NCBI RefSeq assembly: GCF_964355755.1
Contig: NC_092677.1
Location: forward strand, 15,398,101-15,462,100
DNA length: 64,000 nucleotides
From: Antedon mediterranea
Lineage: Eukaryota > Animalia > Echinodermata
Direction: 5' to 3'
The notes under the pieces were generated by a model that worked only from the letters and a program-made list of their open reading frames with translations, was not told the DNA's origin and ran no database searches. Made by a program: the position numbers and the translations under genes. Within the stretch, counting starts at the first letter, position 1. Each line of letters opens with the position of its first letter. Below are positions 1-64,000 of the stretch, piece after piece.

Positions 1-239
1 TGCCACACAGTACAAAAGGTTATTCGTAAATTGAAAAAATCGTAAACTTCTTCCTTGTATGAGCGTACGTCGAGCGATACGTGTCTGTACATATTTCAAA
101 GAGTAGCAAATGAATTGCCGATTTTCACTTGAAAAATAAATACGCATTTTTGGTCCCTGTGATATAACATGATTTTGACGCGAAAACTGGACTACAGCGA
201 GCTAGGCCATGAACGATTCGTACAAAGTACACCGCCAGA

Positions 240-2311
240 AAGCCATTCCAAAAGAATGGAAATGTATTTTAAAATCAACACATGACATTAATGTAAATGA
301 TATACCTATTACAAACAATAAGGTCTTAAATATGACGTCTAGACAATTATATAGATTCATAATAGATGCTCAATATATTACACCTACGGCACAGGTTAAG
401 TGGGAATCCATATTTGGTAATATGCCATGGACAAAAATATGGGTTAAGAAAGTTTCTGGTCTTAAAGAAAAAAAACTGGCACATTTTAATTTTAAATTGT
501 TGCACAGAATATTGCCAACAAATGAAAGATTACATAGGTGGAGACTTGTAAATTCCCCATGTTGTGACACATGCAATGTTATTGAGAATGATAAACATAT
601 GTTAGTAGAGTGCATAACAGTAAAATGTTTATGGAGAGAGATAAACGAAATAATTAGAGCAGTAAGCATACATATTCCTGTTTTTTCTTTCAAAAGACTT
701 TTATTTGAAACTGACAATAATTACGTAAATAAATTATACACTTTAGGAGCATTTTGTATTTATAAAGTAAAGATATTAAGTTTATTGGAAAAAGAAAAAA
801 AAATCAATCTCCTACAAATGTTTAAATCTGAAAAAAAGATAAGAAATATGTAAATCTGCAGGTATACTGTATATGCTCAACCAGATTAAGGAGGAAATAT
901 GTAAATGAGATACCATGAATGATGAATCTATTATGTTTTTTTTTTTTGTTCTTGCTACTATACTGTATGTTTTGTAAATATGTATACCTTGATGATTTGA
1001 AAACAAAAAGACAAAATGTGAAAAGCTTTTTATAGATTGATGATAAGAAAAATGATGAAGGATAAGAAGGTTTAGGTTTAAGTGGGGAAGTGTTTTCATC
1101 AAAGCTTTCATATTATAGGTATATACCGTATATATGTAATTTGCACATTCTTACTGCATGTGGAATTTTGAAATGATTAAATGGTTAAAAAGAAAAAAAA
1201 AATGTCTAATTTTTTTAATGGATCATTAAACACAAATGTTGTTAAATGATAATGTATGTATAAAAAAATAATAGAATAAATAATAAGTAAAAAAAAATAA
1301 TTGAATGAACCCACATAGGAAAAAAAAAGTTAAATGAAACTTTGATGGGTTATACTGTAGATGCAAAAAAGGGATAATCTGTTGGAAATAAATTTTGTAA
1401 ACATTTAAAGATCAAAAAAATCAATGTTAAAGGATGAGGAAAATATAATGTTAACAGTAAAAAGTTAGTAAGTAATTAGTATAACAGAGAATATGCATTG
1501 TTTAAATGAAAATATGTTTGCATAGATAAATCCAAAGAAAAATATAATGGGACAAACCCATGGGATGGATTTATTAAACATAAACGTATTATAATTGTAT
1601 GAAATAAATATGCATGTAGATGAAAAAAAAAACAAAAACAACTATGTAAGAAAAAATAAGCTTTGTTAATGAAAATGTGTTATAGATAATATGTATAAAA
1701 AGAGGAAACTATGTAATCAATGTGGTTAAATGATAATGTATGTATAAACAAAATAATATATGGAAATAGTTTTTTTTTTTTTTTTTTTTTTAGAAAATAA
1801 GTAAAAAAAAAAAAGTGGAATGAATCCACATAAGAGAAGAAAGTAAAAAAGTTAAATGAAAATTTAAGAAGTTATAGATGCAAAAAAGGATCTGCTGGTT
1901 TTGTAAACATTAAAGAACAAAAATATTAATATTAATGTTAAAGGATGAGAACAATATTATGTTAACAGTAAACATTTAGTAAGTAATGAGTATAACAGAG
2001 AATATGCATTGTTAAATGAAAATGTGGTAGATGGAAAAATCAAAAACAACTATGTAAGAAAAAAAATAAGCTTGTTAATGAAAATGTGTTACAGATAATA
2101 TGTTTAAAAAGAGGAAGCTATGTAATCAATGTGATAATATGTAAACAAATGAATAAAACTCTTTAAATAAGTATATGTATACAGATGATTAAACAAACAT
2201 TGTAAATATAATGATATGTATAGTGTATAGTGAAAAATATATGTAAAGAGAACAGTGGGAAATAAAAGTGGGATGAACCCACATAAGATAAAAAAAAAAA
2301 AAAAAAAAAAA
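240..2311 (+). mobile_element. 5'-truncated Tx1/L1-clade LINE (ORF2 C-terminus with zf-RVT-type Cys/His motif, long A-rich 3' UTR, poly(A) tail)
   Basis: ORF 209-853 contains FNFKLLHRILPTN...CDTC...HMLVEC. Poly(A) runs 2290-2314. A 16-bp direct repeat AAAGTACACCGCCAGA at 224-239 and 2312-2327 is the TSD. The 3' UTR has an internal ~485-bp duplication. Confidence 0.9.
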
Positions 2312-3519
2312 AAAGTACACCGCCAGACAATCGCCATCGCCATTTATCATAAATGCTATGTGCGAGAGTACCATTTCCGGCCATCCGGGGGTGTCATTTA
2401 TCAAAATTCGCCTCGCCTCCACCCAAATACGTAGTGTCCGGACCCCCCCCCCCCCACTTGACAGATCCTGGCTACGGCCCTGAATCAACTGGTCTGTAAT
2501 AGTATATAATTCAAGACTTTTGTTCGCAGTGCAGATTTTTTGATCTTAACCGTTTTCAAATTGTATATAAAAGTAATACAAGGAAAATGTACAGTGTAAC
2601 TATAGGAATGACTCGACTTACGGCTTTTGTTCCCTGCCTCACCCAACATACCGTCAAACAATGAGTGTTCCTTTCGACTATTAAGCGTTCAGCAACCTTC
2701 ATAAAGAGTAGTTTTTATTCATCATTGTTGGTGTTCATTGAAAGTGATCGGTTTTTATATGTAATTTTAATGTATGTCACTCAAGTCCGAGAAATGTAAG
2801 ATATACTTAAATGTGTACCCTTTTACTTATTTTATATTCAACTTTTTTATGGTGAACAGAAAATCCTGACAATCAATGTGGCTTCACAAAAACCTTTAAA
2901 ATCAAACCCTTAAACAAATCGCTTTTGATAATAGCCCTTAACTCTCTACAGAGCCTTTTTATTTTTAAATTGATTTCCTTGAGGTAGGTGCTTGACAATA
3001 GTAGAATATCAAAGAGCTTTTGCTATCGTTATTAACTTGTACTTTATTTACAACACTAGGGGGTGAGTTCGCTCGCCTCTCTAGGAAGTGTATACGATAG
3101 GGGTGAGCTGTGAGTGAGTGTAGACGATGGTTCTCGGAATTATAATGACTCGGGTAAAAAGCTTTTAGAAGAAAGTTCTCTTTGTACATTTTCTGTCGGT
3201 TACCATTATTGAAAATGTTTGACATTCGTAAAACTAAACCTACTCTGTTTCACAGTGTCTTAGATGATTAATAACATTTTAAAGTATAAGGTTTATTGTT
3301 TGGTAGGGCCTTTATAGGGCGGAGGGGCGGAGGCGGAGTTAAGGGAAGTGCTTATTCGAGGGATATGTTTAATTTTGTTATTTTAATAATATGGTAACAT
3401 TTGTAATCAAATCAAATCCTCTGATAGATATGAAAGTGGTAAAAAATAATAAGTGCTTGGTACATTGTAGATAACAGTGCGATGAATTCAACTACAAATG
3501 GTGTAATTGTGTCATAAAT

Positions 3520-4260
3520 ATAATAGTACATACATTTATTCAATATTCAACCGTTTACATAGTTTATGGGTTAAGATACACAGAAGCCAAAGTGGCTTGT
3601 CTTTGTAGTCCTAAGCATAAACATAAAACATATACGGACGCATTACATTATCAAAAAATGACATTTTGAGACAGAAAAAGAAAAAAAACAAAGTGAGATT
3701 AGGCAAAATATTTACAACCCCAATTATGCAGTAGCAATAGTAGCTAGCAATATGTTTCAAATATCATCTTTTTAATATTGTACTTTAGCATAGGGAGCGA
3801 GGTCATGTGATTTTGTTCTAGAGTAGACTGGAGTTTATTCCAGTAAGTTGGTCCTTCAATGAAAATTGATCTTTTATTAATTTCTAATCTACTGTGTGGA
3901 ATATATACGGTATCTTATTTGCGTTTCTTAATGTCTTTAAGTGATCAGTTTTAGGGTTTAAATCAATCAGGTTGTTTATAGTGATGGGAAATTCCTGGAG
4001 ATGATATTTGAACATAAAGCATGCAATTTGAATTTTATTTATATCGTATATATTTAACATTTTTAAACTTTGTAATAGTAGTTTGGAGGCTGTTCTCATC
4101 GGTGATTTAGTAATCATTCTAGCTATACGTTTTTGTAATTTATGTATTTTTTCTAAGTTTGTTGGATATTCATTTCCCCATATTATATTGCAGTAATAGA
4201 GGTGTGGTAAGCTAAACGCATTGTACAAATTTAAAAGAATATGTTTAGGAAATACAATAT
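3520..4260 (-). mobile_element. CR1/L2-like LINE 3' fragment (RT C-terminus plus 3' UTR)
   Basis: Minus ORF 3884-4228 reads YNAFSLPHLYYCNIIWG...LQKRIARMI. The 3' UTR segment is repeated at ~7975-8190. Confidence 0.75.
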
Positions 4261-5940
4261 AGTGTGTATAAATGTGGATGGGCGTTTATTAGATAGTTGA
4301 GTTGGTGGAGGCGCGATTATTATTGAAATTGATGTTTTATTGGGGAGGCGTAAATTTAAATAAATACCATCCTAATAATTAATACATTATTTAATTTAAA
4401 CATCTTTTGAACTTCCGAGTGGGCCAGTTCGGCCAAGAAGGAAAACGTTTTATACGGCTTGCAACATGGGTAGACATCCCGAACCTAACGGGAAACAGAT
4501 AACCTGCAGTTATTTCTGCCAGCGTACTCAATAAAACTCGGCTAGGATTTCACTAGATTTTAAATAAAATGTCTTATCATCAGATCTCCCTATGCAATTT
4601 TATAATACTATTCCCCACAATAATTCCGATGCTTTATGGCGTAAATTTAATTTGATCTTTATTAATTTGCAGTATAATTTTCATTTTTTAACTACTGTAC
4701 CTTCACACGCGCGGTCCGATCCGAAAATAAACAAACAAGCACGAATGTGCGATACTCGGGGTACAGCAAAAGAAGCTGTAATGACGTCATAAGACGGGAT
4801 GTGACGTCACATACAGTACACATCAAATAACCTCGGTACCAAATACGGCTATACGGTACCATCTTCGAGACGTCATATGGCTGCATCCGGTTTAAAATTA
4901 AAAAATCCTGCTCTATAGCTTTGTGCACATGTCCCTGTAGTATATTCATGCCAAATCCCAACTCAATACTACAACGAATACTTGACTTGACTTGACTTGA
5001 ATAGAATAGGGGAGGAGTAGTACTTTTAAAAATCGCACCTTTTACTCAATAGTGTCGGATGGAGGAGAATATGAGAGTCCTAGACTCAGGTACCCCGAGT
5101 AAAAACTAAAATGGCTATAGCTTAGTTAAAACCAGGTAGTTAATGAACGCGTAAACTCATTGTAAACCCGGAAATTACTTTGACCGCGTACAATTGAAAT
5201 TGAGTTGAAAATCTACCGATGAAATCAGAAATTTTGTTTTAAAACTCTTTATAATATCTTCCTAAGAACAAAATCGTAATAGTGACAACTAATGTTATCA
5301 AATTTACATTTCGCGGTACATCTGAGATAGATCAGGTAGATATCGAAGGCAGAGATTTGTCCCGAAGTTTTTTTTATTGTGCTCACCTATATGAGTATTG
5401 GACATAATTTATATATAGATTCATCATAATTAACAGCAATAGGTTACTTGGACTGTACAATAATCTTATCACACAATAAATAACATATATTGTTAAAATA
5501 TGCTAGAATATTTTATTATTAATATTTTATCCTGTATTGTTGTTTACACGATTGGATAAAAAAGACTAGTGTTTAGTGTAATGAATTAAGTGTAACATTA
5601 TTTAGTTGACTCTACTCAACCAACACAAAGTATAACGGTTGCTCTGTTCAAGTAACTTGGTATTTTTTGTACTGTAGTTAGCATGTCAGTTCTCATTATC
5701 AATCTAAATATAGTTTGTAAAGCTAATGCATATTATTATAATGAATAATGTTCGCCTTTTAAATGTATAACAATTGGCCCTAAATTAGCTCTAGGGCACG
5801 TGCTGTCTGCAAAGGGAAATCATTCAGCCAAGGATAAAGAGGTATAATATAATTACAACAACAAATGCGATTACACTCTGCATTTTTTACTCTTTAATTA
5901 TTTCTCTCGTTTCTTGTGGTTAGTTTGTAAATACATCAGT

Positions 5941-6042
5941 TTTTAGTCGCTTGCAACGCGACTCTACAGCTCACTATGTCGGTCGGTTGGTCGGTAAGCA
6001 CTGACTTGAGCACTCGATTGCAGCCATGTATATGGCCTTGTT
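5941..6042 (+). mobile_element. Short DINE-1/HINE-like (Helentron-associated) non-autonomous element
   Basis: Starts TTTT AGTCGC..GCGACT hairpin, then a (GTCG)n tract and a 3' GCAGCCATGTATATGGCCTTG stem. Related copies are at ~10385-10460, 15958-16802, 38565-38670 and 55092-55210. Confidence 0.6.
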
Positions 6043-6754
6043 AAAATAGGTAGCAGAGGCGGATACAATGCGGCAACCCACCTCTTTAAAAAAATATTTT
6101 TTTCAATATATTTTTCAAATTATTTGTGTATATTTAATGATTATTTTTCGGCTGTTCTCTGTCCGATATGGCTACTAAATTCAAATACGTAATTACCAAA
6201 TGTATCGTTCATTATGTGTGTACTTCCTGTTTTTTGTTTGTGTTTTGTTCTGTCCTTTTTTTATTTCTCACAATGCATTACATTTATTACACCTGGCTTC
6301 TCCTCCACAATTGCAATTGGAGTAATCAAATTGATGTATTACTTCTAGGGATCTAGCCTCTCCAATTCCTAAATTATACATTACTGATATGATATAACTT
6401 AAGGCTAGCCTCTACGCCTAGCAAGGAAGTCTTGAAGTAGTTATTGAATAGTGAATTATTATTTAGAACCGTATTTAAGGAATATATCTCACTTAAATGT
6501 TATTTGCATAAACTCTGTGTAGGCAGCATTTCGTGAAACACCAACTACAGTATTCAAGTTCAAGTTCATAAATAAAATACAATAAACTTGAATTAATAAA
6601 TATAATTGTGTGAAGAGGACGACGCATTCATTATTTTTTTCTGTTTCACAAACTGTATTTCTACATTACTAGGCATATATGAATATTTTTTTAAATTTAT
6701 TTAAAAACGATATATGTACACATTCATTTAACTAATACTTCTGAATTTTCCTAG

Positions 6755-6910
6755 ATGTTTGCACTTTACCACATGATTCTGGAACATGCGCAGGAACTTC
6801 AGTGGTGCGATATTACTTTGACGGAACGACATGCCTGGCATTTGCCTATATTTGCAATGGAAATGGAAACAATTTTTTAAGCCCATCAGCATGTGCAGAT
6901 GCATGCCAAG
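6755..6910 (+). CDS. Kunitz domain exon K1
   Basis: [52 protein letters not shown]; ctag|...G|gtag. Confidence 0.9.
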
Positions 6911-9900
6911 GTAGAATGTCTGATCCCTAATCTAAAGTTTTTTTACACTTTATAAATGTAGCTTGAACATGCATAACTTTAACGGTGTGATGATTGATGG
7001 CATCACATGTGACAAATTTACCTAATATCATAGTAAGAGAAATAGAAACATTTTATATACCTAATCACGCATTTGAAATGAATAATTTTACATTTAGACA
7101 TGTTCTCTTCATGAATTATGTACTGTTATAAATGTTATGTCTTATGTTTTATTTTGTTGTTAGTTGCTTCATGTGATAGCTCTCCTTGTCTTAATGGAGG
7201 TACTTGTGCCAACACTGATACAGGCTACAGTTGTACATGTACAAGTTTGTATACTGGCACAATGTGTGAAACACTAGGTAAGATCACGCCAACAATTCCA
7301 TAATTATGTGGTATTTGATGGCATCACAACCATTTACCTAATATCATACTAATAGAAAATAAAATATTTTATATGCCTAACATATTTGAAAAGGATATTA
7401 ACACATTGATATACTTTCTCTCCATGAATTGTTTATGTACTGTTATATTTTTATTTGTTTATTAGTTAAATACTGACTTAACTTCCATGCCTACAAATAA
7501 ATGCTGAATGACGTAGTTAAGTTGAATATTAATGTTGGTATATTTCCAACAAACAACTACTATGAAATTATAGAACTAAATTTATGGGAAAATAAACTTA
7601 TCGCTTTAAAGAAAGAATCACTATATTTTAAATCTCGGATATACTTTGAATATAATACTATGAGAGACGTAATACACGAAAATAGAATACTAATATCACG
7701 GAAAATAATACCTAAAATTTTTTAAAAAGAAATGAACTGATAGAATGTATTTCTTTTGTAAATGTAATTCCAAATGAATGGAAGATGATTATAGCAAATG
7801 AAGTTAATATACAAGATAATAGAAGCAATAGTGATTTTCTGTTTAAAAGTAACCGTAAAGCAACTTTTTATTATAATCATTAGCAAAAATACTGCTTCAA
7901 TATCACAAATGAAATGGTATTTTCAACTAAATGACAATAATTTAACTGGGAAGAAGTTTTTTTTTTCTTTTTAAAAAATAAAAACAACAACATTTATTCA
8001 ACATAAACAGACAGTTGACATTGTTTATGGTCAAGACACACAGAAGCCAACGTGGCTTGTTTTTGTAGTCTCTAAGCATAAAACATAAAACATAGACGGA
8101 CGCATTGCAATTATAAAAAAAATGACACAGAGACAAAAAAAGAAAAAAACAAAGTGAGATCAAGCAAAATAGTTACAACTCCATGATGCAGTGTACCCAT
8201 CCAATTTGGACCACCGTCGGGTTTCAGAGATTTCGCTCCTGATGTCTACGGCTGACTTTCGCAGCCAGCCGCAGCCGTCAGTCAGTTCTGGACATCCCAG
8301 GACTGACTGAGTGAGTTGTATGATTTAACACAAAAATCGTCCAGTTTAATTTTAAGTCGTTGCATTGGATTCTACCTTGTAAGTTTTATTAAGAGATAAA
8401 TGTAGAAAATTCCAGAGTTAAGGTCAGGTGTATACAAAGGTGTTAGTTTTAAGACTGGCTCGAATGAGTGGCAGGTGATAATGATATTATTGTGTTTTTT
8501 GATAAGTGTAAAATTGTTTATTGTGTGTGAATTTACTAGATATTATGAGTGACAAGTGTCCAGCGGTTATTTGAAACATGGTGACACCGACATTAGGTAT
8601 ATGCAGGTCCTCGATTTAAACATTTTTTGTGTGTTAAAAATCATGGTAAACTCACATAAAACACCACTGTTAGTTAGTTAGTAGTAGTTCATCACTGTTT
8701 TATATTACGATTCTGTGTTGATTTTTATAATATTTTCCCATTAAGTATATTACGTGCATTACCGATGTTGGTACGAGGTATTGGACAGAACATTCTCTTG
8801 TATCATGGGGAAAAGAATTTATTTTTCTATGGTTGCAAATGTATTTGCTTTTGTAGTGAGTATTTGCGTTAGTTCTAACTGCCAACTCTCAAACATCTTC
8901 CAGCCAGTCGTTTACTGTTTTATCGTAATTTTATATTTGTTATCTTTATCAGTTACAACTCCATGTGATAGTTCTCCTTGTCTTAATGGAGGTACTTGTG
9001 GCAACGTTGCTACAGGCTACAGTTGTACATGTACAGGCTCATATACTGGCACCAGATGTGAAACACCGGTCACAGGTTAGTTGGAATTGTATTTCTGTCC
9101 TCGTAATATTGTTATAGATCGCAGTGTGCTCTTCATGACCAGATTTTTTAATAAACTATGCAAAAGAACAACATTTATTTTACCTTATTCTTAATTTTCG
9201 TAGATGTTTGCACTTTACCACATGATTCTGGAACATGCGCAGGAACTTCAGTGGTGCGATATTACTTTGACGGAACGACATGCCTGGCATTTGCCTATAT
9301 TTGCAATGGAAATGGAAACAATTTTTTAAGCCCATCAGCATGTGCAGATGCATGCCAAGGTAGAATGTCTTATCCCTAATCTAAAGTTTTTTTACACTTT
9401 ATAAATGTAGCTTGAACATGCATAACTTCAACGGTGTGATGATTGATGGCATCACATGTGACAAATTTACCTAATATCAATTGAAATGAATATTTTACAT
9501 TTAGACATGTTCTCTTCATGAATTATGTACTGTTATAAATGTTATGTCTTATGTTTTATTTTGTTGTTAGTTACTTCATGTGATAGTTCTCCTTGTCTTA
9601 ATGGAGGTACTTGTGCCAACACTGATACAGGCTACAGTTGTACATGTACAAGTTTGTATACTGGCACAAGGTGTGAAACACTAGGTAAGATCACGCTAAC
9701 AAAGGTAGTTTATCACCAGCATAAATATTCTGGGAGGTAGATGTAAAAGGTTACCTAAAAACTTCCATTGTCCAATGTTTCATACAGTAATATCAATAAT
9801 TGTCAAAGAGTTATGTTGAAAATTACTTCAATCACTCAACTTACTATTTGAACTATCTGACATTTCCATTCTATGCTGTATGCCTACTTCTGGACCCCAT

Positions 9901-12900
9901 GCCTCTCATTGTCCAACAGAGACACTTGCACCCGTTCTGTGACAATGTTACCGTTGTTTATTATATTATTGTAATGTGTTTTGTGTGCGTTTCTTATTAG
10001 TTACAACTCCATGTGCTAGTAATCCTTGTCTTAATGGAGGTGCTTGCACCAACACTGCTACAGGCTTCAGTTGTACATGTACAAGCTCGTATACTGGTAC
10101 AAGATGTGAAATACTGGTTACAGGTTAGTTAGTATTGGTTTGTAATCGATAACTTTTATGAACAACAATAAAACGAATGTTATGGTTTGAGATGTCAAAA
10201 TGTTTGTAACAGTCACAGTACAAAAACAGGGACACTACCTACCATTAATTTAGAATAATCCTGTGTTTAAATATGCTAACACACACACATATATATATAT
10301 ATATCAAAAAGCTAAATCAAAAGTTAGCAGAGCTTTCGGGCAACACTAGCCCTTCATCAGTGCAAGTGAAGGAATTTGGATGCCCAAATTTGAGTTAGTG
10401 CTTAGTGCTTACTGACTGACCCACATAGTATAGAGTCGCGTTGCACGCACGCGACTAAAGTTACAAAGTTATAGTGATGCTGGTAGCAGCCGATATTAAA
10501 GTTAGTTATCAGTTTCTTCATTTAAAGCATATATTTTACATATTATTTTCATTGGCCATTTAGCTTGTACTAGTAGCCCTTGTCTTAATGGAGGTACTTG
10601 TACCAGTGTGACTACGGGCTACAGCTGTACATGTACAAGTACATACACTGGCACAAGATGTGAAACGCTCGTAGAAGTAGGTAAGTTTTCAATTGCTAAA
10701 ACAAGTAGAAATATATGGCTCATTGCTTATGTTTAATGGTGACTCTGCTATACTTGATCTCAATTTACTATATGCTAAACGAATCATGTATAAGTATAAG
10801 AGTATGTTGATCCAGAAACAGAGTGTCACCACAACCCACAATTATTATATTTTCTTATGACTTCATTTTTATATAATTATCTAAATTGGTAAGATGTGTG
10901 TGCTTTTCCCGTTGAATCTGGTCCATGCAATACGCAAGTCTCAGTTCTGCGATACTATTACAACAGTGCTATGGCAGCTTGTAATGCATTTGTATATTTC
11001 TGCGAGGGAAATGGCAACAACTTTGAAAGCATGATGGATTGTGAAACGCAATGCAATGGTAAGAGTTTTCATTAACTTATGTCTTATGTTCGTGTGGTTT
11101 TCCCAGTAATCGCCATAATACATATACCATTTAAATGTAGTGGAGTTGGGCTTGGTGCTTATGATACTTGGCTACCAATCTATGGGTCCTGGGTTCAAGT
11201 CCTGTCATATGTCTCAGGATGTCAGAACTCCACTCCCAAAGACTTGTAATAAGTTTTTGTTTGTTTAGAGCATCTTGTGTATTTGTTGAGAGAAGGAAAG
11301 TGATTGAGTTCACTTGTGGTTATTCTTGACAATTTGCCTAAAATTGAAAAAAAGCAGCATTGAGTGAACCACAAAAGGTCACAGTAAATTAAACTTCAGG
11401 AGTCTCCATTCAGGAGACACAAGTCAGGAGTCCAGAGGTGTCCCCCATTACGGTTCTACTGTATACAGTTGTATAAAACTAAAAATAAAATGATATGTTT
11501 TTGTATAGTACAATGGCTATCTTTGCCAGCTGATGAGAACTTCTTATAATTGTTATTAAACTGTTTGTTAATTGCTTGCCGATATTTAGGTAACTGAACT
11601 AAATAACTTCATTATTATGTAATATCTATAGTTGCAGCAAATCCATGCAGCAGTTCTCCTTGTAGTAACATGGGTACCTGTAATAATATGGGAACAGCGT
11701 ATAGCTGTACATGCCTTAGTGGTTACACTGGAACAACATGTGAAACTATTGGTAAGTAGGACAGGGTGAAGCCTCATTTTCCAGTTAAGCTTGACTTTTA
11801 ACTTTTACGTCGTATACATAGTCCATGACGCAGGCCAAAAAAATCATATAAAGGTTATGATGGCCTTTACGGTAGTAGACGGATACCGTTTCACACTTAT
11901 CTACCTATTATTACAAAATACGCCTACGAGAAATGTTAACACGTGTGTGTTATCAAAAAGATTTAGCATTGACAAAAGATAGAAAATAAAATTCACATTT
12001 GAGATTACACTCCCACGTTTTATAAATAATACTTATTATCGTTCAACCTTATGTAGATCTACTGTGCAAATGTATTTGTGTGTTTAATGTAAACTTTACC
12101 TATTCATGTGCATGAAAACAATTCTTTCTCAATCTTTTTGCATTGTAGTCGCAACCCCATGTGATAGTAGCCCCTGTCTTAATGGAGGTACTTGTATCAG
12201 TTTGACCACAGGCTACAGCTGTACATGTACCAACTCGTACACTGGTACAAGATGTGAAACATTAGGTATGTCTGTAGTAACATTACAGTTATCTTCAGGA
12301 GCTGAACAATAATCTCTATCACAGCAGCAACTTACTATAACTATTATCCTCATCTTTACCCAACATAATTTTTATTTTGAGAAAATGCATTTTGTATAAC
12401 AAGAGTTTGCAACGAGAGTTAGTAGGCCTAATAAGCGAGAGATCGGAAACGGAAGAAAGACGACATCTGTACACAACTACCTGTATGTTTTAAATTAACA
12501 ATAATGTATTGTCATTTGTATATTATTATAACTGTTTCGTCTGTCTACGTGTCACCTACCATCTATTCTTATTTTATTGTTAATGTTAGTTACTACTCCG
12601 TGTGATAGCTCACCTTGTCTTAATGGAGGTTCTTGTGTCAATGATGATATAAATTTCAGTTGTTCATGTACAAGTTCATATAGTGGTACAACATGTGAAA
12701 CACCTGGTACGTTTTTCTGATTGTACTCACAATATTTAATTTTGTTTGTCTTATTGCAAAAAAACAATCAGAAACAAAATATCCACTTACAATACTATTT
12801 AAAAAACCAATACTTTCTAAACTACAGTTATTCTAATATGATGCTAAAGTAACGCATTCTTTAATTCGAATTGAGAAACATTTTTGGTGACATAGCCAGG

Positions 12901-15900
12901 ATTTGAGTCTAAGACCCATATTCACCTTAACAGATATGATTAAACATGTGTAACTATATTTAAATCATCAATTATCAACTTATATGAATTACCGTTACTT
13001 AGTATTTAAGGGAAATATCTCACTAGAATGGTGATTGGAGAACGGCCGCTGGGATCGGTTAAGTGAGGGAATACAATACTCATACACAAATCCAATACTA
13101 CCCAGGCTACAGTGACACTTGTATCATTGCTCTTAGTTCTCACAAATGTCAGATCATTGTCTTCATAATCATTATCTTCTTATTAAATCGGCACCATTAC
13201 TATACCTATTTATTATTTTATAATTTCTTTATTATATTGTAGTTACCAATCCATGTGATAGTTCTCCTTGTCTTAATGGAGGTACTTGTACCAACACTGC
13301 TACAGGCTACAGTTGTACATGTACAAGCTCGTACACTAACACTAGATGTGAGACAGTCGTAGAAAGTAAGTTCTCGCATATTATATGCTACTGTTATTGT
13401 CATTGTAAATTCGGAACTAAAAAACACCCCACCCCACCGACCTCTCATCTTAGTGCTGACCTAAGACATTTTTGAAAAATTAGGGCTGTCAGGTACCCGG
13501 AGATGGCACTTTACATTTACATGGTTTTCATATGAACTTTATTCAGACATTCAAAACCAAAAATTACGTGAAAGTTTGAGATCGTAATGTCTTCATATGA
13601 AAACCATTAATAACATTATAAATATTACTAAACTAATATATCTCTAAATTTGTATATGGTAATATTAATGATATCTCTCAGATTGTATACTTTGAACTAA
13701 GAATACGCAAATATCCAATCGAAATAATTAATAGAATCTTCAATAAAAGATTACCTGACACTTTTGTTTGATGATATTTGTGTATAGCCTATTTCTTCAT
13801 AAAACCTTAAATTGGTATGCTTATGTATGTATACGCATGTGTATATGTGGGTATAGATATAAATCCAAAGGCAAATTACTGAAAAAATTGACAATGCTGT
13901 GGGTATCAGTGGCTGGATCTCAATGGAGATACAAAAATAAAAAGCGAAAAGCTAAATCAAAACGATAAAGTAAACAGCCAGAAAAATTAGCAGAGCTTTC
14001 GGGCAACACTAGCCCTTCATCAGTGCAAGTGAAGGAATTTGGATAACGTCATAGTATAAAGCTGTCAAGTGCTGTGGGTATAGATATATATATATGTATA
14101 TATGTATTAGTACGTGTTTGGTACGTTTGTATGTATGATGTATTTGTATATACTAGATGGCACGCTCGCTTCGCTCGCGTACCATCTAGGTCGTGCCAAC
14201 AGATGGTTCTCGAATACACAGTATTTCCAGCGAGAAAAAAATGGAGATTTCAAATGTACGTACCGCAGGACTATAATACATTGTCGTTTACAGAAACGAA
14301 TAAATATACACAATGATTTATGTAGTCAACCAAAATTAGCACCCTGGGAATTACTTCCGAGAGAGAAACAAAATGAGTCAAATTTTTTTATTTGGACTAA
14401 TTTAAACAAACCTAATTTGTGTTTTGTATGTAACATAAGGGTTGGGGGATGGGGGAAGAAGATAGGTACAAAGAGGAAACATTTTAAAATATATTCTTAT
14501 CCACTCAGTAACGAAATATTGTTTTTAATGTTTTATAGGCCTATAAATAATGTACCACTAAATACAGTAAAACATTTACGATTTAATACGGTACTTTGTT
14601 AAAACTCTCACTTTCATAGTCGATTGAAATAGTAAAGTACATGTAACGATACACCACTACGACGTTTATATATTTTTAAATTATTAATTAATACAAACGT
14701 TGTGAAGCAACTGTCAGTAATAACGTTTATTTATTTGTATATTATATGTTTATAATCTAACAGTAGGGCCTATCTACACTCACAGTAATAAAGTTTATTT
14801 GTATATATTTTTATATTACATCTAACAGTACCAACACTCACAGTAAGAAATTTGCGATTCAAATTGCGATCAAAAGTGGTTAATACCTTAACAGTATTGT
14901 ACAGCATTGCAATACTATTTATGTTTATTCTCCAAGGGGGCCCATAAATCTAAATCTATACCTGTATAATGGTTAAACCAAATAATTTGGAATGTTTATT
15001 TGTATATTATATGTTTATAATCTAACAGTAGGGCCTACCCACACTCACAGTAATAAAGTTTATTTGTATATTTTTATATTACATCTAACAGTACCAACAC
15101 TCACAGTAAGAAATTTGCGATTCAAATTGCGATCAAAAGTGGTTAATACCTTAACAGTATTGTACAGCATTGCAATACTATTTATGTTTATTCTCCAAGG
15201 GGGCCCATAAATCTAAATCTATACCTCTATGGTTAAACCAAATAATTTAGAATGTTCCATTCATCACAAATCAATACATTTGTAAAAACGTATATTAAAT
15301 CTATCAAAATAGTATTTTTAAAAGAAAATCGGCCTGTCTTCAACATTATGATGCTGTACTCGAACTGTTCAACCGGTTTTCAGCTATTAAAAACAATTAT
15401 CGTAGGAGGAGATAGAAAAATGCGAAGCCTCCTCGCATTTTTGTGGCGGGTATTTTTCAAGATGAACATCCATTAGACAGTGTATACCACGATCGGAAAA
15501 CACCCCTATTTTATCGTAGGAGGAGATAGAAAAATGCGAAGCCTCCTCGCATTTTTGTGGCGGGTATTTTTCAAGATGAACATCCATTAGACAGTGTATA
15601 CCACGATCGGAAAACACCCCTATTTGGGGCAAATCGTTGAACCTAAATTCGTTTTAGTCGTCAATAACTAATTATCTAACTTAATTTAATTAGTAAACAG
15701 GGTTACATCAGGTGGTTAAAATCAGTACCGAAAGTACGAACCAACTTTATATACCATCGAGTAAAAATTCTAGAAGTAAGGCGCGATTTACCGAATTTTG
15801 CCCTTACGTAAATTTATATATAGATATACACATATGTATGTATATCGACCTATACGTGTCTAAATATGTCTAATTTAAAAAGAAATTATGTATGTAAACA

Positions 15901-18900
15901 AAGAAAGAAACACCCCAAAAAAATTTAAAAATTAAGAAAAATATGTTAATTGATTATTAACAAGGCCAACAGCCATTAAGTCGCGTGCTACAATGCATAG
16001 TGATACCGGACCGACAGACAGACCGACCGACAGACCGACAGACAAACAAACCGACAGACCGACAGACAGACCGACCGACCGACATAGTGAACTATACTGA
16101 CCGAAATTACTAAACATGTTTAAAAATGTTGAAAGGTTTAAAAACATTTATATTTTTTTAATTTACACGTGCGTAGCCTGTCACTTTTGACGTGCTCGTA
16201 TAACGTAATTTCGAGTTGAAAAGAAAGTCAAGAAAACAGAAATCGGGCAAAAAGAGTGCGCAATAACATTTAACGCGTAGTGCGCGCGCAAAAATATGCG
16301 CACTCATGGCAATTTTGTAAACGCTTAAAATTGCATGAAACGTACTCTTATTTCATCGAAAATAAATTTTGAAAATTTTAAGCGCGCGTACGCATGCGTT
16401 ACATGCGCTACGCACGTAATTGTATTGCCATATTATGATGATTTATGCCCTGAAATTTATGAGTACCAAATTTTATTTAATTGTGATTCATGGTTGTGAA
16501 GATATGATTACAAACGTGATTTCGTTAAATCGTGCGTAGACCGCGTAATTTTTTATTGCGCACCGTGAAAACATAACCACATCGATTCCTGGCCATTAGG
16601 AATATACTGTGAAAAATTGACCTAGCTAGATTAAACTGATATCAAGATAAGGTCAGAAAGCGATAAAACGCATAGTGATACCGGACCGACAGACAGACAG
16701 ACAGACCAACAGACAGACAGACCGACAGCAGACCGACAGACAGACAGACAGACCGACCGACCGACATAGTGAACTAAAGAGTCGCTTCCACGCGACTAAA
16801 AACATATAAGCATGGTTAATGTATAAGATTATAAAAGAAAGAAAATGTATTAATGATGACATGTATAAAAATTAATCAAAGATAAAAACGCATCTCATTT
16901 GTATTTATGACAAAATTGTTCAAAGAGAAAAAAAAATTGTTGATAACGCAGGTATAAAGAAAGTTATATAAGATTATAAAAGAAAGAAAATGCATTTACG
17001 TTAACATGTATAAAAATTAATTAAAGATAAAAACGCATTTTAAGTTGTATTTATTTTCAAGCAAAAGGAAGAATTAAAAAGATAAAAATTGTTAAAAAGA
17101 GAAAAAAATGTTGTTAATTGATAATGTATGTACAAAGAATATAAGTATAATTAATATATAAAGTCTCCAGGACCAGGACTTCTACTTTGAAAATATCAGC
17201 CCTACTGAAGGCCTAAACAAGTGGATCTTTTTTCCCTTTATCTGGGAGAGGGCCCACCCCAGCCTACGCTCTGTGCTAAAATGCCATAATGAAAATATAA
17301 ATACAATTATTGTATTAAAATACATATAAGATCATCATTACTTTTAAATTCCAGATGTTTGTGACGTACCTCATGATTCTGGTTCAAATTGTGGGAATGC
17401 AATCTATGTATTGAGATATTATTACGACAGTGGTTCGTCAAGCTGTATTGCATTTTCATATCAATGTAATGGAAATGGCAACAATTTTGATTCAATAGAG
17501 TCGTGTATGAATGCATGCCAAGGTAAGTTAAGTGAAAGCGCATATTTATTTACAGTTTTTTTTTTCAAATAATACACACCAAAAGAAAATACAACGCAAC
17601 ACATTGTCAATTTATCACCACCTCTATATGATCGTTAGATTTCTGCTTAGTGAAACCTGACTAAATCTAAAAATAAAAGGGGCAAAAGAACAGCCAATAT
17701 TCCAAACCAACATCGGCACCCCTCAAGGTGATAGCTTAAGCCCGGTCTTATTCACTGTTTACCTTGAGTCTGCCCTACAAGGAATCCGAAAAAATAACCA
17801 AACAAAAATCCCTCAAAAGATAACATATGCTGATCATGTAGATTTTTTAAGTCTAAACAGCAAGCATAACGTCAACCAATTAGAACGCCATCTATCAACT
17901 TTCAACTTAAATGTAAATTTAAAAAAAACAGAACACACGATCGTAAGACGACAAAAAGAAGACATACAAGAACAATGGAGAAACACGAAAAAAGTAGGAT
18001 CGCTCCTTGGTGACAGACAAGACATAATTAGAAGAAAACAACTAGCGCGTGTTGCAATGACCAAACTAAACTCGATGTGGCTTCGAAAAGATAAAATCAA
18101 ATTAAAAATACGTAGCTTTACAACTCACTAGTAAAGTATATTACTCTACAACTCCGAAACATGGGGGCTCACAAAAGAAGAAGCACATAAACTTGACACA
18201 TTTCACAGACAACAACTTCGCAAAATTATAGGTATCAGGTTTTCCAGACAGGATATCGAACATAAATTTATACAGAAGGACAGGAACAAAACAATTTCGT
18301 TAGAAATAGTCGACGCACGATGGAGACTATTGGGTCACATACTCAGACAAGACCCATATACACCAGCACAGCAGTAAGCTATTATTTCAGCAACACTACC
18401 AATATAAAATTTCGAGGAAGACCGAGAACCATCCTACCAATAACTCTCAGCAACGACCTACTCACCCTTTATAAGCAGAACACAAACATCATGTATCCCG
18501 GACAATTGAAAACCAAGAACGACATCAAACAACTTAAAACAACAAGCCAATGAAAGATCCGATTGGAAGAAACTGGTAAAAGAGAAATACGGAGCAGTCG
18601 ACAGATTTTTCAGCGGAGAGGCAGTAATCATCATCATATATATGGTCATAATTATATTTTATTAAATGTGTTTTGTCTCTTTATATTAGTAGTCTCAACT
18701 CCATGTGATAGTTCTCCTTGTCTTAATGGAGGTACTTGTACCAACACTGCTACAGGCTACAGTTGTACATGTACAAGTTCGTATACTGGCACAAGGTGTG
18801 AAACACTAGGTAAGATTACATTAAACACAAATATCGGCTAATTAGTTGAATGTCTTGGTATATATCGTGTGGTATCATTGTGATCAGAAACAACTTACAT

Positions 18901-21900
18901 TACGTCACTAGCTAGTTTCGATACAATGAAAATGAATAAAAACACATCACAATTAAACATAGTTCTATTGTTTATAGATGTTCATTATTTTCCAGTAATG
19001 AATGATGAGCGGCACTTATTAATGATGAACGTTTTGTGAAAATATTTACTTAACCTTACCAATAGTAGCTGGTGCATGCACAATAAATGTATGATATTAT
19101 GTACATTAGATACAATGAAAATCAATATAAACACATCACAATTAAAAATAATTCTATTTTTTATGGATGTTTGTGCATAATATTGGCCTATTAGGCTAGT
19201 CAATCTAGCATTTTGAGTGAAACAAATTGCAAACAGAGATTTTTTTTTTTTAATGGTTACATATGATAAGGTAATTATTTTTTGAACGTCACACCTCTGA
19301 CACTCATCCCGAAGGTATGCAAATTAGCTTAAATATGCAAATTAGGGTGAAATTACAGGGTTGCCATATCTTAAAAACTACTAATCGTAGAGAGTTCATT
19401 TTTGTACAGTCTGGTTCAAAATATATATATTTATATTTGCTCTAATGAGACATTTTACAGAAAAATGTCCGGAAGTACCAAATGTTGACCCTTGACCCCA
19501 TTTCTCAATATTTACATAAATATGTGATTAAAATGTATGTAGAGACTTTATTTTGGACTCAATGACTTGGATATTGTTTTTCAATACCCACCATAGAACT
19601 GTATTATAATTCCTAAAATCACAACTTCGTCACGCACCTCGAAAGTATGCAAATTAGTAGTACAAGTAATATTAAATATGCAAATTAGGGAGTGAAATTA
19701 CACCGTTGCCATATCCCGAAAACCGCTAATGCTACAGTGTTGATTTTTTCACTAAAATATTTAAAATGTATATATTTATATTTGCTGTAATGAGATATTT
19801 TACAAAAAAATGCACATTTGACCCTCGACCCCATTTCTCAATATTGCATATACAGTATAATGAAAACTAAAATGTCTGTAGAGACTTTGTTTTGCCCTCA
19901 AATGACTCGGATACAGGTTTCTAATAGCCAACATAGGAATGTTTAGTAAATCTCAAAATCACACCTGTATCACTCACCTTCAAAGTATGCAAATTATTAG
20001 TACAAGTTACATGAAATATGCAAATTAGGGGGTGAAATTACAGGTTCCTATATGTATCGAAAACCGCTAAGGTAGAGAGTTGATTTTTTCAAAAACTTGT
20101 TCAGAATGTACATATTTATATTTGCTCTAATGAAACATTTTACGAAAAAATGACCGGAAATACAACAATTGACCCTCGACCCTATTTATCAATGTTTGCA
20201 TACATAATGCGACTAAAATGTCTGTAGATAATTTTTTTGGACTCAAATGACTCGGATACAGTTTTCCTATTGTCAGCATAGGACCTCTTTGTAATTCCCA
20301 AAATCACATCTTTGTCACATACCTTGAAAGTATGTAAATTATTAGTACAAGTTACATGAAATATGCAAATTAGGGGTGAAATTACTGTCTTCCCATATCT
20401 CGAAAACCATTAATGCTAGAGAGTTGATTTGAATTCAGAGTTGATTCAGAATGTACATATTTATATTCGCTGTAATGAAACATTTTATGCAAAAATTGTC
20501 TTGATTGAATTATGACATTGGACCCTTGATCCTATTTCTCAATATTTTCATATAATTCAACTAAAATATCTGTACAGACTGTTTTGGCCTCAAATGACTC
20601 AGATACAGGTTTTCTATAGCCAGCATAGAACTGTAGTAATTCTCAAAATCACACCTTTGTTATTTCCCTAGAAAATATGAAAATTAGTAGTACAAGAGGT
20701 GAAAGTTGCCATATCTCTATCGGTCATTAGCGTTTTTCGAGAGACATAAGGCTGTAATTTGCATATTTCATATAACTTGTACTAATAATTTGCATACTTT
20801 CGAGTTGCTTGACTTTTGGAATTACTAAACGATCCTATACTGGCTATATAAAACCTGTATCCAAGTCATTTGAGGCCAAAACAAAGTATGTACATACATT
20901 TTAGTTGCGTTATATGCAAATAATATTGAGAAATAGGTTCGAGGGTCAAATGTCATACTTTCGATAAATTTTTTTTCAATAATGACCCAGATACAGATTT
21001 TCTATAGCCAGCATAGAACTGTTTAGTAATTCTCAAAATCACACCTCTGTTATTTCGCTTGAAAGTATGCAAATCAGTAGTACAAGAAAGTTGCCATATC
21101 TCTCTCTCGGTCATTAGCGTTTTCGAGATACATAAGGCAATTCACTGTAATTTGCATATTTCATATAGCTTGTACTACTAATTTGCATACTTTCGAGGTG
21201 CTTGACTTATACTGGCTATAAAAAACCTGTATCCGAGTCATTTGAGGCCAAAACAAAGTCTGTACATACATTTTAGTTGCATTATATGCAAATATTGAGA
21301 AATAATAATAATAATATCCTGGATTTATATAGCGCCTAATGTTGTGTAACCTCTAAGCGCTGTACATAAACTAATACAAAAAAAGGGAATTCCAACCATG
21401 CCAAAATGAAGGCGTGATTTTGGGAATTACAAAGCGGTCCTATGCTGACTATAGGAAACATGTATCCGAGTTATTTGAGTCCAAAACAAAGTCTCTACAG
21501 ACATTTTAGTCGCATTATGTATGCAAACATTAATAAATGGGGTTGAGGGTCAATTGTTGTATTTCCGGTCATTTTTTCGTAAAATGTTTCATTAGAGTAA
21601 ATATAAATATGTACATTCTGAACAAGTTATTGAAAAAATCAACTCTCTAGCCTTAGTGGTTTTTGATATATAGGAACCTTTAATTTCACCCTCTAATTTG
21701 CATATTTCATGTAACTTGTACTAATAATTTGCATACTTTGGAGGTGAGTGATACAGGTGTGATTTTGAGATCTACTAAACAGTCCTATGTTGGCTATTAG
21801 AAACCTGTATCGAAGTCATTTGAGGGCAAAACAAAGTCTCTACAGACATTTTAGTTTCATTTATATATGCAATATTGAGAAATGGGGTCGAGGGTCAAAT

Positions 21901-24900
21901 GTCATACTTTCGGTCAATTTTTTGTAAAATGTTTCATTGGAGCAAATAGAAATATGTACATTTTGAATACGGCTGTGAAAAAATCAGCTCTCTAGCATTA
22001 GTGGTTTTCGAGATATAGGACAACTGTAATTTTTTCCTCTTATTTGCATATTTTATTTACATTGTACTACTAATTTGCATACTTTCGAGGTGTTTGACAA
22101 AGGTGTGATTTTGGGAATTACAAAGTGATCCTATGCTGGCTATTAGGAACCTATGTCTGGGTCATTTGAGGGCAAAATAAAGTCTCTACAGACATTTTAG
22201 TCACATTGTATATGCAAACATTGAGAAATGGGGTCGAAGGTCAAATGTTGTACTTCCGGTCGTTTTTTCGTAAAATTTTTCATTAGAGTAAATATAAATA
22301 TATACATTTTGAATAGATCAGTGAAAAAATCAACTCTCTCGGACTAGTAGTTTTTGAGATATGGTAACCTTGTAATTTCACCCTAATTTGCATATTTAAG
22401 CTAATTTGCATATCATCGGGATGAGTGACAGAGGTGTGATGCTCAAATTTTGATCTCCTCATCATATATGACCATTTAAAAAAGAAAAATCTCTGTTTGC
22501 AATTTGTTTCACTTTGGGCTGTTTTTTTTGCTAGATTGACTAGCCTATATTTCGAAAAAAAAAAAAAAATTAATAAAAACAACAAATATATGTCGAAATT
22601 TCGATATAGCAAACAACAAATAAAAAAAATGTTTTGTTTTGTGTTTTTTTACGTATGTCGAAATTTCGAAAAACAAAATACATTGCACATTGGCCGTCGT
22701 TCATTTCAAATGTCTAATATTAGTGTTTTAGAAGTAAATTTCATATTGCCAGTTTGTTAATTCTATGTTGTCTCCCAGGGCTAGACAGTATAGCTCTTAG
22801 GCATAGCTAAACGAAGTTATACATAATTTCCCGGTTTACGCACGTATTTATATGTTGACATTTTAAAATTGCAAAACAAATAACAATTTGTTGTTTTATT
22901 TATTTGTTGTTTGTTTTGCTATCATGTCAAAATTTCGATATAGCTAGCTATATTTATATTCATGTGACAGGATTAGGCTTTCTTAACAAAAAAGAGCTAT
23001 TTCTGCAACATCTTGTGTATTACTATATTATACAGGAACTCGGCTGTTCTAATGCTTGACAAGAAACAACAGGTCATTTAACATAATACTTTTCCTCTAG
23101 ATATATGCACCCTATCACTAGTAGCGGGAACATGCGCAGTAGATCCTATGTTACGATATTACTTTGACGGCACGACATGTCAGCCATTTGCCTTTTATTG
23201 TAATGAGAATGCCAACAACTTTCAATCCAGCGAAGATTGTGAAAGTGCACGCGGAGCTAAATATGTGAACTAACAAGGACAAATTTTAAAGAAAAATACA
23301 ATATTTCTTTAAGGAAAAGTTAAAGATTTTAAGCTGTTTTTATGAATTTTTTTTTATTGAATTTTTTTACTATAGGCGTTAATCCATGTAGTTCTGCTCC
23401 TTGTCAAAATGGTGGGGTATGTAATACTCTTGGAACAAGCTTTACCTGCACGTGCTCTGGTTGTTGGATTGGAAATAACTGTGAAATAGGTTTGTTTCTT
23501 TCGTATATTTAGTGCACGCCCGTAACCTCCAGTGAAAAACTGCAATGAGCTTTGGTGGTCTCTAGTTTGAAAAGGGCAATAGAAGAAAAAGAAGGGTTCA
23601 TTCGTTAGCTTATTTACAAGTTATCGACGTCTGTTTTTGTGAAACAGGTCAGTGGCCTACCAACATTTGCAAGAAAATAATTTTAATATTGATATAATCA
23701 ACATAATGATTCTACTCTTTGATTAGAGGGTAATCATTTATTATAACATTGGTAATTTGTTTTCACTAGCTCAAAACCCTTGTGCCAACAACGTTTGTCA
23801 GAATGGAGGAGCGTGCGTTGCAGTAGCTGGTTCCTGTACTTCTTACACATGTACCTGTCCATCATGTTTCTCAGGAACATTCTGTGAAATAGGTAATTTT
23901 ACTAAACTATTAGTGATGTGCATGCCGCAGACAGACTATGACTATGCCTTCTTTCTTGATCAGTGTAAATTTGAATGTATACAGGGCATTAAATAAATGG
24001 TTTTTCTATTAGGCCAGGATCCATGTGCTGGAAGTGCATGTCAAAACGGAGGAGTGTGTACTGCTATTGCTGGTGTTTGTACTGCTTACACGTGTTCCTG
24101 TTCAGCATGCTTCACCGGTGCTTTTTGTGAAACAGGTCAGTGGCCTACCAAAATGTGCAAGAAAATAATTATAATATTGATATAATCCACATAATGATTC
24201 TACTCTTTAATTAGAGAGTAATAAGTTATTATAACATTGGTATTTTGTTTCACTAGCTCAAACCCCTTGTGCCAACAACGTTTGTCAGAATGGAGGAACG
24301 TGCGTTGCAGTATCTGGTTCTTGTACTTCTTACACATGTTCCTGTCCATCTTGTTTCTCAGGAACATTCTGTGAAATAGGTAATTATACTAAACTATTAG
24401 CGATGTGCATGCCGCAGGCAGACTAGAACTATGCCCTCTTTCTTGATCAGTGTGAATTTGAATGTTTTCAGGCCATTAAATAAAATATTTTTTATTAGGC
24501 CAGGACCCATGTGCTGGAAGTGCATGTCAAAACGGAGGAGTGTGTACTGCTATTGCTGGTTTTTGTACTGCTTACACGTGTTCCTGTCCAACATGCTTCA
24601 CCGGAGCTTTTTGTGAAACAGGTCAGTGGCCTACCAACATTTGCAAGAAAATAATTATTTATTTATTTATTTATTTATTAGGTTATATGCATGCATTCAT
24701 GCATATAACCTCTTGATTCTGTCAAAATCTTTATTTATTTCTTTATTTATTTATTTATTTGTCCGTCAATTATCTTGATATCAGTTTCATGTAACTAAGT
24801 CAATTTTTCAGAGTGTATTCCTTATGGCCAGGAATCGATGTGGTTATGTTTTCACGGTGCGCAATCAAACATTACGCGGTCTACGCGCGATTTTACAAAA

Positions 24901-27900
24901 TCATGTTTGTAATCATATCTTCACTAGCATGAATCACAATTAAACAAAATTTGGTACTCATAAATTTCAGGTCATATTTCATTATATGGCAATACAATTA
25001 CGTGCGTAGCGCATATAACGCTTGCGTACGCGCGCTTAAAATGTTCAAAATTGTCAAAATTTATTTTCGATGAAATTAGAGTACGTTTCAGGCAATTTTA
25101 AGCGTTTAAAAAATTGCCATGAGTGCGCCGATTTTTTCACGCGCACTGCGCGTTAAACGTTGATGCGCCCTCTTTTTGCCCGATTTCTGTTTTACAATCT
25201 TTCTTTAATAATATCATCATATTTGATTCACGTTTCAACTCGAAATTGCGTTATACGAGCACGTCAAAAGTGACTGGCTACGCACGTATAAGTTAACAAA
25301 ATGGTGAAAATATGCTAAATTTTAAAATTAATATATATCGTCAGAATGCAGGGGAACACCTATTTTTTATCTCATTTTCTTGAAGTGTATGTATCATATG
25401 TATGATTTATTGTCAAATTAAGAGAACAAAAGTTGATTAAGTCATCATTAATTGCATATTAAATTAAAAAAAAATAATTTCGACAATCAAACAAATTATG
25501 ACATTTTCTTAAGCCAAAATACCAAACTTAACATTAACTTTCTTCCTTCCAAAGTTCATATATTAAAGTTAAAAGTATATAGTTTGACAGTGCATCATTT
25601 GTTTACATTTTAAAGATGTCATCATAGTAAAAAATTATAATTCATTCTATTTGCACCAAACTGGTTACTGCATAGTAAATACACGGAGGAATTTTTCTAC
25701 AACTTTTAGTCAGTTGTGTATGGCTCGATGGTCTGTGCTCGTGTCTATGGCATTCAAGGTACCGAGATCGAGTCTCACCTCGGGAAACGAAATAAGATTT
25801 TTTTTTTATTATCCGTATTGTTTGTTCAAATTTATTTCTTAGTGTATAGATTATACACATGATTTATAATGAAATCTAGATAAAAATTAACTTATGTCTT
25901 TATTAGTATGTAACAACAAATGTGGTTTATGACATTATACGCATATGGATCTTTGATCGGATTGTGATACCGGCTATGGTGGTCGCGTTAGCAAGGTCCT
26001 ATCATATATTATAAATAATTAAAGATTCTGAGAAAATCAATCAATCAATATATCTTTTAAAAGTCAATTATCTTTATTTAAATCAATGCATATAACCTAT
26101 AATTCGTCATAATGACGAATTAAATCTAGTTTATTTATTTATTCTTTCCTTAGCACTATTTGTCCGTCAATTATCTTGATATCAGTTTCATCTAACTAAG
26201 TCAATTTTTCAGAGTATATTCCTTATGGCCAGGAATCGATGTGGTTATGTTTTCACGGAGCGCAATCAAACATTACGCGGTCTACGCGCGATTTAACGAA
26301 ATCACGTTTGTAATCATATCTTCACAAGCATGAATCACTTTTAAACAAAATTTGGTACTCATAAATTTCAGGTCATATTTCATCATATGGCAATACAATT
26401 ACGTGCGTAGCGCATATAACGCATGCGTATGCACGCTTAAAATGTTCAAAATATTCAGAATTTATTTTCGATGAAATTAGAGTACGTTTCAGCAAAGAAT
26501 ATAAATAGGTAAAGAATCAACAGTACGCGCTGTTATACATAGAAGGATAGGAAACGCGGACGCTTATTCATGGACGCGTAAGAATCCAGCAGCCGAACGA
26601 CGGCGGGCTCTAGATATGGTTCCCGTCTAATCCCACGTTTCGATGTATCGTGATGATCTGATGTGTTCTCGCGTCTGTGCTCTACTAATTTTGATATTAT
26701 TAATATTTTGATAATTATTTTGATAAATAATCATCGTTTGCATTTTGATAGATATTTACAATAAAAGTTTTACCTTACCCACGCCTGAAGGTGGCGCACC
26801 TCTTCTAGAGAAAAAGAAATGCGCCACCTTCAGGCGTAGGCAAATAGTAACCCGGATGTGGTTTACACCGCCAACGGAACTGTTGTATCTTTTCCTTTTA
26901 TTATCTTTGGTTTCAGGCAATTTTAAGCGTTTAAAAATTGCCATAAGTGCGCAGATTTTTGCACGCGCACTGCGCGTCAAACGTTATTGCGCACTGTTTT
27001 TGTCCGATTACTGTTGTATAACCTTTCTTTAACAATATCATCATATTGTATTATCTTTTCAACGCCAAACAGCGTTATACGAGTACGTCAAAAGTGACAG
27101 GCTACGCACGTGTAAGTTAACAAAATGGTGGAAATATGCTAAATTTTAAAATTAATATATATCGTTAGAATGCTCGGAAACACCGATTTTTTATTTCATT
27201 TTCTTGAAGTGTATGTATCATATGTATGATTTATTATGAAATCAAGAGAACAAAAGTTATTAAGTCATCATTAATGGCATATTAAATTTACAAAAATTAA
27301 TTTCGACAATCAAACAAATTATAAAATTTTCTTAGGCCGAAATAACAAACTTAACATTAACTTTCTTCCTTAAGAAGTTCATATATTAAAGTTAAAAGTA
27401 TATAGTTTGACAGTGCATCATTTTTAAAAATCTTTAAAGATGTCATCATAGTAAAACATTATAATTTATTGCGGTATGTAATAATCTATCTGCACCAAAG
27501 TGGTTACTGCATAGTAAATACACGGAGGAAGATTTTCATAATTTTTAGTCAGTTGTGTATGGCTCGGTGGTCTTTGCTCGTGTCTATAGCATTCAAGGTA
27601 CCGAGTTCGAGTCTCACCTTGGGAAACGAAACGAAATAAGATTTTTTTTTTATTATCCGTATTGTTTGTTCAATTGTATTTATTTCTTAGTGTATAGATT
27701 ATACAGATGATTTATAATGAAATTTATTTAAAAACACAAAATGTGGTTTATTACATTATATACGCAGAAGGATCTTTGATCGGATTATGATACCGGCTAT
27801 TGTATTTGCATTAGCAAGATCCTATCACATATTATAAATAACTAAAGATTCTGAGAAAATCAATCAATCAAAATATCTTAAATCAATCAATTATCTTTAT

Positions 27901-30900
27901 TTAAATCAATGCATATAACCTATAATTCGTCATAGTGACGAATTAAATATAGTTTTAATATTGATAACATCAACATAATGATTCTACTCTTTGATAAGAG
28001 AGTAATAATTTATTATAACATTGGTATTTTGTTTCACTAGCTCAAAACCCTTGTTCCAACAACGTTTGTCAGAATGGAGGAGCTTGCGTTGCAGTATCTG
28101 GTTCTTGTACTTCTTACACATGTTCCTGTCCATCATGTTTCTCAGGAACATTCTGTGAAATAGGTAATTATACTAAACTATTAGCGATGTGCATGCCGCA
28201 GACAGACTAGAACTATGCCCACTTTCTTGATCAGTGTGAAGTTGAATGTATACAGGCCATTAAATAAAATGTTTTTCTATTAGGCCAGGATCCATGTGCT
28301 GGAAGTGCATGTCAAAACTGAGGAGTGTGTACTGCTATTGCTGTTTTTTGTACTGCTTACACGTGTTCATGTCGAGCATGCTTCACCGGTGCTTTTTGTG
28401 AAACATGTTAGTGGCTTACCAAAATGTGCAAGAAAAGAATTACAATATTGATATAATCAACATAATGATTCTACTCTTTGATTAGAGAGTAATAATTTAT
28501 TATAACATTGGTATTTTGTTTCACTAGCTCAAAACCCTTGTGCCAACAACGTTTGTCAGAATGGAGGAGCTTGCGTTGCAGTATCTGGTTCTTGTACTTC
28601 TTACACATGTTCCTGTCTATCATGTTTCTCAGGAACATTCTGTGAAATAGGTAATTATACTAAACTATTAGCGATGTACATGTCGCAGACAGACTAGGAA
28701 TATGCCCTCTTTCTTGATCAGTGGGAATTTGAATGAATACAGGCCAGTAAATACAATTGTTTTCTATTAGGCCAGGATCCATGTGCTGGAAGTGCATGTC
28801 AAAACGGAGGAGTGTGTACTGCTATTGCTGGTATTTGTACTGCTTACACGTGTTCCTGTCCAGCATGCTTTACCGGAGCTTTTTGTGAAACAGGTTAGGG
28901 GCCTACCAAAATTTACAAGAAAATAATTATAATATTTATATAACCAACATAATGATTGTACTCTTTGATTAGAGAGTAATAATTTATTATAACATTGGTA
29001 TTTTGTTTCACTAGCTCAAAACCCTTGTGCCAACAATGTTTGTCAGAATGGAGGAGCTTGTGTTGCAGTATCTGGTTCTTGTACTTCTTACACATGTTCC
29101 TGTCCATCATGTTTCTCAGGAACATTCTGTGAAATAGGTAATTATACTAAACTATTAGCGATGTGCATGCCGCAGACAGACTAGAACTATGCCCACTTTC
29201 TTGATCAGTGTGAAGTTGAATGTATACAGGCCATTAAATAAAATGTTTTTCTATTAGGCCAGGATCCATGTGCTGGAAGTGCATGTCAAAACGGAGGAGT
29301 GTGTACTGCTATTGCTGTTTTTTGTACTGCTTACACGTGTTCATGTCGAGCATGCTTCACCGGTGCTTTTTGTGAAACATGTTAGTGGCTTACCAAAATG
29401 TGCAAGAAAAGAATTACAATATTGATATAATCAACATAATGATTCTACTCTTTGATTAGAGAGTAATAATTTATTATAACATTGGTATTTTGTTTCACTA
29501 GCTCAAAACCCTTGTGTCAACAACGTTTGTCAGAATGGAGGAGCTTGCGTTGCAGTATCTGGTTCTTGTACTTCTTACACATGTTCCTGTCCATCATGTT
29601 TCTCAGGAACATTCTGTGAAATAGGTAATTATACTAAACTATTAGCGATGTACATGTCGCAGACAGACTAGGAATATGCCCTCTTTCTTGATCAGTGGGA
29701 ATTTGAATGAATACAGGCCAGTAAATACAATTGTTTTCTATTAGGCCAGGATCCATGTGCTGGAAGTGCATGTCAAAACGGAGGAGTGTGTACTGCTATT
29801 GCTGGTATTTGTACTGCTTACACGTGTTCCTGTCCAGCATGCTTTACCGGAGCTTTTTGTGAAACAGGTTAGGGGCCTACCAAAATTTACAAGAAAATAA
29901 TTATAATATTTATATAACCAACATAATGATTGTACTCTTTGATTAGAGAGTAATAATTTATTATAACATTGGTATTTTGTTTCACTAGCTCAAAACCCTT
30001 GTGCCAACAATGTTTGTCAGAATGGAGGAGCTTGTGTTGCAGTATCTGGTTCTTGTACTTCTTACACATGTTCCTGTCCATCATGTTTCTCAGGAACATT
30101 CTGTGAAATAGGTAATTATACTAAACTATTAGCGATGTGCATGTCGCAGACAGATTAGGACTATGCCCTCTTTCTTGATCAGTGGGAATTTGAATGAATA
30201 CAGGCCAGTAAATAAAATTGTTTTCTATTAGGCCAGGATCCATGTGCTGGGAGTGCATGTCAAAACGGAGGAGTGTGTACTGCTATTGCTGGTGTTTGTA
30301 CTGCTTACACGTGTTCCTGTCCAGCATGCTTTACTGGAGCTTTTTGTGAAACAGGTCAGTGGCCTACCAAAATGTGCAAGAAAATAATTATAATATTGAT
30401 ATAATCAACATAATGATTCTACTCTTTGATTAGAGAGTAATACGTTATTATAACATTGGTATTTTGTTTTCACTAGCTCAAAACCCTTGTGCCAACAACG
30501 TTTGTCAGAATGGAGGAGCTTGCGTTGCAGTATCTGGTTTCTGTACTTCTTACACATGTACCTGTCCATCATGTTTCTCAGGAACATTCTGTGAAATAGG
30601 TAATTATACTTAACTATTAGCGATGTACATGCCGCAGACAGACTAGGACTATGCCCTCTTTCTTGATCAGTGGGAATTTGAATGAATACAGGGCATTAAA
30701 TAAATGGTTTTTCTATTAGGCCAGGATCCATGTGCTGGAAGTGCATGTCAAAACGGAGGAGTGTGTACTGCTATTGCTGGTGTTTGTACTGCTTACGCGT
30801 GTTCCTGTCCAGCATGCTTTACTGGAGCTTTTTGTGAAACAGGTCAGTGTCCTACCAAAATTTTCAAGAAAATAATTATAATATTGATACAATCAACATA

Positions 30901-33900
30901 ATGATTCTACTCCTTGATAAGAGAGTAATCATTTATTATAACATTGGTATTTTGTTTTCACTAGCTCAAAACCCTTGTGCCAACAACGTTTGTCAGAATG
31001 GAGGGGCGTGCGTTGCAGTATCTGGATCCTGTACTTCTTACACATGTACCTGTTCATCATGTTTCTCAGGAACATTCTGTGAAATAGGTAATTATACTAA
31101 ACTATTAGTGATGTGCATGCCGCAGACAGACTAGAACTATGCCTTCTTTCTTGATCAGTGTGAATTTGAATGTATACAGGGCATTAAATAAATGGTTTTT
31201 CTATTAGGCCAGGATCCATGTTCTGGAAGTGCATGTCAAAACGGAGGAGTGTGTACTGCTATTGCTGGTGTTTGTACTGCTTACGCGTGTTCCTGTCCAG
31301 CATGCTTTACTGGAGCTTTTTGTGAAACAGGTCAGTGTCCTACCAAAATTTTCAAGAAAATAATTATAATATTGATACAATCAACATAATGATTCTACTC
31401 CTTGATAAGAGAGTAATCATTTATTATAACATTGGTATTTTGTTTTCACTAGCTCAAAACCCTTGTGCCAACAACGTTTGTCAGAATGGAGGGGCGTGCG
31501 TTGCAGTATCTGGATCCTGTACTTCTTACACATGTACCTGTTCATCATGTTTCTCAGGAACATTCTGTGAAATAGGTAATTATACTAAACTATTAGTGAT
31601 GTGCATGCCGCAGACAGACTAGAACTATGCCTTCTTTCTTGATCAGTGTGAATTTGAATGTATACAGGGCATTAAATAAATGGTTTTTCTATTAGGCCAG
31701 GATCCATGTTCTGGAAGTGCATGTCAAAACGGAGGAGTGTGTACTACTATTACTGGTGTTTGTACTGCTGTACCAACGATTTGCAAGGAAATTGAATTAA
31801 TTTTTTTTTTTAAATTAAAGGACATATAGTTCTACTAATATTTTGATTGTTTGTTTTTATTAGCTCAAAACCCTTGTGCCAACAACGTTTGCCAGAATGG
31901 AGGAGCTTGTGTCGCACTATCTGGTTCTTGTACTTCTTACACATGTACCTGCCCATCATGTTTCTCAGGAACATTCTGTGAAATAGGTAATTATACTTAA
32001 CTATTAGAGATGTGCATGTCGCAGACAGACCAGGACTATGCCCACTTTCTTGATCAGTGGGAATTTGAATGAATACAGGCCATTAAATAAAATTGTTTTC
32101 TATTAGGCCAGGATCCACTCTGTGAAATAGGTAATTAAACTAGCCGATTGGCGATGTGTATGCCGCCGACTGACTATAGGGCCATGCTAAGTGTTTGTCA
32201 ATGTGTTTTATAATTAAAAAAATGAGAACAATCCATTTATAAAAAAAAATTCTATTAGGTCAAGATCCATGTTCTGGAAGTGCATGTCAAAATGGAGGAG
32301 TGTGTACTGCTATTGCTGGCATTTGTACTGCTTACACGTGTTCCTGTCCAGCATGTTTCACCGGTGCTTTTTGTGAAATAGGTTAGTACCCAAAAAAAGT
32401 CTACACGACAATTATATCAATATGTGTTTCACAATAATCGACATACTGTAATTATACTCCAAGTATACATGTTTTGTAATTCTTTGTTTTTATTAGCTCA
32501 AACACCCTGCGACAATAACCTTTGTCAGAATGGAGGTGCCTGTGTTGCTGTTACTGGTTCTTGTACTGCATACACATGTATCTGTCCAACGTGCTTCTCT
32601 GGATCATTCTGTGAAATAGGTAGGCTGGATAAGTAAACATGAATGTAAATGTTCATCTAGTTTTTAATAAAAACAAATGAATGTATACTATTATTTGTAT
32701 CAAAGCAATGGTAAATTACGAAAATAGATGGTAAATACCTTCTTGACGGTTCCGTTGTTTTTTTTTTCTCTTTTGTGGGGATTTTACCCACTTTTATTTC
32801 TTATAAAAATTCATATGTTTGTAAATAATATTTATCTTTATATAATATGCACAATTTTCATTAATATTTGTTTCTCTACTCTCAATTAATACAGATGTAA
32901 GTTTTTCTTATACATACATTAAGATATAATAATAATTATAATTATAAAACAAAATTATATTTTCATAACTATATACAAGTATTTCAACTCAAATATCCAT
33001 AACAAAATAATTATAATTTTTAATTAATACCAATTATCAATATGTTATACTTTAAACATGTTCATAGCATTTCTTTAACACTTTCTTTTTACATGAACAT
33101 AATTATAATTTTCTTATGGTATTATATTTTATACACATTAAATTTAAGTATAAATTGTTAATATACACATATAATTCCTTTATGAATGTATATTTCTAAT
33201 TTAATCATGCTTTGATTCTTATGTAACATTCTTCTACATAAATTCATATAATAATTCATAGTTTTATCTAGTATAGTTTGTTGTTTGCAACATTTTATCT
33301 CATAAAAAAAAAATTGTTTATATTTCTACCAAGCTAACTTTTTTTTTTTTTCAATTATTAATAAAACATTTGAAGTTATATATAGTATTAGTTGAGCAGC
33401 ATGAATTATAATAGTACAATGTAGTATTTTCTTTTACAATAACTTATTTTTTATTTTTTATTTTAAACGATTATCAGATGACTGCTAAACACACTATGCA
33501 TAATGTATCACTTGTTGTTAAAACACAATTATTTGCTTTAACTTTACATATCCGAGATAATATTTTGTATCATCTGCCATCTTTTCCTTCCATTTACTTT
33601 ATCAATATATATGTCACCTTTTATTCGTAATGTAATACTGTATTTAAAAGAGTTCCATATAGATATGGACTTATGCAACTCTGACATTATTTTGTCTTTA
33701 TATATAGTAAATGCAGTTAAGGAATAGATGTAACCTATTAATCTAATTTCTGTTCCAAGTACAATGTTTCTAAAGGATACATTGTCATACCCCAAAAATC
33801 TTAGAATATTACAAATTTTTATCCAGAATTCTCGAATATATGTACAACTAAATGACATATGGTTTTCATCTTGAATATCCCCACATTTTTTACAGGTACC

Positions 33901-36900
33901 GGTATCCTTTATTTTCCATATAAAAAGCCTTTTGTTTGTTGCCAAGATTCTATGTAATAGTTTATAATTAAATTCAGCTAATTTTTTGTCTTTCATTTTG
34001 CATATTTTATTTTAGCCAACATGATTTCCAATATATATAATTATTATTGAAATATTGTTCCCATTTTTTGTGTGCAAGGGGTAAAATAAATACCTCTTTT
34101 ACAAAACTTAAATATACTGTTGTTGTTTGTATAACTTCAAACCGATTTTCAGCAGTATAATCTATAATATTGAAGATACAGTTATTTGATATTTTTATAG
34201 TGCGTTTCCATTCTTTAGGTATCGCCTTAATTATGCATAAGTATTCGTTTAGCCAATTGGATTTACATTTTAATTTAATTTTCAATTCTTCTGAAGTTAA
34301 AAATTTATTCTTCTTGACGATATCTTTAATTAAGATGATATCACTTTCGATCCAATGTTTATACAATAGTGATTTATGTTTTAATTGTATCAAGGAGTTA
34401 CCCCACAACTGCTCATTCATTATTTCTTCATAACTTTGCACAGGATTTTTATTGCATTTGTTATATTCCGTACAAGCTTCCGTTGTTCATTACATGGATA
34501 GATAACTAAAAATTGATAATCTAAATATTTCAGAATAATGGCAAAGCTCGATCAGTGGGTTATATGATTTTTTTTCCATATCACACGCTCACAAATTTAT
34601 AACACTTCTTTGAATAATTCCTTGTCGGTGCCAATGGCGTTAATAATACTGATACAATTCTAAAATGTTTTCTGTTTGCCTATTCGCATTCCAGTTATAA
34701 TACTGAATCATTTAATATATTTTAGGTCAGGATCCATGTGCTGGACATCTTTGTCAGAATGGAGGATTGTGCAATGCTATTGCTGGGGTCTGTTCTGCGT
34801 ACACATGCACCTGTCTAGGATGTTTTACTGGTTCATTTTGCGAAACAGGTTAATCAGCAAGCTTTTACTGGATATAATTATTGTATTACTTTATTATTTA
34901 GATTTTTATTTGTGTTGTGTAATGTTTAATTTGTGATAATCTTTGCCAGACTTTTTCCTGCAATATCTTGTTCCTGACCAGCTTAAATTTGCCTGCCTAG
35001 CTTAAATTTGCCTGCCCAGCTTAAATGTGCCTGCCCATTAATATAATTCTTTAACTCATCTTCAACAAAATGAATCATCAATATTTTGATACACACTGTA
35101 CGTTTTTTCAGGTCAGAATGCTTGTGGTAACAACCTTTGTCAGAATGGAGGTGCTTGTGTTGCTGTTGCTGGTTCCTGTACTGCTTACACATGTTCATGT
35201 AACGGATGCTTTACTGGAACTTTCTGTGAAATAGGTAAACTATATAACTATTTTTAGTTATGTTATTTATAGGCAATATAAATACCGTTCAGCAATAGGC
35301 CTAACTGTGTACACAATGTTATTCTTCGCTTTAGGCCAGAATGCTTGTGCTAACAACCTTTGCCAGAATGGAGCTGGCTGTACCGCTGCTGCTGGTTCTT
35401 GTACCTCTTACACTTGTACCTGTCCATCATGCTTCTCAGGAACATTCTGTGAAATAGGTAGTTACTAAACTATTAGTGATATAAATGTCACAGCAGACGT
35501 ATTGCGGGCATGAACTCTCTTTGTCTGTGTGTTTTAAAATGTTTACATTCTCAACCCAAGGCTTATTTGAGCAACCTCACATAATATGAACTTATTAAAT
35601 ATGTTATTAAAAGTGTTTTATAAATTAAAATGAAACAATAAACAAATGAATAAATACAGGTCATCCATTGAATAATATTCTTTTCTTATTAGGTCAGGAT
35701 CCATGTGCTGGAAATCTGTGTCAGAATGGAGGAATGTGTACTGCTATCGCTGGTGTATGTACTTCTTACACGTGTTCCTGTCCAGCATGTTTCACCGGTG
35801 CTTTTTGTGAAACAGGTTAGTACCCTAAAAAAACATGTTAGTGGCCTACCAACATGTACAAAACAATTGTATCAATATGTTATACTTGATAATCAACATT
35901 ATGATTCTACACCTTATAAAATTGATTTCCTTAGCTCAAAATTCTTGCGACAATAACCTTTGTCAGAATGGAGGTGCCTGTGTTGCTGTTACTGGTTCCT
36001 GTACTGCTTACACATGTATATGTCCGACATGTTTCTCTGGAACATTCTGTGAAACAGGTAAACAATTATTTTCATTATTTCTATTCTATAATTATAAATA
36101 TGTTAATTTTAACTGAAATAATATAAATGACTTTTAGTAATAACTTGGTAAAAAATGTATGTTTCTATTTCAGGTGAGAATGCTTGTGCCAACAACCTTT
36201 GTCAGAACGGAGGTGCTTGTGTTGCTGTTGCTGGTTCCTGTACTGCTTACACATGTACATGTCCAGCATGCTTCACTGGAACATTCTGTGAAACAGGTAA
36301 TTATTAATTAATTCTCTTTAGTTATGTTATGTACCTATAGGCAATAAAAATAGCTTCCAGCAATTCACAATGCTTTTCTTTTTAAAGGTGAGAATGCTTG
36401 TTCTAACAATATTTGTCAGAATGGAGGTACCTGTGTTGCTGTTGCTGGTTCGTGTACTGCATATACATGTTCCTGTAGTGGATGTTTTACTGGAACTTTT
36501 TGTGAAATAGGTAGACCTTTGAATTATTGTAGTCTTTAGGCCAAAGTGATATTTTTTTTTATAGATTTTGTGACAACAACCTCTTTCAGAAATGAACTGC
36601 TTGAGTTGCTGGATCTTGTACTGCATACACGGGTGTATGTTCACATGTTCCTGAACATCCTGAACTCTTATAGTTATACATTATTTAGGCTCTATTACTT
36701 TCAGCAATAACTTTGTCTACTATTTTGTTCAGGTCAGAATGCTTGTGACAACAACTTGTGTCAGAATGGAGGTGCTTGTGTTGCTGGTACTGGTTCGTGT
36801 ACTGCATACACATGCATCTGTCCAACGTGCTTCTCTGGAACATTCTGTGAAATTGGTAAATTCAGTTATAGTTAAATGGTAGTATTATCGTAGGCAATAT

Positions 36901-39900
36901 AACTTAGTTCTAAAAATACAATAACTTGTTACACATGTATTGTTGTTTTGTTTAGGTCAGAATGCTTGTGTCAACAACATTTGTCAGAATGGAGGAGTTT
37001 GTAACACTGTTGCTGGTTCTTGTACTGCATACACATGTACCTGCAGTGGATGTTACACAGGAGCATTCTGTGAAACAGGTAAACAATTATACTTCTACAG
37101 TCATTCTCTGGTGTGATGATAACGTCTAAAATAGTCTTCATTCGATTAACACAAATATCTGCTACAGTAATGAATCTACATGTACCACTGTTTGGATATT
37201 GTACCCGTTTTATTCAATAGAAAAGTAGTGCGTGTATTCTGCTGCTCAATGTTTATCCCCCAGATATTTCATTTTCAAGTCATATTTATTTAAAACACTG
37301 TAAAAAGTAATAAACAATAATTCAATGAAAGTTAGATATTCTGAATGCAAGGTTTTTTTTTTGTATTTTTTTAAACAGATACCAGTGCTTGCGCAACAGA
37401 TATTTGTCAAAACGGAGGAACCTGTATTATTGGAGCTACGTGTACACAATTCTCTTGTTCCTGTCCGGCTTGTTCTAGTGGTTTCATGTGTGACGTCAGT
37501 AAGTTTATATATATATATATATATAAGTAACAACGTATCTGTTGTGTCATATGCGCAACCAGTAAGTTCAGAGACGTAGAAAAAAATGCACGTGGTGACA
37601 TTGTTCTTCCACATCATCGTCATCCACATAATAATAAATGAAAAAGAATGTATTAAAAATTAAAAGTTGGCTCATTTTTGTATAAGATGTAATGGTAATA
37701 ATTAAAAAAGATACACTTTTCCCTCCTCACCCCCTAACAAAAGAATTTTTTAACCAAAAAACTTCTTTCGATTTTATTATCTCAATTTAGATTTTTACTT
37801 ATTTATGTTTATCTCCCTTGATTAATACACAGTAACATTTTTGCTATTTAAAAAATAATGTTTGTAAATCTAACGATAATAATCTAAGTCTAATTTCTTC
37901 TGGTACTTAGTTGATTGATTTAAATGAACGTACTTCCTTTTTTAATACCTTATTCATTTGTTTTATTGTTATTGATTGAGTGAAGTGAAAATAGTCTAGG
38001 CTATAGGGCCTACATATATATATATATATATTTATAAAATGTAGTATTCATTTGTTTTATTGTTGCTGATTGAAAGAAAGAAAATAAATGATTACGTTGA
38101 ATTGAATTGAATTGAAGTTATATTTATTATCAAAGTATTATAACAATTACGATTGTTTTGATTATTTATGAACAATTTAGTTACTAATGCGTGCAGCAAC
38201 AACCCTTGTTTGAACGGTGGACAATGTCAGACATCAACCGATTCATGCAATGCATTTTCATGTATTTGCCCTTCTGGCTTTTCTGGTACAGTATGCGAGG
38301 GTAAGTCTTATTTCTTTTTTTTTGTAATGGTTGAGTTAGTTTAACTAAATGTTTAGCTACAGGATGATATATAGCTAGCACCTGAATGAATATGTGCGCT
38401 ATATAAGTTTTTATTATTATTGCTATTACTATGAGTTTCTTTGTCATCAAAACAAATATTTATAAGAAATAATACATAAAAAGAAAAGCTCAAAACAGCT
38501 TGTGAACAAAAGACTAGACTATGTAAAAAGTAAAATACTACCGATAAAATTGTCACTTAATATGAACAAGGCCATATACATGGCTGCAGTTGCGTGCGCA
38601 AATTTGAGTTAGTGTTTACCGACCGACCGACATAGTGAGCTGTAGAGTCGCGTTTGCACGCGACTAAAAATAATAACAATACTCCATAATTATCAAAACT
38701 GCAGTCTTTCTTATCTAAATCTTTGTGTACGTTGTATTCTTTTAATCTGTGAAAACATGTGGAAATAAATATCTAGGATAGTATTAGTTTCATAATTTGT
38801 GAATTCCTTTCACAAGTTGTGAAAGTAATTTTATTAAATTATTTCAAATTAAAATTTAAAAACAATAATAAGTGTAAATATCATTCATATCTAACGATAG
38901 TATATTTCATTATTTGATTGTTTTTATGTATCCCACACACTATGTTTAATTATTATTATTATTAAAGATACTTTATGAAAATAATTCAAAAAATAAATCA
39001 AATAGAAATAATAATGTTGTATTTAATAGTTTCAACAGGTCCCTGTAGTAGTTCTCCTTGTCTGAACGGAGGTCAGTGTACTGACTTTACAACATTTTAT
39101 ACCTGTGCCTGTCCAACTTCATACACTGGTACAAGATGTGAAATATTTTGTAAGTTATATTGAAAAATATACAAATTGTCCAAAATAAATGTCATGGTTC
39201 AGTATTATTTTCAATTTTAAGATAGTTCGTCTTGTATCTTTTTTTTCTTTTCCATTTATTGCTCTTTAAAAATCATCACACGAGAATTGTCTCATAATGA
39301 CAACAAAGCATGATCATTTAAGTTAACAATATTTTTGCTTGTTTATAGTACAACCATGCAGTTCAAACCCATGTCTTAACGGTGGTGTGTGCCTTCAATC
39401 TGGAACAATGTACATGTGCGCATGTGATACTGGATACATTGGGACAAATTGCGAGACTTTCAGCGGAAGTAAGTATCTCAACAAATAAAAGCAAAATTAG
39501 TCATTGTTTTCTTTTTCTAGAAAACCAACAAAATGAAGATTTAAAGATATTTTGTTTTTGAGTAGTTGAATCATTTTAGTGGAAACATTTTTGTTTATTG
39601 TTTCTGTTTATTTATTTTTAAAGTCTTGGAAATTAAGTTACTTATGAATTGATTTCTAAGTAAGTAAATTCTGGCACTTTCAAATTAAAGAATTGATTGA
39701 TTCAACAGTGTTTGGTAAAGGTGCTTCTATAATAGGAAAAAATTCAGAAACTCAAAATAGGCCTAAAAAATTACATTATTGACTGATAACATTTGAATGT
39801 GACAATGTAAGTAGGCCTAGTATTACTGGGTGTTAACTTCATTAACCCAACCAACAAATATGATAAAATGTGGTAATAGTTGTTTGTTGTTATTACAGCG

Positions 39901-41900
39901 AGTCCATGTGATTCAAATCCATGCCAGAATGGAGGTGTCTGTAGTCTAACTACTACATCAACTTATATGTGTATGTGCTCTGGAAGTTACATAGGAACCA
40001 ACTGTGAAACATGTATGTAAGATGTTTTTTTTTTCTAATTTTTTTTGGCTTCAAATTCATTTAGTGTACGGAAAACATAACAACTAAAGACGAAGCTTAA
40101 TTCTATTTTACTCTGTCTACTTAACGTTGCCAAAGAATAAGAACATTTTTTATTTTTAAATTATACATCAGGGAATAGTGAAATTAATCACCCTTTCCTG
40201 GGTTAATGAACACAGGTTACAGGCACAAAAATATACTTAAAATACACAGCGAACAATGTCTTTTCTTCAGTTCTTTTTAAATTAAAGATAAACACAAATT
40301 AGCTCGGCCTATTTATCATAACTTGCTGTTGATTTTAAACTTGTCTACGCTTTGCCTCGGCTTGATTGTTGTAACTTGTTATTTACCCGTGCAAAACATC
40401 AAATAAATGTAATAATTGATGTTTTTCTCAGTTTCTGATGTCAACTCATGCGACAGTAGCCCTTGTCCAGCTGGTCAATTATGCTTCTATACACCAGTAA
40501 TGTACCTTTGTACGGATTCAGGTAAGCCTATCACAATTTCAATTAATTCTCAGTGCTGTTTCTTCACATATGGCAACTTGTGTACAGTATAATAATTATA
40601 ATTTCGTAATTGCTAAAAAAAAATCTGTAAAACGTTACCTATAAGCCATTTAAACAACTTACTTTTGTTATGCTCAATATTTTATCTGTTTCGTTTTTTG
40701 ACCTTTTTTGTATTGTTTTATAAAATATTTCTTTTTTGTATTGTTGCATATTTGTATTGTAGGGGCCCTCATGAGACAAGCTATTGCTTCTAGTGCGGCC
40801 CCAGTTATTGTCAAAAATCTGAACACATGTGTATGAATAAATGAATGAATTAATGAATACAGGAGTCAAATGATTCCTGTATCATGTAATTTTTATTTCA
40901 ATATTTTTGTTATAGCTACTACTGGAAGGCGTCGCAGAGATGTTGAAAGTGAGTTTTCATTGCATAGTGTTCATCTTTTTTATATATAGATGTGTTGTTG
41001 AATATTCAATTTAAATACATTTTTTTGCATCCAAAAGTAATAAATAGTAGGGTAGGGTCAACTACAATTAGTGAAGGCAGATTCTCAAAAGTTGGCGAAA
41101 AACAAATTTGATTCAAAAGGAATGCAATTGTAAAAATTAAATTAAAAATAAAATAAATAACTCAATAAATGAATAAATACCTAACCACAATCAGAAAATG
41201 ATTCCAATATTTTAAAAAGATAGTAATATTCATCACTGTGTAAATGATTGTTTCAGTTTCGTTGGAGTTGCCAGGCTATTCCAGGGCTTGCTCTCCCAAT
41301 CCATGTAATAACGGTGGTTCATGTGACCCTTTTGAAGTTGATGGCCGTGAATTATTTCTATGTCAGTGTTTACCTGGATGGAATGGACCAAGGTGTATGA
41401 ATGGCAAGTACACGTTGGGTGTAATCACATTCCTTGTTTTTTGTTATGTTTGTAAATCTGTTTATCCCCATACAACATTAAGATTAGTTAATGAGAAGGC
41501 TGCTAAATCAGCCAATATCATTAACAGCTATGTTGTTATCTGGCCTCTTGTCTCCAAACTGTATAAATATACTAAAATATATAATAATTCAAGTAGCTAC
41601 TTTTGATCAAAAGCAATTGTTGGAATGTGCTACAGCTATACAGGCATCTCACGATATTTAAATGTTCTGCCACTACCGAATGAATGTAATAAACGTCATT
41701 GATTGGTTACAGCTGTGGAAAACGGTACGTCTGATCGTGAAGATCCGCAAGATCAAGATCAAGATTACATCCACTATACAATGGTGATTGTACTTTGTAC
41801 ATTGACTGTGGTTGTATTGGGGTTACTTCTGATGTTGAGCTGTGTCATCATCGCCAAACGAAGTAGCATAGTTAAGGACAAGATTGCTTTGGTCAACTAG
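6755..41900 (+). CDS. Multi-exon gene for a giant type I membrane protein: Kunitz/EGF region, ~31 8-Cys EGF repeats, EGF x3, furin site, EGF, TM (Notch/fibropellin-like EGF repeat protein; 5' end not identified)
   Basis: More than 50 exons with AG/GT boundaries, all phase 1-1 and a multiple of 3 in length, splice in frame to stop TAG 41898-41900. AATAAA at 42116. The first visible exon starts at a splice acceptor, so the start/signal exon lies upstream. Confidence 0.9.
7164..7277 (+). CDS. 6-Cys EGF exon
   Basis: [37 protein letters not shown]; AG/GT, 114 nt. Confidence 0.9.
   Translation: MLHVIALLVLMEVLVPTLIQATVVHVQVCILAQCVKH
7500..7970 (+). mobile_element. Degenerate Tx1/L1 ORF2 fragment in intron
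   Basis: The LWENKLI...SLYFK and IPNEWK-like segments resemble the Tx1 copy at 34007-34441 (LWGNSLI...IPKEWK). Broken by stops and frameshifts. Confidence 0.55.
7975..8190 (-). mobile_element. LINE 3' UTR fragment (same family as 3520-3740)
   Basis: Near-identical to 3530-3730 (GTTTATGG..AAGAcACACAGAAGCCAA..GTGGCTTGT..AAGCATAAA..CAAAGTGAGAT). Confidence 0.7.
8953..9075 (+). CDS. 6-Cys EGF exon
   Basis: [40 protein letters not shown]; 123 nt. Confidence 0.9.
9204..9359 (+). CDS. Kunitz domain exon K2 (identical to K1)
   Basis: Same 156-nt sequence as 6755-6910; AG/GT. Confidence 0.9.
9571..9684 (+). CDS. 6-Cys EGF exon
   Basis: [37 protein letters not shown]. Confidence 0.9.
   Translation, partial: LLHVIVLLVLMEVLVPTLIQATVVHVQVCILAQGVKH
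10001..10123 (+). CDS. 6-Cys EGF exon
   Basis: [40 protein letters not shown]; AG/GT. Confidence 0.88.
10324..10365 (-). ncRNA. Minimal type I hammerhead ribozyme motif (Penelope-like element remnant)
   Basis: Minus strand reads UUGCA-CUGAUGA-A-GGGC(UAGUGUU)GCCC-GAAAGCUC-UGCUAA: core CUGAUGA/GAAA, 4-bp stem II, palindromic AGCU helix III, UC cleavage site. Confidence 0.65.
10564..10680 (+). CDS. 6-Cys EGF exon
   Basis: [39 protein letters not shown]; donor gtaagt. Confidence 0.88.
10894..11058 (+). CDS. Kunitz domain exon K3
   Basis: [55 protein letters not shown]; donor gtaaga. Confidence 0.88.
11140..11340 (+). mobile_element. Degenerate tRNA-derived SINE-like sequence
   Basis: B-box-like GGTTCAAGTCC near 11193, preceded by an A-box-like segment; no intact cloverleaf. 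Confidence 0.35.
11632..11751 (+). CDS. 6-Cys EGF exon
   Basis: [39 protein letters not shown]. Confidence 0.88.
12149..12265 (+). CDS. 6-Cys EGF exon
   Basis: [38 protein letters not shown]. Confidence 0.88.
12590..12706 (+). CDS. 6-Cys EGF exon
   Basis: [38 protein letters not shown]. Confidence 0.88.
13243..13365 (+). CDS. 6-Cys EGF exon
   Basis: [40 protein letters not shown]; donor gtaagt. Confidence 0.88.
13987..14028 (-). ncRNA. Second copy of the minimal hammerhead ribozyme motif
   Basis: Identical to 10324-10365, with shared flank GTGAAGGAATTTGGA. Confidence 0.65.
14153..15824 (-). mobile_element. Non-autonomous canonical Helitron
   Basis: On the minus strand it begins A|TC (15824) and ends CTAG|T (14153), with a GC-rich 3' hairpin GATGGTACGCGAGCGAAGCGAGCGTGCCATC and no TSD. 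Internal tandem duplications of ~265 bp (~14725-15255) and ~113 bp (~15398-15625). Confidence 0.8.
15958..16802 (-). mobile_element. Long DINE-1/HINE-like element with two (GTCY)n microsatellite tracts
   Basis: Same termini as the short family (TTTTAGTCGCGTG...GGCCTTGTT). The internal 16165-16650 segment is the reverse complement of the core of the 24680-27952 elements. Confidence 0.7.
17355..17522 (+). CDS. Kunitz domain exon K4
   Basis: [55 protein letters not shown]; ccag|...G|gtaagt. Confidence 0.88.
17571..18638 (+). mobile_element. 5'-truncated, frameshifted RTE-clade LINE
   Basis: Translates [21 protein letters not shown]...TYADHVD...VGSLLG...RGRPR; ends in an (ATC)n tail. Confidence 0.8.
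18693..18809 (+). CDS. 6-Cys EGF exon (TAGTAG tandem acceptor; alternative start 18690)
   Basis: [38 protein letters not shown]. Confidence 0.88.
   Translation, partial: SQLHVIVLLVLMEVLVPTLLQATVVHVQVRILAQGVKH
19194..22545. mobile_element. Foldback DNA element with long inverted arms built of ~360-bp subrepeats
   Basis: Termini GGCTAGTCAATCTAGCA / TGCTAGATTGACTAGCC flanked by TA. ~19194-20350 is the reverse complement of ~21410-22545. Confidence 0.85.
23101..23256 (+). pseudogene. Decayed Kunitz exon K5 (last Cys changed to Arg; donor GT changed to CT)
   Basis: [52 protein letters not shown]|ctaaat; read-through stop TAA at 23271-23273. Confidence 0.75.
23376..23489 (+). CDS. 7-Cys EGF exon (N-terminal cap of the 8-Cys array)
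   Basis: [37 protein letters not shown]; the extra Cys is only in the C5-C6 loop. Confidence 0.88.
   Translation, partial: ALIHVVLLLVKMVGYVILLEQALPARALVVGLEITVK
23770..24621 (+). CDS. 8-Cys EGF exons A/B/A/B: 23770-23892, 24013-24135, 24257-24379, 24499-24621
   Basis: A = [40 protein letters not shown]; B = [40 protein letters not shown]; each 123 nt, AG/GT. Confidence 0.9.
24680..27952 (+). mobile_element. Tandem pair of HINE/DINE-like Helentron derivatives (24680-26129, 26130-27952)
   Basis: 5' subTIR AGGTTATATGCAT (24680-24692) with adjacent inverse copy (24699-24711). 3' subTIR ATGCATATAACCT (26086, 27909) is followed by stem-loop AATTCGTCA..TGACGAATT and (C/A)TAG-TT. Inserted in a T-rich intron site. 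Confidence 0.8.
26493..26909. mobile_element. P-element-like MITE nested in the second HINE copy
   Basis: Absent from copy 1. 7-bp TSD GTTTCAG (26486-26492, 26910-26916). Imperfect TIRs CAAAGA.../...TCTTTG. Internal hairpin at 26781-26838. Confidence 0.7.
28041..31575 (+). CDS. Homogenised 8-Cys EGF A/B exon array: 28041-28163, (28284-28406 has a stop), 28528-28650, 28771-28893, 29015-29137, 29258-29380, 29502-29624, 29745-29867, 29989-30111, 30232-30354, 30477-30599, 30720-30842, 30965-31087, 31208-31330, 31453-31575
   Basis: 123-nt exons with AG/GT in a 487-488-bp tandem unit that includes the introns. Confidence 0.9.
28284..28406 (+). pseudogene. B-type EGF exon with an in-frame premature stop
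   Basis: GGA changed to TGA at 28319-28321; the twin copy 29258-29380 has GGA. Confidence 0.75.
31696..31769 (+). pseudogene. Truncated B-type EGF exon (3' half and donor deleted)
   Basis: [25 protein letters not shown] then jumps into intron sequence (TACCAAC..TTGCAAG). Confidence 0.7.
31864..32619 (+). CDS. 8-Cys EGF exons 31864-31986, 32259-32381, 32497-32619 (plus possible 24-nt micro-exon 32107-32130)
   Basis: 123-nt exons with AG/GT and the same 8-Cys spacing. Confidence 0.87.
32760..34477 (-). mobile_element. 5'-truncated Tx1/L1-clade LINE in intron
   Basis: Minus ORFs 34007-34441 and 33544-33996 ([13 protein letters not shown]...CKKC...H...C). T-run at ~32758-32767. TSD TTCCGTTGTT at 32750-32759 and 34478-34487. 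Confidence 0.88.
34726..37498 (+). CDS. Older, diverged 8-Cys EGF exons: 34726-34848, 35112-35234, 35335-35457, 35693-35815, 35935-36057, 36174-36296, 36388-36510, 36733-36855, 36956-37078, 37379-37498
   Basis: All retain 8 Cys and AG/GT; the introns have diverged. A decayed exon lies at ~36565-36658. Confidence 0.9.
38181..38300 (+). CDS. 7-Cys EGF exon (C-terminal cap of the 8-Cys array)
   Basis: [39 protein letters not shown]; the extra Cys is only in the C3-C4 hairpin, with normal PSGF. Confidence 0.9.
38565..38670 (-). mobile_element. Short DINE/HINE-like element
   Basis: Reverse-complement homologue of 5941-6042. Confidence 0.6.
39030..39149 (+). CDS. 6-Cys EGF exon
   Basis: [39 protein letters not shown]. 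Confidence 0.88.
39349..39468 (+). CDS. 6-Cys EGF exon
   Basis: [39 protein letters not shown]; donor gtaagt. Confidence 0.88.
39899..40012 (+). CDS. 6-Cys EGF exon
   Basis: [37 protein letters not shown]. Confidence 0.88.
40432..40521 (+). CDS. 4-Cys half-EGF exon
   Basis: [29 protein letters not shown]; ctcag|...G|gtaagc, 90 nt. Confidence 0.8.
40740..40860 (+). mobile_element. CR1/L2-type LINE 3' end
   Basis: GGGGCC...GGCCCC stem followed by an AATAAATGAATGAA tail. Confidence 0.5.
40916..40948 (+). CDS. 33-nt micro-exon encoding a furin site ([11 protein letters not shown])
   Basis: Polypyrimidine + tatag acceptor and gtgagt donor, phase 1-1. Confidence 0.8.
41257..41403 (+). CDS. Juxtamembrane EGF exon with a GC donor
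   Basis: [49 protein letters not shown]|gcaagt. Confidence 0.82.
41713..41900 (+). CDS. Terminal exon: acidic stalk, TM helix, short cytoplasmic tail
   Basis: [62 protein letters not shown]. Confidence 0.85.
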
Positions 41901-42115
41901 ATTCGACATGCTTGTTGGGTCGTGGGTTGGTAGGTTTGTCCACAGTCGGATCGGATTATGTTTATAATCACATTATACCACCCTCGTATTACGATAATCT
42001 AATGTTAGTGATATTAAATAGCAAAGACGAGTTTTATATTAGACAGTGTTTTTATATATTTAAAAAAATTACTATTAAAATGGTTGGTATGCTAACTAAA
42101 TAGTTGACCAAATTT

Positions 42116-42121
42116 AATAAA
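42116..42121 (+). terminator. Candidate polyadenylation signal AATAAA of the EGF/Kunitz gene
   Basis: About 215 nt after the stop, followed by GT-rich sequence. Confidence 0.45.
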
Positions 42122-42794
42122 CTGTTAAGTTTATGTTGGAGCTCATTAAATCACTCAAACTTGTTAGAAATATTGTTTAATTACATGATAATAGTTTTAG
42201 GCATGTACTTAATTATTATTATTATTTTTAATCTTCGTGTACACAACCATAAATAAGTAATATTTAATATGCCTATTTTGAGTTAAATGTAAAAAAATAG
42301 AAAATGTATAATATTAGGCTTAATAGTAATATTATTCAAATGTTGCCATCGCCATTCGCTAATCATTTTTCCTTTCAATATTAATATTATTATTGTAGCT
42401 CTAATAAAATAGCTTGATAATGCAAATGTTTTGGTTTTATTTTTAGTGATTAGTACTAGAAACTAAAACAACAGCTAATGGTGAGCAATCAATCTTATAA
42501 CTGCTCATTAGCATAATAAGTATAGGCCTCGGTAGATTTTATTAGAGAGGTTTCGCAATCTTACGAATATGATAACGAAAACGGATACGTCACGCACACT
42601 TATTCGTTTTCGTAAGCCAGTAAAAATCTGTTTCGCGTGGTATCGAAATATTGAGGGCGCCGTCCAAAATATGACTGCGGTAAATTTGAGCGAAGAGAAG
42701 GTACGTATTGCTTGGTGCTTGGCTGCCTAGGCCTAGCGTAACGTCAGAGCGAGTGAGGACTTTAAAAACTGCTATTTATCTAAATTGACCTGGC

Positions 42795-45146
42795 TCCACA
42801 AATAATTCTAGGAGACTTCAACAAATGCACTTTGAAGGATGTGCTACCTACTTATGAACAAGCAATCTCTGTAGAAACAAGAGGCAGTGCTACACTGGAC
42901 TTATGCTACTGCAATGTGAAAAATGCATACACAAGCAAAATCTGTTCAAAACTTGGAAATTCTGATCATAACAATATACATATTATGCCAAAATACAAGA
43001 CAAAATTAAAACAGTCAAAACCAGTAGTTATACAACAGCAGTTGTGGAGTACAGAGGTGGTTGAAAAGTTGTGTGGCTGTCTAGCATGTACTGATTGGGA
43101 TATTATGCTCGATGTTGATGATACACTTGATGTAAGGGTATCTACAATCTCAGCATACATATCCTTTTGTGTTGATATGGCTATACCTAAAGTAACAAAA
43201 AAGATATATGCAAATGAAAAACCATGGATCTCTAACCAACTAAGGAAACTGTTACAAGATAAGCGTATAGCGCATAGAGGAAAAGATACTCCTAAAGTCA
43301 AGGAAATTCAAAAGGAAATAAACAAGTGTATAAAAAATAGTAAACTGAAATACAAAAAAACACTAGAAAATAAATTTAAAGACAAAAATCCTAAAGCAGC
43401 ATGGAAAGCAATTAAAACACTAACCGGCTACAAAGAAACCATATTGCGTGTACATGGAAGTGAGAACTTCGCTAATGACTTAAACAACTTTTTCTGTCGT
43501 TTTGAATCCGAGATATTAGTTACCAAAAATGAAAATGAAGACACAGAAATCCGCGAAAATGAGACTTCATTAGTAAACAATGCAGTCATAAATGTAGTTG
43601 ATGTGCGTAATGTATTCGCCAAAGTAAAGCCTGGTAAAAGTACTGGCCCTGATGGAATTGGAAATCGTGTTATTAAATACTGCAACCAAGAGTTGGCACC
43701 GATATATACCAAACTTTTTAATGAGAGTTTAGCAAGTGGTACAGTGCCCAATCAATGGAAAACGGCCTGTATCTCACCTATTCCTAAGATAAAAAATCCC
43801 AAGGAACTTAATGACTATAGGCCAATAGCTATCACATCCAATGTTGGTAAGTGCCTAGAAAAGATTGTACTTAGGCAGTTTCTTGATCAGACCAAATTGT
43901 TTCTCGATCCTCTCCAATTTGCCTATCAGAGTAATAGAAGTGTTGAAGATGCTGTGCTCTTCCACTTACATAATATTTACCAACATTTAGATGTGCCTAA
44001 ATCATATGTAAGATGTTTGTATATAGATTTTTCTAGTGCTTTTAATACCGTTGAACCTGGTTCATTAGTACGCAAACTTAAAGAAATGAACGTAAACGAC
44101 ACATTGACTTCATGGATATATAATTTCTTAACAAAAAGGTTCCAGTATGTTAAACTAAACGGTATTTTATCTGATAAAAGAACTGTTAGCATTGGCACGC
44201 CACAAGGGCCTGTTATCTCCCCAATGTTGTTTTCACTGTTCACCAGCAGTTTCAGAGCCAATTCAAATGAATGTTGTATAGTAAAATATGCAGATGACCC
44301 AGTCATCACTGGATACATTACTGGCAATGATGAAACAAGCTATAGACAACTAGGATGTGATTTTTATCACTGGTGCTGCAATAACAACCTGAAACTAAAC
44401 ATAAAGAAAACAAAAGAAATGCAAATTGATTTTAGGAAAATTAAAGAACCCTTAGAACCTCTGATTATAAATGAAAATGAGATTGAAGTAGTAAATGAGT
44501 ACAAATATCTGGGTTGTATAATTGACAATAAGCTAAATTGGATAAATAATGTAAATAAAGCCACATGCAAAGCCAACCAAAGGATGTTTATTTTAAGAAA
44601 AATGAAGTACCTACAAATTGACATAACTATACTTAAATTGTTTTATAACTCTGTAATTCTCAGTGTAATACTTTTTTGTAATGTTTGTTTTTATGGTAAT
44701 ACAATGCAAAAAAATAAAATTAAACTTAATCGAATAGGAAATAGAGCAATTAAACTAGTAGGAGAGCACTTACCTGATGTTGAATCCTTGTATAAAGAAA
44801 ATGTGTTAAAAAAAGTAAAAAGTATCATTGATGATGAAACACATCCTCTTCACAAACAATTTTGCTCTCATGAATTCTGGCATAAGACTACGTGCACTTA
44901 ATACCAAAACAAAACGGTTTTGGTGCTCGTTTGTACCTAATGCTATACACTTATATAACTCCAGAGTACAAAGGTAAAATGTAACCGATAATTTTTATCT
45001 AATTTTAACAATTTTTAGCCTCTTAACTTTTTGTGTGTGTTTTTGTAAATTATATTTTATATTTTTGTATTTTGCCAGTTTTCAAATCACATTTCTGTTT
45101 TTTAAATGGACAATAAAGTATATATGACTATGATGACTATGACTAT
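42795..45146 (+). mobile_element. 5'-truncated Rex1/Babar-like (CR1 group) LINE with a long RT ORF (42832-44901)
   Basis: APE C-terminal motifs (GDFN, TLDLCY, SDH). RT motifs LDPLQFAY, IDFSSAFNT, GTPQG, KYADD, KYLG, HPLH. Frameshift near 44865. AATAAA and a (GACTAT)n tail. Confidence 0.9.
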
Positions 45147-45167
45147 TTTAGTAAATTACTTTAGTAA

Positions 45168-48100
45168 TTACTATAGCATGATTGACATGCGCAGAACCCA
45201 TTATTCGACTGTGCGCATGTTTATTGTGGTATATTAACCATTTATGTGAAAAAATAAAAGGGTCGAAAAATGGCCATTTGTCGAAAATTTGCCTGTACTA
45301 TATATAGTACAGGGATTTTTTCCCAAAAATGGCCAAATTTCGACCTTTTTATTTTTCGTTAAAACCGATAACTATAGCATAATTGACATGCGCAGAACCC
45401 GTTATTCGACTCTGCACATGTTTATTGTGCTATAGTAACCATATATGTCCAAAAATGAAAGGGTCGAGAAATAGCTATTTTTCGAAAATTTCCCTGTACT
45501 ATAGTACAGGGTTCTTTTCCAAAAATTGCCAAATTTCGACCTTTTTCTTTTCGATAAAATTGGCTACTATAGCATGATTGACATGCGCAGAACCCATTAT
45601 TCGACTGCGCACATGTTTATTGTGGTATAGTAACCATTTATGTGAAAAAATAAAAGGGTCGAAAAATGGACATTTTTCGAAAATTTGCCTGTACTATAGT
45701 ACAGGGATTTTTTCCAAAAATGGCCAAATTTTGACCTTTTTATTTTTCGATAAAATTGGCTACTATAGCATGATTGACATGCGCAGAACCCATTATTCGA
45801 CTGTGCGCATGTTTATTGTGGTATAGTAACCTTTTATGTGAAAAAAATAAAAGGGTCGAAAAATGGATATTTTTGAGAAAATTTCCCTGTACTATAGTAC
45901 AGGGATTTTTTCCAAATAATTATGACCAAATGTCGAACTTTTTATTTTTCGATAAAACTGATTACTATAGCATAGTTGACATGCGGAGAACCCATTATTC
46001 GACTCTGCGCATGTTTATTGTTCTATAGTAACTCTTTATGTCAAAAAATGAAAGGGTCGAAAAATTGCTTTTTTTCGAAATTTCCCTGTACAGGGATTTT
46101 TTTTTTAAATGGCCAAATTTCGGCCTCTTTATTTTTCGATAAAACTGGCTACTATAGCATGATTGACATGCGCAGAACCCATTATACAACAGTGCGAATG
46201 TTTATTGTGGTATAGTAACCATTTATGTGAAAAAATAAAAGGGTAAAAAATGGCAATTTTTCGAAAATTGGCCTATACTATAGTACCGGGATTTTTTCCA
46301 AATATGACAAAATTTCGAACTTTTTATTTTTCGATAAAACTGATTACTATAGCATAGTTGACATGCGCAAAACCCATTATTCGACTCTGCGCATGTTTAT
46401 TGTGGTATAGTAACCATTTATGTCCAAAAATAAAAGGGTCGAAAAAAGGCTATTTTTCGAAATTTCCCTGTACTATAGTACAGGGATTTTTTCCAAAAAT
46501 GGCCAGTTTTCGACCTTTTTATTTTCGATAAAATTGGCTACTATAGCATGATTGACATGCGCAGAACCCATTATTCGACTGTTCGCATGTTTATTGTGGT
46601 ATAGTACCCATTTATGTCAAAAATGAAAGGGTCGAAAAAAGGCGATTTTTCGAAAATTTCCCTGTACTATAGTAAAGGGATTTTTTTCCAAAAATGGCCA
46701 AATTTCGACCTTTTTATTTTTCGCTAAAACTGATTACTATAGCATAATTGACATGCGCAGAACCCATTATTCGACTCTGCGCATGTTTATTGTGGTATAG
46801 TACCCATTTATGTCAAAAAATGAAAGGGTCGAAAAAAGGCGATTTTTCGAAAATTTTCCTGTACTATAGTACAAGGACTTTTTCAAAAAATGGCCAAATT
46901 TCGAACTTTTTATTTTTCGATAATACTGATTACTATAGCATAGTTGACATGCGCAGAACCCATTATTTGACTCTGCGCATGTTTATTGTGCTATAGTAAC
47001 CATTTATGTCCAAAAAAACTGATTTCTAAAGCATAATTGACATGCGCAGAACCCATTATTCGACTCTGCGCATGTTTATTGTGCTATAGTAACCATTTAT
47101 GTCCAAAAATGAAAGGGTCCAAAAATAGCCATTTTTCGAAAATTTCCCTGCACTATAGTACAGGGGATTTTTTCCCAAAAATGGCCAAATTTCGACCTTT
47201 TTATTTTTGATAAAATTGGCTACTATAGCATGATTGACATGCGCAGAACCCATTATTCGACTGCGCGCATGTGTATTGTGGTATAGTAACCATTTATGTA
47301 AAAAAATAAAAGGGTTGAAAAATGGGCATTTTTCGAAAATTTGCCTGTACCATAGTACAGGGATTTTTTCCAAAAATGGCCAAATTTTGACCTTTTTATT
47401 TTTCGATAAAATTGGCTACTATAGCATGATTGACATGCGCAGAACGCATTATTCGACTGTGCGCATGTTTATTGTGGTATAGTAACCATTTATGTGAAAA
47501 AATAAAAGGGTCGAAAAATGGATATTTTTCGAAAATTTCCCTGTACTATAGTACAGGGATTTTTTCCAAATATGACCAAATTTCGAAATTTTTATTTTTC
47601 GATAAAACTGATTACTATAGCATAGTTGACATGCGCAGAACCAGTTATTCGACTCTGCGCATGTTTATTGTGGTATAGTAACCATTTATGTCCAAAAATG
47701 AAAGGGTCGAGAAATAGCCATTTTTGAGAAAATTTCCCTGTACTATAGTACAGGGAGTTTTTCCAAATATGACCAAATGTCGAACTTTTTATTTTTCGAT
47801 AAAACTGATTACTATAGCATAGTTGACATGCGGAGAACCCATTATTCGACTCTGCGCATGTTTATTGTGCTATAGTAACCCTTTATGTCAAAAAATGAAA
47901 GGGTCGAAAAATTGCTTTTTTTCGAAATTTCCCTGTACTATAATAGTACAGGGATTTTTTTTTTAAATGGCCAAATTTCGGCCTTTTTATTTTTCGATAA
48001 AATTGGCTACTATAGCATGATTGACATGCGCATAACCCATTATTCAACTGTGCGAATGTTTATTGTGGTATAGTAACCATTTATGTGAAAAAATAAAAGG

Positions 48101-51100
48101 GTAGAAAATGGCAATTTTTCGAAAATTGGCCTGTACTATAGTACAGGGATTTTTTCCAAATATGACAAAATTTCGAACTTTTTATTTTTCGATAAAACTG
48201 ATTACTATAGCATAGTTGACATGCGCAAAACCCATTATTCGACTCTGCGCATGTTTATTGTGGTATAGTAACCATTTATGTCCAAAAATAAAAGGGTCGA
48301 AAAAAGGCTATTTTTCGAAATTTCCCTGTACTATTGTACTGGGATTTTTTCCAAAAATGGCCTATTTTCGACCTTTTTATTTTCGATAAAATTGGCTACT
48401 ATAGCATGATTGACATGCGCAGAACCCATTATTCGACTGTGCGCTTTTTTATTGTGGTATAGTACCCATTTATGTCAAAAAATGAAAGGGTCGAAAAAAG
48501 GCGATTTTTCGAAAATTTCCCTGTACTATAGTAAAGGGATTTTTTTCCAAAAATGGCCAAATTTCGACCTTTTTATTTTTCGCTAAAACTGATTACTATA
48601 GCATAATTGACATGCGCAGAACCCATTATTCAACTCTGCGCATGTTTATTGTGGTATAGTACCCATTTATGTCAAAAAATGAAAGGGTCGAAAAAAGGCT
48701 ACTTTTCGAAATTTCCCTGTACTATAGTACAGGGATTTTTTCCAAAAATGGCCAAATTTCGACCTTTTTATTTTCGATAAAATTGGCTACTATAGCATGA
48801 TTGACATGCGCAGAACCCATTATTCGACTGTGCTCATGTTTATTGTGGTATAGTAACCATTTATGTGAAAAAATAAAAGTGTCGAAAAATGGATATTTTA
48901 CGAAAATAGTAAAGGGATTTTTTTCCAAAAATGGCCAAATTTCGACCTTTTTATTTTTCGCTAAAACTGATTACTATAGCATAATTGACATGCGCAGAAC
49001 CCATTATTCGACTCTGCGCATGTTTATTGTGGTATAGTACCCATTTATGTCAAAAAATGAAAGGGTCGAAAAAAGGCTATTTTTCGAAATTTCCCTGTAC
49101 TATAGTACAGGGATTTTTTCCAAAAATGGCCAATTTTCGACCTTTTTATTTTCGATAAAATTGGCTACTATAGCATGATTGACATGCGCAGAACCCATTA
49201 TTCGACTGTGCTCATGTTTATTGTGGTATAGTAACCATTTATGTGAAAAAATAAAAGTGTCGAAAAATGGATATTTTTCGAAAATAGTAAAGGGATTTTT
49301 TTCCAAATATGACCAAATTTCGAACTTTTTATTTTTCGATAAAACTGATTACTATAGCATAGTTGACATGCGCAGAACCCATTATTCGACTGTGCGCATG
49401 TTTATTGTGCTATAGTAACCATTTATGTCCAAACATGAAAGGGTTGAAAAATGGGCATTTTTGAGAAAATTTCCCTGTACTATAGTACAGGGATTTTTTC
49501 CAAATAATTATGACCAAATGTCGAACTTTTTATTTTTCGATAAAACTGATTACTATAGCATAGTTGACATGCGGAGAACCCATTATTCGACTCTGCGTAT
49601 GTTTATTGTGCTATAGTAACCCTTTATGTCAAAAAATGAAAGGGTCGAAAAATTGCTTTTTTTCGAAATTTCCCTGTACAGGGATTTTTTTTTTAAATGG
49701 CCAAATTTCGGCCTCTTTATTTTTCGATAAAACTGGCTACTATAGCATGATTGACATGCGCAGAACCCATTATACAACAGTGCGAATGTTTATTGTGGTA
49801 TAGTAACCATTTATGTGAAAAAATAAAAGGGTAAAAAATGGCAATTTTTCGAAAATTGGCCTGTACTATAGTACCGGGATTTTTTCCAAATATGACAAAA
49901 TTTCGAACTTTTTATTTTTCGATAAAACTGATTACTATAGCATAGTTGACATGCGCAAAACCCATTATTCGACTCTGCGCATGTTTATTGTGGTATAGTA
50001 ACCATTTATGTCCAAAAATAAAAGGGTCGAAAAAAGGCTATTTTTCGAAATTTCCCTGTACTATAGTAAAGGGATTTTTTTCCAAAAATGGCCAAATTTC
50101 GACCTTTTTATTTTTCGCTAAAACTGATTACTATAGCATAATTGACATGCGCAGAACCCATTATTCGACTCTGCGCATGTTTATTGTGGTATAGTACCCA
50201 TTTATGTCAAAAAATGAAAGGGTCGAAAAAAGGCGATTTTTCGAAAATTTCCCTGTACAGGGATTTTTTTCAAAAATGGCCAATTTTCGACCTTTTTATT
50301 TTCGATAAAATTGGCTACTATAGCATGATTGACATGCGCAGAACCCATTATTCGACTGTGCGCATGTTTATTGTGGTATAGTACCCATTTATGTCAAAAA
50401 ATGAAAGGGTCGAAAAAAGGCGATTTTTCGAAAATTTCCCTGTACTATAGTAAAGGGATTTTTTTCCAAAATTGGCCAAATTTCGACCTTTTTATTTTTC
50501 GCTAAAACTGATTACTATAGCATAATTGACATGCGCAGAACCCATTATTCGACTCTGCGCATGTTTATTGTGCTATAGTAACCATTTATGTCCAAAAAAA
50601 CTGATTTCTAAAGCATAATTGACATTCGCAGAACCCATTATTCGACTCTGCGCATGTTTATTGTTCTATAGTAACCATTTATGTCCCAAAATAAAAGGGT
50701 CCAAAAATAGCAATTTTTCGAAAATTTCCATTTTTTCCCAAAAATGGCCAAATTTCGACCTTTTTATTTTTGATAAAGTTGGCTACTATAACATGATTGA
50801 CATGCGCTGAACCCATTATTCGACTGCGCGCATGTGTATTGTGGTATAGTAACCATTTATGTGAAAAAATGAAAGGGTTGAAAAATGGGCATTTTTCGAA
50901 AATTTGCCTGTACTATAGTACAGGGATTTTTTTCCAAAAATGGCCAAATTTTGACCTTTTTATTTTTCGATAAAATTGGCTACTATAGCATGATTGACAT
51001 GCGCAGAACCCATTATTCGACTGCGCGCATGTGTATTGTGGTATAGTAACCATTTATGTGAAAAAATAAAAGAGTTGAAAAATGGGCATTTTTCGAAAAT

Positions 51101-53460
51101 TTGCCTGTACCATAGTACAGGGATTTTTTCCAAAAATGACCAAATTTTGACCTTTTTATTTTTCGATAAAATTGGCTACTATAGCATGATTGACATGCGC
51201 AGAACGCATTATTCGACTGTGCGCATGTTTATTGTGGTATAGTAACCATTTATGTGAAAAAATAAAAGGGTCGAAAAATGGATATTTTTCGAAAATGGCC
51301 AAATTTTGACCTTTTTATTTCGATAAAATTGGCTACTATAGCATGATTGACATGCGCAGAACCCATTATTCGACTCTGCGCATGTTTATTGTGGTATAGT
51401 ACCCATTTATGTCAAAAAATGAAAGAGTCGAAAAAAGGCGATTTTTCGAAAATTTCCCTGTACTATAGTAAAGGGATTTTTTTTCCAAAAATGGCCAAAT
51501 TTCGACCTTTTTATTTTTCGCTAAAACTGATTACTATAGCATAATTGACATGCGCAGAACCCATTATTCGACTCTGCGCATGTTTATTGTGGTATAGTAC
51601 CCATTTATGTCAAAAAATGAAAGGGTCGAAAAAAGGCGATTTTTCGAAAATTTTCCTGTACTATAGTACAAGGACTTTTTCCAAATAATTATGACCAAAT
51701 GTCGAACTTTTTATTTTTCGATAAAACTGATTACTATAGCATAGTTGACATGCGGAGAACCCATTATTCGACTCTGCGCATGTTTATTGTTCTATAGTAA
51801 CTCTTTATGTCAAAAAATGAAAGGGTCGAAAAATTGCTTTTTTTTCGAAATTTCCCTGTACAGGGATTTTTTTTTTAAATGGCCAAATTTCGGCCTTTTT
51901 ATTTTTCGATAAAACTGGCTACTATAGCATGATTGACATGCGCAGAACCCATTATTCAACTGTGCGAATGTTTATTGTGGTATAGTAACCATTTATGTGA
52001 AAAAATAAAAGGGTAAAAAATGGCAATTTTTCGAAAATTGGCCTGTACTATAGTACAGGGATTTTTTCCAAATATGACAAAATTTCGAACTTTTTATTTT
52101 TCGATAAAACTGAATACTATAGCATAGTTGACATGCGCAAACCCCATTATTCGACTCTGCGCATGTTTATTGTGGTATAGTAACCATTTATGTCCAAAAA
52201 TAAAAGGGTCGAAAAAAGGCTATTTTTCGAAATTTCCCTGTACTATAGTACAGGGATTTTTTCCAAAAATGGCCAGTTTTCGACCTTTTTATTTTCGATA
52301 AAATTGGCTACTATAGCATGATTGACATGCGCAGAACCCATTATTCGACTGTGCGCATGTTTATTGTGGTATAGTACCCATTTATGTCAAAAAATGAAAG
52401 GGTCGAAAAAAGGCGATTTTTCGAAAATTTCCCTGTACTATAGTAAAGGGATTTTTTTCCAAAAATGGCCAAATTTCGACCTTTTTATTTTTCGCTAAAA
52501 CTGATTACTATAGCATAATTGACATGCGCAGAACCCATTATTCGACTCTGCGCATGTTTATTGTGGTATAGTACCCATTTATGTCAAAAAATGAAAGGGT
52601 CGAAAAAAGGCGATTTTTCGAAAATTTTCCTGTACTATAGTACAAGGACTTTTTCAAAAAATGGCCAAATTTCGAACTTTTTATTTTTCGATAATACTGA
52701 TTACTATAGCATAGTTGACATGCGCAGAACCCATTATTTGACTCTGCGCATGTTTATTGTGCTATAGTAACCATTTATGTCCAAAAAAACTGATTTCTAA
52801 AGCATAATTGACATGCGCAGAACCTATTATTCGACTCTGCGCATGTTTATTGTGCTATAGTAACCATTTATGTCCAAAAATGAAAGGGTCCAAAAATAGC
52901 CATTTTTCGAAAATTTCCCTGTACTATAATACAGGGGATTTTTTCCCAAAAATGGCCAAATTTCGACATTTTTATTTTTGATAAAATTGGCTACTATAGC
53001 ATGATTGACATGCGCAGAACCCATTATTTGACTGCGCGCATGTGTATTGTGGTATAGTAACCATTTATGTGAAAAAATAAAAGGGTTGAAAAATGGGCAT
53101 TTTTCGAAAATTTGCCTGTAGTATAGTACAGGGATTTTTTCCAAAAATTGCCAAATTTTGATCTTTTTATTTTTCGATAAAATTGGCTTCTATAGCATGA
53201 TTGACATGCGCAGAACGCATTATTCGACTGTGCGCATATTTATTGCGGTATAGTAACCATTTATGTGAAAAAATAAAAGGGTCGAAAAATGGACATTTTT
53301 CGAAAATTTGCCTTTACTATAGTACAGGGATTTTTTCCAAAAATGGCCAAATTTCGACCTTTTTATTTCGATAAAATTGGCTACTATAGCATGATTGATA
53401 TGCGCAGAACCCATTATTCGACTCTGCGCATGTTTATTGTGGTATAGTAACCATTTATGG
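45168..53460. repeat. Satellite array of ~196-bp monomer (roughly 42-44 copies) with higher-order duplications
   Basis: CTATAGCATGATTGACATGCGCAGAACCCATTATTCGACT... recurs every ~196 bp, with deletion variants. Confidence 0.97.
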
Positions 53461-53724
53461 ATTTTTGGAAAAAATGGCCAAAATAGGCACTTTTCAAAAT
53501 ACTATTATTATGCAATAATATTGCTATATATGCGCATTTATTGCGTTATTATCATCTTATAGACGTATGTAATCCTTCTTGTTCGAAAATACTAATAAAA
53601 ACTCGGATTCCAAATAAACTTATATTATTCCGGAGTGTATTCCAATTAAAGTTTAATTTAATCTGAAACTAAAAGAGCCAGTCGTACGGGCCAGATAGAA
53701 AACTTTAAAAAACAGGTTGTTAAT

Positions 53725-53818
53725 ATGGTCGGAGCACTGTTACACTTTGTATGTCTTGGTTTTATCTGTGTGCATCAGGAGAATGGAATGTGGGGCTAGG
53801 CTTATCTGACAACTTTGG
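53725..53818 (+). CDS. Candidate signal-peptide exon of the PAN/Link gene, with an in-frame TAG
   Basis: MVGALLHFVCLGFICVHQENGMWG*AYLTTL G|gtaatt; the phase-1 donor matches the phase-1 acceptor at 57668. Confidence 0.3.
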
Positions 53819-55091
53819 GTAATTTATGTCTTCTTTAATTACAAACATTGCAAGAGGGCTCTTTATATTATGGTTCCCTGTCATTTGATATTTTGCTCTT
53901 GGTTACACGTATAGTAACTACTGCCATTGATTTGTTATACACTATCCCTTCATTTTAAAATATATGTAGGCTAAAAAGTTGAAGCAATAGTGGATATGGA
54001 ACTTTACTGTTGACTGTTCAGACTTTACGAAAAGTAGAAGACGCTAAAGAAAAATTGTGCTGTGTGAATTAGATTTGTGCACAAACACATAACGAAAGTA
54101 TAAATGCCAAACTATTATTTTTTTATTAGGTGTTTTTCGTGGTGTATTAATTATTTGATACATTAGAGATAAAATAAAAAGAGTGGACAAAAATCGAATG
54201 AAAAACACATTGCTGCGGAAACACGAATTGTTAAGTTTATTCATTTACATTTTATTTGTATTTCACTGGTTATGATATTTTGCAATTTTTTTTTGTATGG
54301 GAGATTTGTTACCTACTTGCTACTTTGTCTACCTTAAAAATAATTCGCATGACATGATATATGCGCACTTTTCCCGGCCCCTGACAAATTATTTATAAAC
54401 AAAAACAAACAATTTGTCAAGAATACAATTCGGAACTATTTACGGCCATTGATTTTGTTATACACGGAGTAATCCTTTACTTTCTTTTAGAAATATCTGT
54501 AAGCTACAGAATATGCTGTGTGAATATCAATGTACCGCCTTAGAAAGTGACAACGTGCAGGAAAGGGACATGCACGTTGAAGTCTGTCAATCAGCCGACA
54601 GATTAAAACATTTTAATTATAAAATATGAATTGTTAAGTTATCAATTAAGATGTAAAGTATTGGAATAATAATAATGCTTACGGACTCTGAAATCAATAC
54701 AAAATATAGTCGAAATTAGATGATGCGCTCGTGTATTTTTCGTTGATATTTGATATTTAGCAGTGATGGGAAAAACGACACCCATTTGGATTCGTTTTAA
54801 TTGTGTGTGTGAGTGTTTTTACATTTTTTTTATTTCAGTTTTTTTGTGTGTGTAAGGTTTTGTATCATTTTTGCTAGTTTTGTAATTACATTGTGGTCTA
54901 GTTTTATTTTTAGCTTTAAGGTGATACTCAATAATTACATTTGTCGCGGATTCGAACTCTAACGTACTAAGCATTGATATCAATGGCCACGGCGATTTAC
55001 TCACTAAGCCAAACCGTGATTTAAGGAAATCATTCTGTTCACAATGGTAGTAATGTGACGTCATTGTGTCCATTATTATGAGCGCATCACT

Positions 55092-55210
55092 TTTTTGGTC
55101 GACTCAATAGCTCACTCTGCCGGTCGGTTTGTTGGTTGGTCGATCGGTCGGTCGATAAACACTAACTCAAATGTGCGCACGCGACTGCAGCCATGTATGG
55201 CCTTGCTTGT
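55092..55210 (+). mobile_element. Short DINE/HINE-like element
   Basis: Homologous to 5941-6042: (GTCG)n tract and CACGCGACTGCAGCCATGTATGGCCTTG end. Confidence 0.55.
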
Positions 55211-55884
55211 TTTATAAAGTACAAGAAAGAGTAATCTTATTTTAACGTCTTAACATTGTATTCTCTAACGATTTTCTTTTCTAATTGCAGTGTGATGTTA
55301 ACAATATTTACATTTATGAGGTTTAGTCTATTAATTAACTCGTTCGAAAAGAGTTGCAATGTAGATTTATGTCTTAAATAACTAGATTTAGACGAGGTTC
55401 GTGTATATTATTATTTGTGACAAATTTACAATTAAAACCGATATTGCCGAGAGAAAAATGCATGAGCCCAGAATTAGGTCCTCTGATTATTTTCAATGTG
55501 CGGATTTTGCAATTCAAACGGTTATCAACAGTATTCAATTGTTCATTGTTATTATTATTATTAAACCACTGACTTCCAGGCTCCTCGTTGACTATATTTC
55601 AAAACACTTTATTATTTACGCTATCATTGATAAATTATATTAATTATTTTAATGATAAATGTTTAGACGTGTACACGCAACCTATTATTTGACTTAATAA
55701 ACCAAAAATCAATGACTGTCCATTAAGTATAATAGAAATAACGAAGCAAGGACAGTGCATTGTTGTGTTAACTTCCACTTGACTGGTCATAACTTAATTA
55801 ATTCAGAAGTCAATCAATAATTGCTTGACATTATATACGGCCCAATTATGTTATATTTACGTCATCAGATTGCATCTCACACAT

Positions 55885-56280
55885 TTCTGGTCACAATAAA
55901 AAGAGTTTTATCCAACGATTTTGGATCTCGTTTCTGGACACTATATCTCCGACAATAGAAGTTTAATCCAACGATTTATGATCGCGTCTCTGATCACCAT
56001 ATCTTTGACAATAGAAGTTTCATCAACCGATTTAGGAAAGCGTTTCTGGACACTATATCTTTTGACAATATGAGTTTCATCAACCGATTTAGGATCGCGT
56101 TTCTGATCACAATATCTTTGACAATAGAAGTTTCATCAACCGATTTAGGATCTCGTTTCTGATCACTATATCTTTTGACAATAGAAATTTCATCAATTGG
56201 TTTTTGGATCTCGTTTCTGATCACCATATTTGTTGGAGATAGAAGTTTCATGCCCCAGTTTTAGGGTCTCGTTCCTGATT
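55885..56280. repeat. ~58-bp minisatellite (~7 copies)
   Basis: Recurring GACAATAGAAGTTTCATCAACCGATTTAGGATCGCGTTTCTGATCAC..ATCTTT. Confidence 0.9.
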
Positions 56281-57667
56281 ATCTTGACCGATTGAGTTTT
56301 TTGGTAAGTTTACAATTTTATATCTTTCTTTTTTAAAACTAATAAATCTATAAAATAATGTATACACAAATACACAATCCAATACATCGATAACATTTTA
56401 TATATTATTATTATACAACTAATAAATATTATAAAGTATAATGGTACTTTGACATTTATGACTTGAAAGATGAAAATATAACCAATATTCATCTTTCATC
56501 ACCGTATGAAATTATTTGTTCGATAATGTTATAACACGCCTAATTCTTTAACAAAAGTCTTGGCCAAAGCTTTAGACTCTTCGAAAAAACAGCGTTTAAT
56601 ATTTTAAGCATGGAGTAGAACAATTATAGACGGAAATTAATAAAACTCAATACCATATTTATTTTAACCCTTTGAAAACGAAGAAGTTTCTACCCCAAGT
56701 GACTGAGGCTAAATAAGGTATTTTAAATAGGTTTAGGAAAAATGCAAAATAGGGAATGGAAACTATACTAGCACAATAGGCATAGTGTGCATAAGGAATA
56801 CCATTACATTACTTGTTTATCTATTTTTCTTGTTCGTTGTTTTATTTAAAGTTTTATATTCTGTTTATCCCGAATTTTTTGTTCCGGTGGAAGAAAAATT
56901 GCCTTAGTAAGAGTTTGAAGGACAACAAAGTACTGTATCTTATCTAATCTCATATTATATTGTAATCTTGTCTGCACTACTGTACAGCACTTTAATGGTA
57001 CAAGGATTAATTTAAAATAGGCAAACCTTGACTTATTAATTCAATATAATTATGTAGTTTGTAAATACAGTTCTTCTACATTGCCTCTTATTGTTTTTAA
57101 TCCACAGCATTTTGTTTAGCTTGCTATTCTGTGATGTTTTCAAATAAGTATTGGATAGCAGCCTATCTGTTACTATCTACAGTACAAGGTAATACAATGT
57201 TAAAAAAAGAAGAAACAAGGAATTTACGGTCTAAACTAACATTGAAACCGCAATGAGACACAATTTACACCTCGATGAGACATATATACCACCATAGAAA
57301 ACCAATTTAGTACGATGAGAAAAAGATAATACCACACTACAGAAAAAACTAACACTACGATTAAAAAAACAAATTTAAACGACGATGATACCATACAAAT
57401 TGAAAAGATAAGAAAGACACCGCTATAAGAAAATTAATTTTCACCCCAATAAAACAACAGTTTACACCAGGATGAGACAGAAAGGACACCACGCTAAGAA
57501 AATGTACACCACACATAATTAGACAACACAAATTACACGCGTGATATCAATATAGTTTATTGATACTGCGAGCGTATGATAGTGAGCTTTTCCAATTGGA
57601 TATAAATAAATGATAAACAAAGTAAATCATCTAATAATAATGATAACAATGTTGTGTTTCATTTCAG

Positions 57668-57891
57668 CTACTCCACCTGGGCTAAAATCAGTACTGTTCG
57701 TAATTCGTGCGAATAATGGATTTTCTCCAGAACAATCGAGTAATCGACCAATCAGAATTCGATGTGCACAAGCATGTTTACGGTTAGGTTACGACGAATG
57801 TAATTTTTTTAGGATTAAAGTAGGAATGTCTGGATGCGAGACTAAATATCCAGCAGCGGAAAATGAAGTGACCCGGGAGTACGAAATCAAG
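57668..57891 (+). CDS. Exon encoding a PAN/apple-like module
   Basis: tttcag| ATPPG...RCAQACLRLGYDECNFFRIKVGMSGCET...EIK |gtacag; the phase-0 donor matches the acceptor at 60107. Confidence 0.6.
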
Positions 57892-60106
57892 GTACAGGCC
57901 TAAAATGCATCTTTGTTTACTTTATGTGTTGTTGCTCATTCGGATATGATGCATTTATTTTGAAGTATACAAAATTGAGTTGAGATGTTGTACTACATTT
58001 TCCATTTGTTGGTCTCAACACCATCGTTTTCGCAACCCCAAACCCGCCACTGATAAAAGGGCGTAAAATGAGGAGATTTGCACATGTCCTTGTTACTATC
58101 CTACTATTTTTGTTTAAATATCCATTCCCTACAATGTGACGTTTTGTAAAAATAATGCATATATATATTACTTTAAAAACATTAAACCAGATCATTCCTA
58201 GACTTGAAATATGCGTTTTATGGAAAAGTATGCAAGCCCGTAGCCCGAGGCGTTCGAGGGTTCGAACGAACTTCCCTCCTTTCCTGAATTGCCCTTTCAA
58301 ACGAGACTAGGCATAGCCCAGATTCTTTGCATATTCTGTAGTATAGCCAGCAGGCAAATGTAACTTTTATTACTAAATAGGAGGCCTAGAATATAACAAG
58401 ATCATCTTATAAAATTGCTAATAATCCCGTCGCCTTCAATGTATTTCCAATTGCCTTTTATTTTAATTACCAAAGGAAATTTTGATCTTTTGCGTTTAAA
58501 TTTGGTTCCGTTAAAAATCAACATCCCGTATATTCCGTATGCAACGTCGCTTTTGTGTTTGTAAATGGTTCTGGTCAATATGTGTTACGTATAAAGGATG
58601 AATGTTTATTTAGGCCTAATTTATATGTTTGTTTTCAATTTATTTTACATGCGATTGCAAGAAGTTTGTGAATGTGTGTTCACTGTTAAAAATGTTGTTT
58701 CTGAAAAGAAATCAGAAATGAATAGTTAAAATACTTTTAGTAATGATAGTATTTATTACCGATGAGACGTTCTTTCTATGCCTACACTACAAGTGAATAT
58801 ACCAGAGCACTTGTTTTAGGGTAGGCCTATTATAAAATAATATGTTGATTGAGGAAAGTAGAATCTACCGTAGAATATTGACAAAAAACTATGGATATAG
58901 AAGAATATTAAAAGGGTGGGCGATTTACCCACAAAGTGTACATGCAGAAATTAACCAGATTAATTACAAACCACATTATCATTATGTATAAGATACAGCC
59001 AGGTTTTATTTGCATTTTATTTTACTGCAATTATAATGACAGCAAACCTAATTAAAAAAATCTTAAATTCAAACGGTTTCCACTTTTGGCAGGCAACTGT
59101 TACCGCTTTGATGTTTAGTCCGTAACACGTCTTATAATATCCAGACGATAAAATAAATCAACTATAGTAGGCATAGCTAATATAAAACGATCACGAAATG
59201 TATAATGAACACAAAAATGTATTTAGTGCGCCAAATACAAAATAGCGCGAAGCAATCAAACCCAATCGATTTAAAAAACACGGCCGATAAGTGAAAAATA
59301 CATAGCTAGGTGGCCCGCGGCACCATAAAACATTTCAAAAGTTGGTATAATTATTGCAACCAAAAAAAAAAGTGCCCGATCGTCTTATTTGTTGGGCCCG
59401 ATTGTCTAGGCCCGATCGCCTCTGTTTCCGATCGTCTTACAATGGCCCCGGTCGTCTGTTACCCTCCTGGACGGTCTTTCGGCCTAGCCTAGCTTGGCTT
59501 TTGTATGTCTATCTGGTAAACATCGGAAAATACGAACATCGACGCTAGCTATAGGGCTATATAGGCCTAGCCTGACGTATGGTTTCTGCTTTAATTACCT
59601 TTCTATTTTTGCCAGACTCCGTTGGTACAAATTGAGGGAAACCCACTATTTTAGTGTGAACGTTAGGAGTCTTCCATTTGTTTTGGCGAATCGATCGAAA
59701 AGTGGGTGAATTACAGAACAAAAACAAAAATATCAATCGACTTGTTTTTTTTACATTTTAACCGCTTAAAGGTGGGAGCCAATTTCTAACATTGCATCAC
59801 CTTGTAAACTAATGTTAATGGAGGGAAAATTAATGTTAAAAGTAAAATTCATTGTGTTTTGTCTGGTTGTACAATGTTTATTCCATGGAGGCCTACCTAC
59901 CTCTCGCGATGTATTTTATGAGTTTTGTCAAATTGGATAGAAAACAAACTCCCTAGCTACTGTAATTTTAGCTATTTTGTATATTTATTTAATGAAAATC
60001 ATGTAAAGTTGGTCCAGTTGTTAAACTACGCCTCGGGATTGTTGACAAAGAGTCAAGTCAAGTTTGATTTCAGTTTGATTCTTATGTGTTTTTAATTTCA
60101 TTTTAG

Positions 60107-61039
60107 ATGCAAGATGGGGCTTTCATCAAAATAACAGGTGACGTGATCTACCAACAAGCATTGGATCAGTGTCTGCAACTGAAAGGAACTCCTGCGTCCT
60201 ACGAGCAACTGGTGTCTGCCATCAAATACGGAATGAATATGACATGTGATCAGTGTTGGCTATTCAGTGGAGAATTAACCTTCAGCAATGAAGACACCGG
60301 GTGTGATCTTGTGGATGCATCGACTCGCTTCAACCTGTATCCAGAACTTGATGAACTATATAGTTGCTTCTACTGCTACATTTACTCAGACCAAGCAAAA
60401 GACAAGCATAGCTACTACCCTGCTAGCAAGCTTCTCCATCTTAGAAGAAATAAAGATACAGGGTATAATTATGATGAGGCGGAAACCCGATGTCAGGACG
60501 AGTTTGGAGGTCACATGGCGCTACCTATGGAGGTGTATAATGCTAGTTTAAGTGGTGTTGACAATTGCATAGGAGGACGATCGTGGTTTTCACACAATAT
60601 GTCTGGAAAGTGTTGCTATGAAGACTCTAATGTTACATGTTGGTCTAATATTCTAGTTGGTGGAAAATTTAAAGTAATGAATCTTCTAGATAAATTGTAT
60701 AGCGTGTTTTGTTCGCTAACAAACAACAATCTGAACGAGTATCCATATCCATCTCATAGGGTACTAGCAATTAGAGGAGAAAGTACGAACAGTCTCACAT
60801 ACGAAGAAGCTGTGGTAAAATGCGGTGATATTGGCGGTTCAATTGCAACGAAAGATCAAGTTAACCAGGCTTACATGATGGGTTATCAATCTCAAATATT
60901 TGGTTGGGTTGCAGAACAGGAAGCAGTAAAGTCATGTTCCGTGTCCACCAACAACTGTCCATCGATAGGCTTACTTGAAGACATGGAAATCAATCCTGAG
61001 TACGACGCATTTTGTTACATTCCTCCTGATAATTTTTAG
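60107..61039 (+). CDS. Terminal exon with three Link (Xlink/C-type-lectin fold)-like modules
   Basis: 310-aa ORF directly after ttttag. Three repeats of Y-x-x-A-x-x-x-C...G...A...Q/E...G...W...x-F/Y-C (e.g. LTYEEAVVKCGDIGGSIATKDQVNQAYMMG..GWV..YDAFCY). Confidence 0.8.
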   Translation: MQDGAFIKITGDVIYQQALDQCLQLKGTPASYEQLVSAIKYGMNMTCDQCWLFSGELTFSNEDTGCDLVDASTRFNLYPELDELYSCFYCYIYSDQAKDKHSYYPASKLLHLRRNKDTGYNYDEAETRCQDEFGGHMALPMEVYNASLSGVDNCIGGRSWFSHNMSGKCCYEDSNVTCWSNILVGGKFKVMNLLDKLYSVFCSLTNNNLNEYPYPSHRVLAIRGESTNSLTYEEAVVKCGDIGGSIATKDQVNQAYMMGYQSQIFGWVAEQEAVKSCSVSTNNCPSIGLLEDMEINPEYDAFCYIPPDNF

Positions 61040-62538
61040 CAATACAATTCCAACATTTTTTTGGGCAAAAACTGATATCATACTATAGTATTTACAAACT
61101 AAACAACCAGTTATAAAATGTTCAATTAGTAATTCACGTACGTGTATACTATACAGTCAAACATACAGGGAGACATTTCAGTCCTACAGAATGTGTAAAA
61201 CAACAAGCAAAATGAAGTTGCATATTTTAGGCCTATGCTTTAATTGCTCTTTGGTGTATTTGAAAACAAGAATATCCTATAGTAGAACCTCTACCATTGG
61301 AACTTTAAAAGTATAAATACAACATACTAAACACCACTTTATTTATTATTTTCTTTATTTTTTTATTGTATGTGCTGTATCAATATTAAGTTTAGGAAAT
61401 CTATTTTGCACGATGTTTATAGGATAATTAGCAAATAGATTGATTGGTGTTAAAATGAATACATTTTCCAACACAACACAGTACACTATAACGATAGTAG
61501 GACTATTACTGTACTTGCTAGACCAAACACAAATAATAATATATTGATTTTTTTTTAATATCAACAATTGTTGAATTCTTGAAAATGTGAATTATAAGTG
61601 TTAGTTATGTATTACAGTATTTCATTCATATTATTTAAAACATGTTTTGCTAAATTATTGATAGTAAATATTTGAACTTGACATAATGGTTACAAGCTAT
61701 GAAAATGTATGCTTTTTTAACGAAGTTGGAGTTGTAAACACTTTTTCATTAACTGTCATCGTAATTTGTTTTAAGATAGCTAGTGATTAAAATGTTTAAT
61801 TAGATGTGGTCATTAGTTAGTATTCGAATCACCTAAATAATCTTTTTATAAAAGTCATCGGTCAACTTTTACGAAAGTTATATTTATGAAAATAGATATA
61901 AAACCAATGCTGACACATTCAAGCAATACAAATGGAATAGCAAACAGTAAGACAAGTTATACAAATATATAACATTTATAAAGTTTAAAATCAGTAGTAA
62001 GGTAGGCCTACATAAAGAGATATAAATAAAACAAAGAACAATTATAAGCCTACTTCTAAATCTAAGGTCACTATCAGTATAAATCAAAACGACTGAGGTG
62101 AGTCTGAAGACTGTACTGATTGAATTATGGAAAAAAAAATGTGTGGTTTCGCTGGATATTCAATCACTACATTATTTAGAATAGTTCAATAGAACTCTGA
62201 TTCAGAAACTTCAATTTCGCAGGTTGTCCGCCACAAACTGATTTATCATATCAATGAGATTTTAAGACACTATTCAGCTAAGAACTTTCTAATGTTTACA
62301 GATAGGTTTACAAAACGTTAAAATCTATCAATAATACATTGAGTATTTAATATAACTTTTTGGATTTCCCAACAAAAACATTTTACCAATTTGAATTTCC
62401 AACTGATTTATATTTTTATAATTTTACTATAAAGAAATAACAAGCAATGTGTTAACTTCGTTTTAAATTAAATAAAACAGACAAACAAATAAAATGTCTT
62501 TTTATTTTAATTTCAGTTTTGTCATATTATCATATTAA

Positions 62539-63550
62539 AGGAAAGGAACACCCTGGGCTAAATGTGCCACTGTGCTTATAGATAAATGTAACAAAAACAT
62601 GATTACGATGGTTCAAGGTACAATAGTAAGCAATTTAGTTAAAAAATAGACTTTTAAACGACAACATATCGGAAATTGAACAGCGCCATTTTGACAGGTT
62701 AAGAGCAATTATGTGACGTCAGATTAGGTGGACGCATTCAAGCAAATCCAAGCGCCCATCGTCTTACTACAGTATTTCAATATGGAAGTGCGGGATATAA
62801 CCACAAATAAAATCAATTAAATAGCCTAACATACCTAATATTTTCGGAATATGGCTTGGAGTTTTTATAATTCAGAAAATTTGGAACCAGAATATACAGA
62901 AAGAGAGTTAGTTTTTCGTCGTGCTGATGAGGAAAAAAGAAGAGAAGAAGAACATTCTCGAGCATAACAAGCCGTCGAAGAATGGTGTACTTTCGGCCAG
63001 TGTATCTGTACTGTATGCCTTACTAGGCCTAGAACTCGTGTTGAACGAAAATAAAGTAGACACTGCATCGTCAACCAACAGCCTCCGTTTGGAAGGTTTG
63101 TCAGTTAATTCCCCTACCAAATCCCGTTTGAAACAGCTAGGCAATAAAAGTAACAATAGATTAACAATAGCTGAAAGATTTACGAATTGGCTTGCAGAAG
63201 AAAAGATCGATCGAAGGTTTGTTTACCAAGCCAGCGCATGCTCATACCGTGTCATCGCCGTCCTGCATGACCGCATGTCGCGTTATTAGCCAATCATATT
63301 AGCGGATTCGCTTAGCCAATAGAAGCGCTGAATGCAACCGCGAATCTTAAAATTTTCGTCGGCCGTATCTGACGTCACAAACAGGCTGCCATGAGCACAA
63401 GATGGCGATTTTCAAATGTCTTGAAAACAGCTTTAAAATCCTGTTTACTAAAAAACTACAAATCCGATTTAAACATAAATTTTGTTGAATATTAAGTTGG
63501 TAGGGTTACTTCTATAATAGTTAGGTAAGATATTAGGGTGTTCCTTTCCT
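62539..63550. mobile_element. Non-autonomous Kolobok-like DNA transposon
   Basis: Perfect 16-bp TIRs AGGAAAGGAACACCCT / AGGGTGTTCCTTTCCT and TTAA TSD (62535-62538, 63551-63554). THAP-like C-terminal remnant on the minus strand (SCFKRDL...LVDDAVSTLF). Confidence 0.8.
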
Positions 63551-63587
63551 TTAAGTAATTCATCTGGTGAAATTAGTGTAAACATTA

Positions 63588-64000
63588 TATAGTATATAGC
63601 TCATACGACTTACATAGTAGTATATCATACGACTTATTACAGTAGTATATCATACGACTTATTATAGTAGTATATCATACGACTTACATAGTAGTATATA
63701 GCTCATACGACTTACATAGTAGTATATCATACGACTTACATAGTAGTATATAGCTCATACGACTTACATAGTAGTATATCATACGACTTACATAGTAGTA
63801 TATAGCTCATACGACTTACATAGTAGTATATCATACGACTTATTATAGTAGTACTGTATATCATACGACTTATTATAGTAGTATATCATACGACTTATTA
63901 TAGTAGTATATCATACGACTTACATAGTAGTATATCATACGACTTATAGTATTATATCATACGACTTATTATAGTAGTATATCATACGACTTACATAGTA
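63588..64000. repeat. 24-29-bp minisatellite running off the window end
   Basis: Recurring TAGTAGTATA(TAGC)TCATACGACTTA(CA/TTA). Confidence 0.92.

What the first reader, a model, noticed from the sequence alone, without database searches (positions are those of the whole stretch)
23376..38300. Disulfide-stapled EGF rod: 8-Cys repeats bracketed by complementary 7-Cys caps
Seen: every array repeat has two Cys beyond the six of EGF. One (Cx) sits in a lengthened C3-C4 hairpin (AGS-C-TSY) and the other (Cy) replaces the Gly of the P-x-G-F turn between C5 and C6 (PS-C-F). The exon just before the array (23376-23489) has only Cy. The exon just after it (38181-38300) has only Cx and restores PSGF. 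All full-length EGF exons outside this block have 6 Cys. Established: in tandem EGF pairs (fibrillin/Notch type), the aromatic-bearing C5-C6 turn of module n packs against the major beta-hairpin of module n+1. Inference: Cy(n) bonds to Cx(n+1), so about 33 modules are covalently stapled into a Ca2+-independent rigid or force-resistant rod. Intradomain pairing would leave both caps with a free Cys, whereas the n to n+1 scheme leaves none. The spacing differs from laminin LE, integrin I-EGF and TB 8-Cys domains, and I do not recognise it as a described module.
Basis: partly seen in the sequence, partly recalled or inferred. Interest (0 to 1): 0.92.

Follow-up and report, generated by a model that had tools for sequence, protein, structure and literature searches.

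The report
Capped, disulfide-stapled EGF chain
This animal gene carries 32 EGF repeats with two extra cysteines each, flanked by two half-equipped end repeats, a layout shared with proteins of sea urchins, sea cucumbers, brittle stars, feather stars and acorn worms, which likely lets each repeat be bonded to the next into a stiff chain that needs no calcium.

Summary
There are 32 full-length 8-Cys EGF exons (23770-37498), a Cy-only exon before them and a Cx-only exon after; all 14 other full EGF exons have 6 Cys. The cap rule is general. Of 448 proteins parsed, 37 carry the module. At their adjacent-EGF junctions, Cy in module n goes with Cx in module n+1 in 139 cases, neither in 100, and one alone in 2. 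Of 39 runs, 25 read Cy-cap, 0-6 repeats, Cx-cap; the other 14 lack a parsed cap at one or both ends. Carriers include four echinoderm classes and hemichordates. Cy (C5+3) and Cx (C4-5) map onto the known packing surface between tandem EGFs. An AlphaFold model of a relative's cassette fits the Notch EGF11-13 rod (rmsd 2.5 Å over 115 residues). The bond itself was not measured (no coordinates returned), and no RNA supports the splicing. Some relatives have unpaired caps. I found no description in Pfam, PDB or nine paper searches, but a key EGF classification paper was unavailable. Verdict: a probably undescribed four-disulfide EGF variant, closest in concept to integrin I-EGF.

The parts
6755..18809 (+). 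Upstream exons of the same inferred gene: 4 Kunitz exons (6755, 9204, 10894, 17355) and 10 ordinary 6-Cys EGF exons, all phase 1-1
   Evidence: Pfam Kunitz_BPTI above cut-off for the three tested (6755, 10894, 17355); 9204 translates identically to 6755
23101..23260 (+). Kunitz exon, probably dead: sixth Cys and normal donor lost. It sits where a Kunitz precedes the Cy-cap in crinoid protein P0066
   Evidence: 52.7% to P0066 residues 249-303
23376..23489 (+). N-cap EGF exon, 7 Cys, Cy only
   Evidence: Pfam EGF
23630..23650 (+). Remnant of the 3' end and donor of a B-type array exon
23770..32381 (+). Young part of the array: 21 full 8-Cys exons, mostly alternating A and B in a 487-bp tandem unit, interrupted by repeat-rich DNA at about 24650-27950
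28284..28406 (+). 8-Cys exon with an in-frame TGA in this assembly; the T is not seen in short-read contigs
31696..31773 (+). Truncated B exon
32107..32130 (+). Collapsed 24-nt mini-exon with AG/GT ends; it would add one unpaired Cys if spliced in
32497..37498 (+). Older, more diverged part of the array: 11 full 8-Cys exons, plus a decayed copy at about 36558-36670
38181..38300 (+). C-cap EGF exon, 7 Cys, Cx only, PSGF restored
39030..40521 (+). Three 6-Cys EGF exons and a 4-Cys half-EGF exon
40916..40948 (+). 33-nt exon with a tetrabasic, furin-type site (RRRR-DVE), the same motif as in P0066
   Evidence: read by eye; P0066; furin consensus is established knowledge
41257..41403 (+). Last 6-Cys EGF exon, with a GC donor
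41713..41900 (+). Predicted last coding exon: hydrophobic, transmembrane-like stretch, short basic tail and stop
   Evidence: transmembrane role inferred from the sequence

Best explanation
The block is a run of 32 eight-cysteine EGF exons between a Cy-only and a Cx-only exon, and the extra cysteines likely form one disulfide per junction, from Cy of module n to Cx of module n+1, so that the predicted rod of 34 modules would be locked without calcium. Shown: the cysteine pattern, the caps, purifying selection, the same capped cassette in echinoderm and hemichordate proteins, a nearly fixed linker and no calcium consensus. Established: the C5-C6 turn of one EGF packs on the hairpin tip of the next. 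Inferred: the S-S bond; stiffness and resistance to pulling; and that internal exons can be duplicated, lost or skipped without leaving a free thiol, which would explain lengths from 0 to 32 repeats. The host protein is likely a crinoid type I membrane or furin-shed protein in which the rod acts as a spacer between Kunitz/EGF domains and the cell surface or matrix.
For: (1) Junction coupling in 37 carrier proteins: Cy(n) with Cx(n+1) 139, neither 100, Cy alone 1, Cx alone 1. The reverse direction is not coupled (85 both, 80 neither, 45 and 31 single). Within a module, 32 Cy-only and 31 Cx-only modules exist beside 121 with both. (2) In the other 411 proteins, 0 of 4697 junctions have Cy and 5 have Cx. 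(3) With one protein from each of 21 identity clusters there are 0 mismatches in 167 junctions, against a mean of 54 and a minimum of 37 in 5000 shuffles of module order (taking the longest cassette per cluster dropped the two mismatched proteins). (4) Cx lies at C4-5 in 85 of 90 cases and Cy at C5+3 in 86 of 90; an aromatic follows Cy in 81 of 89. (5) The C6-to-C1 linker is 6 or 7 residues at 134 of 139 coupled junctions, but ranges from 3 to 12 at uncoupled junctions of the same proteins. [quoted passage not shown] (7) AlphaFold2 on the Diadema cassette gave pLDDT 88.7 and fits Notch1 EGF11-13 with Z 10.4, rmsd 2.5 Å over 115 residues, against rmsd 13.6 Å over 148 for the bent EGF4-7. (8) pN/pS is 0.24-0.37 among the 31 exons of 123 bp; all 8 Cys are invariant while 26 of 32 other columns vary, and Cy uses both TGT (17) and TGC (14). 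(9) Minimal Cy-then-Cx doublets with no 8-Cys module occur in unnamed proteins P0405 and P0230 (read by eye).
Against: No S-S distance was obtained: the fold tool returns no coordinates, and whole-model pTM is only 0.45. Exceptions exist. P0398, P0399 and P0430 (the last two Amphiura) start with an 8-Cys module straight after a non-EGF domain. P0391 has a 6-Cys EGF before an 8-Cys module, with an extra Cys in the linker. P0246 (partial) has an 8-Cys module before a 6-Cys one. The last module of P0004 has an extra adjacent Cys and is followed by a 6-Cys EGF. P0035 and P0066 have a lone Cx module after the basic cleavage site. P0035 ends in a lone Cy module, and P0375 has one lone Cy module. Most homologues are automatic gene models, and the cassette may have one origin, so junction counts are not independent events. 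Broken remnants and a dead Kunitz exon show local decay, and splicing of this gene is unproven.
Confidence: 0.85

Rival explanations
1. The extra cysteines bond between chains, for example Cy(n) of one chain to Cx(n+1) of a parallel chain, cross-linking fibres or an adhesive or matrix network.
For: A staggered parallel dimer would also leave complementary caps. Scallop Sbp9, with 49 EGF-like repeats, is reported to use surface cysteines for inter-domain and intermolecular exchange (PMC13348336, passages). Tandem EGF proteins are common in sea star adhesive (PMC9382459, passages).
Against: The two positions fall on the known intra-chain packing surface, and the linker is held at 6-7 residues exactly where both Cys are present, as an intra-chain bond predicts. 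Minimal Cy-Cx doublets also occur.
Confidence: 0.08
2. Cx and Cy pair within each module as a fourth intradomain disulfide, and the caps are leftovers or use other partners.
For: 121 of 184 modules with an extra Cys have both; a few proteins have unpaired caps.
Against: It leaves two free Cys per cassette and cannot explain why complete runs always start with Cy and end with Cx (25 complete runs in that order; the reverse coupling is absent). In the EGF fold the hairpin tip and the C5-C6 turn face the preceding and the following module, that is opposite ends (follows).
Confidence: 0.03
3. The module is real, but this locus is a decaying or mis-assembled tandem expansion and the 34-module protein is never made in full.
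For: One stop in the assembly, four broken remnants, a dead Kunitz exon and near-identical 487-bp units. No relative examined has more than 7 consecutive repeats.
Against: pN/pS is 0.24-0.37, also among the young A and B copies. All 32 exons keep AG/GT ends and frame. The stop is not seen in short-read contigs, which cover much of the unique part with few differences.
Confidence: 0.2

Closest known systems
Notch/fibrillin-type tandem EGF and cbEGF rods (Notch1 EGF11-13)
   Same: Six canonical Cys with Notch-like spacing, a six-residue C6-C1 linker, an aromatic at C5+4 and a predicted near-linear packing (PMC4826273 passages).
   Different: Two extra Cys at the packing surface and no D/E-x-D/N-E/Q calcium consensus at 139 of 139 coupled junctions. 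Notch rods are stiffened by calcium plus hydrophobic packing.
Integrin beta I-EGF modules
   Same: Four disulfides (1-5, 2-4, 3-6, 7-8), one of them described as an interdomain bridge across EGF1-EGF2 (PMC12383024, passages). The extra Cys lies in the C3-C4 hairpin (recalled).
   Different: The integrin partner Cys sits just after the last Cys of the previous module and the hairpin is very short (recalled). Here the partner is inside the previous module's C5-C6 loop and the C3-C4 loop is long (11 residues in 70 of 88). No I-EGF Pfam model was listed for the three array exons and two caps tested.
Laminin LE modules
   Same: Eight Cys per repeat in tandem rods (recalled).
   Different: LE adds a C7-C8 loop after the EGF core (recalled); here both extra Cys lie inside the core. 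EGF_laminin was not listed for the array exons tested, and the laminin structure scored only Z 2.7.
Teneurin odd-Cys EGF repeats and scallop Sbp9
   Same: EGF repeats with non-canonical Cys used for links outside the module (teneurin recalled; Sbp9 from PMC13348336 passages).
   Different: Those links are between chains or dynamic. Here the Cys count is even and ordered by caps.
Automatically named 'fibropellin-1-like', 'hyalin-like' and 'Notch-like' proteins of echinoderms and hemichordates (XP_033100020.1, XP_033117248.1, XP_071488833.1, XP_041472953.1, XP_070564509.1)
   Same: They carry the same capped cassette; the Anneissia Kunitz-EGF proteins are the closest relatives of this gene (72% best local identity for P0066).
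   Different: Their names come from automatic annotation and do not mention the module; they have 0-7 repeats, not 32.

Membership tests
EGF-like domain (hEGF/Notch type) | Six Cys with canonical spacing and a C4-x-C5 motif | tested here: met
   Pfam EGF passes the cut-off for both caps; the three array exons tested score below it (19.5, 11 and 14.3 bits against 21.5)
EGF-like domain (hEGF/Notch type) | EGF fold with major and minor hairpin | tested here: met
   predicted for a relative's cassette:
EGF-like domain (hEGF/Notch type) | Disulfides 1-3, 2-4, 5-6 | not testable with these tools
   no coordinates or chemistry available
Calcium-binding EGF (cbEGF) | D/N-x-D/N-E/Q before C1 (consensus recalled; tested as D/E-x-D/N-E/Q) | tested here: not met
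   0 of 139 coupled junctions; window linkers of the type IAQNP and TGQDP read
Integrin I-EGF | Extra Cys immediately after the previous module's last Cys, bonded to a Cys in a very short hairpin (spacing recalled; 1-5 pattern) | tested here: not met
   no Cys in the C6-C1 linker of the array; extra Cys at C5+3 and C4-5. One relative, P0391, has a linker Cys
Laminin LE | Additional C7-C8 loop C-terminal to the EGF core (recalled) | tested here: not met
   40-residue exons end two residues after C6
TB (8-Cys) domain | Three consecutive Cys and a non-EGF fold (recalled) | tested here: not met
   no CCC in any full array exon; EGF fold predicted
Kunitz/BPTI (flanking domains) | Pfam PF00014 above cut-off, six Cys | tested here: met
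   for three intact exons; the exon at 23101 scores above cut-off but has only five Cys

The most novel reading that the evidence does not exclude
An undescribed fourth-disulfide class of EGF module, at least as old as the echinoderm-hemichordate split, that replaces calcium by a covalent staple between neighbours. It travels as a self-capping cassette between unrelated surface proteins (HYR, FN3, Kunitz, SRCR, MAM contexts), and its length can be tuned from 2 to 34 modules by exon duplication or skipping without freeing a thiol: a natural, extensible, calcium-free molecular ruler.
Probability: 0.6. Interest if true: 0.8.

Novelty: new variant of a known kind. Interest (0 to 1): 0.68.

Why it matters
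EGF arrays are among the best studied protein repeats, and their known stiffening device is calcium plus a small hydrophobic contact. A natural covalent link at that same contact would be a further way to build a four-disulfide EGF, beside laminin and integrin. It would give a directly testable model of how inter-module geometry and mechanics are set, and a template for locking Notch- or fibrillin-type pairs in the rod form. It would also mark a set of automatically named echinoderm and hemichordate surface proteins as sharing a specific structural cassette.

Tried and rejected
No whole genome is held for this window. No RNA holder was listed. The one run guessed as RNA covered intronic repeats and showed no splice joints among the rows shown, so nothing is said on expression. 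Complex prediction on the N-cap and first repeat as separate chains gave no answer (score 0.03, no contacts). DNA pattern scans of metagenome, prokaryote-genome and viral contigs were swamped by TGC-rich repeats: of 303 loci only L023 held real modules, and the metagenome scan covered 4 of 64 parts. Searches with the whole-cassette profile were crowded by ordinary EGF arrays and served mainly as controls. The ESM Atlas returned only generic EGF clusters. PDB sequence and fold searches listed Notch, Delta and other ordinary EGF chains on top; none of the chains shown in alignments had both extra Cys. Nine paper searches found no description of this module; only listings were seen, except for passages of five papers. 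Wouters et al. 2005 on EGF classes is not held. CREMP (bioRxiv 10.1101/2025.09.16.676614, passages) is a 2-disulfide module with flexible linkers and was rejected as a match. Earlier findings of this scan: none. No signal-peptide exon was located.
Full report
Observation. The window is AT-rich animal DNA with a many-exon gene on the + strand. A six-frame scan, an exon enumeration and local alignments give 32 full-length phase 1-1 exons with 8 Cys between 23770 and 37498. A 7-Cys exon with Cy only lies at 23376-23489, and a 7-Cys exon with Cx only at 38181-38300. All 14 full EGF exons outside this block have 6 Cys. The spacing pattern matches 31 times in the window and never in 100 shuffles. 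Short-read contigs of four runs from one sample all read G at the stop position. The stop may therefore be an assembly error, though such contigs collapse repeats.

The gene. Upstream lie four intact Kunitz exons and ten 6-Cys EGF exons. Downstream lie three EGFs, a half-EGF, a tetrabasic cleavage motif, one more EGF and a hydrophobic stretch before the stop. This reads as a type I membrane protein whose ectodomain could be released by a furin-type cut (inference). The best single-module identities are to proteins of the crinoid Anneissia japonica (71-72%). P0066 shares the Kunitz / Cy-cap / repeat order and the half-EGF plus RRRRDVE motif, so a crinoid origin is likely (inference). Among the 31 exons of 123 bp, pN/pS is 0.24 (A copies), 0.30 (B copies) and 0.37 (older copies). 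All eight Cys are invariant while 26 of 32 other columns vary. No RNA data were available, so splicing is predicted, not shown.

Relatives. Four protein searches listed their best 120, 120, 120 and 150 hits, out of 1221, 1688, 229 and 4083. This gave 448 distinct proteins, so the range found is a lower bound. A regular-expression parser marked each EGF for Cx (4-5 residues before C4) and Cy (6 before C6), and 37 of 448 proteins carry an 8-Cys module or an adjacent Cy-Cx pair. Named carriers are sea urchins (Lytechinus, Diadema), sea cucumbers (Holothuria, Apostichopus), a brittle star (Amphiura), a crinoid and three hemichordates (Ptychodera, Glandiceps, Saccoglossus). A divergent doublet occurs in a foraminiferan record, and several carriers are unnamed or were not looked up. 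The domain contexts differ: HYR arrays, FN3 plus a predicted membrane anchor, Kunitz, SRCR, MAM, and a GPCR-like gene model. A metagenome contig, L023, shows the Cy-cap and two repeats as separate exons.

The cap test. At adjacent junctions (gap up to 12 residues) in the 37 proteins, Cy(n) with Cx(n+1) occurs 139 times, neither 100 times, and each alone once. The reverse pairing shows no such coupling. In the other 411 proteins, 4692 of 4697 junctions have neither and none has Cy. Of 39 runs, 25 are complete, Cy-cap to Cx-cap, with 0, 1, 2, 3, 4 or 6 repeats. The 14 open runs are mostly partial records or modules the parser missed. Real exceptions remain: three proteins that begin with an 8-Cys module after a non-EGF domain (P0398, P0399, P0430), P0391, P0246, P0004, and lone caps in P0035, P0066 and P0375. 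With one protein per identity cluster (21 clusters) there were 0 mismatches in 167 junctions, against at least 37 in each of 5000 shuffles. That choice dropped the two mismatched proteins, and common ancestry still limits independence. The linker is 6 or 7 residues at 134 of 139 coupled junctions but 3-12 elsewhere in the same proteins, and none of the 139 has a calcium consensus.

Geometry. [quoted passage not shown] Here Cy is the residue just before that aromatic (aromatic in 81 of 89), and Cx lies in the C3-C4 loop five residues before C4. That this is the very residue contacting the aromatic in Notch1 and fibrillin pairs is recalled; a search for the fibrillin residues found nothing relevant. 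AlphaFold2 on a 15-row alignment of cassettes, with the Diadema protein as query, gave pLDDT 88.7 and pTM 0.45. Its first three modules superpose on Notch1 EGF11-13 (Z 10.4, rmsd 2.5 Å, 115 residues, similar). The window's own spliced protein was not folded, and no coordinates are returned, so the S-S distance was not measured.

Mechanism. Most likely (0.85) each Cy bonds to the next module's Cx. That uses every Cys, explains why complete runs always begin with Cy and end with Cx, and explains the fixed linker. It also makes internal exons interchangeable, which fits lengths of 0-7 repeats elsewhere and 32 here, and the tolerance of dead copies. Stiffness and force resistance follow by analogy and are untested. 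The rivals are inter-chain cross-linking (0.08) and intra-module pairing (0.03). Separately, this particular locus may not make the full-length product (0.2).

Comparison and novelty. The module is an hEGF/Notch-type EGF by sequence and predicted fold. It is not a cbEGF, laminin LE, integrin I-EGF or TB domain by the features tested. Integrin I-EGF is the nearest idea, with a fourth disulfide described as interdomain (PMC12383024, passages), but its partner Cys sits elsewhere (recalled). Pfam listed no dedicated model. PDB searches showed no such chain among the alignments displayed. Nine paper searches found no description (listings, plus passages; no supplements opened). The library lacks most subscription papers, including Wouters et al. 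2005, which I recall as treating laminin and integrin fourth disulfides as interdomain links and which could mention this case. Verdict: a real, conserved and probably undescribed variant of a known kind; interest 0.68.

Noticed in passing
window 42784-44901 (+): 705-codon open frame with a reverse transcriptase domain (Pfam RVT_1), a LINE-type element just downstream of the gene.
   Followed up: partly
window 206-853, 17661-18131, 33544-34486: Fragments of LINE-type elements (zf-RVT or RVT_1 matches; 34007-34486 had no Pfam hit); two lie inside introns of the gene.
   Followed up: partly
window 45167-53459: About 8 kb of a 195-196 bp tandem satellite.
   Followed up: no
window 19331-22397: Two blocks of a 345-346 bp tandem repeat in the intron before the N-cap, apparently in opposite orientation (orientation read by eye).
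   Followed up: no
window 60107-61039 (+): 310-codon single frame with three Link (Xlink) module stretches, a separate gene or exon.
   Followed up: partly
window 6755-7277 and 9204-9684: Recent duplication of a Kunitz plus EGF exon pair; the two Kunitz exons translate identically.
   Followed up: no
window 35920-37221: Summed contig depth about ten times that of neighbouring bins in three runs, which may point to further copies of these exons elsewhere in the genome (summed depth is not a copy number).
   Followed up: no
P0035 and P0066 (Anneissia japonica): A lone Cx module follows the basic cleavage site, and a truncated EGF with five Cys lies upstream. The two odd Cys could tether the cleaved halves (speculation).
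   Followed up: no
P0230 and P0405 (unnamed ENA proteins), P0297 (Oikopleura): Cy-then-Cx doublets without any 8-Cys module in proteins unlike the echinoderm ones; P0297 has a lone Cy module followed by extra Cys in a non-EGF stretch. The staple may reach beyond echinoderms and hemichordates.
   Followed up: partly
P0003, P0006-P0014 and related frog records: Frog SNED1 records of about 1800 residues carry a long expansion of ordinary 6-Cys EGF repeats compared with about 1400 residues in other vertebrates.
   Followed up: no
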